Origin: Candidatus Doudnabacteria bacterium
Lineage (GTDB): Bacteria; Patescibacteriota; Doudnabacteria; UBA920; O2-02-FULL-48-8
Assembly: GCA_016186915.1 (NCBI GenBank)
Contig: JACPKU010000001.1
Span: 1 to 47,425, forward strand
Length of the DNA: 47,425 bases
Reading direction: 5' to 3'
Below, piece by piece: positions 1-47,425 of the stretch. Positions within the stretch are counted from its first letter, which is position 1; every line of letters starts with the position of its first letter. A program made the translations under genes and the position numbers. The notes under the pieces are model-generated. The model searched no databases and was not told where the DNA came from. It saw only the letters and a program-made list of their open reading frames with translations.

Positions 1-1
1 T

Positions 2-304
2 ATTATTAAGAAGAGTTTTACATCACCGGATGAGGTCTACAATCCAAAAGAAACGATGAAGCTTGAAATTCTTGATGTGGGAGAGGGTCTTAAATTGCAG
101 AGGAATACGGCACAGCCGGGGTATCATGGAGAAGATTGTCCATATGACCATGTGCTATACGTAGTTTCAGGTAAATTCCATGTCCGTATGTCTGGAGGTG
201 ATGAAATTGAATTTGGCCCCGGCGAAGTCGGAGTAATACCCGCCGGACACGATTTACGGGTTACAAGCAGTGAACCCGCAGTCTGGCTGGAAATCAAGCG
301 CTAA
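2..304 (+). CDS. cupin-domain protein, likely 5'-truncated at the window edge
   Basis: The frame stays open from nt 2 to the first Met at 56 (IIKKSFTSPDEVYNPKET...). C-terminal GPGEVGVIPAGHDLRV..VWLEI resembles a cupin beta-barrel motif. Confidence 0.6.
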   Translation: MIKKSFTSPDEVYNPKETMKLEILDVGEGLKLQRNTAQPGYHGEDCPYDHVLYVVSGKFHVRMSGGDEIEFGPGEVGVIPAGHDLRVTSSEPAVWLEIKR

Positions 305-320
305 AATCTTATTGCCGCCA

Positions 321-629
321 ATGAAAAACTTGAATATGAATAAAATCATTACGATTTTAGAAGCAAGGGTTAACGAACAAAAATGGGACACCCTACAAAA
401 TGCATATCGAGCTGTAAAAGAAAGTTCGCAATCTCCTATGCCCCGGCAGTCGTTCCTCGCGCAAATGAAGGAAGAACCAACACTATGGCAGATCATATCT
501 GTTTGGGAAAGTATGGAGGTTTTGCAGAAGATGAGAAGTTCTGGCGAAACACCTGCCGGAGTATTAGTATTTCGTGAAGCTAACGCCGAACCCAAGCTTT
601 CAATATTCGAAGCCAAAGAGGAGATTTAA
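321..629 (+). CDS. small ABM-like (antibiotic-biosynthesis-monooxygenase / ferredoxin-like barrel) protein
   Basis: About 100 aa, with MNKIITILEARV...WQIISVWESMEVLQKM typical of the ABM fold. Start could be ATG 321 or 336. The tracked start at 270 overlaps the upstream gene. Confidence 0.4.
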   Translation: MKNLNMNKIITILEARVNEQKWDTLQNAYRAVKESSQSPMPRQSFLAQMKEEPTLWQIISVWESMEVLQKMRSSGETPAGVLVFREANAEPKLSIFEAKEEI

Positions 630-736
630 GTTTTAATAGCGCCGCCGAAGTTTCAACGCAGGCGAGGCCCAGCCAGTTCCGTTTGCCTGTCCGCCTCCGG
701 CGGAGATATTTTCAAACAGACACCGCCAAAAAATTT

Positions 737-1177
737 ATGAAGCAGCAGGGGTTAAAAGGAGTTGATTATACCGGAGTATGCGTGGTTTATTTTTGCCACG
801 ACGGCAAGAGCAGGTTTTTGATGGCGAAGCGCAACAACAACACCCGTGATGAACATGGTAGATGGGACATCGGCGGGGGAGGTGTGGAATTTGGGGACAA
901 AGTGGAAGACACAGTACGCAAAGAGATCAAAGAAGAATACTGCGTGGATGTTTTAAAAACTGAGTTTTTGGGATTCCGCGACGTTCATCGCGAACACAAA
1001 GGCAAAAAGACGCACTGGATTGCTTTGGATTTTAAGGTTTTGGTGGATCCTGCTAAAGCCGCTGTGGGCGAGCCGAACAAGTTTGACGAGATTGGCTGGT
1101 TTACTTTGGAGACTATTCCAGATAATATTCATTCGCAATTTCCAAAATTTTTAGAGCTATACGGTAGCAGGTTATAA
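737..1177 (+). CDS. NUDIX hydrolase
   Basis: Nudix box GGGGVEFGDKVEDTVRKEIKEEYC. Start moved to ATG 737 because 640-704 is a GC-rich palindromic repeat rather than coding-like sequence. Confidence 0.85.
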   Translation: MKQQGLKGVDYTGVCVVYFCHDGKSRFLMAKRNNNTRDEHGRWDIGGGGVEFGDKVEDTVRKEIKEEYCVDVLKTEFLGFRDVHREHKGKKTHWIALDFKVLVDPAKAAVGEPNKFDEIGWFTLETIPDNIHSQFPKFLELYGSRL

Positions 1178-1204
1178 ATAGTTCCTTTAAAAGAATGTGC
1201 TAAT

Positions 1205-1233
1205 TTGACATTTACTATCGTCATAGCTATGAT
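1205..1233 (+). promoter_or_regulatory. sigma70-like promoter, TTGACA-17-TATGAT
   Basis: TTGACA at 1205-1210, 17-nt spacer, TATGAT at 1228-1233, about 60 nt upstream of the 1295 start. Confidence 0.55.
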
Positions 1234-1294
1234 GGTAATAAATGTATAGGATGAATAGTTGGGGTAATATATAATATATAATTATAATATAGAT

Positions 1295-1816
1295 ATGAGG
1301 ACCGTTGGATTTAAATTGACGAAGCGTCAGCAAGAAGAGCTGTTTCTTAAGTTGGCAAGGTCAGTAGCACTTTTGAGCACTGTCGAAGAAGTGGCGCAAT
1401 TTTTAAAAGACTTGCTTTCAGAGTCAGAGGTTTTAATGCTTGCGCGTCGGTTGCAAATAGCGGAGTTGTTGACAGAAGGACGGACCTATGAACAAATTCG
1501 GAAAGAATTAAAAGTTGGCTGGAATACAATTGCTAAAGTCCAAACTTGGCTTAGTCTTTATGGGGAAGGTTATCGACTGGTTATTAATCGCACAAAACCA
1601 AAGAGAAATATTGTGGATATTGGCAATAAGTCTTTTAGACAACTAAAATATAAATATCCGGCTTATTTTTGGCCACAGTTACTGCTTGAGGAAATAGTTA
1701 AAACTGCTAACAGAAGAGAGAAACAGAGATTGTTGAAAGTAGTTCAGAATCTGCAGGATAAAACTTCCATTGCCAAGCAACTAAATAGATTATTGATTGA
1801 TGAAAACCAAAGATGA
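1295..1816 (+). CDS. TrpR-like YerC/YecD family DNA-binding protein
   Basis: SESEVLMLARRLQIAELLTEGRTYEQIRKELKVGWNTIAKV matches the YerC/YecD Trp-repressor-like HTH region. Confidence 0.65.
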   Translation: MRTVGFKLTKRQQEELFLKLARSVALLSTVEEVAQFLKDLLSESEVLMLARRLQIAELLTEGRTYEQIRKELKVGWNTIAKVQTWLSLYGEGYRLVINRTKPKRNIVDIGNKSFRQLKYKYPAYFWPQLLLEEIVKTANRREKQRLLKVVQNLQDKTSIAKQLNRLLIDENQR

Positions 1817-2967
1817 ATAAAACAAAAATTTTGATTTTACATACCTCGGTCGGATACGGCATCAAAGTTACTGCTGAAAATATTTACGAAAAGCTCTCAA
1901 ACAGCAGCGAATATGAAGTCCGTATAGAGGACATCGAGAAAATTCACCGAGGGATGTTGATTGCAACTTCCAAAATTGTTTATGCAACCCTGCTTAATCA
2001 TATTTCTGGGCTGTGGGGATTTTTGTATAATTCCAAAATTGTTTTGTTTCTTTTGCGCCCATTACGGAAAGTGGTGGCGTCACTCAATTACAAAACCACT
2101 CTGGCCATCTTGCGTCAGTTCCAGCCAGCTGTGGTAATTTCCACAGAAGCTGCCCCATCGGCCGTGATTGCTTATCTTAAATCAAAAGGGTTGTATCGAG
2201 GCAAGTTGGTAATTAGTTTTTCTGATTACCATCTTCATACCTTTTGGTTGTACAAAGAAGCTGATCTTTATCTTTGCAGTATTGCCGAGCAAGCAGAAGA
2301 GCTCAAAAAAATGGGGGTGGCGAATGGAAAAATTGCACTTACTGGCATGATTATTGCAGATAAGTTTTTTAAACAGATTGGCAAAGAAGAAGCGAGGCAG
2401 AAATTTAAGCTTCTTAATTCCATGCCGGTTGTGCTTTTAAGCAACGGCGGCACCGCGCGGATGAGCGTCAAGAGAATTTTCCTTCAGCTTTTGAGATCGG
2501 ATAAATCATTTCAGGTGGTAGCGGTAACTGGCAGAAACGAAAAGCTAAAACAAGAATTGGAAAAAATTTCAGCGCCCAGCCGGCATCCAATAAAAATTTT
2601 GGGGTTCGTGAATGATTTGGACATACTCATGAGTGCGGCTGATGTCCTGGTGGGTAAAACCGGCGGGCCGACCATGGCTGAAGCAGTGATAAAGAAACTT
2701 CCTATGGTTATCACTGATGTGCGCCCTGGACACGAATTCGCCAATCTGGAATATTTGTTGAAAAATCAGATTGTGGATTACGGCCGAATTCCCAGAGAAG
2801 TGAGCTTTTTAGTTGACCAGATCTTGGACCATAAACTTAAAAAAGATTGGGAAGGAGCTTATCAGAAGGTTATCCAGCCTCAAAACAGCCAATCTTTAGT
2901 TGAGATCCTTGAGGGGATTCAACCGAACACCAGTGGATTAAAAGTTCAAAATTATCAAGAAAATTAA
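1813..2967 (+). CDS. glycosyltransferase, MGDG-synthase/UgtP-like (GT28)
   Basis: N-terminal KILILHTSVGYGIKVTAENI and C-terminal ADVLVGKTGGPTMAEA are typical of diacylglycerol glycosyltransferases. 4-nt overlap with the upstream gene. Confidence 0.7.
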   Translation: MNKTKILILHTSVGYGIKVTAENIYEKLSNSSEYEVRIEDIEKIHRGMLIATSKIVYATLLNHISGLWGFLYNSKIVLFLLRPLRKVVASLNYKTTLAILRQFQPAVVISTEAAPSAVIAYLKSKGLYRGKLVISFSDYHLHTFWLYKEADLYLCSIAEQAEELKKMGVANGKIALTGMIIADKFFKQIGKEEARQKFKLLNSMPVVLLSNGGTARMSVKRIFLQLLRSDKSFQVVAVTGRNEKLKQELEKISAPSRHPIKILGFVNDLDILMSAADVLVGKTGGPTMAEAVIKKLPMVITDVRPGHEFANLEYLLKNQIVDYGRIPREVSFLVDQILDHKLKKDWEGAYQKVIQPQNSQSLVEILEGIQPNTSGLKVQNYQEN

Positions 2968-2971
2968 AGGG

Positions 2972-3000
2972 TTGACACTCGATTGCTTAAATATTACTAT
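2972..3000 (+). promoter_or_regulatory. sigma70-like promoter, TTGACA-17-TACTAT
   Basis: TTGACA at 2972-2977, 17-nt spacer, TACTAT at 2995-3000, directly upstream of the hsp20 start. Confidence 0.55.
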
Positions 3001-3024
3001 TTAGTTACTAAGCAAGGAAAAAAC

Positions 3025-3534
3025 ATGCCTAAGAACAAGAATCTAATCAATAAGTTAATGGGGGCTCAGCAAGCCGTATCCGCTGAGGATGATGAGGAAG
3101 AGATGGTCGCGGAGACTGGTGGGGAAGAAGGGGAACCGGAACAGGATGAGCAAACCGGAGTGAGCGCAGAATCTTCCGAGGATTGGCTGTCTGAATACGA
3201 GGGGCAGTTGACTATTGATATGTATCAGACCAAGGACAATGTGGTGATTAAATCAACCATTGCCGGGGTGAGGCCTGAAGACGTGGACGTAACTATTGCC
3301 AATGACATGGTCACGATCCGCGGCGAGCGCAAAAGAGATTTTGAAGCGTCGAGCGAAGATTATTTTTATCAAGAATGTTATTGGGGCAGTTTTAGCCGTT
3401 CCGTGGTTTTGCCAGTGGACGTGGATATAGAAAACGTCGGCGCTGATCTCAAGGATGGGATTCTGACAGTGATCTTACCTAAGGCTGCGAAAGCCAAGGC
3501 CAAGAAGATCAAGGTCAAGGGTTTGAATACCTAA
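3025..3534 (+). CDS. Hsp20/alpha-crystallin small heat-shock protein
   Basis: Alpha-crystallin core: DMYQTKDNVVIKSTIAGVRPEDVDV...FSRSVVLPVDVDIENVGADLKDGILTVILPK. The ATG at 3025 follows AAGGAAA and lies downstream of the promoter. Confidence 0.85.
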   Translation: MPKNKNLINKLMGAQQAVSAEDDEEEMVAETGGEEGEPEQDEQTGVSAESSEDWLSEYEGQLTIDMYQTKDNVVIKSTIAGVRPEDVDVTIANDMVTIRGERKRDFEASSEDYFYQECYWGSFSRSVVLPVDVDIENVGADLKDGILTVILPKAAKAKAKKIKVKGLNT

Positions 3535-3549
3535 AATAAATTTCTAATC

Positions 3550-3585
3550 AAGCCGCCGTTTTAACAGGCGGCTTTTGATTTTTAT
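3550..3585 (+). terminator. rho-independent terminator
   Basis: Stem AGCCGCC (3551-3557) / GGCGGCT (3567-3573) followed by a T-rich tract. Confidence 0.7.
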
Positions 3586-3692
3586 TTGAAATTCTGGCAT
3601 AATGATATGAGTTCTAATTTTGGTTCCTCCTTCGTCCGCCACAGGCGGACTTCGGCGGACGTCGTCAATTAATATTAATTTAAAGTGCTCCG

Positions 3693-5615
3693 ATGGATAT
3701 CTCGACCCTGTCCAAACAACTAGACATGCCAGTGACTAAGTTGCGAGCGAAAATGCGCGCCGCGGGTTTTTATGTTTCCCCTAAAGCCAACAAAATTGAC
3801 AATCAGCTGGCCAAGCAAGTTTTAAATTCTTTTGCCCCCAAAACATCTGCGCAGTCTTTGAGTGAGGTAGAAAAGGAAGTGAAACTGCCGAAAGTCCTAT
3901 CTGTCAAAGAGCTTGCGCAGATTCTTAAACTTGATGTTAGTACCGTGATCAAAAAATTGATCGAGAGTGGAGTTTTGGCTTCGATCAACGAAGAAATCGA
4001 TTATGACACTGCGGCAATCGTAGCAAGCGATTTAGGCTTTAATGTCTCGGAGAAAATGAGCGAAACTAGCCGGCTGGGAATAGGCTACGTGTCTGAGATG
4101 ATTGATGAAGAGCTGAAAACAGACAAGCAGGGATTCATTCCACGTCCGCCGATTGTGGCAGTGATGGGCCATGTGGATCACGGTAAAACCACTTTGCTTG
4201 ATACCATCCGCCACACCAGTGTGGTTGAAAAAGAAGCCGGAAGCATCACCCAGCACGTTGGTGCCTACCAGGTGAAGAGGGGTCAAAAATCAATTACTTT
4301 TCTCGATACACCCGGCCATGAAGCTTTCTCTGCTATGCGCGCTCGAGGCGCTAATGTTACGGACATTATTGTTTTGGTAGTTGCCGCAGACGACGGGATC
4401 AAGCCGCAAACAATCGAGGTGATTAATAGAGCGAAGATAACCTCTACTCCCGTGATTGTGGCAATTAATAAAGTAGATAAACCGGATGCCAATATTGAGC
4501 GAATAAAAAAAGAGCTAAGTGACCACGGTTTGATTGTCGAAGAGTGGGGCGGCAAAGTGCCGGCGGTTAACATTTCGTCCTTGACCGGCCAGGGTGTAGA
4601 AGAACTGTTGGATTTGATTTTGCTTCAGGCGGAAGTTCTGGATCTTAAGGCCAATCCAAAGGGGCAGATCTTGGGCACTGTGATCGAATCTCATGTTTCT
4701 AAAACTCTGGGCTCAATCGCGACGGTTCTGGTCCAGAACGGCACCTTAAATATTTCTGATATTGTCTCAGCGGGAAGGGCGTTCGGAAAAATTCGAACCA
4801 TGACCGATGTTTTTGGGAAGAAAGTAAAGACCGCCGGCCCTGCTATGCCTGTTCAGCTGACTGGCCTTTCTACCACCCCGGAAGTCGGTGACATTTTAAG
4901 GGTTTACGAGAATACTGAAGCGGCGGAAAATACAGCTTCCGAGGTGATTAAATCAGAACGAGCGAAGCGCATTCAAAGCACGAAAAAAATTCATTCATCC
5001 GGCAAGGATCTTAATTTGATTATCAAAGTGGATGTCAGAGGCAGTCTAGAGGCGATTAATGAAGCGTTGAACAAGCTGAAAAACAGCGAGGTCAGAATTA
5101 ATGTTTTGGAAGAAGGGGCAGGGGAAATTAATGAAAATGAAGTGTTGCGGGCATTAACAGCCGATGCCACAGTCATTGGTTTTCATACCCGTCTTAGTCC
5201 CCAGGCTGCCAAGCTGGCGGCTCAAAAATCAGTTTCGGTCCAGCTTTATAGTGTTATATACGAGCTGGTGGAAGATCTGACAAAACAAGTTCTAGACATG
5301 ATGACGCCGGAAGTTATGCGCACAGATTTAGGTCGCGGCAAAGTTTTGGCAGTGTTTCGGACTGAGAAAGAAAAAATGATTGTCGGTGGAAACGTAGCAG
5401 AGGGGAAGATTAGAAATAAAGCCAAAGTAGAAATCAAGCGAGGCGATGAACTTATCGGCAGCGGAGAAATACTTGAATTGCAACAACACAAGCAGACTGT
5501 TTCCGAAGTCGTTAAGGGTTCTGAGTTTGGGGTGAGTATCAAAACCAAGGACAAAATTTTGGCCGGAGATGTTTTGGTGGTGTTTGAGGAAACAACGAAG
5601 AAAAAAACTTTATAA
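3693..5615 (+). CDS. infB: translation initiation factor IF-2
   Basis: GTPase motifs VMGHVDHGKTTLLD, DTPGHEAF and NKVD, plus the IF-2 C-terminal domains. Confidence 0.95.
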   Translation: MDISTLSKQLDMPVTKLRAKMRAAGFYVSPKANKIDNQLAKQVLNSFAPKTSAQSLSEVEKEVKLPKVLSVKELAQILKLDVSTVIKKLIESGVLASINEEIDYDTAAIVASDLGFNVSEKMSETSRLGIGYVSEMIDEELKTDKQGFIPRPPIVAVMGHVDHGKTTLLDTIRHTSVVEKEAGSITQHVGAYQVKRGQKSITFLDTPGHEAFSAMRARGANVTDIIVLVVAADDGIKPQTIEVINRAKITSTPVIVAINKVDKPDANIERIKKELSDHGLIVEEWGGKVPAVNISSLTGQGVEELLDLILLQAEVLDLKANPKGQILGTVIESHVSKTLGSIATVLVQNGTLNISDIVSAGRAFGKIRTMTDVFGKKVKTAGPAMPVQLTGLSTTPEVGDILRVYENTEAAENTASEVIKSERAKRIQSTKKIHSSGKDLNLIIKVDVRGSLEAINEALNKLKNSEVRINVLEEGAGEINENEVLRALTADATVIGFHTRLSPQAAKLAAQKSVSVQLYSVIYELVEDLTKQVLDMMTPEVMRTDLGRGKVLAVFRTEKEKMIVGGNVAEGKIRNKAKVEIKRGDELIGSGEILELQQHKQTVSEVVKGSEFGVSIKTKDKILAGDVLVVFEETTKKKTL

Positions 5616-5624
5616 GTACCTGGC

Positions 5625-5960
5625 ATGAGTTTGAGAACCGAAAGAGTGAGTTCGCTTATCAAGCAGGAAATGGGCTTTCTGCTTAGCAAGCTAGAACTCC
5701 CGGCTATTACTACTGTGAATAAGGTTGAGGTCACGCCTGACCTCAAGCAGGGCAAGATTTGGCTAACCGTGCTTACCGAGGAAGAAAAAGTTGAGCAGGC
5801 GGTTTTGAAAGTGGTCAACAGCAACATTTATGAATTGCAGGGTGAAATCAATAATAAGTTCGAGATGCGCAACGTGCCACGTATCCGTTTTTTAATTGAT
5901 CATTCTGAACAATACGCTGACCACATCAACAAACTTCTGAAACAAACCAAAGAAGAATAA
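5625..5960 (+). CDS. rbfA: ribosome-binding factor A
   Basis: RTERVSSLIKQEM...VPRIRFLIDHS pattern, and the conserved position after infB. Confidence 0.85.
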   Translation: MSLRTERVSSLIKQEMGFLLSKLELPAITTVNKVEVTPDLKQGKIWLTVLTEEEKVEQAVLKVVNSNIYELQGEINNKFEMRNVPRIRFLIDHSEQYADHINKLLKQTKEE

Positions 5961-5968
5961 TTAGAATC

Positions 5969-5997
5969 TTGACCGAAGTCGGAGCTTATGCTAAAGT
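5969..5997 (+). promoter_or_regulatory. extended -10 promoter, TTGACC-N14-TGC-TAAAGT
   Basis: TTGACC at 5969-5974, 17-nt spacer ending in TGC, TAAAGT at 5992-5997. Confidence 0.5.
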
Positions 5998-6017
5998 GGT
6001 TAGCTTAACCTTTATTT

Positions 6018-6977
6018 ATGGTCGAACAAAACATTCAAGCACAATTTAAACAGGCGTGGGGGTTGATTGAACAAAGCCAGAGTATTTTTTTGACCACCCA
6101 TGAAGGCACGGACGGGGATGACTTGGGCAGTCTTTTAGCTGTCAGGCTGGCGCTTTTGAATTTGGGTAAAGATATTTTTAGCGCTGTAAAAGGAGGGGTT
6201 CCTGAAAGTTTGGATTTTTTACCCGGCAGTGAGACAGTGGAAGAAGAGATGCCTGGCCTGAATTTTGACCTGATTATTACTTTTGGCTGCAATCGGATAA
6301 GCAGAACAGGGTTCGACCCTATTAAGTTCACTAACAAAAAAATTCTTAATTTTGATCATCATCCTGACAACACTCAATTCGGCGCTGTCAACGTGGTTGA
6401 TGCCAGAATTTCATCAGTGGCGGAATTGGTCTATGGTTTTTTGAATTTTGGCCGCATGCTCATCAATAAGGACATGGCCACTTGTTTGTTGACTGGAATT
6501 TTTACGGACACAGGCGGATTCAAACACGCTAACACCTCAGCCGACACTTTGGAATCAGCCGCTGATTTGCTAAAACGGGGAGCCCGAATAGATAAAATCG
6601 CCTACCAGACCATGGGCAAGAAGCGACCAAGCACCATCAAGGCCTGGGCGCAGGGGTTGGAGCACACCCGGTTTGATCCGGATAAACAAATGGTTTTTTC
6701 TGTGCTTACCAAAGAAGATTTGGAACAGATTGGCGCAAGCGATGAAGATTTGGATGGATTTGTAGAGTTGCTTAATAGCATTCCGCAGGCCAGGTTTGCT
6801 CTGCTGCTTCGACAAGACGGAGATATGGTGAAAGGCAGTCTTCGATCAGAACCGCAAAAGCAAGTGGATGTGTCTGAAATCGCTAGAAATTTCGGCGGCG
6901 GGGGGCACAAACTTGCCTCTGGATTTAAAATTAAAGGCCGGTTAGTCAAACAAGGGGATGCCTGGAGGATTGAATAA
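6018..6977 (+). CDS. nrnA: DHH/DHHA1 phosphoesterase (NrnA-like oligoribonuclease / pAp phosphatase)
   Basis: HEGTDGDDLGS, NFDHHPDN, DTGGFKHANT and the C-terminal GGGGHKLASG motif. Confidence 0.8.
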   Translation: MVEQNIQAQFKQAWGLIEQSQSIFLTTHEGTDGDDLGSLLAVRLALLNLGKDIFSAVKGGVPESLDFLPGSETVEEEMPGLNFDLIITFGCNRISRTGFDPIKFTNKKILNFDHHPDNTQFGAVNVVDARISSVAELVYGFLNFGRMLINKDMATCLLTGIFTDTGGFKHANTSADTLESAADLLKRGARIDKIAYQTMGKKRPSTIKAWAQGLEHTRFDPDKQMVFSVLTKEDLEQIGASDEDLDGFVELLNSIPQARFALLLRQDGDMVKGSLRSEPQKQVDVSEIARNFGGGGHKLASGFKIKGRLVKQGDAWRIE

Positions 6978-7057
6978 GCACTCAGGTGTTTGACGCTGCC
7001 TGCTTTTTTCGCAGCACCTTCGTTTTTGTGCTAAAATACAAAGGCTTAATAACAACC

Positions 7058-9232
7058 ATGATGTCGAGAAGGAAACAAAAAGACGACTGGTTTGAGGAAA
7101 ACTTTCGGCGGCCCAGACTTAACCTCAAAACAGAAACCAGACAGACCGTAGCCATGGTCTTGTTTGTGGTTTTGGCAATCCTGATCATACTTAGTTTATC
7201 TGGAAGCGCCGGGGCTTTTGGGCACATAGCCAACCAAGTTTTGAAATTGGCTTTTGGCTGGATGGCTTACGGTGTGCCTATAATTTTTTTGCTCGTCGCC
7301 GGGGTCTTATTCAAAAACAAAGCAGATGAAGAATCGGGAACGGTTTCCACGCATGCTTACGTGGGAGCAGCACTGCTGACCTTGACTCTGACTGGATTTT
7401 TGCACTTGTTAGTGATTAGGCCAGATGTTAATCTGGCCTTTGATCTGGTGAAGTTAGGGCGCGGCGGCGGTTACTTGGGGGTCTTGACTTCTTATCCGTT
7501 GATGAACTTTATGGGGTTTACCGCCAGCATGGTGGTTGTGGTGGCCGCGGCTATTATTTCTTTTTTTGTTACATTCAATGTTTCTTTCCGCGACTTATTG
7601 TTTAGAAACAAAGGATTGGAAGGCTCGAACAAAGTTAAAAACGGTTCGCTGAAAATCAATAACGCCCAAGCCACGGGCTTTATAAGAGAGAGTGTCGGCG
7701 AGGCCAACAGAGCGGCTCGGGCGGAACTTACCCCGGTTGTTAACAATCTTGAACCTCTGAAGAGCAAAGCTTTGAGGCCTACTAAAAATTTAGCTGATAA
7801 AAACTGGAAGCTACCTCCTCTGGATTTGTTGGATGATTCTAAAACCAAAGTTGATTCTGGTGATATCGAGATGAATGTTTCTATCATCCAGAAAACTCTG
7901 GCTGATTTTGGGATTGATGTGGAAATGGGCGAGGTGAATGTCGGGCCGACGGTCACTCAATACACGCTGCGCCCGGCAGTCGGCGTCAAACTCTCCCAGA
8001 TAGGAGGGTTGCAAAATGATCTGGCCCTTGCCCTTTCCGCTTCTTCCATCAGAATGGAACTGCCCATCCCGGGCAAGGGGTTGGTGGGCATTGAGATCCC
8101 TAACAAAACCACGGCGCTTGTCCGGATCAAAGAAATTTTGGGACAAAGCATGTTTATTGATCACGTCTCGAAGTTGGCTTTTTCTTTAGGGCGGGACGTG
8201 GCCGGCCACCCGATTGTCGCTGATTTGTCCCGAATGCCTCATCTGTTGATTGCCGGGGCGACAGGAACCGGTAAATCAGTTTCCGTGAATACGATTATGC
8301 TGAGTTTTCTTTATCGGGCGGTCCCGTCTGAAATAAAATTTATAGTGATTGATCCCAAGCGGGTGGAACTGGCTTTGTACAACGGCATTCCACACCTGCT
8401 CACGCCGGTAATTATTGACCATCAAAAAGCAGTCAATGCTTTGAAGTGGACTGTGGGGGAGATGGATCGAAGATACAAGCTGCTTTCTGAAGTGCATAAA
8501 CGCAACATTGGAGAATATAACCAGTCTTCTTTAATCAGGCTGCCTTATATTATTGTGGTGGTGGATGAATTGGCAGATTTGATGAGTGTGGCCCAAAACG
8601 ACGTTGAGGCGGCCATCGTGCGGCTGGCTCAAATGGCGCGGGCCGTCGGTATCCATTTGGTGGTGGCCACTCAGCGCCCTTCAGTGGATGTCATTACGGG
8701 GCTGATCAAAGCCAACATTACTGCGAGAATTGCTTTTGCTGTGGCGTCACAGGTTGACTCAAGAACGATTCTGGATATCGCCGGCGCAGAAAAGCTTTTG
8801 GGCAGCGGCGACATGCTTTACATAACCTCAGATATGCCCAAGCCGAAGCGGGTGCAGGGCGCGTATGTTTCAGAAAAAGAAATTAAGAGAGTGACAGACT
8901 TTTTGCGCAGGCAAGCTGGCAGTGTGTCATATGCTGAAGAGATAATCGAGAAGCCAAGACAAGATTCCTCGTACTCTAATTTGGAGGGGGAGTTTGATGA
9001 GGATGATGAATTAATAGAGGAAGCAATCAGGTTGGTCACTGCCGCGAACAAGGCTTCAGCCTCTTTGCTGCAGCGAAGATTAAGAGTCGGGTATGCCAGA
9101 GCCGCAAGGCTTTTGGATATCTTGGAAGAGCGCGGCCTGGTGGGGCCGGCGGAAGGGGCGAAACCAAGAGAAGTTTATCAAGACAATAACCAGGAGAATG
9201 AAGAAGATGTTGTCAATGACGAGGAAGGGTAA
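7058..9232 (+). CDS. ftsK: DNA translocase FtsK/SpoIIIE
   Basis: N-terminal TM helices, Walker A GATGTGKS, VVVDELADL, and a C-terminal gamma winged-helix (LLQRRLRVGYARAARLLD). Start taken at MMSRRKQ. Confidence 0.9.
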   Translation: MMSRRKQKDDWFEENFRRPRLNLKTETRQTVAMVLFVVLAILIILSLSGSAGAFGHIANQVLKLAFGWMAYGVPIIFLLVAGVLFKNKADEESGTVSTHAYVGAALLTLTLTGFLHLLVIRPDVNLAFDLVKLGRGGGYLGVLTSYPLMNFMGFTASMVVVVAAAIISFFVTFNVSFRDLLFRNKGLEGSNKVKNGSLKINNAQATGFIRESVGEANRAARAELTPVVNNLEPLKSKALRPTKNLADKNWKLPPLDLLDDSKTKVDSGDIEMNVSIIQKTLADFGIDVEMGEVNVGPTVTQYTLRPAVGVKLSQIGGLQNDLALALSASSIRMELPIPGKGLVGIEIPNKTTALVRIKEILGQSMFIDHVSKLAFSLGRDVAGHPIVADLSRMPHLLIAGATGTGKSVSVNTIMLSFLYRAVPSEIKFIVIDPKRVELALYNGIPHLLTPVIIDHQKAVNALKWTVGEMDRRYKLLSEVHKRNIGEYNQSSLIRLPYIIVVVDELADLMSVAQNDVEAAIVRLAQMARAVGIHLVVATQRPSVDVITGLIKANITARIAFAVASQVDSRTILDIAGAEKLLGSGDMLYITSDMPKPKRVQGAYVSEKEIKRVTDFLRRQAGSVSYAEEIIEKPRQDSSYSNLEGEFDEDDELIEEAIRLVTAANKASASLLQRRLRVGYARAARLLDILEERGLVGPAEGAKPREVYQDNNQENEEDVVNDEEG

Positions 9233-9237
9233 GTTTT

Positions 9238-10179
9238 ATGGCGCAAGCTCTTTTTAAAAAAAAGAGTATTAAGATTCAGACTTTGGGAGAGTATTTAGTG
9301 CAGGTGAGAGAAAGATTGAATTTGGATATTAAGACTGCCAGCGCACTTGCGCAAATTAAGCCGGAGTACATAGCATTTTTAGAAGGTGAAAATTTTTCCA
9401 AGCTCCCGTCCGAAGTATACATCCGGGGATTTCTCAAACGTTTGGCTGAAGTTTATCAAATCAGTTCTCAGAGCCTGGTTGATCAGTATGAGAAGCAACA
9501 AGGTTTTGGGGCAGTGGCCCAACCCCGCCTTGTGCCGGTAAAACCCAAATTTAATTTTACCCCAAAAACTTTGATTGTCGTAACTTCAGTTTTATTGGCA
9601 CTGCTTGCTTTCGGCTACGTGTTTGCGCAAATCAAATCTGTGCTCACTGCCCCGGTTTTGATCGTCAGCTTGCCTGCCGAAGATACGCGCGTTTTGGGAA
9701 ACAGCATTATTGTTTCAGGGGAAGCTGAGATTGGGGCAGAAGTGTTGATCAACAATCAGGCAGTGTTACTGGATAAGCACGGTCAATTTACCGAAAATCT
9801 GATTCTCGGTCCTGGTCTTAATGTTATAGAAATCGTGGCGAAAAATAAGTTTAATAGAGAATCCCGGGTCATTCGGCAGGTAAACGCGGAAGTTGTTGAG
9901 AACCCCCCTGTTTTAGAGGTGAAACCTGTGAATATTACTGTGGAAATCGGCCCGGAAAGCACTTGGATATATATGGAGGCAGACGGTGTGGTGGTGCAGA
10001 GAGGGACCATGCTCGCAGGTTCCTCCAGGACAGTTTCAGCAACAGAGGAAATATTGCTAACTTCCGCCAATGCCGGTTCCACCAAAGTTATTTATAACGA
10101 CAACGATTTGGGGAAACTAGGGCGCCCTGGCGAAGTGATACGCAACGTAGAATTTAATCCCAAGCCTGTCAATCCTTAA
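9238..10179 (+). CDS. rodZ: RodZ-like cytoskeleton protein (HTH + TM + DUF4115)
   Basis: N-terminal XRE-type HTH (LGEYLVQVRERLNLDIKTAS), one TM helix, and a C-terminal beta domain like the RodZ C-terminus. Confidence 0.6.
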   Translation: MAQALFKKKSIKIQTLGEYLVQVRERLNLDIKTASALAQIKPEYIAFLEGENFSKLPSEVYIRGFLKRLAEVYQISSQSLVDQYEKQQGFGAVAQPRLVPVKPKFNFTPKTLIVVTSVLLALLAFGYVFAQIKSVLTAPVLIVSLPAEDTRVLGNSIIVSGEAEIGAEVLINNQAVLLDKHGQFTENLILGPGLNVIEIVAKNKFNRESRVIRQVNAEVVENPPVLEVKPVNITVEIGPESTWIYMEADGVVVQRGTMLAGSSRTVSATEEILLTSANAGSTKVIYNDNDLGKLGRPGEVIRNVEFNPKPVNP

Positions 10180-10328
10180 TCCCGGATCTGGTATTAAATT
10201 ATCCAATGGCATATAATGGGTTTACCCCGTTAGAAGTGCTGATGGCGTTGTCTAGCCGGGGATATAATAATTTTTTTATTTGATAATAACCACGGATAAA
10301 AATATAAAACTTCTAACAAGGTGAGTTT

Positions 10329-11357
10329 ATGGCTAAGGTTACCAAACAAGAAAACAAGGACAATCTGGAACAGGCGCTGGCCGGAATCAGAGACAAGTTC
10401 GGCGAGGGTTCGATCATGACTTTGCAAAAAGCCAAGACCATGAACGTGGAAGTGGTTCCGACAGGTTCGATCTCTCTTGATTTGGCCTTGGGTGTTGGCG
10501 GCATTCCGAAAGGCAGAGTGATAGAAGTTTTTGGACCTGAGGCTTCAGGCAAAACCACTTTGGCGATGCATATGGTAGCAGAGGCGCAAAAGATCGGCGG
10601 GGTGGCGGCGTTTATCGATGCTGAACACGCTCTTGATCCAGAGCGGGCCAAAGCCGTGGGCGTGAAGATCGACAAACTTTTAATTTCACAACCAGACAGC
10701 GGTGAGCAAGCTTTGGATATTGTGGAGTCACTGGTGCGATCCAATGCCGTGGACATAATTGTTCTCGATTCAGTAGCGGCTTTAACCCCCCGAGCCGAAC
10801 TTGAGGGGGAAATGGGCGACTCGCATATGGGCTTGCACGCCAGACTGATGAGTCAAGCGTTGCGTAAACTCACGGCTATTATTTCCAAGTCAAAAGCTAC
10901 GGTAATTTTCATAAACCAGATAAGAATGAAGATTGGAGTTATGTTCGGCAACCCAGAAACTACCACTGGCGGTCAGGCTTTGAAGTTTTATTCCACCATT
11001 CGGATAGAGATCAGGAAGATTTCACAGATCAAGCAAGGAGAAGCCATCGTCGGCAACCGGGTAAAAGCGAAGATTGTGAAAAATAAAGTGGCTGCCCCCT
11101 TCAAAGTTACCGAATTTGATATCATGTTTTCCGAAGGCGGCATATCTTTCAGCGGCGATCTTTTGGATACGGCAGCCAAGTATGAGGTGGTATCCAAAGT
11201 TGGCAACACTTATTCATTTGGTGAGACGAAGCTGGGCGTGGGCAGAGAAAATTCCAAAAAGTTTTTACAGGACAACCCAGAGGTATCAGCTCGGCTTGAG
11301 CAAGTGCTGAGAAAAAAGGTTTTGGAGCCTCAGCCAGTGGCAGAGAGCGGAGAATAG
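10329..11357 (+). CDS. recA: recombinase RecA
   Basis: [11 protein letters not shown] Walker [19 protein letters not shown], and the L1/L2 loop regions. Confidence 0.97.
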
Positions 11358-11366
11358 GCAAAAATG

Positions 11367-11395
11367 TTGACAAGCATATAAAAATTTGTTATACT
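11367..11395 (+). promoter_or_regulatory. near-consensus promoter, TTGACA-17-TATACT
   Basis: TTGACA at 11367-11372, 17-nt spacer, TATACT at 11390-11395. It heads a ~470-nt ORF-poor region. Confidence 0.6.
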
Positions 11396-11866
11396 AGATT
11401 TAGAACCTTAAAATAGTTTAGAAATCAAGGATAGCGGGGAGACTTAAGCATATAAAACCATGTATTTTTAGGGTTCCTCACTATTCGTAAGAGCTGTTCT
11501 AGTCCAGCTGTTTGTAAAACAAAAACAAAAACCCGTTTGTTCAAAACTAAACAAACACAAAACAAAAATGTTCGGTGCTCACGCACCATAAGAATAGTGA
11601 AGATGTTGCTTATAGATAGACTAGATATATAAGTGTTTCGGTTTTTGCACCACACATGTTTACCTCTGCTTGAGATTTACTCTTTAAGCGGAGATAAGCT
11701 GTAGCAAGAGCCGCCCACAGGGCGGATCTCGTCACATAAATCTTTTTTGCGGACGGTATGATCCGTCCTGTAACCCAACTAATTGTTTTTTGAGGGGACA
11801 GGATCCGAGTTTAGGCCTTTTGAATAGGGCTTTTTTAATTGTTTATCAAGTGATATAATTTATCAT

Positions 11867-12205
11867 ATGAACAAAGAGTTAATAGAAGAAAACAAGCAAA
11901 AGCTGCTCTCTGAAAAACAGAGAATTGTTTCTATACTTTCCCGCGCTGGGAAAAAAGAAGGCAAGGGTGAGTTTCCCGGCGAATATAAACCTAACTTTCC
12001 GGAGATGGGAGACAAGGGAGATGAGAACGCGGCGGAAGTTACACAGTTTGAAGCAAGCCTGGATTTAACCAAAAGACTAGAGGGCAAACTGAAGAGGGTG
12101 GAAGCCGCACTGAAGAGAATTGAGGATGGGACATACGGCAAAGATGCCCAAGGCCGCGACATCCCGGAAGCAAGATTGCGCGCAGTACCCGAAGCAGACT
12201 CATAA
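11867..12205 (+). CDS. DksA/TraR-like protein lacking the Cys4 zinc finger
   Basis: A coiled-coil N-terminus, then LKRVEAALKRIEDGTYGKDAQGRDIPEARLRAVPEA. This aligns to the DksA zinc-finger region but has no cysteines. Confidence 0.5.
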   Translation: MNKELIEENKQKLLSEKQRIVSILSRAGKKEGKGEFPGEYKPNFPEMGDKGDENAAEVTQFEASLDLTKRLEGKLKRVEAALKRIEDGTYGKDAQGRDIPEARLRAVPEADS

Positions 12206-12594
12206 TGCGGATGCTGAAGAGTTTATTTTTTTTAATTTTGCTTGATCAAATCACGAAAGCGTATTTTGTTTCTCGTGATTTTTTTGTCAGAAATTACGGT
12301 TTGCCGTTCGGGTTGGACTTTGGATTGGTTTGGAACATCGCGGTCGTTTTAGCCGGCTTGTTTTTTTTCGTCTGGTACTATATCAAAACCCAACCCCGAG
12401 ACGATAAAATTTTGGTCTTGGCGTTTGCTTTGGTTTTTGCCGGCGCAATCAGCAATTTGCTGGACAGGCTGTTTTTGGGTTTTGTCCGCGACTTTGCGGA
12501 TTTGGGCTTGGGCTTTGTTTTTAATTTGGCAGATATTTTTATTGCTATCGGGCTAATTTTGATCTTTTCACAAACCAAGGGGAATGAAGTATAA
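12205..12594 (+). CDS. lspA: signal peptidase II (lipoprotein signal peptidase)
   Basis: GAISNLLDRLFLGFVRDF and FNLADIFI motifs, with four TM segments. Confidence 0.8.
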   Translation: MRMLKSLFFLILLDQITKAYFVSRDFFVRNYGLPFGLDFGLVWNIAVVLAGLFFFVWYYIKTQPRDDKILVLAFALVFAGAISNLLDRLFLGFVRDFADLGLGFVFNLADIFIAIGLILIFSQTKGNEV

Positions 12595-12681
12595 TACGTA
12601 TTGTGATGTTAGCAAGTTAGTCGAGCATGCGCGCTAGGCAGTTTAAAGTTCATTACCTGCCTGTCTGGCCTTGCCATTTTT

Positions 12682-12758
12682 GGGCCTGTAGCTCAGTTGG
12701 TCAGAGCAAGTGTCTTATACACACTGGGTCGAAGGTTCGAGTCCTTCCAGGCCCACCA
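12682..12758 (+). tRNA. tRNA-Ile (anticodon UAU), CCA encoded
   Basis: Hand-folded cloverleaf. Acceptor GGGCCTG/CAGGCCC, anticodon stem AGTGT/ACACT, loop CTTATAC, T-arm GAAGG-TTCGAGT-CCTTC. Confidence 0.9.
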
Positions 12759-12843
12759 AGGAATGATATCAGCATGGCGGGCAGGTACACAATTGGTCCT
12801 AGGTTTGAATCCTGGGCGCACACCAAAAAGCTTAATGAAAAAA

Positions 12844-12866
12844 GAAGGCGCGGAAGCGCCTTTTTG
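12844..12866. terminator. bidirectional intrinsic terminator
   Basis: GGCGC-GGAA-GCGCC hairpin (12847-12860) flanked by an A-run upstream and TTTTT downstream. It lies between tRNA-Ile and the convergent prs. Confidence 0.6.
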
Positions 12867-12899
12867 TGGTGCAGGGGCTTTGGTTTGCCGCCTGCAACC

Positions 12900-13862
12900 C
12901 TAGAGAATCATTGGGGAGAGGGATTCCTCCGTATGCAGTCGATTGATGGCTTCAGCCAGAAAGCGATCCATGGAGAGTATTCTGATCTTGGGACACATTG
13001 CGAGACGGTCGGGATCTTGAGGAACACTGTCCGTGACGATCACCTGCTCGATCGGACTTTGATTGATTCGATCTAACGCAGGTCCGGAGAACAGGCCGTG
13101 CGTGGCGAATACCAAGATCCGTTTCGCTCCAGCCTCGCGCGCTGCCTTGGCGTCGGCCTCGATTGTCCCTGCGGTGTCCACCATGTCATCGACGAACAGG
13201 ACATCGCGGTCCTGTACTTCTCCGATAATCTTGACATGGTCGTCATCTACTTTCCCAGGCTCTGATCGATCCTTGGTGAACAGTACGTAGTCAGATTGCC
13301 CCAAGATCTTCGCGTACTTTCCCGCGCGTGGGCCGCCGCCCTTGTCGGGTGACGCGACCACGAATGGCTCAGTCAGCAATCCCTTGAGGTAGTCGATCGC
13401 GATCTTTGAGGCGTAGAGGTGGTCGCTTAGCACTCCGAACAGTCCGAACATGCTGATCGTAGGCTCGGAGTGGACATCGAAGAGCAATACTCGATGACAG
13501 CCGCTGGTCGCCAGCGTTTTGATTACGACCCGCGCTCCCACTGAAACTCTGGGTTTATCCTTGCGGTCTTGGCGGTTGTAGCCAAGATACGGAATCACCA
13601 GCGTGATCCGCCTAGCAGACGACTCTCTGCACGCATCGGTGAAGAGCAGAAGGTCGACGAGGTTCCTCTCGACCTGTGGCGGGCAGATGGAGCCGATGAT
13701 GAACACGTCTGCTCCACGGACGTTTTCTCTGATCCGTGCCAACAGCTCTCCGTCCGGAAACCGGTTCAGGTTGGCCTTCCCCTGCTCACAAAGGAGGTGG
13801 TGGCAGGCCTTCTCGGCCAGTACTGTTCCAGACTCGGTCGCAAATATGATTCTATCGTTCAT
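12900..13862 (-). CDS. prs: ribose-phosphate pyrophosphokinase (PRPP synthetase), high-GC
   Basis: RFPDGE, VIPYLGYNRQDRK, DVHS and VDDMVDTAGT motifs. Start at ATG 13862, preceded by AAGGAGG and a 6-nt spacer. Confidence 0.9.
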   Translation of the reverse strand: MNDRIIFATESGTVLAEKACHHLLCEQGKANLNRFPDGELLARIRENVRGADVFIIGSICPPQVERNLVDLLLFTDACRESSARRITLVIPYLGYNRQDRKDKPRVSVGARVVIKTLATSGCHRVLLFDVHSEPTISMFGLFGVLSDHLYASKIAIDYLKGLLTEPFVVASPDKGGGPRAGKYAKILGQSDYVLFTKDRSEPGKVDDDHVKIIGEVQDRDVLFVDDMVDTAGTIEADAKAAREAGAKRILVFATHGLFSGPALDRINQSPIEQVIVTDSVPQDPDRLAMCPKIRILSMDRFLAEAINRLHTEESLSPMIL

Positions 13863-13900
13863 TCCGTTCCTCCTTAAGGATTGGAGTTGTTGAACATTAT

Positions 13901-13930
13901 ATTGTAGCTGTGGATAAAGGATCTTGACAA
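13901..13930 (-). promoter_or_regulatory. promoter for prs, TTGTCA-18-TACAAT
   Basis: On the minus strand, TTGTCA at 13930-13925 and TACAAT at 13906-13901. The -35 overlaps a + strand TTGACA at 13924-13929. Confidence 0.5.
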
Positions 13931-14039
13931 GAGGTGAACGATCGTTTACCATATATTATGGAAGTCAAATAATCGAAGGAGCTGGCATTATCAATGCCGC
14001 CTGATAGTCCTGGTTCCTTCGAAACTTCCGAAAACGATT

Positions 14040-14684
14040 ATGAAAGAATTGAACCACAAACAGAAAAAATTATTGGAGTTTATTACAGACGAAATTCAGG
14101 GCCGCGGGCTGCCGCCTAGCGTTTCAGAAATGGCTGCATATTTGAAAGTTAAATCCAAAAATGCGGTTGCTAAAATGCTTAATGTTCTTGAGGACAGCGG
14201 ATTGATTAGACGCTCTGGTAAAGCCAGAGGCGTGGAAGTGTTAACAGCACAAGGTAGTGTTGTGAGTAGAGGGCTTATAAATTTACCAATCATTGGCCGA
14301 ATTACTGCGGGTCTGCCCATGCTGGCAGAAGAGCAGATCGAAGACTGGCTGAATTTACCCACAAGCTTGATTAAGGGACGCAAAGATGTGTTTTTATTGC
14401 GTGTTCAAGGCATGAGTATGAAGGACGCGGGCATCTTGGAGAAAGATTTGGTCTTGGTTAAGCAACAAAAAATCGCAGAACCGGGGGATATTGTGGTGGC
14501 GTTGTTGGAAGACGAGGCCACGGTAAAAAGATTGGTCAAGTCCACCAAAGGTGGATCCGCCTCTGGCGGAAAAGATACCAAATTCTTTTTAAAAGCAGAG
14601 AACAAAGCTTATCCCAATATTTACCCTGAGCACGAATGGTCGATCCAGGGGAAAGTAATCGGAGTTGTTAGGAACCTAGAATAA
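14040..14684 (+). CDS. lexA: LexA repressor carrying an in-frame repeat insertion
   Basis: N-terminal winged HTH (PPSVSEMAAYL), cleavage-site region, and S24 peptidase motifs GMSMKDAGI and VKRL. There is an extra KGGSASGGK loop. Confidence 0.9.
   Translation: MKELNHKQKKLLEFITDEIQGRGLPPSVSEMAAYLKVKSKNAVAKMLNVLEDSGLIRRSGKARGVEVLTAQGSVVSRGLINLPIIGRITAGLPMLAEEQIEDWLNLPTSLIKGRKDVFLLRVQGMSMKDAGILEKDLVLVKQQKIAEPGDIVVALLEDEATVKRLVKSTKGGSASGGKDTKFFLKAENKAYPNIYPEHEWSIQGKVIGVVRNLE
14541..14573 (+). repeat. 33-nt GC-rich double-hairpin element, in-frame copy 1
   Basis: TCCACCAAAGGTGGATCCGCCTCTGGCGGAAAA. It consists of two TCC(R)CC-N3-GG(Y)GGA hairpins. Confidence 0.85.
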
Positions 14685-14878
14685 TGAGCGAATTTGAAAA
14701 ACAAAAAAGTACTATCGCAAGACAGCTGCAGTCACTTTGTGCGCATTGTGATAATGGGATTTTGCACAGCTGCCGACTGCAAACACTTGCTTTAGAAGTT
14801 AAGCGATTAAAAGGAATACCGCTGATTGTCAATGATCGTTTTAGCGGGATGCTGTTCACCCGCACACCAAATAATTAA
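14684..14878 (+). CDS. hypothetical small Cys/His-containing protein, start overlaps the lexA stop
   Basis: ATG at 14684 overlaps the lexA stop codon by 1 nt (TAATG). 64 aa with CAHC..HSC. No family recognised. Confidence 0.4.
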   Translation: MSEFEKQKSTIARQLQSLCAHCDNGILHSCRLQTLALEVKRLKGIPLIVNDRFSGMLFTRTPNN

Positions 14879-14891
14879 CCAAGGGAATTAT

Positions 14892-15125
14892 ATGCCGGAC
14901 TTTGCACCAACGCTATTTTCCACGAAAGTGGCAGCTGGACGCCGAACTTACTTCTTTGACGTCAAGAACGCCAAGAACGACAAGCCTTTTCTCAAAATCA
15001 CCCAGTCCGAAATCAATGGGGAAGAGAAAAAGAAAAGCTACCTGAATATCTTTGATTCAGAAATCACTGACTTCAGCGGCGCGCTTGCTCAAACCGTGGA
15101 GTATATCAACCAAAACGCGAAATAG
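14892..15125 (+). CDS. PUR-alpha-like / DUF3276 family nucleic-acid-binding protein
   Basis: VAAGRRTYFFDVKNAKNDKPFLKITQS is the typical bacterial PUR-repeat pattern. Start chosen at ATG 14892. Confidence 0.55.
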   Translation: MPDFAPTLFSTKVAAGRRTYFFDVKNAKNDKPFLKITQSEINGEEKKKSYLNIFDSEITDFSGALAQTVEYINQNAK

Positions 15126-15128
15126 CAC

Positions 15129-15165
15129 AAAGCCCTGAATCCAACAGATCAGGGCTTTTGTAATT
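15129..15165 (+). terminator. rho-independent terminator
   Basis: AGCCCTGA (15131-15138) / TCAGGGCT (15149-15156), followed by TTTTGTAATTTT. Confidence 0.75.
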
Positions 15166-15192
15166 TTATTTTTTTAATTTTAAACTGTAGAT

Positions 15193-16713
15193 ATGCCAAC
15201 GAAAGTTTATTCCGCTGCCATAGTTGGTTTGGACGCCGCTCCGATAGAAGTAGAGGTTGATATTTCCGGAGGATTGCCAAAAGTGATTATTGTGGGGTTG
15301 CCTGACACAGCAGTGCAGGAAGCGCGCGAGCGCGTCAAATCGGCCATCAAAAATTCCAATTCAATATTCCCGCCGTCCCGAGTAGCAGTTAATTTGGCAC
15401 CCGCAGATATTCCCAAAAACGGCACGCATTATGATCTGCCGATTGCGCTTTCCATCATGCTCAATTCTGGCCAGGTATTTTTTGAACCCAAAGGCAAATT
15501 ATTCATCGGCGAGCTGGCTTTGGACGGGACAGTCAGATCAGTGGTGGGGGTGCTTCCGATACTGCTCATGGCCAAACAGCAAGGGTTCAAAACAGTTTTT
15601 GTGCCCGAGCCCAATGGTAAAGAAGCCAGCCTCGTTTCGGGTATAAAAATTATCCCAGTGAAGAATTTATTGCAGCTGGTCGGATATTTGCAGGGTTTAA
15701 TTAAAATTCGGCCGATCCCGCAGATGGACTGGCTGCAAGTTTTGAGCAATGCTGAATCAGGGTTTGATATGAAGCTCATAAGAGGACAGGAGGCGGCGAA
15801 GCGCGCTTTGGAGATTGCGGCCGCCGGTGGACATAATATTTTGCTTTCCGGTCCGCCAGGTACTGGGAAGACTTTATTGGCCAAGTCCTTGCCGTCTATC
15901 TTACCCAAGCCCACAGTGGATGAGGTTTTGGAAATAACCAAAATTTACAGTGTTGCGGGGTTGCTTAATTTGAGTAAAACTTTGATAACAAGCAGGCCGT
16001 TTCGGCATCCGCACCATACTTCTTCCGCCGTATCATTGGTTGGCGGCGGTTCCACTCCCAAGCCAGGAGAAATTTCCTTGGCCCATCGCGGCGTTTTATT
16101 TTTGGATGAATTTCCAGAATTTGGCCGCTCGGTTTTGGAAAACTTAAGACAGCCTTTGGAAGATGGTGTGGTCACCGTGGCTCGGGCACAGGCCACGATT
16201 ACTTTCCCGGCGGCCTTCACCTTGATCGCGGCGCAGAATCCTTGTCCTTGCGGGTTCTTTGGGGATAAAGAGCGGACTTGTGCTTGTTCCCCGGCGCAAG
16301 TCATGAAGTACCATAAAAAAGTCTCGGGGCCGCTTCTGGACCGGATTGATATTTGTATTGAAGTTGGCCGGATTGAGTACGAAAAATTATCCAGCGAGGC
16401 TGACGGTGAAGACTCTGTCAGCATCCAACAACGCGTGCAGAAAACTCGGGACATCCAAACCGAAAGGTTTAAAAATTTTTTTCACATCAACACCAACTCC
16501 GAAATGGGCATTAAGGAAATTCGGGAGTTTTGCGGAATCGGCGAGCTAGAGAAGGAACTTTTAAAAGCCGCAGTGATAAAGATGCACCTGTCTGCCCGGT
16601 CCTATCACCGAATTTTGAAACTCGCCCGGACCATCGCGGACTTAGCGGGCGATGACCACATTTCCACCACCCATTTGGCCGAAGCCCTGCAGTACCGCCC
16701 AAAGACGGAATAG
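15193..16713 (+). CDS. YifB/ComM family Mg-chelatase-like AAA+ ATPase
   Basis: Lon-like N-terminal domain, Walker A GPPGTGKT, LFLDEFPEF, and a C-terminal ChlI-like domain. Confidence 0.9.
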   Translation: MPTKVYSAAIVGLDAAPIEVEVDISGGLPKVIIVGLPDTAVQEARERVKSAIKNSNSIFPPSRVAVNLAPADIPKNGTHYDLPIALSIMLNSGQVFFEPKGKLFIGELALDGTVRSVVGVLPILLMAKQQGFKTVFVPEPNGKEASLVSGIKIIPVKNLLQLVGYLQGLIKIRPIPQMDWLQVLSNAESGFDMKLIRGQEAAKRALEIAAAGGHNILLSGPPGTGKTLLAKSLPSILPKPTVDEVLEITKIYSVAGLLNLSKTLITSRPFRHPHHTSSAVSLVGGGSTPKPGEISLAHRGVLFLDEFPEFGRSVLENLRQPLEDGVVTVARAQATITFPAAFTLIAAQNPCPCGFFGDKERTCACSPAQVMKYHKKVSGPLLDRIDICIEVGRIEYEKLSSEADGEDSVSIQQRVQKTRDIQTERFKNFFHINTNSEMGIKEIREFCGIGELEKELLKAAVIKMHLSARSYHRILKLARTIADLAGDDHISTTHLAEALQYRPKTE

Positions 16714-16730
16714 GCTATAATGTGTAGGTT

Positions 16731-17609
16731 ATGGATCAACCGAAGAAAATTAGAAAAGCGATTATTCCAGCCGCTGGTTTCGGGACCAGATTTTTGCCGG
16801 CCACAAAAGCGCAGCCAAAAGAAATGATGCCGGTGGTGGACAAGCCGATTATTCAGTACGTGGTGGAGCAAGCGGTCGCGGCAGGCATTGAACAAATTAT
16901 TATCGTGACCGGCTGGCATAAACGCGCGATTGAAGATCATTTTGATCGTCATTTTGAATTGGAAGCCAGGCTGGAACAATCCGGCAAGAAAGAGCAATTA
17001 GAAGAGATTCGTAAAATTTCAGATCTGGCGGATTTTGTATATGTGCGGCAGAAAGAGCCGCTCGGCAACGGCCACGCGGTTTTGGTGGCCAAAGACGTGG
17101 TGGGAGACGAGCCGTTCATAGTGATGTGGGGTGATGAATTTTTTTACGCCGAACCATCTGCCATTGCACAATTAATCAAAGCTTACGAACAATACCATTC
17201 TCCAGTGATTGCCGGAGTCAGAGTGGATCGCAAAGATGTATCGCGGTATGGAATCGCGGAAATAGAAGCGGTTAAGGATAATATTCATAAGATAAAGAGC
17301 ATTGTAGAAAAACCCGAGCCTAGCGCGGCCCCGTCCAATCTGGCCACGCACGGCAACTACTTGCTTACGCCAGATATTTTTGAGATTTTGGAGAATTTAC
17401 AGCCAGGAAAAGGCGGAGAAATTTGGTTGCCTGATGCAATAGGTCAGCTTATAAAGACACGAGACGTATATGCGGTGGAGCTTGAGAACGCCAGGTATTA
17501 TGATTGCGGCAACAAGCTGGCTTATCTGAAAGCTGTCGTTGAGCTCGCGCTTAAGCATGAGGATTTGCGAGAGGAGTTTGGCCAGTTTCTTAAAAATATT
17601 GTAAAATAA
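16731..17609 (+). CDS. galU: UTP--glucose-1-phosphate uridylyltransferase
   Basis: KAIIPAAGFGTRFLPATKAQPKEMMPVVDKP and the VMWGDEF motif. Confidence 0.9.
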   Translation: MDQPKKIRKAIIPAAGFGTRFLPATKAQPKEMMPVVDKPIIQYVVEQAVAAGIEQIIIVTGWHKRAIEDHFDRHFELEARLEQSGKKEQLEEIRKISDLADFVYVRQKEPLGNGHAVLVAKDVVGDEPFIVMWGDEFFYAEPSAIAQLIKAYEQYHSPVIAGVRVDRKDVSRYGIAEIEAVKDNIHKIKSIVEKPEPSAAPSNLATHGNYLLTPDIFEILENLQPGKGGEIWLPDAIGQLIKTRDVYAVELENARYYDCGNKLAYLKAVVELALKHEDLREEFGQFLKNIVK

Positions 17610-17649
17610 AAACATAGGGAGGGGGAGACTAAGCTGAAATAAAAAATAC

Positions 17650-18951
17650 GTGGAACGAAAATATTACATTATTGGTGGCATAGTCCTTTTTTTGCTCATA
17701 GTTTTAGGGGCGGTTTTGTTGTTTGGCGGCGGCGGAGGCAGACAACCTAAGCCCCAAAACGTGGAGCTGACCTGGTGGAAGACGTTTGAGGACCCAAGCA
17801 ATATTTCGGAGCTGATCAGTCAGTATCAGGATTTGCATAAAAACGTCAAAATCAATTATGTCAAAAAGGATATCGCGACTTACGAACAGGAACTGATCAA
17901 TACCCTTGCCGCCGGCAACAGCCCGGATATTTTTACCATTCATAATGACTGGCTGCCTAAGCACCAAGACAAACTCACCCCCATGCCCGCGCAGCTAATG
18001 GGTCTGAGGGAGTTCCAGGAAACCTTTGTGGATCTGGCTATGTTTGATTTGGTGAAAGATGGGCAAATTTATGCGCTCCCTTTGAGCATTGACGTGCTGG
18101 CGCTTTATTATAATAAAGACATCCTTGGTTCTGCTGGTATTCCAACCCCGCCGGTCACTTGGCCAGAACTGGTCTCGGACGTGGAAAAAATCACCACGCA
18201 AGACGCTACCGGCAACTTTCTCAAATCCGGAATCGCCATGGGGGCCGCTGGTAATGTCAACCGCGCGGTGGACTTATTACTTTTGCTGATGGTGCAGAAT
18301 GGCACGGAGTTTTATTCAGCGGACCTTGCCTCTGCCCGATTTGCCGACCAACAAAATATTTCTGGTGAGCGGTTTAATCCGGGTGCTACTGCCCTGGAGT
18401 TCTATACGCAGTTCGCCAACCCCGGCAAAAAAAGCTACACCTGGAATGACCAGTCGGATTTCAGTGTGGATGCCTTTACCCAATCCAAGGTGGGCATGAT
18501 GCTGTCCTACTACTATATGATTCCAGTGATTGAGAGTAAGGCGCCGAACCTTAATTGGGCAGTGGCTCCTGCTCCGCAGGTAAGCGCCACAGGATCGAAG
18601 ATGAATTTTGCCAATTATTGGGCCGAGGGAGTGTCAAAATTTTCGCCGAATGCGGACGTGGCTTGGGATTTTTTGAAATTTATAACCGGGCGGCAGCAAC
18701 TGGAAGGGTATTATGAAAAACATAAACTGCCGGCTTCCAGAAAAGACATCCTCGCTACACAAATTCCCGACCCAGAGATAGGCGTGTTTGCCGAATCTGT
18801 CTTGACCGCAAAGAGCGTTTACAAAAAAGACGCGGGGATTTTCGAGACTGTATTTTTGAAAATGATTGATGACGTGACGTTCAGGGACTTTACTCCAGAG
18901 GAGGCAGTGCGAAACGCCGCCCAGCAGATTAATTTGGGATTGAGGAAGTAG
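17650..18951 (+). CDS. ABC transporter extracellular solute-binding protein (sugar type), orphan
   Basis: N-terminal TM anchor and SBP family-1-like sequence (PDIFTIHNDWLP, ALYYNKD). GTG is the only possible start after the in-frame stop. No permease or ATPase nearby. Confidence 0.75.
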   Translation: MERKYYIIGGIVLFLLIVLGAVLLFGGGGGRQPKPQNVELTWWKTFEDPSNISELISQYQDLHKNVKINYVKKDIATYEQELINTLAAGNSPDIFTIHNDWLPKHQDKLTPMPAQLMGLREFQETFVDLAMFDLVKDGQIYALPLSIDVLALYYNKDILGSAGIPTPPVTWPELVSDVEKITTQDATGNFLKSGIAMGAAGNVNRAVDLLLLLMVQNGTEFYSADLASARFADQQNISGERFNPGATALEFYTQFANPGKKSYTWNDQSDFSVDAFTQSKVGMMLSYYYMIPVIESKAPNLNWAVAPAPQVSATGSKMNFANYWAEGVSKFSPNADVAWDFLKFITGRQQLEGYYEKHKLPASRKDILATQIPDPEIGVFAESVLTAKSVYKKDAGIFETVFLKMIDDVTFRDFTPEEAVRNAAQQINLGLRK

Positions 18952-18980
18952 TTGCTTTTATTGGATTGGTATTGTATAGT
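18952..18980 (+). promoter_or_regulatory. candidate promoter, TTGCTT-17-TATAGT
   Basis: TTGCTT at 18952-18957 and TATAGT at 18975-18980, upstream of the first pilin-like gene. Confidence 0.4.
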
Positions 18981-19003
18981 GAAGCCAGATTGTAAATTTC
19001 AAA

Positions 19004-19438
19004 ATGTTGAAACAAAATAGAAAAATAATAGTAATTGTTTTTCTTCTAGTCGTAACTGGAACGTTTTTTTTGACCAATGTGTCGCAGGCCGCTTTGGTTA
19101 ATTGCGGTCGCACTGATCCTGCCACCAGACAAATCAGTGAGTGCCAACTTATCGATTTACTCAGAATATTAATAAGTATTATTAATATTCTCCTAGGCCT
19201 TTCCTGGTTAGCCGCTACTTTCTATTTATTCTGGGCGAGTTGGAGTATGGTCATGGCCTTCGGCAACCCAGAAGGTTTGGCTGGAGCAAAAACTTCTTTT
19301 CGCCATGCGATTTTTGGCTTCTTTTTTATTATGATAGCCTTCTTATTGATAAACTTCGCAGTTTTTGCTTTTTCCGGATATAATATAAGAGGGCAGGGTG
19401 AGGAAGGTAGTATATTTAACTTTTTTCCTGCTTTATGA
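19004..19438 (+). CDS. VirB2/TrbC-like (CPR T4SS-pilin family) small membrane protein, divergent paralog 1
   Basis: Signal peptide ending SQA, a Cys pair, then two TM helices flanking FGNPEGLAGAKTSFRHAIFG. Confidence 0.5.
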   Translation: MLKQNRKIIVIVFLLVVTGTFFLTNVSQAALVNCGRTDPATRQISECQLIDLLRILISIINILLGLSWLAATFYLFWASWSMVMAFGNPEGLAGAKTSFRHAIFGFFFIMIAFLLINFAVFAFSGYNIRGQGEEGSIFNFFPAL

Positions 19439-20112
19439 GGCAGATGTCTTTCAAAAAGTACATTTTGCTTTTAATGATAGTCTTGCTGATTCCGTCATTT
19501 GTGACGGCTCAGACGCAATGTGATCCGGCGCAGGGCCCCACTGAAAAGCTTTGTAATGCGGTTAATAATGCAAGCGACCTGCAATCATTTTTTATTAAGA
19601 GCTTAGCTATTTTTGCCTCTTTTACTACTGTCATCCCGATAATGGTAGTGGTTTTTGCAGGGTTTATGATGATCATATCCCAAGGAAATCCGGATACAGT
19701 CACAAGAGCAAAAACAGCGTTGTCCTGGGCTATCTATGGATTTATCTTGGCAGTTTCATCTTATTTTTTGCTTTTCGCGACCACTCAGTTTCTAGGAGCA
19801 ACAGCTATCCCAGATCCTACGAGCCCAAATCCTACCTTTATAGTAAACCCATTAACTAATCTTGGGCCTGATGTGGACAAAGAGTTCGGGGTTTTTCTAA
19901 AAAACATGCTCATAAATTTTATGGGCATTATAGGTGTTGTCGCATTACTCATGTTAATCATTAACGGATTGCGGTATATAACTTCTTTCGGTAACGAAGA
20001 AGCAAGCACCAAGGCAAAGGAAGGAGTCAAGTGGGCAGTAGCTGGTCTTGTCACAGCCTTATTGGCTTATGTTATAATCCGGGCTATTGCATCGTTATTA
20101 GGACTTCCATAA
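19435..20112 (+). CDS. VirB2/TrbC-like pilin-family protein, two-domain paralog 2
   Basis: Signal peptide (VTAQ), Cys pair, and two tandem hairpin modules (ISQGNPDTVTRAKTALSWAIYG and LRYITSFGNEEASTKAKEGVKWAVAG). Confidence 0.55.
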   Translation: MRQMSFKKYILLLMIVLLIPSFVTAQTQCDPAQGPTEKLCNAVNNASDLQSFFIKSLAIFASFTTVIPIMVVVFAGFMMIISQGNPDTVTRAKTALSWAIYGFILAVSSYFLLFATTQFLGATAIPDPTSPNPTFIVNPLTNLGPDVDKEFGVFLKNMLINFMGIIGVVALLMLIINGLRYITSFGNEEASTKAKEGVKWAVAGLVTALLAYVIIRAIASLLGLP

Positions 20113-20121
20113 AGTAAATAT

Positions 20122-20532
20122 ATGAAAGCAATTATTTATTCTTTTATACTAGGTATCTATCTTTTTGTGTCGTTAATAACGACGGCTTCTGTGTTTGCCC
20201 AAGCGCCGACCACGAACGCCAATATTAGCAACCCCGCTCCCGGCTATTTTATTGATTTAACTGGTCAGGGCAAAACAAATACTTTTGGCGATCTTATTCT
20301 TCTGATCGTCGAAGCCATGCTTGGTATCGTTGGTATTTTATCAGTGGCCTTTTTGATCATTGGTGGTTTTCAGTATGTGGCTTCTCGCGGAAACGAAGAG
20401 CAATCTGAATCAGCCAAAAAGACCATTGCTAATGCAATCATTGGCTTGACTATAGTTATTTTGTCGTATGTTATCATCGCGGTTATCGGAAATGCTTTGC
20501 TTGGTCGAACAAGCGGCGGAACCTTCCCTTGA
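20122..20532 (+). CDS. VirB2/TrbC-like pilin-family protein, paralog 3
   Basis: Signal peptide (VFAQA) and the motif IIGGFQYVASRGNEEQSESAKKTIANAIIGLTIVILSYVI. Confidence 0.6.
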   Translation: MKAIIYSFILGIYLFVSLITTASVFAQAPTTNANISNPAPGYFIDLTGQGKTNTFGDLILLIVEAMLGIVGILSVAFLIIGGFQYVASRGNEEQSESAKKTIANAIIGLTIVILSYVIIAVIGNALLGRTSGGTFP

Positions 20533-20534
20533 TT

Positions 20535-20563
20535 TTTACATTTGTAAATATTTATTGTATAAT
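20535..20563 (+). promoter_or_regulatory. promoter, TTTACA-17-TATAAT
   Basis: TTTACA at 20535-20540 and TATAAT at 20558-20563, inside the pilin array. Confidence 0.5.
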
Positions 20564-20628
20564 TTAAAGGTCGAAATGAACTGTGTATAAGTTCGAAATA
20601 TAAATCAAATAATTAAAAACATATTATT

Positions 20629-21039
20629 ATGTTAAAGCAAGTTTCTACAAGGCTAAGCAAGGTTTCGATCCTTGAAATAGCCCAAGTTTTAGCATTAATC
20701 CTAACACTGTTGATGCTGGTTACTCCCCTGATTGCCGGAGCGCAGCAAGGATTTCAAGTTCCTGATCCAGCACAAGGCAACACTGGTCTGCCAGGGGACA
20801 CCTCCATCACAGCTTTCATCATCCGGATCATCAACATTGCTTTGGCAATTGCCGGGTTGGTGGCGGTATTGTTCCTGATCATCGGGGGCTTCCGATATAT
20901 CACAGCAGGCGGCAATGAAGAAGCTGGCGAGTCAGCGAGAAAGATTATTACCAATGCGGTGATTGGTATTGTGGTGATTATTCTGTCGTTCGTGATAGTT
21001 CGAGTAATCTCCAACGCGTTGCTAGGCGGAACAGTATAA
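20629..21039 (+). CDS. VirB2/TrbC-like pilin-family protein, paralog 4
   Basis: Signal peptide (IAGAQQ) and the motif IIGGFRYITAGGNEEAGESARKIITNAVIGIVVIILSFVI. Confidence 0.6.
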   Translation: MLKQVSTRLSKVSILEIAQVLALILTLLMLVTPLIAGAQQGFQVPDPAQGNTGLPGDTSITAFIIRIINIALAIAGLVAVLFLIIGGFRYITAGGNEEAGESARKIITNAVIGIVVIILSFVIVRVISNALLGGTV

Positions 21040-21057
21040 AGAAATTAATTAGCATTT

Positions 21058-21429
21058 ATGTTGAAAAGATTTCCAATCTTTTCGAAGATATCTTTTGCGG
21101 TATTGGGACTTCTGATGCCAATGATAGTCTTAGCCCAAAATATTATTCCGCAGAACCCAACATCACTGCCCGGCAATTCGGGAACCACATTTACGAACAT
21201 TTTCGATTTCTATGTAAGGGTTGTTCTGGCTGTGGTTGGTATTTTGGCTGTCGCATATTTAATTTACGGGGGATTTCGTTATATCACTTCCGCCGGCAAT
21301 GAAGAAGCTACTGAATCAGCAAAGAATATTATTAAGAGTGCTGTTATTGGATTAATTATAGTTATCTTCTCTTTTGTGATCGTGATTGTGATTAGTAATG
21401 CGTTGCTGCCTCAGGGAGCTGGACCATAA
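21058..21429 (+). CDS. VirB2/TrbC-like pilin-family protein, paralog 5
   Basis: Signal peptide (VLAQ) and the motif IYGGFRYITSAGNEEATESAKNIIKSAVIGLIIVIFSFVI. Confidence 0.6.
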   Translation: MLKRFPIFSKISFAVLGLLMPMIVLAQNIIPQNPTSLPGNSGTTFTNIFDFYVRVVLAVVGILAVAYLIYGGFRYITSAGNEEATESAKNIIKSAVIGLIIVIFSFVIVIVISNALLPQGAGP

Positions 21430-21447
21430 ATTAGAAATAAAAATAAG

Positions 21448-21476
21448 GAGCCGTTCGCGCAGGGCGCGAACGGCTC
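21448..21476 (-). terminator. GC-rich intrinsic terminator at the left island edge
   Basis: Perfect 13-bp stem GAGCCGTTCGCGC/GCGCGAACGGCTC with a 3-nt loop. On the minus strand it is followed by CTTATTTTTATTT. Confidence 0.7.
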
Positions 21477-21539
21477 TTGTCGTTCTTGAACGGATCCTTA
21501 TCTCCTTTTGACGGATCCGTCCGGGTTCTCGACGAAGTG

Positions 21540-22505
21540 TCAACGCTTGCAGACGACGTTTGTGGGAGGAATCCAGTTGTCGTCAACATCCGGCCAGCTG
21601 TACCGGTCTCTGCTGAGCCTGATGTTCGAGTATTTTTCGCCGTCAAGCGCTCGTCGCGCTGCCTGTTCAGTGACCATGATCGGGACCTTCAGGGCGTGAA
21701 GTGTCCCGTCGATCTTCTTGGCCACGATCAGTTCGTGCTGTCCGGCTGCGACCACTGGCCTAGCATCGCCTTTTGCGCTATTCATCTGAGAGGCCGTGCC
21801 GATGACACAGCCGTCGAGCCGGACTTCCGTATCGCGGCAGAACCTCTCGGATTCGCAGTCGAATCCGACCAATCCCTTGTCTCCAGCCAGGAAGAAAGTC
21901 TGCCAGTCTCTGGCCTGACCAGCTCCGTAGCCGTAGTAGGACGAGTACGGATACCCCCCGAACCCAACGCCGAACTGCGGGTAGACATTCCCGTACCCGC
22001 CGTATGTAACCTGCCGTAGCGGCGCAGTGGCTGCGTTGTATGCTGCCCAGGCGTCGTGCTGGGCCTGATTGACGTCGAGCCAGGTCGGTCCAGTCAGCTG
22101 GACTGCGTCTGACACCACTGCAGAGGCAAGCGAGCGGAACGGTTGCTGCGTCGGAGTTCGTTGCCGGGTTGATTCAGGCAGATCCTGGCTCTGCCTCTGG
22201 ACGTGAAGGGTCCGGCCGTCAATCACCGCTTCGAACCCGTGAGGTTCGAGCAGGGCGTCGATGGCGCCGAGGTAGTTGTCGACGTCCACTTCTCCGTGCC
22301 AGGTGGCGGAGATCGTGTCGTCGAATATGACCCCAAGTCCCATCTGCCTGCCGAGGGCCGTCACGATGTCCGCAATCGGCGTGGGCTCGGTGAACTCCAG
22401 CACGGCAGCCGGATCCGGCTGCTGCGCGGACACGGGTGTGCCGACGCAGACGACGAGCGCGAGGACGAACGAAACGAGCGTGATGAGCGTGTTATGCTTC
22501 GTCAT
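21540..22505 (-). CDS. island ORF7: secreted protein, STN/secretin-N-like + Gly/Tyr-rich + PEGA-like segments
   Basis: Signal peptide (VSAQQ). IADIVTALGRQMGLGVIFDD...ALLEPHGFEAVIDGRTLHV resembles secretin/TonB short N-terminal domains. It also has YGGYGNVYPQFGVGFGGYPYSSYYGYG, and C-terminal EVRLDGCVIGT..AAGQHELIV is PEGA-like. SD is AAAGGAGGG. Confidence 0.75.
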   Translation of the reverse strand: MTKHNTLITLVSFVLALVVCVGTPVSAQQPDPAAVLEFTEPTPIADIVTALGRQMGLGVIFDDTISATWHGEVDVDNYLGAIDALLEPHGFEAVIDGRTLHVQRQSQDLPESTRQRTPTQQPFRSLASAVVSDAVQLTGPTWLDVNQAQHDAWAAYNAATAPLRQVTYGGYGNVYPQFGVGFGGYPYSSYYGYGAGQARDWQTFFLAGDKGLVGFDCESERFCRDTEVRLDGCVIGTASQMNSAKGDARPVVAAGQHELIVAKKIDGTLHALKVPIMVTEQAARRALDGEKYSNIRLSRDRYSWPDVDDNWIPPTNVVCKR

Positions 22506-22648
22506 TGTGATAGCCCTCCTTTGGGCTGGGAAATTGACGCCTTGGAGGGCGCCATCATGTTGTCTATGTCATTCCGGACTCCGATCCGTCTGCCTCCGGC
22601 AGATGAACCAAGTTCAGAATGACATAAAGATGTTTGTTTTGACTCCAA

Positions 22649-22677
22649 ATTCTAGCAAAAAACCCCTTACTTGTCAA
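22649..22677 (-). promoter_or_regulatory. island promoter 3, TTGACA-N14-TGC-TAGAAT
   Basis: On the minus strand, TTGACA at 22677-22672, 17-nt spacer, TAGAAT at 22654-22649. About 137-nt leader to ATG 22505. Confidence 0.6.
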
Positions 22678-22827
22678 GGGTTTTGCGACCCTTCGCCTGA
22701 CTCATCGAGATTTAAAACTAAAGACATTCGCATCATTCGAATCATTCCACGAACGAAAAAAAAGCAAAATAACCGATTAGGATTAAACAGAGCAGGAGCC
22801 TGGCAGATGTTTGCGCGTAATTCCTGC

Positions 22828-22871
22828 CAAAAGAAAGAGGCGCAGCCGACCGTGTGGTCAAAGCTGCGCCC
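22828..22871 (-). terminator. intrinsic terminator after island ORF6
   Basis: GGCGCAGC (22839-22846) pairs with GCTGCGCC (22863-22870). On the minus strand a TCTTTCTTTTGG tract follows. Confidence 0.55.
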
Positions 22872-22922
22872 TGTTTGTGCTTGGGGCGACTCTAGGTCGC
22901 CCGAAGCGGATTGTTTCCTCCT

Positions 22923-23777
22923 CTAGTTTGTATTTGCTACCATCACACCGGACGGCGGTGGGGTGGCTGGCTTGGGCCCGGTCACCAGTTCGTGAAATTC
23001 GATCACGAACTGCGTTCCGATACCGTCGCCATAGTAGCTGGCACCGTCGCCATCATTCACGCCGAGTTGGATGGTGCCGCTTCCAACCACGTCCGGGTCC
23101 CAAATTTTCAGGGACCCGTGGAATTGCCATTCCGTGCACTCGCCGCGAGCGACGCACAGCCTGGCGATGGCAGCCAGGTACGGGGCGTTGTTCGCCCGCA
23201 GAGTCATCCCCTTCGGCCGGAAGTCCCGGCCAACCGGTGCCCACTGACCATTCCGCTTGATCCGGATTGGCCCGTCCGGATCAGCCACGATGTGAGCCCC
23301 GTCGTTGGAGTACACCTCCCCCGATAGTGTCAGCACCGACTTCACCACCAAGGGGATGTAACCTTGGGGTGAGTAGGTCCCGGCGCTCACGACTGGTACC
23401 CTCGGCCGTTCAAGGAGGTTCTTCGCCGCCAGTTTCGCGGCTTGCCGGTATCTCAGTCTCCGGCCGTCTGCCTTGCCGAAGCTGAGCAGTTCTCGACCGA
23501 ACTGCTCGTCGTCTCCGCCGACGAGCAGTTGGAGCTCTGGCTCTGCCTGACCGACCTTGGCGACTTCGTGATCGTCCGCCATGTAGTCGATCATCCGAAG
23601 CCCGGCCTCGGAGCGGGGATGGAGGTATCGGTCTAGGGCAGGGATTATTCCCCAGGTCGCACCGTAGTAAACCCCCGCAGTGATGAGCGCGAATTTTGCC
23701 CACCATGCGAGTTTCGACCACAGCCAGCGGAGAGGGGCGAAGAGCCCCTGAACGAACGAACGAATTCTGCTAAACAT
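22923..23777 (-). CDS. island ORF6: N-terminally anchored protein with possible LecA/PA-IL-like lectin domain
   Basis: TM helix AKFALITAGVYYGATWGIIPAL. C-terminal IQLGVNDGDGASYYGDGIGTQFVIEF resembles the PA-IL lectin ND...Y.DN.G.F.V.I signature (weak). SD is AAGGGGGGAG. Confidence 0.7.
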   Translation of the reverse strand: MFSRIRSFVQGLFAPLRWLWSKLAWWAKFALITAGVYYGATWGIIPALDRYLHPRSEAGLRMIDYMADDHEVAKVGQAEPELQLLVGGDDEQFGRELLSFGKADGRRLRYRQAAKLAAKNLLERPRVPVVSAGTYSPQGYIPLVVKSVLTLSGEVYSNDGAHIVADPDGPIRIKRNGQWAPVGRDFRPKGMTLRANNAPYLAAIARLCVARGECTEWQFHGSLKIWDPDVVGSGTIQLGVNDGDGASYYGDGIGTQFVIEFHELVTGPKPATPPPSGVMVANTN

Positions 23778-24030
23778 GGACTCCCCCCTTCTTTTTCATG
23801 ACAAGCAATCCAATGATCACGGCCAGAACCACGACTGGCCTCAGAGTGACCGGCACGTCGCTGAGCTTGCTTGCGACTTCGCCAGTTTTCTCCTTGAGCC
23901 AGTGGAACGCATTGGCCGTGCTGTCACGAATACCTTGGAACCACGACTCATTGCCGCCTGCCGTGGGTTTTGGATCGTTGCCAAGCCGCATGCGGTCGAT
24001 CGCGACCAGGTCGGCGTTGGCCTGTGCCAA
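23770..24030 (-). CDS. island ORF5: small tail-anchored membrane protein
   Basis: C-terminal TM helix PVVVLAVIIGLLVM followed by KKKGG. 8-nt overlap with ORF6. Start is uncertain (TTG at 24030 or ATG at 23991). Confidence 0.5.
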   Translation of the reverse strand: MAQANADLVAIDRMRLGNDPKPTAGGNESWFQGIRDSTANAFHWLKEKTGEVASKLSDVPVTLRPVVVLAVIIGLLVMKKKGGVHV

Positions 24031-24048
24031 TACCGTCTGGATTTCCGG

Positions 24049-24624
24049 TTATACCAGCGTGGCAGTGCACCGGAATGGTCCAGTCGAGACTCTCTTCGCT
24101 TCGTCCCACCCCCAGCAGTTGTCTGTCCCGACTTTCTGATAGACCGCTGAGAGCTTGGTGCGCAGCTCCGCCTCGGCCTTGCTGCCCATCTGGCGGCGGT
24201 AGAGGATGAGAAACTCCCTCATCCGCGTGCCGAGGGGATCGAGGCCAGAGGCGATCCGGACATCCAGATCTTCCGCGCGACGCCGGGCTGCTTGTTCTGT
24301 GTGCGGCGGTAGGAGCCCGTAGAGAAGCTCCTTGAGGTCCTGCTGCAGGCTGGGGATGATTCTGAAACCCACACCCAGCAGAACCATGCCGAGGATGACC
24401 ATCCCGGCGATCCGGACCATGCGATCGTCGATCGTCGCCGCCGGGCGAAGGTGATCGATCAGCACTGCCGAGAGCACGAGGATGAGCAGCCCGGAAGTGA
24501 TCGCCCCGCCGGCTGAGGTGCCTAGCAGTGCGTTGATCGTAGGGCCGATCACTAGCACGGCCCCAGCAGCAACGGCGATTTTGGTGGCCAGTGTCTGGCC
24601 ACCACCGGGTGTTGTGTCAGGCAT
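24049..24624 (-). CDS. island ORF4: polytopic membrane protein, unknown function
   Basis: Three TM segments, then a charged soluble tail. The start lies 6 nt after the ORF3 stop, with a GAGGGG SD. Confidence 0.65.
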   Translation of the reverse strand: MPDTTPGGGQTLATKIAVAAGAVLVIGPTINALLGTSAGGAITSGLLILVLSAVLIDHLRPAATIDDRMVRIAGMVILGMVLLGVGFRIIPSLQQDLKELLYGLLPPHTEQAARRRAEDLDVRIASGLDPLGTRMREFLILYRRQMGSKAEAELRTKLSAVYQKVGTDNCWGWDEAKRVSTGPFRCTATLV

Positions 24625-24630
24625 GGCCCC

Positions 24631-26175
24631 TCACTTTCCGATTCCGAAAAGTTTTCTCAGGCCGCGGGAGATTGGTCCCAGCAGTTCCAGGACTTCATCC
24701 ACAGCCAGAATACCCAAAATCCAACGCCAAATGCCTCGGGTGGGTTCACTGCCCTTCCCGCTTCTTCGAGGCGGGCGTTTGGAACCACCAGCCAGGACAC
24801 GGGCGAGTGCGGCCAGCCACGAGGCTGAGCCGCTTCGCTGAGCGCGTTCGGTCTTCTTCTCTGCCCAGGCCTGCAGTTCGTCTGCGAAGGCCAGGAAGGT
24901 GTAGAAGAAGGTGCCGAGCCACATCAGCGCCAGAGTCACCAACCGTTTGATCCAACCCAGTAGCGATTGGTCTGGCAGGAGCCAGCGTGCGACCGGGTTG
25001 AGCGTCCGTTGTGTGAGACCTGGCCTTTCGGACCCGGTTTCTGTCTCTGCCTGTTCGAGTAGTCCGGACTGTCGGAGTTCCTCGATTTCGGCGTCTGTGC
25101 CCGAGTAGCCGAAACGTTCCAAGTTGGAAGCCCGCTGCTGTGCCTCGGTCATCTCACTGCGAGAAACGAAGCTAGGCAGGGGTTCCGGAGTGCCTGGCAC
25201 CCAGATTGTGACAAGGACAGCCACAAGGAGTGCGAGCCAGCAGGTGATGACCCAGACGGTCCACCACCGGTTGTTCGTACCCATGATCCCTTCGAGCCGC
25301 TGGTTGAGCCTCTTCGCCGTGGCCTCGCCTCCCCGGAAGAGACTAATTGCCCAGTAACTCGCTACACTCATTGCGATCAGGCTGGGAAGCAGGAAGCTGC
25401 CGAACCAGACGGTGAGCAAGGCGAACAGCGGTAGCCAGCTCCAGAAGAACCGAAGCTGTGGGTTGCCGCCTTCCCATTCGGCGATGAGGTGCTTGATCGT
25501 GCCGGCTCCGGGTGCGACCGCAGGCGCGCTGGCCTTCGGTCCGTGCAAGACCAGGTCGTAGGACTTGTTGAGCCCCTCCACGAAGATGTCGATCTCCGTG
25601 CGAGGCTCTTCGACTTCGAATTCCCACGACATTCCGCCTTCCGGCACATCCAGGTCACGAATGATGCTGCCGGCGGCGTAGTCCGTGCCGTTGAGTCTGA
25701 CAGCTTCCACTGGCCGCAGGCGGAGCTTGACGGCCTTGGAGTTGTTTTGATCGTTCTTCACGATCAGATGAACCGAGTACCGGTTCGGCGCCAGTCGCCG
25801 CGGCAGCCAGTGGAGCTCGTAGCTCAACAGATCTTCCGTGGCCTTGACCTTAACTGGCACACTGACCGTGGTTTCACGAAACGCGACACCGTCCACGGTC
25901 TCAGCCTTGAGCTTGGTCTGGGCGATGCTGTCCGGAACCTTAAAGATCCATTCAGCCTCACCCTGCAGGTTGGTCGTCGGCATGTTACCGGCTTCCGCGA
26001 TACCATCGCGGGAAAACGCGATAACCTTGCCGTTGATCGGGTTGCCGTCTTGCGTGAAGACTGCCTTCACCTTGACCTCACGCTTGTCTGTGATTTCAGT
26101 CACCAACAGGGTGAGGTTGGTTCGGGGCCTGGGAGGCCCGCCTCCTCTTCTGCCTCGTCCTCTTCCATTTGGCAT
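24631..26175 (-). CDS. island ORF3: RG-rich N-terminus + beta-sandwich-like modules + multi-TM protein, unknown function
   Basis: Start set at MPNGRGRGRRGGG (ATG 26175, GGAGGA 5 nt upstream). About 220 aa of beta-rich sequence, then at least 4 TM helices and amphipathic segments. Confidence 0.75.
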   Translation of the reverse strand: MPNGRGRGRRGGGPPRPRTNLTLLVTEITDKREVKVKAVFTQDGNPINGKVIAFSRDGIAEAGNMPTTNLQGEAEWIFKVPDSIAQTKLKAETVDGVAFRETTVSVPVKVKATEDLLSYELHWLPRRLAPNRYSVHLIVKNDQNNSKAVKLRLRPVEAVRLNGTDYAAGSIIRDLDVPEGGMSWEFEVEEPRTEIDIFVEGLNKSYDLVLHGPKASAPAVAPGAGTIKHLIAEWEGGNPQLRFFWSWLPLFALLTVWFGSFLLPSLIAMSVASYWAISLFRGGEATAKRLNQRLEGIMGTNNRWWTVWVITCWLALLVAVLVTIWVPGTPEPLPSFVSRSEMTEAQQRASNLERFGYSGTDAEIEELRQSGLLEQAETETGSERPGLTQRTLNPVARWLLPDQSLLGWIKRLVTLALMWLGTFFYTFLAFADELQAWAEKKTERAQRSGSASWLAALARVLAGGSKRPPRRSGKGSEPTRGIWRWILGILAVDEVLELLGPISRGLRKLFGIGK

Positions 26176-26335
26176 GTCTGTCCTCCATCGCGCTTTTGGC
26201 GCGGAAACATACTCCACAAAAAGGAGCGATTGAATATATTGAAAGACCGGTTTATTTCACCCGATCTGTTGCTCGGTTGTTAAAGAACCCGTTAGCATGT
26301 TTCCGCACTTAAGCGGGCAGACATGGTAACGTCGC

Positions 26336-26364
26336 ATATTAGCAAAAAAGCCCTGTTTTGTCAA
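26336..26364 (-). promoter_or_regulatory. island promoter 2, TTGACA-N14-TGC-TAATAT
   Basis: On the minus strand, TTGACA at 26364-26359, 17-nt spacer, TAATAT at 26341-26336. About 154-nt leader. Confidence 0.6.
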
Positions 26365-26450
26365 TGGCCGCGAATTTACAAGTTTGAGGGTTTATAAATA
26401 TTCAAATAGCTTACAAAATTAGCGATAGCTAAGAATGTAAGATAGGATTT

Positions 26451-26540
26451 TTATAAAAAAGAGGGTGCTCACTTCGCGATGAAGTGTACACCCTCTGTGT
26501 TGTTCCGGACCCTTTTCGCTCGGGGAGAGCGAAAAGGGTC
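26451..26540 (-). terminator. two tandem hairpins terminating island ORF2
   Basis: A 14-bp perfect stem GACCCTTTTCGCTC/GAGCGAAAAGGGTC at 26508-26540. Then AGAGGGTG.../...CACCCTCT at 26460-26496, followed on the minus strand by TTTTTTATAA. Confidence 0.7.
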
Positions 26541-26554
26541 ACGGGATAGTCATC

Positions 26555-28009
26555 CTATCGCGGCGGGCGCTGCGGCGGGATCGGTTCGAAATGCGGTTTC
26601 GGCGGCATGTCCTGGCCTGGGACGTCGCCGATGATAATGCCGGTCCGCGACTGCTGCTTCTGTCCAAGCTCGGCCACTCGGGCGTTCAGTTGCCGTATCA
26701 TCCGGTCGCGCACCTCCTCGTTGAGAGTGCGCTTGACGCCGAGCATGCCCAGCGGGCCGCGCTTGGGCACGTCCTTGTCTGCGACCTCCATCACTCCTCG
26801 AAGAGCCTCGATGGCGTCCTCTTGGGAGCGATCGGCGCGGTACTGCGCCTCGTTGGCCTTCGCCTCCACGGTCTGGAGCTTGGAGGCGAGGTCGGATCGG
26901 AGATTGGCCACGGCTGTCTCGATGCGTTGCGGCAGTGTCTCGGCGAGACTGCGAACCTCGCCGATTGAGGAGTGGAGCGTGGAAACGTCGGTCTCCAGCT
27001 TGTTTTTGATGGCCGTGTCCGAGGCCTCAGCGTTCTTGCGCGCGGCCTCGATCAGCGCTCTGATACGCTGGTCGCGCTCCGTGAGCTTGCCGTTGAGGTA
27101 ATCAACGGCGTCGGCCACCTCCTCGGAGAAGATGGTGAACAGGACGCCGCCGGAGTCGATGCATTCGCCGGTGCCACAGTCTGTCGTGCCTTTGGGGCGC
27201 AGCAGAAACGTGACCGCGCCGACGTCAGTGTTGTCAGCGATTGCGAGCTTGGCGCTCACCTTGTTCGCGCTCGCTGCGACGTCGTTGGCCGTCACACCAG
27301 CCGGGAACAGCACTGACTCGACGTCAGCCAGTCCCGTTCCAGTGATCACGACTTCGACTTCAGATCCGCGGACCCAGGCATCCGGCGTGATGCCAGACAC
27401 CTTGCCTTGGACCTGGGCGAACGCGGTGTTCGCGGATAGCCCGAGGCAGCAGGTCAGGAAGATGGCTGGCACCGCGGGTCTGCGTGGCACACGGGGCCGC
27501 ACCAGGACGATCAGCACGCCGATTACCAGAACGAAGATCCCCAGGCCACCGAAGATCCCCAGGCCACCGTAGAGCAGCCAGTTGAGCTTCTGGTGCAGAC
27601 GCTCGACACGCCGTCCGATGAGGTCTGGACTCCAGCGTGCGTCTTGCCCGTAGGTATTGTTGATGTTCCTTGAAGCCGTGACCAGGGCATCACGCACAGT
27701 GATTGGATTTTCCTGCGCGTCTTTGCTGATCTCCTGGTCGAGATCGAGCCAATAGCCGACTATCATCGCGTCTGGTTCGGCGGCCGGTTCCTCTGCAGGT
27801 GGCGTTGTCGGTGCTTCGGGCGCTGGCGTCGACTCGGGCTCTAGCTCCGGCTCCGTGGTGGGTTCGTTCTGCTGCGGCGTTGCCGGCGGCTCGGCCGGCT
27901 TCACGATCTCGGGGAGGCGCGGCTGGCGCATACGCTGTTGCGCCTCCAAGCTATTGCTCGCCGCGATGAGTGCGGCGAGTCCGAGAACGAACGCGATGAT
28001 GCGGTTCAT
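26555..28009 (-). CDS. island ORF2: secreted/membrane protein with Pro/Glu-rich linker, IPT/TIG-like domain and long coiled coil
   Basis: Signal peptide (SLEAQQ), P/E/T-rich stretch, a TM with duplicated GGLGIF, a second signal/lipobox-like segment (FLTCCLGLSANTAFAQ), a beta domain (VEVVITGTGL), and ~150 aa of heptad-like sequence. SD is AAGGAGAG. Confidence 0.75.
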   Translation of the reverse strand: MNRIIAFVLGLAALIAASNSLEAQQRMRQPRLPEIVKPAEPPATPQQNEPTTEPELEPESTPAPEAPTTPPAEEPAAEPDAMIVGYWLDLDQEISKDAQENPITVRDALVTASRNINNTYGQDARWSPDLIGRRVERLHQKLNWLLYGGLGIFGGLGIFVLVIGVLIVLVRPRVPRRPAVPAIFLTCCLGLSANTAFAQVQGKVSGITPDAWVRGSEVEVVITGTGLADVESVLFPAGVTANDVAASANKVSAKLAIADNTDVGAVTFLLRPKGTTDCGTGECIDSGGVLFTIFSEEVADAVDYLNGKLTERDQRIRALIEAARKNAEASDTAIKNKLETDVSTLHSSIGEVRSLAETLPQRIETAVANLRSDLASKLQTVEAKANEAQYRADRSQEDAIEALRGVMEVADKDVPKRGPLGMLGVKRTLNEEVRDRMIRQLNARVAELGQKQQSRTGIIIGDVPGQDMPPKPHFEPIPPQRPPR

Positions 28010-28296
28010 CTGTGCTCTCCTTGTCCCGCTTGTGGGACATCCTGAGCGGTGGTTGACGTTCGGCGGACGTTGATCGCCGCCGGTTCCGCGAGGCGACTGT
28101 CCACATCAAACATGACGTCCTTACCGACACGAATCCATGCCGGCACTTGTCCTCGCTTGATGTGGAAACTCTTGCCAACGTGCTCTTGAGGGCCAGTCAA
28201 AGCCTTCACGGTCCAGATGGCCCTTTCCGGATCATCTCTGGAACCGTCGACGGCCTGGACATACCCGGCGCACGCCGGCTGCCCTCTTGCTGTCAA
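28006..28296 (-). CDS. island ORF1: small hypothetical protein
   Basis: Start moved to TTG 28296 (GGAAGGAGG plus a 6-nt spacer), because the tracked start at 28377 lies inside the promoter. 4-nt overlap (ATGA) with ORF2. Confidence 0.5.
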   Translation of the reverse strand: MTARGQPACAGYVQAVDGSRDDPERAIWTVKALTGPQEHVGKSFHIKRGQVPAWIRVGKDVMFDVDSRLAEPAAINVRRTSTTAQDVPQAGQGEHR

Positions 28297-28367
28297 AATA
28301 TACCTCCTTCCAGAACAACGAGATGAACGAATCAAATACCCAAAGGATTTCGGGCAGATGACTTTAG

Positions 28368-28396
28368 ACTTTAGCAATTTTAGGCGTTTTTGTCAA
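28368..28396 (-). promoter_or_regulatory. island promoter 1, TTGACA-N14-TGC-TAAAGT
   Basis: On the minus strand, TTGACA at 28396-28391, 17-nt spacer, TAAAGT at 28373-28368. Confidence 0.6.
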
Positions 28397-28418
28397 CGTA
28401 TCTATGGGCTGATATAAT
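28390..28418 (+). promoter_or_regulatory. tRNA-Leu promoter, TTGTCA-17-TATAAT
   Basis: TTGTCA at 28390-28395 and TATAAT at 28413-28418, 18 nt before the tRNA. The -35 overlaps the divergent island promoter's -35. Confidence 0.6.
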
Positions 28419-28435
28419 ATGATGGTTAAGTATAT

Positions 28436-28520
28436 GCCGCGGTGGCGGAACTGGCATACGCGCATGGCTTAGGACCATGTTCCGAAAGGATTGAGAGTTC
28501 GAATCTCTCCCGCGGCACCA
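28436..28520 (+). tRNA. tRNA-Leu (anticodon UAG), long variable arm, CCA encoded
   Basis: Acceptor GCCGCGG/CCGCGGC, anticodon stem CATGG/CCATG, loop CTTAGGA, variable arm TCCGAAAGGA, T-arm GAGAG-TTCGAAT-CTCTC. Confidence 0.9.
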
Positions 28521-28587
28521 CTGCTACGCTCCTAGCGGAGCTTCGCAGTGCTAGCACTGCATAGTTTCAACGACGCAGTGCAAGCAG

Positions 28588-28616
28588 TTGATTATCTGAA
28601 TTAAATATGTTATTAT
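28588..28616 (+). promoter_or_regulatory. extended -10 promoter, TTGATT-N14-TGT-TATTAT
   Basis: TTGATT at 28588-28593 and TATTAT at 28611-28616, upstream of ftsH. Confidence 0.45.
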
Positions 28617-28639
28617 AAGTTGCATTACTAATAATATTT

Positions 28640-30496
28640 ATGTCCAAGTTTTTCAAAAACCTTCTAATTATCTTCGCCATCTTTCTTCTGGTGGCTGCGG
28701 CCTTTAGTTTTTTTGAAACCGAGCACAAAAACGCGGAACCAGTTTCGATTTCCCAAATCGCCCAGCAGGTCAACAGCGGCGAGATTGAGCGAATTGAAGT
28801 TTCGGAAGACAAGCTCATTGCTTTTCTCAAAGATGGGAGAGAGGAGCGCGCCAACAAAGAGCGAGAAGTCGCACTGTCTGAAAGCCTTATTAATTACGGG
28901 GTGAACGCGGAACAGTTAAATCAAATCAAGATTGAGGTAAAAGAACCAAGCGGCGCGAGTATTTTTCTTTCCACTATTTTGCCGTTTTTAATTCCGTTTG
29001 TTTTAATCGCGGCTTTTATTTGGTTTATGCTCCGCTCGGTGCAGGGCCAGAATAACCGCGCCATGTCTTTCGGCCAATCCAACGCCCAACTGTCCAATCA
29101 GTTGGATAAGAAAAAGCGCGTGACGTTTGCGGATGTGGCTGGGGTGAAAGAAGCAAAGGAAGAATTGAAAGAAGTCGTGGAATTTTTGCGCTTCCCGCAG
29201 AAATTTTTCTCTCTGGGAGCCAAAATCCCCAAAGGTGTTTTGCTTTTGGGCCCTCCGGGAGTGGGCAAAACCATCATTGCCCGCGCTGTGGCCGGAGAAG
29301 CCAACGTGCCATTTTTTCACATTTCCGGTTCCGAGTTCGTGGAGATGTTTGTGGGTGTCGGCGCTTCCCGCGTGCGCGATTTGTTTAAAAAAGCCAAAAG
29401 AAATTCTCCCTGCATTGTGTTTATCGACGAGATTGACGCGGTGGGGCGACAGCGCGGCGCAGGCTTGGGTGGCAGTCATGACGAACGCGAACAGACTTTA
29501 AACCAGATTTTGGTGGAGATGGATGGGTTTGAGCAGGATACCAATGTGATTGTGATTGCCGCTACGAACCGGCCGGATGTTTTGGACCCGGCACTTTTGC
29601 GTCCCGGCAGATTTGATCGGCAAGTGGTTTTGGACCAGCCGGATATTGCGGATCGCGAAGCGATTCTCAAGGTTCACAGCAAAGGCAAGCCTCTGGCCAA
29701 AGACGTAAATTTAAGAGCCTTGGCAGAGCGAACCCCGGGTTTTTCCGGGGCGGATTTGGCTAATCTTATGAACGAAGGAGCAATCTTGGCCGCGCGCAAA
29801 AATTTTCGCGAAGTCGGGCAGGCGGAACTTATTTCCGCCATTGAAAAGGTGATGCTTGGGCCGGAGCGCAAAAGCCATCTTTTAAGCAAGAAAGAAAAAG
29901 AGATTGCGGCTTGGCACGAAGCCGGGCATGCTTTGGTGGCCACAGTGTTGCCGCACGCTGACCCTGTGCATAAGGTTTCAATCGTGTCCCGCGGCCGGGC
30001 CGCTGGTTATACCATGAAGCTGCCGGCTGAAGACAAGAATCTTCATTCCAAGTCAGAATTTTTGGCTGATCTATCGGTGTCTTTAGGGGGCTATGCCACG
30101 GAAAAATTGATTTTCAATGAGCTGACCACCGGTGCTTCCAATGATTTGAAAGTCGTGACCAATCTTGCTCGCAAACTGGTGACGAGCTACGGCATGTCAG
30201 AAAAATTAGGGCCCATGACGTTTGGGGACCACACTGAAATGATTTTTTTGGGACGCGAAATAAGCGAGCAGAAAAATTATTCGGAAAAAGTTGCCGCTAA
30301 AATTGATGAGGAGGTGTCGAGTTTTATCGAACGCGCTTACAAAACGGCCACCGAAATCCTGAAGAAATACAAAAAATACCTAACCGTGATTGCGGAACGG
30401 CTGATTGAGGTCGAGACAATCGAGCGGGAAGAGTTTGAAGCATTGGTGAAAGACATTTTACCAAAAGAAAAAGCCTTTAAAAAAGCCATAGTCTAG
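28640..30496 (+). CDS. ftsH: ATP-dependent zinc metalloprotease FtsH
   Basis: Two N-terminal TM helices, AAA+ motifs GPPGVGKT and [12 protein letters not shown], and the HEAGHA zinc motif. Confidence 0.97.
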
Positions 30497-30504
30497 GCTT
30501 GATA

Positions 30505-31404
30505 ATGCTGCCATATTCAAACATACTAAAACAGGCTTACCAGTTAGTCACGACTCATAAATTTTTGTGGGGGTTGGGCCTGTTTTTGGTTTTGGGAAAT
30601 ATTTTTGATATCGTCAATTATACTTTTGACAGCAACTCCGGGGAAAGTATAAAAATGACCTTTGAAATTATATATGCGTGGATTCAAAATAATTTTTTGC
30701 TGGCTTCGCTTATCGGGGCCGGTGCTCTGATCATAATTTTTGCTCTACTACTGCTGGCGCTTCGCGCTCAGGCCGGAATCATTGTGTCAGTAAGAAGAAT
30801 TTTGGACAGAAAAGAAGCCGGCTTTATAAATGGTTTCAAGAATGGCCGAATGTTTTATTTAAGGATTTTCGGCGCCCTGGCTCTAGTTTTTCTGCTCATC
30901 ATAGCAGCCTTGGCAGTGTTAGGGCTGCCGATTTTCTATTTGGCCGTGAACGGCCTGGCTTCGAGGGCAAGCATCTTGGGAATTTTGGCATTAATAATTT
31001 TTGTGCCCGTCTCGATTTATTTAAAATTGGTAAGTCTGCTTATTCCCAATTTTATCGTACTTCATGATTTAAAAATCGGAGAGTCAATCAAGGCGAGCGC
31101 AGATCTGGTTAAAACTCACTGGCTCAAGATTTTAGTCTTTAGTATTTTTGTAGGCCTCGTCGCGTTTATAGGGGTAGTTATTGGTGTGTTCATCGCGTTT
31201 GTTCTGGGCTTGGCAGTTGTGAAATTTTTGCCTTTAAATTATGATTTAATAGGGTTTGTTGTGGGAGGAATCGTAATCTGGTTTGTCAGTGCTGTTTTAG
31301 CCGCTTTTCAACAAACTGCTTGGGTGTTATTCTTCTTGGAGTTAGTGAAGGCACAGAAACTCTCTGAAGAGTCTGAAACAGCTCCGGTTCCTGAAATAGT
31401 TTGA
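30505..31404 (+). CDS. polytopic membrane protein, unknown function
   Basis: At least 6 hydrophobic helices and no recognised motif. ATG 30505 is preferred over the tracked TTG 30499. Confidence 0.6.
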   Translation: MLPYSNILKQAYQLVTTHKFLWGLGLFLVLGNIFDIVNYTFDSNSGESIKMTFEIIYAWIQNNFLLASLIGAGALIIIFALLLLALRAQAGIIVSVRRILDRKEAGFINGFKNGRMFYLRIFGALALVFLLIIAALAVLGLPIFYLAVNGLASRASILGILALIIFVPVSIYLKLVSLLIPNFIVLHDLKIGESIKASADLVKTHWLKILVFSIFVGLVAFIGVVIGVFIAFVLGLAVVKFLPLNYDLIGFVVGGIVIWFVSAVLAAFQQTAWVLFFLELVKAQKLSEESETAPVPEIV

Positions 31405-31411
31405 TCATTTT

Positions 31412-31488
31412 GGGCGGTTAGCTCATCTGGTTAGAGCGCGAACTTGACGTGTTCGAGGTGGAAGGTTCGAGTCCTTCACCGCCCACCA
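31412..31488 (+). tRNA. tRNA-Val (anticodon GAC), CCA encoded
   Basis: Acceptor GGGCGGT/ACCGCCC, anticodon stem CGAAC/GTTCG, loop TTGACGT, T-arm GAAGG-TTCGAGT-CCTTC. Confidence 0.9.
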
Positions 31489-31569
31489 AAAACGATTAAA
31501 TCACAAATACCAAACCCCAAAAGTTCAAATGTTTGGAGTTTGTTGCTTGTGATTTGGAGCTTATAAATT
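31489..31569. repeat. A-word/T-word inverted repeat, family 1, short copy
   Basis: Left arm AAATCACAAATACCAAACCCCAAA versus right arm TTTGGAGTTTGTTGCTTGTGATTT. About 20 of 24 positions are complementary, with a 10-nt loop. Confidence 0.6.
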
Positions 31570-32253
31570 ATGGACTTATCCGAGTTAGAAAAAAAAATAA
31601 AAATAAAATTTAGGGATCAGACCTTGCTACAAACAGCGTTAACTCACCGTTCTTACCTGAATGAGAATCGAGGCTGGGGACTGCCGCACAACGAACGATT
31701 GGAGTTTTTGGGAGACGCGGTTTTGGAATTGATCACCACTGAATATCTTTACCTTAACTATTCCGAACCAGAAGGAGAATTGACCAATTTTCGGTCAGCC
31801 TTGGTGAACTATAAGATACTTTCAGAGATTGCGGCAAGTTTGGATTTGGACAAATTTATTTTACTGTCCAGAGGAGAGGCGAAAGACACGGGCAGGGCGA
31901 GGCAAGTGATACTGGCTAACGCGATTGAGGCGCTGATTGGCGCAATTTATCTTGACGGTGGATTTGAGGTCGTAAAGCAATTTATTTATACAAACATTAT
32001 TACCAGACTGGATGGAATAATAAACGCCGGCAAAGTTGTGGATCCAAAAAGTAAGCTACAGGAGCTGGTGCAAGAAAAGATTGGCGTCACCCCTCATTAC
32101 GAGGTTATTGCGGAATGGGGACCGGACCATAACAAAAATTTTGAGGTCGGGGTGTTTGTCGACAAGGAACAAATTGCCAAAGGGACAGGCTCTTCCAAGC
32201 AGGAAGCGGAAATTGCGGCTGCCCAAAACGGCCTTAAAGTTTCGGATTTTTGA
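31570..32253 (+). CDS. rnc: ribonuclease III
   Basis: RNase III signature ERLEFLGDAVL and a C-terminal dsRBD (GTGSSKQEAEIAAA). Confidence 0.95.
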   Translation: MDLSELEKKIKIKFRDQTLLQTALTHRSYLNENRGWGLPHNERLEFLGDAVLELITTEYLYLNYSEPEGELTNFRSALVNYKILSEIAASLDLDKFILLSRGEAKDTGRARQVILANAIEALIGAIYLDGGFEVVKQFIYTNIITRLDGIINAGKVVDPKSKLQELVQEKIGVTPHYEVIAEWGPDHNKNFEVGVFVDKEQIAKGTGSSKQEAEIAAAQNGLKVSDF

Positions 32254-32321
32254 CTCTATGAGAAATCAAACATCAAAAATCAAACAATTTTGCATTTCGC
32301 ATTTTGACTTTTGAATCGCCT
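32254..32321. repeat. A-word/T-word inverted repeat, family 2, short copy
   Basis: AAATCAAACATCAAAAATCAAA ... TTTGCATTTCGCATTTTGACTTTTGAAT fills the rnc-smc spacer. Confidence 0.5.
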
Positions 32322-34460
32322 ATGTATCTTAAACGCCTTGAACTCCATGGATTTAAGTCCTTTGCTCACAAAACCGTTTTAGATTTTGACCCAGGCATGA
32401 CCGCCGTCGTCGGCCCCAACGGTAGCGGCAAATCAAACGTGGCGGACGCGCTCAGATGGGTTATGGGCGAACAGTCCCTAAAGCTTTTGCGAGGGAAGAA
32501 ATCCGAGGATGTAATTTTTGCAGGTTCTGACAAAAAATCCAAACTCAGCATGGCTGAAGTGTCTTTGACTTTTGACAATAAAGACAGAAAAATGCCTTTG
32601 GAGTATATGGAGGTAGTGATTAGCCGACGTTTATACCGCAACGGCGAATCAGAGTACTTGATCAATAACCAACGCGCAAGACTTTTGGACATCGTTGACG
32701 TTTTGCTTGCCTCTGGGTTTGGGGGGACCAACTACGCCGTGATTGGGCAGGGCACCATAGATAACATGGTCTTGGCAGGGCCAAGTGAAATTAAGTCTTT
32801 AGTGGAGGAGGCCGCCGGTGTCAAGCCCTACTACATTAAACGAGACAAAACCAAAAGAAGACTTGAGCAAACCGAAGAAAATTTGTCATCTATCACAGCT
32901 TTAATCAACGAAATCGAGCCTCGATTGCGCTCGCTTAAACGTCAGGCCAAGCGGATGGAGGAGCGGGAAACGGTTGCGAACGAGTTGGCCTTATTGCAGT
33001 TACAGTTCTTCGGCCAGCAACTTGCGGTGCTTAAGACCGAGCTTTCGGCGACCAGCGAGCAAGTGGCGTTGAAAGACACGGCGGTTAAAAAGTTGGAAGC
33101 GGAAGTTGCCGGTTTTGAAAAGAGTTGGGACAAAGAAGAGCAGCAAACTGAGCAAGCGGAAATTTTTTTGGAAGAGCTAGAGAAAAAACTGGCGGAATTA
33201 GAAAGTCGACGGCTGGTTTTAGTGGAACAGTTGGCAGAAATCAAAGGGAAACTTAAAGTAGAAGTCCCGGTGACTAAAAATTTTTCGGAATTCCGGCAGA
33301 AATTCGAGGCGATCTTAGATTTATTGCGAGCAGAAAACGTCGAGGAGATCAAGCACAAGTTGCGAGAACTAGTTTCTCTATTTGGTGAGTCAAAAAACGA
33401 AGAACTGTTAAAACAAAAGAAGGTTTTGAGCCAAGAATTGGAGCAGATCGTTGCGGAAATGAACGAACAGAGAAGAGTAAAGCAACAGATGGAAGCGGAA
33501 GCCAAGCAAAAGAAGAATTTTTTGTCTGAAGAAGAAAAAAAGTTCCGCGCTAAGAGTTCGGAGATTATCCGGGTCAAGGACGAGCTAAATAAACTGCTGG
33601 TAGAGAAAGCTAAACTGGACACTCGCTTGGAGAGCTTGACTCACGAAGCGAAAGAAGCTTTGGGCCAGAGATACGAAGAGTTGTCTAATTATAAGTCTGG
33701 GCAAATTATTGCCGATCTACCGAATAAAATTTCCAGATTAAAACGACAACTGGAAATGACAGGCGGTGTGGACGAGGTGGTGCTTACCGAATACAGAGAG
33801 ACCAGTGAGCGGTTTGAATATTTGTCGGGGCAGCTAAAAGATTTAACCAAGGCAGTTGAGGACCTTCAAAGTGTAATCGAAGAACTGGATGAGATAATCA
33901 AAACTCAATTCAACGAAGCATTCCATAAAATTTCTCAAAAATTTGCAGAATATTTCCGTATTCTTTTTAATGGCGGCCGGGCGCAGATGAATCTTATTAA
34001 AGCCGAAGTCGGAGAAGTGGCCGAAGATGGTATGGATGACCTCTCCCCCGACCCCTCTCCTCCGGAGGAGAGGGGAGTTCTAAGTAGAAGAGAATCAAAG
34101 GAGATCGTGGGGATTGAAGTTAAAGCAACACCGCCGGGAAAAAAACTAGCCTCAATCACGGCGCTTTCCGGCGGCGAACGAGCATTGACTGCGATCGCCT
34201 TGCTTTGCAGTTTTTTGGCTTGCTATCCTTCCCCTTTCGTGGTGCTGGATGAGGTGGATGCGGCCTTGGACGAAGCAAATTCATTGCGGTTTGCGAAAAT
34301 TTTGGGGACACTTGCTCATCAAACACAATTTATCACCATTACTCATAACCGCGAAACCATGCGTCAAGCCCACACTCTTTATGGGGTGACCATGGATGAT
34401 CATGGGGTGTCTAAGATTCTCTCGCTTAAATTAGACAAAGCAGAAGAAATCGCAGAATAA
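32322..34460 (+). CDS. smc: SMC-family chromosome condensation ATPase, unusually short (712 aa)
   Basis: N-terminal head MYLKRLELHGFKSF...GPNGSGKSN. C-terminal LSGGERALTAIAL and VLDEVDAALD. Only ~390 aa of coiled coil lies between them, and I saw no hinge. Confidence 0.85.
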   Translation: MYLKRLELHGFKSFAHKTVLDFDPGMTAVVGPNGSGKSNVADALRWVMGEQSLKLLRGKKSEDVIFAGSDKKSKLSMAEVSLTFDNKDRKMPLEYMEVVISRRLYRNGESEYLINNQRARLLDIVDVLLASGFGGTNYAVIGQGTIDNMVLAGPSEIKSLVEEAAGVKPYYIKRDKTKRRLEQTEENLSSITALINEIEPRLRSLKRQAKRMEERETVANELALLQLQFFGQQLAVLKTELSATSEQVALKDTAVKKLEAEVAGFEKSWDKEEQQTEQAEIFLEELEKKLAELESRRLVLVEQLAEIKGKLKVEVPVTKNFSEFRQKFEAILDLLRAENVEEIKHKLRELVSLFGESKNEELLKQKKVLSQELEQIVAEMNEQRRVKQQMEAEAKQKKNFLSEEEKKFRAKSSEIIRVKDELNKLLVEKAKLDTRLESLTHEAKEALGQRYEELSNYKSGQIIADLPNKISRLKRQLEMTGGVDEVVLTEYRETSERFEYLSGQLKDLTKAVEDLQSVIEELDEIIKTQFNEAFHKISQKFAEYFRILFNGGRAQMNLIKAEVGEVAEDGMDDLSPDPSPPEERGVLSRRESKEIVGIEVKATPPGKKLASITALSGGERALTAIALLCSFLACYPSPFVVLDEVDAALDEANSLRFAKILGTLAHQTQFITITHNRETMRQAHTLYGVTMDDHGVSKILSLKLDKAEEIAE
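34052..34075. repeat. perfect 24-nt palindrome inside smc
   Basis: CCCCTCTCCTCC|GGAGGAGAGGGG, translated as PSPPEERG within an apparent extra loop before the C-terminal head. Confidence 0.85.
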
Positions 34461-34599
34461 AAATCCCAAATGACAAATAACAAAAAACAAATAAGCTCCA
34501 AATCTCCCCGCCTGCCGGCGAGGCAGGAAATCCCAAACTCTTGTTTGGTGCTTGGATATTGTGATTTATTTGCTATTTGATGCTTGATATTTGAAATTT
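34461..34599. repeat. A-word/T-word inverted repeat, family 1, long copy a
   Basis: It fills the entire smc-dedA spacer. The ends match the 45372-45514 copy. It has a central GC hairpin CCTGCC-GGCGA-GGCAGG (34511-34527). Confidence 0.7.
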
Positions 34600-35214
34600 A
34601 TGATCACAGATATTGTTCTCATCATCACTAATTTTATAACCCAAGCCATAAATACTTTAGGCTACTCTGGTGTCGCGATTCTCATGGCCATTGAATCGGC
34701 CGCCATTCCTCTACCCTCAGAGATCATCATGCCGTTTGGCGGTTTCTTGGTGGCAGAGGGTCGTTTTACGCTTTTGGGTTTAGGGTTGGCCGGCGCGGTT
34801 GGTTCGGTGATTGGTTCAATCGTGACCTACGCTTTGGGTTATTACGGCGGCCGGCCGCTTATAATTAAGTACGGACGTTTCGTCCTGATTACCGAGCACG
34901 ACCTGAACTTAACGGAAAGGTTTTTTGAGCGATTTGGCAAGGCCTCGGTTTTTTTCGGCCGGATGCTGCCGGTAGTTCGGACTTTCATTTCCATTCCAGC
35001 AGGGATCGGCAAGGTGGCTTTTGGGCCGTTCGTTGCCACCGCCTTTCTCGGCTCCTTTATTTGGTCTTATTTTTTAGCCTGGCTCGGCTTCAAGTTAGGC
35101 GAGAATTGGCCGAGGCTGGAGGATTATTTCCGCAAATTCGATCTGGTTATAGTCATGGTCATGGCCATCGTCATAATTTGGTGGTTGCGGCGTCATCTCA
35201 AAAAGCGAATATAA
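34600..35214 (+). CDS. DedA/SNARE-associated family membrane protein
   Basis: ESAAIPLPSEIIMPFGG and RMLPVVRTFISIPAG motifs. ATG 34600 preferred. Confidence 0.85.
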   Translation: MITDIVLIITNFITQAINTLGYSGVAILMAIESAAIPLPSEIIMPFGGFLVAEGRFTLLGLGLAGAVGSVIGSIVTYALGYYGGRPLIIKYGRFVLITEHDLNLTERFFERFGKASVFFGRMLPVVRTFISIPAGIGKVAFGPFVATAFLGSFIWSYFLAWLGFKLGENWPRLEDYFRKFDLVIVMVMAIVIIWWLRRHLKKRI

Positions 35215-35243
35215 AAAAGAATCCTTTTCTCAAAATTGACCAG

Positions 35244-35272
35244 TTGTCAAACTTCTCGGCCCTTGCTATACT
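35244..35272 (+). promoter_or_regulatory. extended -10 promoter, TTGTCA-N14-TGC-TATACT
   Basis: TTGTCA at 35244-35249 and TATACT at 35267-35272, upstream of rpsP. Confidence 0.55.
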
Positions 35273-35289
35273 ATGCAAGACTTATATAA

Positions 35290-35715
35290 ATGTTAACTAT
35301 CCGACTACAACGAGTAGGTACCAAAAACAGCCCGGCATTCCGGGTAGTTTTGGCTGAGAAGCACCGGTCAGTCAGCAAGAAATTTTTGGAAGTGTTGGGT
35401 CACTACAATCCCAGAAACAAGGAATTGGGAATAAAGGACAAGGAAAGATTGAATTACTGGGTCGCGCAGAATGTTAGTCTGACTCCATCAGTAAAAAATC
35501 TGTTGATTGAAAAAAAGTTTATCGAAGGCGCCAAAGTCAAGGCTTGGAAGCCCAAGAAAAAAGAACAGCCGAAAGAAGAAATAAAAGCGGAGGGTGAAGC
35601 CAAACCGCAGGGAGGAGCCGAAGCCCAAGCTCCTCAGGTCAAAGCCGAAGTTAAGTCTGAGCCAGAACCAACCGAAGCAGAACCCAAAGCCGAAGCTCAA
35701 GCTCCTCAGGCATAA
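35290..35715 (+). CDS. rpsP: 30S ribosomal protein S16 with Lys/Glu/Ala/Pro-rich C-terminal tail
   Basis: MLTIRLQRVGTKNSPAFRVV start. About 60 extra C-terminal residues (KPKKKEQPKEEIKAEGEAKPQ...). Confidence 0.92.
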   Translation: MLTIRLQRVGTKNSPAFRVVLAEKHRSVSKKFLEVLGHYNPRNKELGIKDKERLNYWVAQNVSLTPSVKNLLIEKKFIEGAKVKAWKPKKKEQPKEEIKAEGEAKPQGGAEAQAPQVKAEVKSEPEPTEAEPKAEAQAPQA

Positions 35716-35744
35716 TTGACCGCTGGTTATTTTTCCAGTATAAT
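35716..35744 (+). promoter_or_regulatory. promoter, TTGACC-17-TATAAT
   Basis: TTGACC at 35716-35721 and TATAAT at 35739-35744. Confidence 0.5.
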
Positions 35745-35839
35745 TTAGGCATACTGATACAGTTACCTTTTAGGTCGAAGTAGCGTCAATCAGCAGTTCT
35801 TTCCATTCAAAGAATTAAATAATTGTCGAGAGTAAAGAT

Positions 35840-36163
35840 ATGTCCGCAGAACCAGATCAAGAGTTTGTTGAGTATCTCGTAAAAAATCTTGTCGATCATC
35901 CAGAAGATGTGAAGACAGAGCGCACAGTTGACGAGATGGGAGTCTTGATTACTTTGCATCTTAATCCAGAAGACATGGGGCAGGTAATCGGACGTCAAGG
36001 TCAGACAGCGAAATCGATTCGGACCTTACTCCGCGTTGTCGGGGCGAAGAGAAAATCCCGAGTGAATCTGAAAATTCACGAGCCGGAAGGTAGCAAGCGC
36101 GCAGTAAGAGACGAGTCCCCAGATAAAGAGCTGTCGAGCGATATAGACGAATTCAAACTGTAA
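35840..36163 (+). CDS. KH-domain RNA-binding protein (YlqC/UPF0109 family)
   Basis: The GQVIGRQGQTAKSIRTLL GXXG KH motif, and the conserved position after rpsP. Confidence 0.85.
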   Translation: MSAEPDQEFVEYLVKNLVDHPEDVKTERTVDEMGVLITLHLNPEDMGQVIGRQGQTAKSIRTLLRVVGAKRKSRVNLKIHEPEGSKRAVRDESPDKELSSDIDEFKL

Positions 36164-36166
36164 AAT

Positions 36167-36192
36167 AAAACCCCCGGTAAATCGGGGGTTTT
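36167..36192 (+). terminator. rho-independent terminator
   Basis: CCCCCG (36171-36176) / CGGGGG (36183-36188), followed by TTTT. Confidence 0.7.
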
Positions 36193-36309
36193 AAATGTAA
36201 AAATCAAAAATTAAATATCAAAATGTAACTAAAAGTGCAAAAAGCATTAAATTCTCTTTTTAATTTTATTTTTTCATTTTGCGTTTTGACCTTTGCAATT
36301 TGAATTTTT
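36193..36309. repeat. A-word/T-word inverted repeat, family 2, long copy a
   Basis: AAATGTAAAAATCAAAAATTAAATATCAAAATGTAA... is roughly 90% identical over its first ~55 nt to the 41934-42049 copy. It ends directly at the trmD ATG. Confidence 0.7.
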
Positions 36310-37020
36310 ATGAATTTTATCATCTTAACTTTGTTCCCAGAGGCTTTTGAATCTTATTTTAAAATAAGCCTGATTAAACGCGCAGTAAAAAAGAGACTGA
36401 TTAAGCTACAACTAGTCAACCTTAGGGATTACGCAAAAGACAATCATAAAACGGTTGACGGCCGGCCATACGGCGGCGGGGCAGGGATGGTTCTCCGCGT
36501 GGATATATTAGATCGCGCGTTGCGCGATTTAAAGTCAAAGGTCAAAAGTCAAAGGTCAAAAGTTGTTTTACTATCTCCGCAGGGTAAAAAGTTTGATCAA
36601 AAATTGGCTTTAAAACTTTCTCACCTTAGAACTTTAATACTGATCTGTGGCCGCTACGAAGGTTTTGATGAAAGGATCCGTAAACTTGTTGATCTGGAAG
36701 TGTCTTTGGGTGATTTTGTATTGACTGGTGGAGAGATCCCGGCGATGGCAGTTCTTGATACAGTTGCCAGGCTTGTTCCAGGTGTAGTAGGCAAAGAAGC
36801 ATCTTTGGATGAAGAAAGTTTTTCCGATAATTTGTTGGAATACCCGCAATACACCAGACCCGAGGTTTATTCCGCCAAAGGCGGATCCGCCTCCGGCGGA
36901 AAGAAAATGAGAGTTCCAAAAGTTTTGCTTTCTGGCGATCATAAAAAAATCGCACAATGGCGCAAGAAAGAATCTCTGAAGCGCACCAAGAAGCGAAGAC
37001 CGGATTTATTGAAAGTCTAG
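36310..37020 (+). CDS. trmD: tRNA (guanine37-N1)-methyltransferase TrmD carrying an in-frame repeat insertion
   Basis: VDGRPYGGGAGMVL, ICGRYEGFDERI and GDFVLTGGEIPA motifs, plus an extra AKGGSASGGK loop. Confidence 0.93.
   Translation: MNFIILTLFPEAFESYFKISLIKRAVKKRLIKLQLVNLRDYAKDNHKTVDGRPYGGGAGMVLRVDILDRALRDLKSKVKSQRSKVVLLSPQGKKFDQKLALKLSHLRTLILICGRYEGFDERIRKLVDLEVSLGDFVLTGGEIPAMAVLDTVARLVPGVVGKEASLDEESFSDNLLEYPQYTRPEVYSAKGGSASGGKKMRVPKVLLSGDHKKIAQWRKKESLKRTKKRRPDLLKV
36871..36903 (+). repeat. 33-nt GC-rich double-hairpin element, in-frame copy 2
   Basis: TCCGCCAAAGGCGGATCCGCCTCCGGCGGAAAG. Confidence 0.85.
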
Positions 37021-37074
37021 CATACTGCTAAAATGTGCGATTGCACAAAATAGACGTAATGTATTTTAAATCAA

Positions 37075-38076
37075 ATGCTTCATTCTATCGCAAATAAGTC
37101 CGAGCGCCTGGATAAATTTTTAGCTGGAAAAATTTCTGAAGTTTCACGGGGCAAAATCCAGAAAGCCATCAAAGATGGTTTGGTTTTGGTGAATGGCCAA
37201 AAAATTTTGGAGCCGGACTTTCAGGTTTCAGCTGACGATCAAATCGAATTGCCAGAATTCGAACCCTATAAGCTAAAAGCTATTAGCTATAAGCTTAAAG
37301 TAGTTTTCGAAAATCAAGACCTCGCCGTTGTCGACAAACCCGCCGGCCTCATGGTGCATCCCGCAGCTGGTAGAGAAGGTGATACTCTGGCCCACGCCTT
37401 GCTGACCAGGTTTCCAGGAATCGAAAAAGTCGGCGAGCCGCACCGCCCTGGCATCGTGCATCGGCTGGATGAAGACACCTCTGGACTATTATTGATTGCC
37501 AAAACTAAAACCGGTTATGAATATTTAAAAAATTTATTTGAGAGCCGTAGTATCGAAAAAGAATATTTGGCCTTGGTGCAAGGCGTGCCGGAAAAGTTGC
37601 ATGGCATAATTGATGTGCCGATTGGGAAGGCAGGCACTCATCAGAAGATGCGCGCAGGCGAAGGTCGCGAGGCAATAACTGAGTATTCGGTTTTGGCCAG
37701 CGCTTCTCGCAATCCTGACCCCGGATCGAGGTCCGGGGCAAGCTCCAGTCAGGACCTCTCGGATAGAGACCCTGAATCAAGTTCAGGGTTGCGCAGCGGC
37801 TCTTTACAATATTCCTTGCTTTTGGTAAAATTGCATACAGGTCGCACGCATCAGATTCGAGTGCATCTGGCCCATCTCGGTCACCCGGTAGTTGGCGATT
37901 CGTTGTATGGCGGCAAGTTTAAGCAATCGGGTCAGCAGCTCATCAAAAGACAGTTTCTACATGCGCATCGGTTGAAACTTCAGCTCATGGATGGCACATG
38001 GCTGGAATTGGAATCAGAATTGCCAGAAGATTTGAAGAAAGTATTAAAAATTTTGAATATTAAATTCCCCTCTTAG
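37075..38076 (+). CDS. RluA-family 23S rRNA pseudouridine synthase (RluD-like) with a GC-rich in-frame insertion
   Basis: S4 domain, HRLDEDTSGLLLIAK catalytic motif, TGRTHQIRVHLAHLGHP. About 35 extra Ser/Gly/Asp/Pro-rich residues lie before the LHTGRTHQ strand. Confidence 0.9.
   Translation: MLHSIANKSERLDKFLAGKISEVSRGKIQKAIKDGLVLVNGQKILEPDFQVSADDQIELPEFEPYKLKAISYKLKVVFENQDLAVVDKPAGLMVHPAAGREGDTLAHALLTRFPGIEKVGEPHRPGIVHRLDEDTSGLLLIAKTKTGYEYLKNLFESRSIEKEYLALVQGVPEKLHGIIDVPIGKAGTHQKMRAGEGREAITEYSVLASASRNPDPGSRSGASSSQDLSDRDPESSSGLRSGSLQYSLLLVKLHTGRTHQIRVHLAHLGHPVVGDSLYGGKFKQSGQQLIKRQFLHAHRLKLQLMDGTWLELESELPEDLKKVLKILNIKFPS
37714..37789. repeat. GC-rich nested hairpins inside rluD
   Basis: CCTGA (37714-37718) / TCAGG (37749-37753) enclose CCCCGGA/TCCGGGG. 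A second hairpin is ACCCTGAA (37769-37776) / TTCAGGGT (37782-37789). Confidence 0.75.
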
Positions 38077-38192
38077 AATAAGAGATGCTACCTCCCTCAC
38101 TGGCCGCCGGGGGCTGGTTAGGGGAGTTAGAAACCGAAAGAATTATAACCCCACCTAACCTCCCCTTATATTAAGGGGAGGAACCTAAACCT

Positions 38193-38537
38193 ATGCAACT
38201 TAATAGTTCCAAACAAGAACAACTTAAGCAAGACGTGCCAGTATTAAAATCTGGCTACACTGTACGCGTCCACCAGAAAATCAAGGATGTGTCGGCCGAA
38301 GGCAAAGAAAAAGAGAGAATCCAGGTGTTTGAAGGACAAGTCATTGGAGTCAGCGGCGGCAAAGGAATTAATGCCACCATGACCGTGCGCAGGATTGCTT
38401 CAGGTGTGGGTGTAGAGAGAATTTTTCCAATCCATTCACCGATGATAGAAAAGATCGAAGTGGTCAATGAATCTAGCGCAAAAAAAGCCAAGATTTACTA
38501 TACGCGAACTGGCAAAGAAGCAAAAGTGAAAGAATAG
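38193..38537 (+). CDS. rplS: 50S ribosomal protein L19
   Basis: [12 protein letters not shown]...[39 protein letters not shown] is the L19 signature. Confidence 0.95.
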
Positions 38538-38620
38538 TTTTTTAGCTTGATAGCAAGACCGTCAGATGAAAGGCGGTTTTTTTTGTTGATCCTAAACCAT
38601 AAAAGTGCTACCATAATTGC

Positions 38621-39136
38621 ATGGAACTACTTGCTCTGTTTCTCATTTGGCCTTTTCTCATACTGGCTTTCGGTCTGGTCTTCATAGTGTTTGAGGATTT
38701 AGCAATCGGCAGCGGCTGGCTGTTGTTTTTTATTTCTACCATTGGAATTTTGATCTTGGCCGCGAGCAGAAAGCGAAAGGCTCATGAAGAGAGCCAGCTG
38801 GGTCAGCTGAAGAACTTGCGCCAGATCGTCGTTATTTTTTCCATCGGTGTTTTGCTGCCAATCTTTGTCCGTTATATGTTTGAGGCCTTTGACCAAAGCT
38901 TGCCGGTGATTTTAGTAGGACTGATTTTGGGCTTTGGACTGATGATTTGGGGGATGTTTATCAAATCGCACAAGGTGCTGGTGTACAGCAACATCATCGG
39001 GGGCGCTGTCAGTGTTGTATACGTCTACACCCAGCTTTGGGAGTTGGGAGGGGGAGCCCGGGTGATTGCGGCTGCGTTTGGACTTGTGGTGGCTGTTGTC
39101 ATTTCCAGCATTAAGCTTAAGGATAAATTAACATGA
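38621..39136 (+). CDS. membrane protein, unknown function
   Basis: Five hydrophobic helices and no recognised motif. Confidence 0.55.
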   Translation: MELLALFLIWPFLILAFGLVFIVFEDLAIGSGWLLFFISTIGILILAASRKRKAHEESQLGQLKNLRQIVVIFSIGVLLPIFVRYMFEAFDQSLPVILVGLILGFGLMIWGMFIKSHKVLVYSNIIGGAVSVVYVYTQLWELGGGARVIAAAFGLVVAVVISSIKLKDKLT

Positions 39137-39519
39137 CCATAGACAAAGCAACGACCAAAGTATTTTTCGGTCTTTTGATTTTTATGTTCAGTGTGGCGCT
39201 CGCCTATTTTTCAGCGTCGTATGTCCGGACTGAACAGATTTTTAACTACTGGACAACTCTCATACTTTTTTCGGCGGTTTACATCATCGTAGGAATAATC
39301 GTTTATCAAGTTTTCCCCATAAGCCTTGGTTTCTTATTCTCGGCTGATGTTTTAATCCTGCACCTGCTTTTGGAAAATTTTGGCGACATTGCCAGCAACA
39401 CCAAGACAATTATTATCGGTCTGGTGTTGGTTGTGCTTTATCTGTTCGCTTGGATGAACATGAAAGATGAGCCGTCAGAGCCTGCGACGCCGTCTGTTCC
39501 CCCAATCAATCAGGTTTAG
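39133..39519 (+). CDS. membrane protein, unknown function
   Basis: Four hydrophobic helices. 4-nt overlap with the upstream ORF. Confidence 0.55.
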   Translation: MTIDKATTKVFFGLLIFMFSVALAYFSASYVRTEQIFNYWTTLILFSAVYIIVGIIVYQVFPISLGFLFSADVLILHLLLENFGDIASNTKTIIIGLVLVVLYLFAWMNMKDEPSEPATPSVPPINQV

Positions 39520-39520
39520 T

Positions 39521-39552
39521 AAAACCGCCCTGATAAATCGGGGCGGTTTTTA
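39521..39552. terminator. bidirectional intrinsic terminator between convergent genes
   Basis: ACCGCCC (39524-39530) / GGGCGGT (39541-39547), with AAAA before and TTTTT after. Confidence 0.75.
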
Positions 39553-39559
39553 GTTTTGT

Positions 39560-40141
39560 CTAAATTAGTTTCAGCACTTTCCACCAATTCTCAATGTATT
39601 CTGGCCTTCTATTTTTATATTTGAGATAATAGGCGTGTTCCCAAACGTCCAAACCGATGATGGGCGTGTGCCCGTGCAGATAGGGCGAGTCTTGATTGGG
39701 CAAGCCATGCAAATGCAATTTGCCTTGTTCATCTCGGGCCAGCCAAGCCCAACCAGACCCAAACACTTTGCTGGCAGTATCTGTAAATTGTTTTTTGAAT
39801 TCGTCAATGGAACCGAAAGCGGTCTCAATCTCTGATACTAGCTGTTCATCCACTTGTTTTTTCGGCCCCATGATCTGCCAGAATAAAGAATGGTTGCTAT
39901 GTCCGCCGCCATGGTTTTGGATGGCTTTCTTGTCAGTTTCATCTATGTTTAATGAAGCCAAGGTTTTTAAGAGCTCTTCTAATGGCTTATCTGCTAAATC
40001 AGGATATTTTTCCAAAGCAGCATTAAGTTTGTCCACATAAGCCTGATGGTGCTTGGTATGGTGGATTTCCATAGTTTGAGCATCGATGTATGGCTCAAGC
40101 GCATTATAGGCATATGGAAGCTGGGGCAAAGTGTGGATCAT
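39560..40141 (-). CDS. Fe/Mn superoxide dismutase
   Basis: LPQLPYAYNALEPYID, HHTKHHQAYV and DVWEHAYYL motifs. Start set at MIHTLPQLPY (40141) because a promoter lies within the longer tracked ORF. Confidence 0.93.
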   Translation of the reverse strand: MIHTLPQLPYAYNALEPYIDAQTMEIHHTKHHQAYVDKLNAALEKYPDLADKPLEELLKTLASLNIDETDKKAIQNHGGGHSNHSLFWQIMGPKKQVDEQLVSEIETAFGSIDEFKKQFTDTASKVFGSGWAWLARDEQGKLHLHGLPNQDSPYLHGHTPIIGLDVWEHAYYLKYKNRRPEYIENWWKVLKLI

Positions 40142-40171
40142 ATCCGCTTTTATAAAATAATGTGTATTAGT

Positions 40172-40200
40172 ATCATAAAATTCTTTAAAACCCGCGTCAA
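40172..40200 (-). promoter_or_regulatory. promoter, TTGACG-17-TATGAT
   Basis: On the minus strand, TTGACG at 40200-40195 and TATGAT at 40177-40172, about 30 nt upstream of the sod start. Confidence 0.5.
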
Positions 40201-40417
40201 ACCCAAGGCTTTGACCGAAGCTCAATTTATGGTATATTATCAGTAGTTTAGTTATTTAACCTTGATTGACTGCATCTTTTCTGATGAAATTGGAATATTT
40301 AACTCAATTGATATTAAATTCTTCTGAAACCTTAAAAATAAGGGCTTTTTAAGTCGTTTTGAGCTAAAATATAATCTGATCAGATGTCAGCCAACTTAAG
40401 GTGTTGGAGATTTAGTT

Positions 40418-41935
40418 ATGGAAAACTTAATTTTAGCCGGAGCGCTGATCGCCGGGCTGATTGCCGGATATTTTTTCCGGAAATACCAGATCGGAAACAA
40501 GCTTGACTCAATCGAAGGCAAGGTTGCAAAGGCCTTGGAAGAGGCCAAAACCAAAGAAAAAGAGCTAATGCTGGAAGCCAAGGCCAAGGCCTTGGAGATA
40601 GTGGAACAAGCGAAAAAAAGCGAGCAGGATTTCCGCAACCAAATTCTTAAAGTGGAAGAAAGGCTGAGTAAAAAAGAATCTGATTTAGAGCGAAAGTCTT
40701 CAGAATTAGACAAATCCATGGCCGAAAGCGCCAAAAAGCGTGAGGATGTTCTAAAAATTCAAGAGGAATTAAGAGCCGTCAAGCAGCAACAGCTGGAACA
40801 GCTTCAAAAGATCAGCAACTTGAATCTGGAAGAGGCAAAAAAGGTGTTGCTGGAAGCCACAGAGAAAAACATGAAAGAAGAGTTGACCATGCTGACCAGA
40901 AAGCTGGTCGGTCAGGCTCGGGAAGAAGCGGACAAGAAAGCCAGGGAGATTGTTTCTCTGGCCATCCAGCGCTGCGCTTCCGAAGTAACCAGTGAACAGA
41001 CTACAACCACGGTGGCCCTGCCCAACGAGGTCATGAAAGGACGAATAATTGGAAAAGAGGGAAGAAATATCCGTACGTTTGAGCAGATGCTGGGCGTGGA
41101 AGTAATCGTTGATGACACCCCGGATGCCGTGGTGATTTCAGGATTTAATTCAGTGCGCCGCTTTATCGCCAAGCTCGCTTTGGAGAAATTGATCCAAGAC
41201 GGCAGAATTCATCCGGCAAAAATTGAAGAAGCCACGGAAAAAGCCAAGAAAGACGTGGCGGAAATGATCAAGGAGGCCGGTGAAGCTGCGGTGTACGAAT
41301 TGGGGATTGCCAGCTTTCCGACTAAGCTTATACATCTGATTGGTCGGTTGAAGTTTAGGACCAGTTATGGCCAGAACGTGCTCAAGCACTCAATCGAGAT
41401 GGCCAAACTCGCCGCTTTGATGGCGGAAGAGGTCGGCGCGGATGTTTCAGTGGTCAAACAAGGGGCGCTGCTCCATGACATTGGCAAGGCTCTTGATCAA
41501 GATATGGAGGGAACACACGTGGAGATCGGCAAACAGATTGCCAAAAAATTCAATTTACCCGAAAAGATAGTTAACGCGATCGAGGCTCATCACGGTGATG
41601 TAGAATACACGTCCATTGAAGCGGCGATCGTGGATGCCGCAGACAATATTTCAGGTTCCCGGCCCGGGGCGAGGCGTGATACTTATGAGCAGTACATTCA
41701 AAGGCTGGAAGAATTGGAGAATATCGCTGCTAGCTTTGAAGGGGTGGAGAAAGTTTATGCCATTCAAGCCGGCAGGGAGATAAGAGTATTTGTAAAACCC
41801 GAAAAGTTGGATGACTGGAGCGCCACTAAGCTGGCCCGCGAGATTGCCAATAAAATCGAGGCGGAGTTGAAGTATCCGGGAGAGATCAGAGTGATGGTGA
41901 TTCGGGAAACGCGAGTTATTGAATACGCAAGGTAA
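40418..41935 (+). CDS. rny: ribonuclease Y
   Basis: N-terminal TM, coiled coil, KH domain (GRIIGKEGRNIR), and HD domain (LLHDIGKA). Confidence 0.95.
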   Translation: MENLILAGALIAGLIAGYFFRKYQIGNKLDSIEGKVAKALEEAKTKEKELMLEAKAKALEIVEQAKKSEQDFRNQILKVEERLSKKESDLERKSSELDKSMAESAKKREDVLKIQEELRAVKQQQLEQLQKISNLNLEEAKKVLLEATEKNMKEELTMLTRKLVGQAREEADKKAREIVSLAIQRCASEVTSEQTTTTVALPNEVMKGRIIGKEGRNIRTFEQMLGVEVIVDDTPDAVVISGFNSVRRFIAKLALEKLIQDGRIHPAKIEEATEKAKKDVAEMIKEAGEAAVYELGIASFPTKLIHLIGRLKFRTSYGQNVLKHSIEMAKLAALMAEEVGADVSVVKQGALLHDIGKALDQDMEGTHVEIGKQIAKKFNLPEKIVNAIEAHHGDVEYTSIEAAIVDAADNISGSRPGARRDTYEQYIQRLEELENIAASFEGVEKVYAIQAGREIRVFVKPEKLDDWSATKLAREIANKIEAELKYPGEIRVMVIRETRVIEYAR

Positions 41936-42049
41936 TGCAAAAATCAAAGATCAAACATCAAAGTGTAATGAAAAATGCAAAGAGCATAATAATTTTTAAT
42001 TTTGCTTTGTCATTTTGCATTTTGCATTTTGCCTTTTGAATTTTTAATC
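41934..42049. repeat. A-word/T-word inverted repeat, family 2, long copy b
   Basis: AATGCAAAAATCAAAGATCAAACATCAAAGTGTAA ... TCATTTTGCATTTTGCATTTTGCCTTTTGAATTTTT. It starts within the rny stop codon and ends 5 nt before the ymdB ATG. Confidence 0.7.
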
Positions 42050-42868
42050 ATGCTAAAGATTTTATTCTTCGGTGACATTGCGGGCGAACCCGGCAGGAAG
42101 GCTGTAAGACAAGCTCTCCCGGCAATTTTGGAGAACGAGCAGCCTGATTTGGTGTTGGCCAACGTCGAAAATCTGGCGCATGGAAAAGGGGTAACCGTAA
42201 AAACTTTGGAAGAACTAATCCGGGCGGGGATTCAGGGGTTTACTGGCGGCAATCATATTTTCTCCAAGCGCGAGTTTTCCAATGAAGCATTGGAAAAATA
42301 TGCGGCTGTTTTAGTCAGGCCTGTAAATATTTCCAGTATTTATTCAGGGAAAGCGCAGGCCGTGTTTGAAACAACAAAAGGAAAGGTCCTGCTGGGAAAC
42401 TTTTTAGGGCAGGTATTTATGGAAAACCAGTTTCCAGAAATTGTGGGTCCGCCGTTTGCTTCGGTTTCCGAGTGGCTGGATCAGCATAAAACTGAGCAGA
42501 TCAAAGCGGTTCTGATTGATTTTCACGCGGAGGCGACCAGCGAGAAAGTGGCATTTGGATATTTTCTTGACGGCAAGGTTTCTGCGGTTGTGGGGACACA
42601 TACCCACATTCCGACTGCTGACGCCAAAATTTTGCCAGGAGGGACGGCATATATCACCGACGTCGGGATGTGCGGGGCAGCGGGTTCGGTATTAGGGGTA
42701 AAAAAAGAACTCTCGCTGGAGAGGTTCCTCACCGGCAAAAAAGTTGCCTTTGATATTCCAGACGATGCTGAGCTTGCCGAATTAAGTTATGTTATTATTA
42801 ACATAGATGAGAATAGCGGTAAATCTCAGGACATTAAACCCATACATCAAATAACCAAAATCAAATAA
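42050..42868 (+). CDS. ymdB: YmdB-like metallophosphoesterase (2',3'-cyclic-nucleotide phosphodiesterase family)
   Basis: MLKILFFGDIAGEPGR, NVENLAHGKG, GGNHIF and HAEATSEK motifs. The conserved rny-ymdB pairing is present. Confidence 0.88.
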   Translation: MLKILFFGDIAGEPGRKAVRQALPAILENEQPDLVLANVENLAHGKGVTVKTLEELIRAGIQGFTGGNHIFSKREFSNEALEKYAAVLVRPVNISSIYSGKAQAVFETTKGKVLLGNFLGQVFMENQFPEIVGPPFASVSEWLDQHKTEQIKAVLIDFHAEATSEKVAFGYFLDGKVSAVVGTHTHIPTADAKILPGGTAYITDVGMCGAAGSVLGVKKELSLERFLTGKKVAFDIPDDAELAELSYVIINIDENSGKSQDIKPIHQITKIK

Positions 42869-42869
42869 A

Positions 42870-43412
42870 ATGAATGTATCAGGTAGTTTTCTAGATCCCG
42901 AAAAGATTCTTTTTCAAGCGGGATTGAGCAAGACTCAAACCGTGGTTGATCTGGGCACTGGCAGCGGATTTTACGCCCTGGCTGCTTCCAAGATTGTCGG
43001 CGAACAAGGCCGGGTTTTTGTTGTCGATATTTTGGAAAGCGCTTTATCTCATATTTCTTCCGAGGCCAGAGTGAAGGGGCTGCGCAATATCCAGACACTC
43101 AGATGTGACCTGGAGCTGCCCCGTGCCTGCGCTTCAATCAATGAGGGGGTGGCAGATTTTGTAATCTTTGCCAATGTCCTCCATGAAGTCACGAATAAAA
43201 ACAACATGTTTTCCGAAGCTTTTAGGTTATTAAAGACCGGCGGCAAGCTCTTGATCATTGAATGGAACGACACTCCAAGCCCGATTGGCCCGGAGAGCGA
43301 GGTTCGGGTTCCACAGCAGGAGGCTTCAGATTATGCTCAAAAAACCAAACTGAGATTACTCAGGCGCATTGACACCGATCAATATCACTACGGCTTGTTA
43401 TTTGTTAAATAA
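42870..43412 (+). CDS. class I SAM-dependent methyltransferase
   Basis: VVDLGTGSGFYA motif I and the LKTGGKLLIIEW post-II region. Confidence 0.8.
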   Translation: MNVSGSFLDPEKILFQAGLSKTQTVVDLGTGSGFYALAASKIVGEQGRVFVVDILESALSHISSEARVKGLRNIQTLRCDLELPRACASINEGVADFVIFANVLHEVTNKNNMFSEAFRLLKTGGKLLIIEWNDTPSPIGPESEVRVPQQEASDYAQKTKLRLLRRIDTDQYHYGLLFVK

Positions 43413-43426
43413 TCGACTTAAATACT

Positions 43427-43822
43427 ATGTTATTTGATCCAAATTTTTGGTTTGTCCAACCAGCTTTAACTTTAGCAAAAGCCGATCTGGTTTTGGGGTA
43501 TGTGTTTGCAGTTTTGTTGGGATTAGCAATCCTTGCAAGAATCGCAAAGATATTTACTCGGCATAAAGTTGTCAGCAAGCTTTTAAACAAATTATTTTAT
43601 TTGAATTTGGTGATTGGTATTTTAGGGTTGTTCTGGTTTGGATTGAGGTTTGAGAGCACTCCAATTTTTTCAACCAGATTCTGGGTCGGCTTGGTAATTT
43701 TGGGGGGGATAATCTGGCTGGGGTTTTTCTTCAAATATCTGATATTTAACTTTTTTACTGAACGGCGTGAATTTGATGCGCTGCTTTTAAAAAACAAATA
43801 CATTCCTGGAAAAAAGAAATGA
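43427..43822 (+). CDS. membrane protein, unknown function
   Basis: Three to four hydrophobic helices and no recognised motif. Confidence 0.5.
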   Translation: MLFDPNFWFVQPALTLAKADLVLGYVFAVLLGLAILARIAKIFTRHKVVSKLLNKLFYLNLVIGILGLFWFGLRFESTPIFSTRFWVGLVILGGIIWLGFFFKYLIFNFFTERREFDALLLKNKYIPGKKK

Positions 43823-44193
43823 CCAGCAATTTAGGGAGGGCGGGGGAAGAGCTGACGGCTCGCCATTATGAAGCTCAGGGCTATACACTTGTGGCAAAAA
43901 ATTTTCGACCGCCATTTGGTAAACAGACAGGGGAATTGGATTTGATAGAAAGCAAGGAGAAAGAATTGGTTTTTGTGGAGGTCAAGACCCGCAGTGGCAC
44001 CAAGTTCGGCACACCGTTTGATTCGGTGGATAAAAGCAAACAGAAAAAGCTGGTGACCACTGCTAAAATTTTTCTGAAATTAAACCCAAAATTTAAAGAT
44101 TATAATATCAGGTTTGATGTGGCCGCGGTTGATATTGACAACTGGCAAGAACCTGTTATAATACTAATGAATGCGATAGAAGATCTTGATTAA
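43819..44193 (+). CDS. yraN: YraN family (UPF0102) endonuclease-like protein
   Basis: GRAGEELTARHYEAQGYTLVAKNF...GELDLI...LVFVEVKTR is the typical YraN motif. Confidence 0.85.
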   Translation: MTSNLGRAGEELTARHYEAQGYTLVAKNFRPPFGKQTGELDLIESKEKELVFVEVKTRSGTKFGTPFDSVDKSKQKKLVTTAKIFLKLNPKFKDYNIRFDVAAVDIDNWQEPVIILMNAIEDLD

Positions 44194-44216
44194 TCCCGCC
44201 GTCTAGCGGGATTTTA
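44192..44216 (+). terminator. rho-independent terminator
   Basis: AATCCCGC (44192-44199) / GCGGGATT (44206-44213), followed by TT. Confidence 0.65.
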
Positions 44217-44224
44217 TAAAAATT

Positions 44225-45388
44225 ATGAATGAACAATTCGAAACGGCACTGAATCAGATTGCTGAAGAAAAGGACATAGATAAGGCTGAGATTCTCAACA
44301 TGATTGAGGTTTCTTTAGCTGCGGCATTCCGCAAGGATTACGGCAAGAAAGACCAGAACATAGTAGTTGAGTTTTTGCCAGAGACTTTGGGGACCAAGGT
44401 TTTTGATGTGAAAAAGGTGGTTGAGGTAGTGGAAGATACAGCAAAGGAAATTTCTTTGGATGATGCGAAAAAATTGTCCGCCAAAGGCGGATCCGCCTCT
44501 GGCGGAAAAAAAACAGCCAAAATTGGCGATGAAATCAGAACTGACATTACCCCTAAAACTGGGGCGAAATTTGGCCGCATCGCAGCCCAGACCGCCAAGC
44601 AAGTGATCGTGCAGAAAATCCGCGAAGCTGAGCGCGGGGTGCTGTTTACGGATTTTAAATCTAAGGAGCGGCAGCTGGTCTCTGGAATGATCCAGCGGCT
44701 TGAAGGCGAAACTGTGTTGGTTGATCTGGGTAAGGCCACAGGAGTCTTGTTTCCTTCCGAACAAATCAAAGGCGAAAAATACAACATGGGAAGCAGGATC
44801 AAGGTCCTTATTTTGCACGTTGAGCCAACTGCTAAGGGTCCGAAAATTACTTTATCCCGATCGCACCCTGACGTGGTGCGCCGGCTGTTCGAATTGGAAG
44901 TGCCCGAGATTCACAACGGCATCGTGGAAATCAAGGGCGTCTCGAGAGAAGCGGGGTCTAGAAGCAAGGTTGCTGTCTGGTCTTCACAAGACGGCGTGGA
45001 TCCGATAGGCGCTTGTGTCGGCCAGCGTGGCAGTAGAGTGCAAGTGGTGATGAACGAACTGAGCGGAGAAAAGATTGATATTATTTCTTGGTCCGAAGAT
45101 TCCGTGAAGTTTATTGCCAATGCCCTTTCCCCCGCCAAAATTTTAAATGTTGAACTCAACGAGGCGGCCAAAGAAGCTAAAGTGGGCGTGCTTTCTGATC
45201 AGCTCTCTTTAGCAATTGGCAAGGCCGGACAAAATGTTAGGTTGGCGGCAAGACTGACTGGTTGGAAGATTGATATTATGGAAGAGAAGATTGCCGGGGA
45301 GGAAACTAAAGAACCGGAAGAAGCAGAAGCGGTGGTTGGAGAAAAGCCAGCAGAAGGAACTAATGGAGAAATTCCAAATGACAAATAA
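44225..45388 (+). CDS. nusA: transcription termination/antitermination factor NusA carrying an in-frame repeat insertion
   Basis: FGRIAAQTAKQVIVQKIREAER, an S1 domain, and two KH domains (GACVGQRGSRV, AIGKAGQNVRLA). There is an extra AKGGSASGGK loop in the N-terminal domain. Confidence 0.95.
   Translation: MNEQFETALNQIAEEKDIDKAEILNMIEVSLAAAFRKDYGKKDQNIVVEFLPETLGTKVFDVKKVVEVVEDTAKEISLDDAKKLSAKGGSASGGKKTAKIGDEIRTDITPKTGAKFGRIAAQTAKQVIVQKIREAERGVLFTDFKSKERQLVSGMIQRLEGETVLVDLGKATGVLFPSEQIKGEKYNMGSRIKVLILHVEPTAKGPKITLSRSHPDVVRRLFELEVPEIHNGIVEIKGVSREAGSRSKVAVWSSQDGVDPIGACVGQRGSRVQVVMNELSGEKIDIISWSEDSVKFIANALSPAKILNVELNEAAKEAKVGVLSDQLSLAIGKAGQNVRLAARLTGWKIDIMEEKIAGEETKEPEEAEAVVGEKPAEGTNGEIPNDK
44477..44509 (+). 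repeat. 33-nt GC-rich double-hairpin element, in-frame copy 3
   Basis: TCCGCCAAAGGCGGATCCGCCTCTGGCGGAAAA. Confidence 0.85.
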
Positions 45389-45514
45389 CAAATTCCAAAT
45401 AAGCTCCAAATTACAAATCTCAAGTTCCAAATCAAGCTCCAAACCTTGGAATTTGGATTTTGATGCTTGAAATTTATTTGTTATTTGATGCTTGTGATTT
45501 AAGATTTAAAATTT
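45372..45514. repeat. A-word/T-word inverted repeat, family 1, long copy b
   Basis: TTCCAAATGACAAATAACAAA...AAATAAGCTCCAAAT ... ATTTATTTGTTATTTGATGCTTG. Its left end includes the last 5 codons and the stop of nusA. Its right end abuts the clpP ATG. Confidence 0.7.
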
Positions 45515-46114
45515 ATGCCTAACAAAGAACCTAGCATGCCCTTAGTCCCAATGGTTGTAGAAAAATCTCAGATGGGTGAGCGGGCGTTTGATATTTATTC
45601 GCGCTTGCTTAAAGAGCGGATTATTTTTCTGGGTGAGGTGATCGACGATCATGTGGCAAATTTGATCATTGCCCAGCTGTTGTTCTTAGAAGCAGAGGAT
45701 CCCAAAAAAGACATCAAACTTTACATCAACTCTCCCGGCGGATCAGTTACCTCGGCTTTGGCGATTTACGACACCATGCAATATGTTAAGCCCGAAGTAG
45801 CGACTGTCTGTATCGGTCAAGCAGCTTCTGCCGCCGCCATACTTTTGGCTTCCGGAGAAAAGGGAAAAAGAATGTCTCTGCCCAACGCCCGCGTAATGTT
45901 GCATCAAGTGATGGGCGGGGCTGAAGGACAGGCCAAAGACGTAGAGATTCAGACGAAAGAGATGGTGCGGGTTAAAAATCAGATTAACCAGATTTTGGTT
46001 AAGCACTCTGGCCAGACTTTGAAAAAGATTGAAACTGACACTGACCGAGATTTCTTTATGATCCCGGAAGAAGCCAAAGCGTATGGTCTTATAGATAAGG
46101 TAATTACGTCTTGA
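45515..46114 (+). CDS. clpP: ATP-dependent Clp protease proteolytic subunit
   Basis: [30 protein letters not shown] (catalytic Ser) and MLHQVMGG (His). Confidence 0.97.
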
Positions 46115-46139
46115 CAAGGTTTTGAGAATAGCTTATAAT
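46111..46139 (+). promoter_or_regulatory. perfect-consensus promoter, TTGACA-17-TATAAT
   Basis: TTGACA at 46111-46116 overlaps the clpP stop. TATAAT at 46134-46139. About 440 nt upstream of the 16S start. Confidence 0.6.
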
Positions 46140-46266
46140 TTAATTACCATTAAAACACAAGGAGACATTAAAAACCTAACATAATCATTTTTGAGCCTCC
46201 GCCTTCGCCAAGGCTACGGCGGACAAGAATTTCTTTGATCCCTACGGTAGAAGCTGGGATATCGAG

Positions 46267-46290
46267 AAACACGAGAAGCTCGTGTTTTTA
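46267..46290 (+). terminator. terminator-like hairpin
   Basis: ACACGAG (46269-46275) / CTCGTGT (46279-46285), followed by TTTT. Confidence 0.5.
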
Positions 46291-46575
46291 TGTCGCTTTA
46301 ATGGGGTACATTAACAAAAGAATACCAATAAATTTTGCAGATAATTTATTGGGAATAAGCCCGGTAGTATTACACTACCGGATAATACAATCGTCAATAA
46401 CTTTGATTCCACAGGCCTTTGAACAATGAGCCTTTGAAAAAATCATTGTTCGCCAGTTCTAATCTGATTTCAGATTTGAACTCTTGAGTCTTTTCCCGAA
46501 AGGGAAAAAGATAGGAAATTCGGCTTTGCCGAATTTCCGGGATAAGAGAAAACCGCAGGTTGTCTCTTATACCTT

Positions 46576-47425
<850 letters not shown>

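Follow-up and report, generated by a model that had tools for sequence, protein, structure and literature searches.

Each of three genes within the 47,425-nucleotide stretch of DNA analysed here (the window), namely lexA, trmD and nusA, carries in frame an insert of exactly 30 nt that consists of two tandem hairpins and that we refer to as DH. The same element was encountered at at least 120 loci in a genome scan, where about 0.03 would be expected by chance, and orthologs of the three host genes overwhelmingly lack it. We consider it probable that DH are widespread miniature palindromic elements, non-autonomous and dependent on their hairpins, which are mobilised in trans, behave selfishly and are filtered through the peptide that they encode.

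All three copies are located on the plus strand at the positions that a sequence-only reading of the window had given, and the host genes were identified by Pfam (table). Their translations follow the common frame that had been claimed, yielding STKGGSASGGK in LexA and SAKGGSASGGK in both TrmD and NusA, and in each copy the two proposed tandem hairpins are found according to the pattern TCCRCC-N3-GGYGGA-TCCGCC-N3-GGCGGA. Also, the paired G>A / C>T exchange described for the first stem of the lexA copy is present and leaves this stem complementary (TCCACC/GGTGGA). However, the unit is not 33 nt long, as had been stated, because a comparison of filled with empty orthologous sites gives a difference of exactly 30 nt; the trailing AAA or AAG is a lysine codon of the host gene and lies outside the element, since empty sites have it as well. 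With up to three mismatches allowed, the 33-mer is found in the window only as these three copies and as its own reverse complement, and it was not obtained in any of 100 shuffles; chance does not explain the three copies.

Double-hairpin copies, host genes and other hairpin relatives in the window
Feature	Position	Strand	Description
Single hairpin	690..704		TCCGCC-TCC-GGCGGA; upstream of NUDIX gene
Decayed intergenic DH copy	3635..3659		TCCGCC-ACA-GGCGGA-C-TTC-GGCGGA; hsp20/infB spacer
Host gene lexA	14040..14684	+	214 aa; Pfam LexA_DNA_bind and Peptidase_S24
DH copy in lexA	14541..14570	+	TCCACC-AAA-GGTGGA TCCGCC-TCT-GGCGGA, encoding STKGGSASGG
Adjacent hairpins (candidate relative)	22589..22618		TCTGCC-TCC-GGCAGA and TGAAC-CAA-GTTCA
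Host gene trmD	36310..37020	+	236 aa; Pfam tRNA_m1G_MT
DH copy in trmD	36871..36900	+	TCCGCC-AAA-GGCGGA TCCGCC-TCC-GGCGGA, encoding SAKGGSASGG
Host gene nusA	44225..45388	+	387 aa; Pfam NusA_N, S1 and KH_5
DH copy in nusA	44477..44506	+	TCCGCC-AAA-GGCGGA TCCGCC-TCT-GGCGGA, encoding SAKGGSASGG

When the window was searched for the single-hairpin pattern with up to two mismatches, 12 matches were obtained, compared to 1.76 expected. The decayed copy in the hsp20/infB spacer corresponds to a DH element that has lost 5 nt from the 5' arm of its second hairpin. The 15 nt that precede the hairpin upstream of the NUDIX gene may be a decayed first hairpin, as 16 of 24 stem positions match, and the pair of adjacent hairpins at 22589-22618 is a possible divergent relative; its first stem (TCTGCC/GGCAGA) is also found in metagenome copies, the order of its loops, however, is reversed.

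Comparison with orthologs distinguishes between an insertion and an ancestral loop. The ten residues are missing from 116 of 120 close orthologs of LexA, from 115 of 120 of TrmD and from 118 of 120 of NusA, whereas the respective sites are filled in four, in four (plus one decayed) and in two orthologs. The protein lengths reflect this, LexA orthologs without the insert having 204 residues compared to 214 in the window, and TrmD orthologs mostly 225-226 compared to 236. At the DNA level, the empty lexA site reads GTN AAR|AAA GAY and filled sites contain an exact 30-nt insert without target-site duplication; similarly, filled and empty alleles of trmD and nusA differ by exactly 30 nt and show no such duplication. 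The sequence-only reading had named one outcome as refuting its proposal, namely that orthologs from distant lineages specify this peptide through unrelated nucleotides; this did not occur. In a statistical test, direct repeats flanking the copies were not in general excess, and a small surplus is due to 5-6 copies that lie inside AT-rich heptamer-like tandem repeats, not to target-site duplication.

Filled orthologs of LexA, TrmD or NusA never form a clade and their closest relatives are empty. For example, the filled LexA L121 shares 97.6% protein identity with the empty L129, and the filled LexA L122 shares 93.7% with the empty L131. The inserts of filled genes are 80-83% identical, whereas third-codon identity among these host genes is about 43%, which is saturated. 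This distribution points to recurrent insertion of DH at identical sites or else to its precise loss, and the 3, 4 and 2 independent hits on the same nucleotide in LexA, TrmD and NusA, respectively, would require strong target specificity, a very small number of tolerated sites, or precise loss. TrmD of another lineage carries DH at a second site. The three TrmD copies that were compared at the DNA level have identical loops (AAA/TCC), which could indicate that these copies descend from a common ancestor, and the NusA copy of L252 is changed at synonymous positions only, hinting at some constraint at the protein level. Decay of copies is also seen, the stem being broken in L121, the element expanded in P0131 and part of it deleted at 3635-3659, and hairpin 1 is strongly different between the sister sequences P0002 and P0004.

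The sequence-only reading had proposed that each host protein is about ten residues longer at exactly this place than its E. coli and B. subtilis homologs. In agreement with this, solved structures of E. coli LexA, H. influenzae TrmD (4MCB) and T. maritima NusA (1HH2) align with a gap of about ten residues there, a 10-residue gap lying opposite the trmD insert in 4MCB and exactly opposite the nusA insert in 1HH2. Mapping onto AlphaFold2 models, which had been suggested, placed the LexA and TrmD inserts in coil or loop regions: residues 168-177 of LexA form a coil with pLDDT <50 between the strands E160-167 and E182-188, and the TrmD insert forms a coil with short strands on either side (E186-188 and E199-201). 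The inserts thus fall in surface loops of their host proteins.

The consensus of DH is (ttt)TCCGCC-nRA-GGCGGA-TCCGCC-TYn-GGCGGA(aaa), which corresponds to two hairpins with 6-bp stems and 3-nt loops. Folded as two hairpins, the lexA copy has a free energy of -18 kcal/mol as RNA (z = -3.9) and of -11.5 kcal/mol as DNA (z = -5.3). When sites were anchored on hairpin 2 only, a perfect 6-bp/3-nt hairpin was found directly upstream in 53 of 123 cases, and 28 of these 53 had stems that were non-canonical yet fully complementary, compared to a mean of 2.1 (maximum 8) in 2000 shuffles. A formal covariation count on 75 rows, which had been chosen for their resemblance to the element, gave 94% pairing for hairpin 1 with 48 cells changed on both sides, a result reached by 0 of 500 shuffles. 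Among 256 hairpins there were 5 with a compensated A..T pair, against 9 with A.C and 3 with G.T (Fisher p = 1.2e-5), and the A..T pair in the first stem of the lexA copy belongs to this recurrent compensated class. Compensatory changes occurred within hairpins and never across them, although this cross-test is only partly informative as the search itself had fixed hairpin 2. For perfect copies, ViennaRNA favours a single long hairpin, or cruciform, but the compensatory changes back two local hairpins. Judged by this covariation, what is conserved in DH is the tandem two-hairpin fold and not a fixed sequence.

The flanks of the element are T-rich on the 5' side and A-rich on the 3' side, with A at 62, 82 and 58% of positions +1 to +3, and just 3' of the element T amounts to 2-4% at +1/+2 on both strands. 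The loop positions A9 and T22 are complementary in 92% of cases. An intrinsic terminator was rejected as an explanation, given the lack of a U-tract, the scarcity of T behind the stem and the absence of any predicted terminator near the lexA copy. A scan of the window against Rfam 15 returned rRNA and tRNAs alone at the gathering score; the best sub-threshold match at the nusA copy, ctRNA_pGA1 with 24.6 bits against a threshold of 45 bits, is at chance level.

The genome to which the window belongs is of the Patescibacteria, and its best relatives are Candidatus Doudnabacteria MAGs. A setting in CPR-like genomes, as had been suggested, is correct for the host, but DH is not specific to CPR, since copies occur in several other phyla: organism labels among the matches listed include many Patescibacteria classes, Kiritimatiellae, Lentisphaerae, Omnitrophota, Ignavibacteriota, Melainabacteria, Chloroflexota and Planctomycetes. 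DH was found solely in metagenome-assembled genomes, which derive from many studies and assemblers and include two long contigs, one of 0.87 Mb from Doudnabacteria (CAWINB010000004.1) and one of 1.63 Mb from Ignavibacteriota (CAWHAG010000001.1). Among the hosts confirmed by Pfam are RpoC, RpoB, DnaE (twice), AspRS (twice), GyrA, AtpD, TsaD, CysRS, PGK, GltB and T9SS sorting domains. Of 128 copies among the matches listed, 80 lie inside ORFs of at least 200 residues, and the genic share of about 55-65% is large for copies that insert at random and are then purged. Copies also occur in intergenic DNA, where they have the same sequence, and in other frames. The element had no match in 72,556 plasmids (PLSDB), 20,395 E. 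coli records or 50,697 GenBank phages, and 2.9 million viral contigs contained only 3 matches, each of them at the end of a gene; a phage or plasmid vector was rejected on these results.

DH comprises 10 codons and is free of stop codons in all six frames, and one of its frames encodes Ser-Ala-x-Gly-Gly twice, whichever the orientation. Among the matches listed, frames 0, 1 and 2 were used in a ratio of 69 : 4 : 7 in ORFs of at least 200 residues and of 52 : 1 : 5 in ORFs of at least 300 residues, and the metagenome sample gave 28 : 4 for frame 0 against the other two. About 86-90% of the copies in long ORFs thus use the frame SAxGGSAxGG. All six variants with TCAGCC..GGCTGA, which contain TGA in frame 0, lie outside long ORFs. 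Reading of this TGA as glycine under genetic code 25 was considered and rejected, as the variants are intergenic and no long ORFs use TGA as a sense codon. We infer that the bias in frame is due to selection and not to the insertion mechanism.

According to the mechanism that we propose, DH would enter as an exact 30-nt unit without a target duplication and with a preference for T-rich|A-rich junctions, and a factor whose gene lies at another place in the genome would recognise the folded single-stranded element, be it single-stranded DNA from replication or transposition, or RNA. The conservation of intrastrand pairing over sequence suggests recognition in a folded single-stranded form, and a single-stranded substrate is what we infer for DH. 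Copies in the Ser-Ala-x-Gly-Gly frame within surface loops would be near-neutral and persist even in essential genes, whereas copies in other frames or with a stop codon would be purged from genes. Presence and absence among orthologs, together with the distribution of copies, suggest that DH is or has been actively mobile and that it is selfish. Regarding the mobilising gene, 0.89 Mb of loci showed no enrichment of any gene family around copies, and all-against-all clustering of 1,288 ORFs revealed no recurrent neighbour, with at most 5 of 123 loci per family. A tblastn search of 1.68 Mb with an IS200 TnpA sequence as the query detected one IS200-like TnpA, at locus L075; it was discarded as the mobiliser, its end hairpins being unrelated to DH.

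Other origins of DH have to be weighed against mobilisation in trans. It is unlikely that DH is an ancient functional cis-signal, serving RNA processing, RNA stability or ribosome pausing or as the DNA site of a conserved factor, which was inserted once per site and repeatedly lost with precision. Strong covariation maintaining both hairpins, identities of 80-100% among inserts compared to about 43% at third positions of the host genes, the identical loops of TrmD copies and the near absence of T 3' of the element on both strands, as though termination were avoided, would all suit such a signal. However, it would demand dozens of independent exact 30-nt losses at sites without flanking microhomology, and it sits poorly with the visible decay (L121, P0131 and 3635-3659), with the difference in hairpin 1 between the sisters P0002 and P0004, with the unrelated host genes and positions, with intergenic and out-of-frame copies and with the lack of a match to an Rfam family. 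A DNA-uptake or recombination drive signal, in which a palindrome preferred by the competence machinery, on which these reduced bacteria rely, is spread by biased uptake and homologous replacement, seems very improbable to us. Known uptake sequences (USS/DUS) have a density of roughly 1 per kb, against 3 intact DH copies in 47 kb, and they are made by point mutation and not by a 30-nt insertion; furthermore, a motif recognised as double strand would not predict covariation of stems, and flank identity of filled alleles is not raised, so that no mark of a recombination tract is seen. On the other side, USS/DUS also occupy tolerated reading frames of genes, one motif is common to many co-occurring lineages, genome-maintenance and information-processing genes are prominent as hosts, non-sister lineages carry filled alleles at the same site, and the window contains a gene cluster that is type IV pilin-like as judged by synteny with L124.

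Could the element instead arise locally and anew, by template switching or fold-back synthesis at A-rich sites, with selection on the peptide causing convergence on NCCNCC...GGNGGN? Fold-back copying would explain perfect stems and, by the logic of the genetic code, the complement of GGN GGN (Gly-Gly) is NCC NCC (Ser/Pro/Thr/Ala), so that peptide selection favours such stems. Yet empty sites hold no template for the 30 nt, intergenic copies have the same sequence although no peptide is selected there, and independent events would not repeat the same 24 stem bases as well as A9/T22 across phyla; we give this origin very little credence. Still more improbable is that the insert reflects a low-complexity loop of the ancestral protein or an error of sequencing or assembly, even if Gly/Ser/Ala-rich loops are common and DH comes from metagenome-assembled genomes only, because nucleotide identity extends to synonymous positions and to non-coding copies, the loop is missing from 115-118 of 120 orthologs, many studies, assemblers and long contigs (0.87 and 1.63 Mb) are involved, and orthologous copies contain ordinary point mutations.

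Returning to trans-mobilised selfish elements, a wider proposal, which we advance tentatively as a serious possibility, is that DH is a class of bacterial mobile DNA smaller than any known so far, consisting of codon-adapted 30-nt double hairpins that insert seamlessly at preferred sites and repeatedly at the same codon boundary of orthologous essential genes. The hairpin-recognising machinery would be common to, or exchanged among, several uncultivated phyla, and flexible loops of ten residues would have been added to core proteins, among them RNA polymerase, DNA polymerase III, gyrase, ATP synthase and aminoacyl-tRNA synthetases. Searches of the full-text literature, in which sequence and peptide strings were included, did not find a published description of DH, which looks previously undescribed.

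If DH are indeed mobile in this way, CPR genomes, which rank with the most gene-dense known (about 90% coding), would host a repeat that is harmless when translated, which would answer the lack of room for insertions, and the copies would constitute a natural experiment on the tolerance of essential proteins towards loop insertion. The recurrent strings SAxGGSAxGG, PPxADPPxAE and RxRRIRLxRK in metagenomic protein predictions would be explained, and filled and empty sites could be used as strain-level population markers for uncultivated bacteria. The pattern would also imply an activity for seamless integration that relies on the structure of DNA or RNA and would be of interest to mobile-DNA biology and genome engineering, and identical stems across phyla would raise the question of horizontal exchange among episymbionts, hosts and neighbours.

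Rickettsia palindromic elements (RPEs), to which the sequence-only reading had compared the copies, are roughly 100-150 bp long, confined to Rickettsia and regarded as selfish DNA that is tolerated at the protein surface. The comparison holds for behaviour, in that dispersed hairpin-forming palindromes lie in frame in genes, housekeeping genes included, and orthologs lack the insert. It does not extend to membership in the RPE family, as DH is about four times shorter and present in other phyla; with its 30 nt, two minimal hairpins, many host phyla, one strongly preferred frame and reuse of identical sites it differs from RPEs. No sequence relationship is apparent, and the two are set apart by RPE length and host range, not by alignment. 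RPEs are mentioned in PMC1779305 and PMC10969869.

REP, BIME and REPIN sequences are GC-rich imperfect palindromes of 20-40 nt in many copies, and the folded single strand of REP is recognised by a Y1/HUH enzyme (RAYT, TnpA-REP) that is encoded elsewhere, without target duplication (PMC3733652, PMC8266576, PMC3116915). DH resembles them as a short GC-rich palindrome in many dispersed copies. However, REPs are extragenic and bear a GTAG or CGTC tag, whereas DH is mostly intragenic with TTT/AAA flanks and no tag, and REP sequences are lineage-specific with a linked RAYT, whereas DH stems are common across phyla and no linked gene was seen in the loci analysed. Mitochondrial hairpin elements reside in spacers, rRNA genes and occasionally protein genes, and their mobility has been inferred without a known enzyme. 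These double-hairpin elements, GC clusters and repetitive hairpin-forming elements are short GC-rich single or double hairpins dispersed in compact AT-rich genomes (PMC2800124, which also cites the Allomyces double-hairpin elements). Unlike DH, they belong to organelles, their sequences are particular to a lineage and most of them are non-coding. We know of no comparable frame rule described for them, nor of their presence in dozens of bacterial essential genes.

Coxiella QMITEs and enterobacterial units of the RU/ERIC type are small, non-autonomous repeats and are sometimes found in frame within ORFs, adding peptide segments (PMC5896051, PMC2759123, PMC2229807). MITEs, however, have at least 100 bp, terminal inverted repeats, target-site duplications and an identifiable parent IS, whereas DH has 30 nt and makes no duplication, and the loci examined did not reveal a parent IS. 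Members of IS200/IS605 transpose by 'peel-and-paste', with hairpins at their ends, a single-stranded substrate, a short target motif, no duplication and seamless excision. TnpA-REP is related to IS200/IS605 (PMC8266576). The likeness of IS200/IS605 to DH is a mechanistic analogy only, as their guide and cleavage sequences lie outside the hairpins, their length exceeds 600 bp and the derived PATEs are much longer than DH.

The three sequences that the sequence-only reading had given for the double-hairpin (DH) element in lexA, trmD and nusA were confirmed exactly, and translation confirmed one common reading frame for all three, S(T/A)KGGSASGG followed by K. When the window was searched with the 33-mer, allowing up to 3 mismatches, only the three copies and their own reverse complements were matched, the latter because the sequence is a near-perfect palindrome, and none of 100 dinucleotide-preserving shuffles gave a match. 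The single-hairpin pattern TCCGCCNNNGGCGGA (up to 2 mismatches) matched 12 times in the window (1.76 expected), and the DH family was also recovered independently by a repeat finder as repeat family D5. No recognisable transposase was found among the window ORFs scanned.

Positions of host genes and associated features in the window and in other DNA loci (L-numbers)
Feature	Position	Observation
LexA host ORF	window 14040-14684	Pfam LexA_DNA_bind + Peptidase_S24
TrmD host ORF	window 36310-37020	Pfam tRNA_m1G_MT
NusA host ORF	window 44225-45388	Pfam NusA_N, S1, KH
Two adjoining small hairpins	window 22589-22618	TCTGCC-TCC-GGCAGA and TGAAC-CAA-GTTCA
Spacer repeats	window 36194-36310, 41934-42046, 45369-45517, 34447-34609, 31532-31572	related long AT-rich imperfect inverted repeats
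tRNA-Ile	window 12682-12758	anticodon TAT (UAU), uncommon; AUA is read in most bacteria by a lysidine-modified CAU tRNA
Four consecutive large ORFs (321, 284, 528, 484 aa)	window 21540-28009, minus strand	no Pfam match; adjoin a cluster where synteny with L124 suggests T4SS/pilin-like proteins
DH in DnaE, two MAGs	L058 3047; L101 2899	same position, different loops
DH in T9SS C-terminal domains	L033 6021; L047 390; L082 2838	one shared position
DH in NusA, GCA_964360335.1	L252 6001-7254	orthologous copy TCTGCCAAAGGCGGGTCCGCCTCTGGCGGA
Giant ORF (>1,679 aa)	L102 943 and neighbourhood	at least 3 DH-derived segments: FSAVSGSASGGD, FSAVGGSASGGE, FSAGGGPASGGP
IS200-type element, complete-looking	L075 3360-3975	end hairpins CCACTGG..CCAGTGG and CCACCAGC..GCTGGTGG
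IS200-type TnpA gene	L075 3500-3901	42% identical to Salmonella IS200 TnpA
~190-nt intergenic repeat, Kiritimatiellae MAG STD1_155	L002 4484; L005 4569-4752 and 6390-6572; L056 7325	DH at 5' end

In the window spacer repeats, an A-rich arm with a periodicity of about 7 nt is followed by a complementary T-rich arm that reaches up to the next start codon, and several spacers have common segments that are 75-90% identical (repeat families D1-D4, D7 and D8). Of the two adjoining small hairpins, the first has a variant DH stem known from metagenomes, with the loop order reversed; they could be a divergent relative of the DH element or else an unrelated structure.

Of the 120 best-matching LexA relatives, most of them annotated as Candidatus Doudnabacteria, 112 had no insert (203-206 aa or otherwise insert-free), four had 4 extra residues at the DH position, and only four, the window protein and the orthologs P0002-P0004, had ten, located between ...VKRLVK and KD.... 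The empty lexA site reads GTN AAR|AAA GAY, and what filled sites add at the bar is TCC...GGA, precisely 30 nt. The unit therefore measures 30 nt and not 33 nt as first read, since the AAA counted earlier is already present in the empty site and is a host lysine codon outside the element. Inserts of four residues (FARD, GKPG, GKPG and EKTS in P0015, P0035, P0059 and P0065, respectively) lie exactly at the insertion point and could reflect either elements that have been deleted in part or normal variation of the loop. Similarly, 115 of 120 TrmD orthologs were empty, with ten residues at the DH site in four and an 18-residue derivative in one; a second TrmD site, with SAIGGSASGG near residue 72, was occupied in a separate lineage (P0196, P0197, P0208). 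For NusA, 118 of 120 orthologs were empty and, besides the window protein, P0356 was filled at the identical site. No target-site duplication was visible in any filled/empty pair of LexA, TrmD or NusA, and in a statistical test on 128 copies flanking direct repeats were only slightly in excess, owing to a handful of copies within AT-rich tandem repeats. The proposal that each host protein is about 10 residues longer at exactly these loops was borne out by alignments with E. coli LexA (7B5G; gaps totalling ten residues), H. influenzae TrmD (4MCB; 10-residue gap) and T. maritima NusA (1HH2; 10-residue gap). In AlphaFold2 models based on ortholog alignments, strands 160-167 and 182-188 flank the LexA insert, which was modelled as coil with low confidence (moderate model, mean pLDDT 62), and the TrmD insert formed a coil between the short strands 186-188 and 199-201 (mean pLDDT 76).

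Perfect copies can form either two hairpins or one long interrupted hairpin, with minimum free energies of -18 to -22 kcal/mol as RNA (z -3.6 to -5.8) and of -11.5 to -13.5 kcal/mol as DNA. Metagenome contigs were scanned with hairpin 2 alone (TCCGCCTYNGGCGGAAA; at least 120 loci) and the free 15 nt upstream were inspected. A perfectly paired 6-bp/3-nt hairpin was present upstream at 53 of 123 distinct sites, with the canonical stem in 25 and other fully complementary stems in 28 (CCAGCC/GGCTGG 7, TCAGCC/GGCTGA 6, CCCGCC/GGCGGG 4, TCTGCC/GGCAGA 4, singletons eight). Full pairing in 28 of 98 non-canonical rows compares with 2.1 expected from arm shuffling (maximum 8 in 2000). In 75 element-like rows, hairpin 1 was 94% paired and changed on both sides at 5 of 6 pairs (48 cells); selecting these rows by resemblance to the element inflates the pairing but not the double changes. 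None of 500 shuffles came up to the real alignment in paired fraction, in number of double changes or in covariation score; in slid registers of hairpin 1 pairing collapsed to 26-48%. Also, the compensated TCCACC...GGTGGA stem noticed in lexA recurs in the genome sample (5 hairpins versus 9 A.C and 3 G.T; Fisher p = 1.2e-5). In that sample, no compensation was seen at the positions that would pair in the single long-hairpin model. This covariation indicates that the conserved feature is intrastrand pairing of two adjoining minimal hairpins, which argues against a palindrome bound by protein as a double strand and in favour of either a single strand, ssDNA or RNA, or copying by fold-back. Loop 1 follows nRA and loop 2 TYn, with A9/T22 complementary in 92% of copies. 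The pooled 3' flank is A-rich (A 62/82/58% at +1 to +3), with T nearly excluded at +1/+2 (2-4%), and the 5' flank is T-rich.

An exact-pattern scan with TCCRCCNNNGGYGGATCCRCCNNNGGYGGA of one genome per GTDB species returned at least 120 loci, where by our own estimate about 0.03 would be expected by chance (5.7e-14 per site, from 20 fixed plus 4 two-fold positions, taken over 5.96e11 bases). All organisms among the matches listed are MAGs. Exact patterns and samples of at least 120 loci in both genome and metagenome scans underestimate diversity and abundance, taxon frequencies are not representative, and NCBI labels may be unreliable for some binned MAGs. Among the matches listed, Patescibacteria are represented by Kaiser-, Lipton-, Doudna-, Moran-, Magasanik-, Falkow-, Campbell-, Giovannoni-, Terry- and Portnoybacteria and Saccharibacteria, and other groups by Kiritimatiellae, Lentisphaerae, Omnitrophota, Ignavibacteriota, Melainabacteria, Firestonebacteria, Chloroflexota, Planctomycetes, Bacteroidota and one Desulfotomaculaceae. 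Presence outside CPR is corroborated by copies in Por_Secre_tail T9SS domains of Ignavibacteriota-type contigs (assigned from Pfam in L082 and L047 and from sequence context in L033). In other collections the element is almost lacking: viral contigs gave 3 matches in 2.9 M, whereas GenBank phages, PLSDB plasmids and complete E. coli genomes gave none.

Reading frames were assigned from the longest stop-to-stop frame over each of 128 copies among the matches listed, which is approximate unless the host was confirmed by Pfam. Where the ORF is 200 aa or longer, 69 copies were read in frame 0 (SAxGGSAxGG), 4 in frame 1 (PPxADPPxA[ED]) and 7 in frame 2 (RxRRIRLxRK); for at least 300 aa the numbers were 52, 1 and 5. 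An independent metagenome sample gave 28 in frame 0 versus 4 in other frames (ORFs of at least 200 aa). Another 48 of the 128 copies lie in ORFs below 200 aa only and are presumably intergenic. Most non-zero-frame copies are found in roughly the first 30 codons of the open frame, counted from its N-terminal end, and the real start is therefore probably downstream of the copy; genuine frame-2 exceptions by Pfam are found inside a class-V aminotransferase (L069) and apparently inside a YfiH-type protein (L066). Pfam-confirmed frame-0 hosts comprise RpoC, RpoB, DnaE (twice, one site), AspRS (twice, different sites), GyrA, AtpD, TsaD, CysRS, PGK, an MraY-type transferase, GltB and an amylase. The unit spans 10 codons, and its canonical sequence is stop-free in all six frames. 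From the genetic code, NCCNCC...GGNGGN stems would encode small residues in both arms and both orientations, because Gly GGN complements NCC (Ser/Pro/Thr/Ala). TCAGCC...GGCTGA variants place TGA in frame 0, and none of the 6 found lies in a long ORF. Such a hairpin precedes TCCGCC-N3-GGCGGA in L134, L139, L164 (two copies), L189 and L202; reading TGA as a sense codon still gave no long ORF.

When insert columns were masked, insert-bearing proteins did not cluster together in neighbour-joining trees of these short proteins. In LexA, filled L121 (P0002) and empty L129 (P0119) share 97.6% protein and 66% third-codon identity, and filled L122 (P0003) and empty L131 (P0086) 93.7% and 67%; filled lexA genes among themselves share 75-83% and about 43%, the latter close to saturation, despite which their inserts are 80-83% identical. 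The nearest neighbours of each of the 4 filled TrmD proteins are empty, and the other filled NusA, with 78% identity, ranks near the far end of the 120 orthologs, relatives at 86-87% being empty. Two readings fit this pattern, recurrent entry at one codon boundary or precise loss, many times over, of an old insert. Recurrent gain is probably the correct one, because copies visibly decay (two positions are unpaired in the first stem of L121, P0131 is expanded, and hairpin 1 differs strongly between the sisters P0002 and P0004), because flanking microhomology that could guide exact deletion is absent, and because dozens of independent exact losses would be needed. Against recurrent gain counts that three TrmD copies compared at the DNA level share the loops AAA/TCC, which would fit common descent, or equally a source variant that dominates locally, given that the window copies all have AAA/TCY loops. 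The DnaE and T9SS copies are further cases of site recurrence. In the NusA of L252, both differences from the consensus are synonymous, the peptide SAKGGSASGG being retained and hairpin 1 weakened, a hint that old inserts may become constrained at the protein level. The segments in the giant ORF of L102 represent different decay stages inside one gene.

The best-supported interpretation is that the DH element would be a miniature, non-autonomous, hairpin-dependent selfish element, whose mobility we infer and whose surviving genic copies would be filtered by the encoded peptide. The strongest alternative, an ancient selected structural signal that was repeatedly and precisely lost, could accommodate the shared TrmD loops but is disfavoured by the visible decay, the many exact losses required and the arbitrary hosts and positions. 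A drive signal for uptake or recombination is a speculative though conceivable variant. Two features are accounted for only in part, namely the high genic share of copies (about 55-65%) and the reuse of the same codon boundary in 3 of 3 genes examined, which implies strong target specificity beyond a weak T|A preference or very narrow tolerated positions.

When all ORFs of at least 110 aa from the loci were clustered, no gene family proved to be a regular neighbour of the copies (maximum 5 of 123 loci). A tblastn search of 1.68 Mb of loci with an IS200 TnpA query found one gene, in L075 from a Falkowbacteria MAG; a DH copy in cysS is 0.7 kb away from its element, whose own end hairpins are unrelated to DH stems. 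IS200/IS605 and TnpA-REP systems employ single-strand 'peel-and-paste' transposition by Y1/HUH enzymes. The DH element resembles them in inserting seamlessly beside a short motif, in having a hairpin at each end and in producing no duplication, and by analogy only a Y1/HUH-like mechanism (as for TnpA-REP; PMC8266576) may be envisaged. The Kiritimatiellae repeat also holds GTCATTCCGAGCGTAG... and CTTCGACTTCGCTCAGGGC motifs, so that composite forms exist, and lone hairpins in L004 are followed by a similar ...CCCTGAGCGAAGT, which suggests mosaic clusters assembled from several widespread hairpin motifs.

No Rfam family was matched, and no description was found in the full-text literature, nucleotide and peptide strings included; most subscription journals lie outside this coverage and an earlier account is possible. 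As the sequence-only reading had proposed, the behaviour matches that of Rickettsia palindromic elements, although length and host range differ. In contrast to REPs, DH elements are not confined to extragenic DNA and have no GTAG/CGTC tag; they differ from MITEs in target duplication and size, and from terminators by lacking a U-tract. The DH element is classified as palindromic selfish DNA tolerated within coding sequence, a kind already known, but is unusual in its minimal size, codon-adapted symmetry, cross-phylum spread and site recurrence, and in architecture its closest counterparts are found in the mitochondria of fungi and sponges, as double-hairpin and GC-cluster elements (PMC2800124).

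Follow-up and report, generated by a model that had tools for sequence, protein, structure and literature searches.

To our knowledge, in all systems in which the N0 fold is known, it serves for docking or ring formation and links an outer assembly with a partner anchored in the membrane, as in GspD-GspC, PilQ-PilP, InvG-PrgH, FecA-FecR, and the DotD or VirB7 of T4SS cores. Legionella DotD and Xanthomonas VirB7 are small exported N0-like proteins that are encoded with T4SS genes and belong to diderm outer-membrane complexes. An outer membrane, PilQ and TonB have been reported to be missing from CPR bacteria (PMC6744442). VirB2-like pilin arrays are known in Patescibacteria and are essential in Ca. 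Southlakia epibionticum, according to the available part of the study describing them (PMC12102498), in which the word "secretin" does not occur.

Here, we analysed a stretch of 47,425 nucleotides (the window) from a Candidatus Doudnabacteria bacterium (GCA_016186915.1). Five tandem, highly divergent paralogs encoding VirB2-like pilins (PF18895, T4SS_pilin; 19004–21429, plus strand) constitute an array of the kind described in PMC12102498. They are followed by a ~7-kb block (21445–28400), itself devoid of pilin genes, and by tRNA-Leu(TAG) (28436–28520, plus strand), which is intact, has its own promoter and bounds the block, the latter lying on its 5′ side. Genes for VirB4, VirB6, VirB9 and VirB10 are absent from the window. 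The nearest relatives of the backbone are Candidatus Doudnabacteria MAGs, in agreement with the CPR-like host proposed in a first-pass annotation of the sequence, in which the neighbouring genes had likewise been recognised as a pilin array.

Composition and coding content of the block

The block has a GC content of 59.5% versus 45% in the backbone. Along 1-kb windows, GC amounts to 0.41–0.42 at 19.5–21.5 kb, 0.54–0.65 at 21.5–28 kb and then 0.48. The step at the block edge is sharp and real, and the three hand counts on which it had originally been proposed (44, 39 and 21 of 60) were exact. The comparison of codon usage and tetranucleotide content with the backbone revealed a strong deviation: GC3 ranges from 0.62 to 0.78 in the seven block genes versus 0.37 to 0.57 in 17 backbone genes (prs, at 0.65, being the single backbone outlier), CTC represents 39% of Leu codons versus 6%, and the tetranucleotide distance from the backbone is 0.50 for the block chunk versus 0.10–0.13 for every backbone chunk. 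The intergenic regions of the block are AT-rich and host-like.

Seven densely packed ORFs, all on the minus strand, are distributed over three promoter/terminator units; their overlaps of 4 and 8 nt and gaps of 6 and 18 nt were found again exactly as first annotated. The codon-position GC pattern (GC1>GC2<GC3) favours the minus-strand frames, strong RBSs and gene coupling can be read in the sequence, and independent gene calls on Logan contigs gave the same products. Together with the homolog families and the AF2 fold of ORF7, these data support the block as real and coding. For ORF1, ORF2, ORF4 and ORF5 (four of the seven genes), which have no relative anywhere, the coding status is deduced from composition, RBSs and topology. 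Searches of Pfam, PHROGs and NCBIfam matched none of the block products to an enzyme, an integrase or a phage family, in line with the first-pass annotation. Six of the seven are membrane or secreted proteins, which fits the cell-envelope module proposed there, although the claim that every product is secreted or membrane-bound fails for ORF1.

ORF7, a predicted N0/STN protein

ORF7 (321 aa; 21540–22505, minus strand) is convergent with the pilin array. It starts with a signal peptide ending at VSA, before QQ, followed by an N0/STN domain (~31–105), a linker rich in Pro and in Gly/Tyr and, at the C-terminus, a domain rich in beta structure (~205–300). Residues ~31–105 are predicted to have the same fold as secretin N0 domains (GspD/XcpQ/LspD, PilQ, InvG/EscC/MxiD) and STN domains (FpvA, FecA), with profile E-values of 8e-6 to 4e-5; individual PDB profile matches include PilQ (8e-6), the GspD N0 (3e-5) and FpvA (2.6e-4). 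The AF2 model has pLDDT values of 91–98 in the N0/STN domain and 80–93 in the C-terminal domain, and its best Foldseek matches are secretin N0, DotD and VirB7. The MxiD and InvG N0 domains, the best N0 matches, superpose with a Foldseek probability of 1.00 over ~75 residues at ~2.2 Å RMSD. Profiles, AlphaFold and Foldseek thus agree in predicting that the N-terminus of ORF7 is a secretin-type N0/STN domain without a pore domain, strengthening the STN/secretin-N-like assignment initially made from motifs; the PEGA-like segment proposed in the same protein found no support.

Like secretin N0/STN domains, ORF7 would be Sec-exported. Unlike secretins and TonB-dependent transducers, it possesses neither a pore domain nor a TonB-dependent barrel, is only 321 aa long and ends with an unrelated beta-rich domain. 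It resembles DotD and VirB7 in size and export, and lies directly beside VirB2-like pilin genes, whereas, unlike these lipoproteins, it lacks a lipobox cysteine where its signal peptide would be cleaved.

The other genes of the block

ORF6 (284 aa; 22923–23777, minus strand) begins with a hydrophobic anchor that is clear in homologs and weak in the window copy, followed by a beta-rich extracytoplasmic domain. It had been described as LecA/PA-IL-like, but no LecA match was found, nor any match in PDB or Pfam. Its family occupies position 2 of the cassette in the window and in loci L017, L023, L024, L038, L116 and L177. ORF5 (86 aa; 23770–24030, minus strand), which overlaps ORF6 by 8 nt, is an orphan with one C-terminal TM helix, and ORF4 (191 aa; 24049–24624, minus strand) an orphan with three TM helices.

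ORF3 (514 aa; 24631–26175, minus strand; ATG at 26175 after GGAGGA) has no signal peptide and combines an RG-rich N-terminus and Ig-like (Big_1/PKD-type) modules (~1–240) with a membrane domain of at least three TM helices, where at least four had been counted previously. A PKD-domain PDB match (1e-4) and matches of its homologs to Big_1 (4.6e-6, L020) and Big_3_5 (1.1e-5, L081) point to the Ig-like nature of these modules, and the two halves of the protein are encoded by separate adjoining genes in L020, L026 and L180.

ORF2 (484 aa; 26555–28009, minus strand), an orphan, comprises from N- to C-terminus a signal peptide, a Pro/Glu/Thr-rich spacer, a TM helix, a basic loop, another hydrophobic segment that is signal-like and ends in AFAQ, an Ig-like region and ~150 aa of helical sequence. 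Behind the IPT/TIG assignment first made there are only weak Ig-like matches. The gene contains a perfect 18-nt tandem duplication (27532–27567) and the only SNP relative to other assemblies (position 27915).

ORF1 (96 aa; 28006–28296, minus strand) starts with TTG 6 nt after AAGGAGG, and its stop overlaps the ORF2 start (ATGA). The identical 96-aa protein was called on independent contigs; it appears to be soluble, neither signal peptide nor TM helix being predicted. It is possibly a degenerate CSD/OB-like module resembling the N-termini of the head genes of L017, L019, L038 and L116 (hhalign probability 31%). A Walker A motif was found in no protein of the 19 cassettes described below, and there is no ATPase among them.

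Transcription units

The pattern TTGACA-N14-TGnTAnnnT occurs four times in the whole window versus 0.02 expected by chance, and three of these matches are the putative promoters of the block, which would be near-consensus sigma-70 promoters with an extended -10. On the minus strand, TTGACA and a 17-nt spacer precede TGcTAGAAT upstream of ORF7 (22649–22677), TGcTAATAT upstream of the ORF3–ORF6 operon (26336–26364) and TGcTAAAGT upstream of the ORF1–ORF2 operon (28368–28396). The second shares 82% identity over 28 nt with the ORF7 promoter region (repeat family D7), and the third stands back to back with the tRNA-Leu promoter. Two of the 5′ leaders are predicted to be strongly structured. That of ORF7 (~137 nt; 22506–22642, minus strand) would form a long hairpin and a second one pairing the RBS (GGAGGG) with an upstream CCCUCC (-56 kcal/mol, z = -6.3, equalled by 0/200 shuffles), and matches no Rfam family; that of ORF3 (~150 nt; 26176–26329, minus strand) has a z of -4.2, also equalled by 0/200 shuffles.

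Each unit ends with a hairpin followed by a T-run. A GC-rich hairpin of 13–15 bp, T-rich on either side (21446–21478), lies between the last pilin stop (21429) and the ORF7 stop (21540) and was flagged on both strands by the terminator scan; it is predicted to be a bidirectional terminator serving the convergent pilin array and ORF7. The ORF3–ORF6 operon probably terminates at 22829–22870 (minus strand) with the hairpin GGCGCAGC...GCTGCGCC, then TCTTTCTTTT, a site that was read directly from the sequence and that the scan had not listed on the minus strand. The ORF1–ORF2 operon terminator (26449–26501, minus strand) is a hairpin with 21-nt arms (inverted repeat I9) followed by TTTTTT, immediately downstream of a second, 13-bp hairpin. 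The sequence supports the three units of the first-pass annotation and their host-type promoters.

The locus in related genomes

The pilin array directly abuts tRNA-Leu in ~25 more distant relatives, and the block is an insertion relative to these, as had been suggested. In the nearest subclade, 19 distinct loci carry a 3–7 kb insert in the same slot, which is empty in L029. These inserts are mainly on the minus strand, have a total GC above that of their own flanks and are mosaic, being diverged and partly homologous cassettes.

The ORF7 family is present in 16 of the 19 inserts (all except L018, L025 and L107), always pilin-proximal and convergent with the array, and is the constant element of the cassette, its conserved anchor. 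It has only 50 members among 1.84e9 representative proteins, and all those with a readable context are in this one locus, the distant members P0006, P0021 and P0039 sharing the same synteny block. In distant relatives, the slot contains SPFH/Band-7, GT2 and Ig-like genes, and is an envelope-gene slot more widely.

Origin of the cassette

Our results show that the block represents, in this genome, an envelope cassette that is resident and clade-specific, diverges rapidly and is mosaic, and that fills the pilin array/tRNA-Leu slot in one Doudnabacteria subclade. The horizontally acquired island is not supported in the form first proposed: no donor was found anywhere, diverged cassettes occupy the same slot in 19 related genomes, all ORF7-family members with a readable context are in the locus, and cassette GC tracks host GC (r = 0.68) with an offset of ~+10 points. 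The codon and tetranucleotide content of the block, far from the host's, counts against a resident locus since it would be unexpected for an old one, and the persistent GC excess is left unexplained. As a whole, a resident, diverging trans-envelope module, with its function inferred, is the best explanation and one that we consider moderately probable.

It is unlikely that the block instead derives, as a remnant or a satellite, from a Doudnabacteria virus or integrative element that is as yet unsampled, inserted at the pilin-array/tRNA-Leu site and mobilised in trans, with variants replacing each other over time. Like tRNA-adjacent islands and prophage remnants, the block adjoins a tRNA gene, deviates strongly in GC, codon usage and tetranucleotides, carries orphan genes, varies in presence and is a mosaic of modules. 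Its own strong promoters, the occurrence of the N0 fold in phage baseplate and tail proteins and f1 pIV, a CSD/OB-like domain in several head genes and weak PHROG and Dit matches also favour such an element. So does the discordance between ORF7-family and SBP similarity (rho = -0.15): the ORF6 and ORF7 closest to those of the window are from L024 but the closest SBP is from L017, and lateral exchange of cassettes is therefore possible. However, no integrase, recombinase, replication initiator or packaging/morphogenesis ATPase was detected in the 19 cassettes, no flanking direct (att) repeats were found around the block, and phage databases and IMG/VR gave no match (50,697 phage genomes). In addition, the tRNA is intact and has the insert on its 5′ side, site and orientation are invariant across a deep clade, the protein families are confined to that site, and the GC of the cassette follows that of its host.

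The first reading, a recent one-off acquisition from a high-GC donor, such as the bacterial host of the episymbiont, later domesticated with host promoters, would account for the GC step, the very different codon usage and the host-like intergenic regions, but is improbable: searches of 5.8e9 clustered and 1.84e9 representative proteins gave no homolog outside the clade, and homologous, equally GC-shifted cassettes occupy the same site in relatives with only 53–64% identity in SBP, from which any acquisition would be older than the subclade.

Finally, we give hardly any credence to an assembly chimera or to spurious ORFs in GC-rich non-coding DNA: all ORF1-bearing Logan contigs end within tRNA-Leu (28476–28510), none independently bridges the block to FtsH, and high-GC DNA gives many chance ORFs in all frames, but contigs of at least six independent runs cross the left junction and extend from the backbone (14541) through the whole block into the tRNA at 99.99–100% identity, these runs contain both flanks, the order pilin array–insert–tRNA-Leu–FtsH is common to relatives, making the tRNA-Leu–FtsH join a conserved arrangement, and the coding evidence given above backs the minus-strand frames.

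A possible role at the cell surface

Taking the block as a resident envelope cassette, its products may be a set of envelope-spanning proteins. Cytoplasmic or membrane-proximal parts would be ORF1 and, in ORF3, the N-terminal half with its Ig-like modules; the C-terminal half of ORF3, ORF4 and ORF5 would be polytopic and small membrane proteins, ORF2 a surface protein that crosses the membrane twice and bears an Ig-like region and a long stalk of helices, ORF6 an N-anchored beta-rich protein, and ORF7 the exported protein with the N0/STN N-terminus. Most likely, ORF7 would dock through its N0 domain onto a membrane-anchored partner, for which ORF6 is the obvious candidate, although it has no detectable similarity to the HR domain of GspC/PilP or to FecR. 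ORF7, its partner and the membrane proteins could then build a surface structure that spans the wall where two cells meet, and which may act alongside the adjoining VirB2-like pili; this link to the pilin array is inseparable from inherited synteny because all family members are in the same locus. Rapid divergence and module shuffling would fit selection at a surface exposed to a host or to phages, and a role in host contact is a reasonable inference. ORF7 would then represent an N0 docking protein of the secretin type in a lineage from which secretins are reported to be absent.

Genomic setting and integrity of the locus

The window is one entire 47,425-bp contig, and the flanks of its block of seven minus-strand genes at 21445-28400 (the island, running from ORF1 on the tRNA-Leu side to ORF7 on the pilin side) carry housekeeping genes encoding IF-2, FtsK, RodZ, RecA, LexA, a ComM/ChlI-like protein, FtsH, RNase III, SMC and RNase Y. 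The closest genomes in GTDB, MAGs of Candidatus Doudnabacteria, reach no more than 63-64 % identity in SBP, a flanking gene upstream of the pilin array whose identity was used to rank the closeness of relatives. The five plus-strand genes at 19004-21429 belong to PF18895 (T4SS_pilin). Patescibacteria have been described to carry arrays of 2-11 divergent VirB2-like pilins; the source counts 441 of them and describes one array as essential in Ca. Southlakia epibionticum, the one species tested (PMC12102498).

We examined whether the island could result from a chimeric assembly. At least six separate runs (SRR12113383, -384, -385, -420, -422 and -430, and also -424) have the pilin/ORF7 junction in their Logan assemblies at 99.99-100 % identity, and several Logan contigs extend from 14541 through the whole island into tRNA-Leu, where all of them end (28476-28510). 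Assemblers based on k-mers usually stop at sequence common to several genomes. The RecA and RNase Y proteins, from the left and right flank respectively, were both found in those same runs. Relatives share the order tRNA-Ile ... ChlI-NTP-transferase-SBP-pilin array on the left of the insert and tRNA-Leu(TAG)-FtsH-GPD-like-tRNA-Val-RNase III-SMC on its right. The right-hand join is thus the native arrangement, and with independent contigs spanning the left junction the island is no assembly artefact.

Further features of the contig and its flanks were recorded. The Logan contigs break repeatedly at two sites, inside tRNA-Leu and at 14541 within lexA, which suggests sequence shared with, or varying among, co-occurring strains. 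A tRNA-Ile with anticodon TAT (UAU), uncommon in bacteria, lies at 12682-12758, and every close relative examined (L017-L026) has it in the same place, ahead of the ChlI-SBP block. In L017, L023 and L024 the ChlI/ComM-like gene that precedes the SBP-pilin block is inverted relative to the window, a local rearrangement in an otherwise conserved synteny.

Composition and gene organization of the island

GC content in 1-kb windows rises from 0.41-0.42 at 19.5-21.5 kb to 0.54-0.65 at 21.5-28 kb and falls back to 0.48, in agreement with the sharp change that the first-pass annotation had drawn from three hand-counted lines, all of them exact. Over its full length the block has 59.5 % GC, against 45.0 % in the remainder of the contig. 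GC3 is 0.62-0.78 in the seven island genes and 0.37-0.57 in 17 backbone genes, with prs (0.65) as the sole outlier. The proposed comparison of oligonucleotide and codon usage likewise set the island strongly apart: its tetranucleotide distance to the backbone is 0.50, whereas all backbone chunks stay at or below 0.13, and among synonymous leucine codons CTC accounts for 39 % in the island versus 6 % in the backbone, TTA for 0 % versus 16 % and TTG for 6 % versus 34 %. The outlying prs gene (ribose-phosphate pyrophosphokinase; 12900-13952, minus strand), which is also enriched in total GC (0.547), is the only other clearly minus-strand gene nearby and overlaps a plus-strand 149-aa ORF at 12627-13076.

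All seven predicted minus-strand ORFs are present. Their frames show the GC1>GC2<GC3 pattern of true coding frames, and independent gene calls in other assemblies agree on products of 96, 484, 514, 191, 86, 284 and 321 aa for ORF1 to ORF7. These calls fix the start of ORF1 at a TTG at 28296, six bases past AAGGAGG, and that of ORF3 at an ATG at 26175, after GGAGGA. The overlaps of 4 and 8 nt and the gaps of 6 and 18 nt between genes are exact. The division into three transcription units is also supported by the sequence: the motif TTGACA-N14-TGnTAnnnT has four matches over the 47 kb, where chance would give 0.02, with three of these upstream of ORF1, ORF3 and ORF7, and each of the three units closes with a GC-rich hairpin followed by a T-run. 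The fourth match (11367-11395, plus strand), just downstream of recA, is the only perfect promoter with consensus -35 and extended -10 elements outside the island. Long, highly structured 5' leaders precede ORF7 (22506-22642, minus strand, z = -6.3) and ORF3 (26176-26329, minus strand, z = -4.2); in the ORF7 leader the ribosome-binding site pairs with a CCCUCC farther upstream, a hint of translational control. The Rfam search matched no family in the island, structured leaders included.

The same slot in related genomes

We compared 160 related loci over the slot, that is, the interval between the pilin array and tRNA-Leu(TAG), with FtsH beyond. At some 25 loci, all with SBP identity no higher than 50 %, only 66-350 nt separate the pilin array from tRNA-Leu, and FtsH follows. 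The closest subclade (SBP identity 53-64 %) comprises 19 distinct loci with a 3-7 kb insert in the slot (the window's own locus, L017-L020, L022-L026, L038, L102, L103, L105, L107, L116, L177, L178 and L180); one locus within this identity range, L029, has no insert. Most of the ORFs that tile the inserts are on the minus strand. Total GC of the insert exceeds that of its own flanks in 19 of 19 loci, by 0.04-0.145 where both flanks were measurable, and in L177 it exceeds that of the pilin genes alone by up to 0.18. Of the 15 loci with measured GC3, 14 have a cassette value above that of the backbone, by 0.05-0.24, and cassette GC follows host GC at a mean offset of +0.10 (r = 0.68, p = 0.02).

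Three protein families emerged from all-against-all comparison and iterative profile searches. The ORF7 family occurs in 16 of the 19 inserts, always proximal to the pilins and convergent with the array, and the ORF6 family occupies the second position in seven loci. In L020, L026 and L180 the ORF3 family is split between two proteins, one soluble and Ig-like, the other a membrane protein; L025 has only the Ig-like half, a homolog of which is likewise tRNA-proximal in the distant locus L081. The head gene next to the tRNA is of two kinds, CSD-like in L017, L019, L038 and L116 and Big_1-like in the window, L020, L025, L026 and L180. The window unites ORF3-type and ORF6-type modules that are found apart elsewhere, and the content of the cassette is therefore mosaic. 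No relative of ORF1, ORF2, ORF4 or ORF5 was detected anywhere.

Only 50 members of the ORF7 family (E<=1e-3) came out of an exhaustive HMMER scan over 1.84 billion representative proteins. Three further members with readable context (P0006, P0021 and P0039), distant ones included, all lie in the same synteny block (3/3; the contig of a fourth, P0032, is too short for neighbours and falls outside this count), and every ORF7-family gene with a readable pilin-side flank adjoins a VirB2-like array. In word-indexed protein searches ORF3 found itself alone, and the full ORF7-family alignment found two proteins, being swamped by low-complexity linker words, and four once the linker was trimmed. Across loci, ORF7 similarity is discordant with SBP similarity; the comparison says little about vertical inheritance, because the subclade is star-like.

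Other genes share the slot at some loci. In L023 (19122-20735, plus strand) and L024 (18880-20283, plus strand) extra large ORFs of 537 and 467 aa lie between the cassette and tRNA-Leu; they are mutually homologous, with no TM helix and no Pfam match. In the distant loci L062, L064, L068 and L081 the slot is filled by minus-strand genes whose products are SPFH/Band-7 proteins, a glycosyltransferase of type GT2 with fused TM helices, a membrane protein of polysaccharide-synthesis-like type and an Ig-like protein; these inserts show no GC enrichment.

An N0 domain in ORF7

The first-pass annotation had noted a resemblance of ORF7 to STN/secretin N-terminal segments, and profile, model and structural searches all confirmed it. 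A nine-sequence profile already placed the N-terminal domain among STN/N0 domains; a 33-sequence family profile searched against the PDB matched PilQ (8e-6), the N0-N1 domains of GspD/XcpQ (3e-5 to 4e-5), FpvA (2.6e-4) and InvG (9e-3), and individual family members match Pfam STN (9.9e-5), GspD_N0 (1.1e-3) and TcpQ (6e-4). ORF7 was modeled with AlphaFold2 from the 33-sequence alignment as two domains, at residues ~31-105 (pLDDT 91-98) and ~205-300 (pLDDT 80-93), joined through a disordered Pro- and Gly/Tyr-rich linker; an earlier model from a four-sequence alignment (pLDDT 38) was discarded. The top Foldseek matches are the N0 domains of EscC, LspD, MxiD, PilQ, InvG and GspD/XcpQ, with probability ~1.0 and, for the best of them (MxiD and InvG), about 75 residues superposed at ~2.2 A. 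Further matches include the N0-like T4SS lipoproteins DotD and Xanthomonas VirB7 and a FecR-like anti-sigma factor, as well as phage baseplate proteins and f1 pIV.

No match to the secretin pore domain (PF00263) was found in ORF7 or the 33 family members, and the C-terminal domain of about 100 aa has no sequence match in the PDB. The PEGA-like segment (PF08308) previously suggested for this C-terminus is absent from ORF7 (E<=1), from nine members (E<=0.1) and from 33 members (E<=0.01). The signal peptides of the ORF7 family close on a nearly invariant Ala-Gln (A27, Q28); similar sites occur twice in ORF2 (LEAQ and AFAQ) and once, as VLAQ, in the pilin at 21058-21429, and these sequence ends suggest a common processing site.

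Other proteins of the island

Searches of all seven proteins against Pfam, PHROGs and NCBIfam gave nothing significant, in line with the initial impression that no enzyme, integrase or phage gene is recognisable. The description of every product as secreted or membrane-bound stands except for ORF1, which is soluble, with neither signal peptide nor TM helix. ORF1 does not match the cold-shock domain (PF00313); the head genes of L017, L019 and L038 match it at 2e-5 to 4e-3, and ORF1 aligns with the N-termini of the CSD-like head genes at an hhalign probability of 31 % over 37 columns, so that a CSD/OB-like nature of ORF1 is suggestive only.

The N-terminal half of ORF3 is Ig-like, with Big_1, Big_3_5 or PKD-type matches in family members, and its C-terminal half has at least three TM helices. 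ORF2 begins with a signal peptide and an acidic Pro-rich spacer; a TM helix and a basic loop come next, then another signal-like segment that ends in AFAQ, and last a weakly Ig-like region and about 150 aa of helical sequence. A profile search of ORF2 against the PDB found nothing. A perfect 18-nt tandem duplication at 27532-27567 encodes GGLGIF-GGLGIF at the start of its TM helix. Over up to 14 kb, four Logan contigs depart from the window at a single site, an A/C substitution at 27915 in ORF2 codon 32 that changes Leu to Arg immediately past the signal peptide. Exact-protein look-ups had ORF2 and FtsH not on record, for ORF2 because of this one nonsynonymous SNP. ORF4 and ORF5 are small membrane proteins. 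ORF6 has an N-terminal anchor, clear in its homologs, and a beta-rich domain without known relative; the LecA/PA-IL likeness once read into it found no Pfam match at E<=1, and the ORF6-family profile found nothing in the PDB, with no lectin at E<=10.

Origin of the island

The block had been taken for a horizontally acquired but domesticated island. This reading was not upheld: GC-shifted inserts occupy the same site in 19 loci, every ORF7-family gene with readable context lies there, and mobility genes are lacking. Neither the island of the window nor 38 cassette proteins of relatives include an integrase or recombinase, no cassette protein represents a replication gene or carries a Walker A motif, and no att-type direct repeat pairs the two island ends. 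The island lies on the 5' side of tRNA-Leu. No match was found for ORF2, ORF3 and ORF7 in 50,697 phage genomes (tblastn), for ORF3 and ORF7 in IMG/VR, or in a single-protein scan of JGI metagenomes. Since the cassette keeps to one locus across the subclade, lacks mobility genes and repeats and, for the proteins searched, matches no phage, we consider it resident and clade-specific. Any acquisition predates the diversification of the subclade, and recent import is not the case.

The cassette-specific signature of GC, codons and k-mers persists across this deep clade. One candidate source of the GC excess is GC-biased gene conversion at a recombination hot spot; another is repeated replacement from an unsampled pool of GC-rich elements, for which the discordance between ORF7 and SBP similarity leaves room. 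With neither integrase nor att site, and with every family member of readable context at one locus, the block does not qualify as an integrative element or prophage at the tRNA. Nor does it qualify as an inovirus prophage, as no pI/Zot-type ATPase (no Walker A motif) or rolling-circle initiator and no relevant Pfam or PHROG match was found. Minus-strand location was rejected as the cause of high GC because the remaining minus-strand genes are not enriched.

Possible function and relation to known systems

Secretins such as GspD, PilQ and InvG (PF00263) share the N-terminal N0 domain with ORF7, but their pore domain is absent from the 321-aa protein, which is therefore no secretin. With TonB-dependent transducers ORF7 shares the STN/N0 fold only; their plug, 22-strand barrel, FecR partner and ECF sigma factor are absent here, and no match to TonB_dep_Rec, FecR or sigma-70 ECF was found in the island or flanks, one ORF7-family member matching FecR_C weakly (0.014); it is not a TonB-dependent transducer. 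VirB2-like pilins adjoin the island as in T4SS (MPF) clusters, but the VirB4/VirB6/VirB3/VirB8-type set of such clusters was not encountered: the window has no ORF of the size or family of VirB4, its ORFs of at least 600 aa being IF-2, FtsK, FtsH and SMC, and no cassette protein matches TrbL/VirB6 or VirB8. Without VirB4 or VirB6 this is not a recognisable T4SS cluster. Its nearest analogues are DotD and VirB7, small N0-like proteins from T4SS cores, and variable islets of the ordinary kind next to tRNAs.

We rate the block as a lineage-specific variable envelope locus; the slot holds envelope genes in distant relatives too (SPFH/Band-7, GT2, Ig-like). A regulated function at the exposed surface, subject to diversifying selection, would agree with its fast divergence, the shuffling of modules and the structured leaders. 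Two aspects are unusual. First, a secretin-type N0 module occurs in a lineage in which no PilQ was found, CPR being reported to lack an outer membrane, PilQ and TonB (PMC6744442). Second, the compositional deviation is stable and is no indicator of recent transfer.

The N0 domains of T2SS, T4P, T3SS, TonB-dependent signalling and T4SS cores serve for docking or ring formation and link an outer assembly with a partner anchored in the membrane. We therefore propose that exported ORF7 may dock via its N0 domain onto such a partner, with ORF6 as the prime candidate. The products would form an envelope-spanning assembly, in which ORF7 and ORF2-5 could build a structure that spans the wall or lies at the surface, where the cell meets other cells, and that possibly serves the neighbouring VirB2-like pili. 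As the pilin association is inseparable from shared ancestry, this functional link is put forward as a hypothesis. A bolder joint reading, which we hold to be improbable as a whole, is an unrecognised trans-envelope apparatus of monoderm-like CPR that reuses N0 docking without a secretin pore. ORF7 would form a ring or adaptor in the wall, seated on a membrane platform of ORF6 and ORF3-5, and a CSD/Ig-like component would lie in the cytoplasm. The apparatus would act alongside the adjacent pili in host contact or in nucleic-acid or protein transfer, and its persistent GC excess would stem from a process specific to the locus, e.g. GC-biased gene conversion at a recombination hot spot subject to diversifying selection.

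Only one Doudnabacteria subclade carries the cassette, and its function is inferred from one well-supported domain. A stable deviant signature without mobility genes challenges the equation of deviant composition with recent transfer. CPR/Patescibacteria build and anchor their surface appendages without an apparent outer membrane or PilQ, yet keep arrays of VirB2-like pilins, and an exported N0 protein beside such an array is a concrete, testable candidate for an accessory envelope structure.
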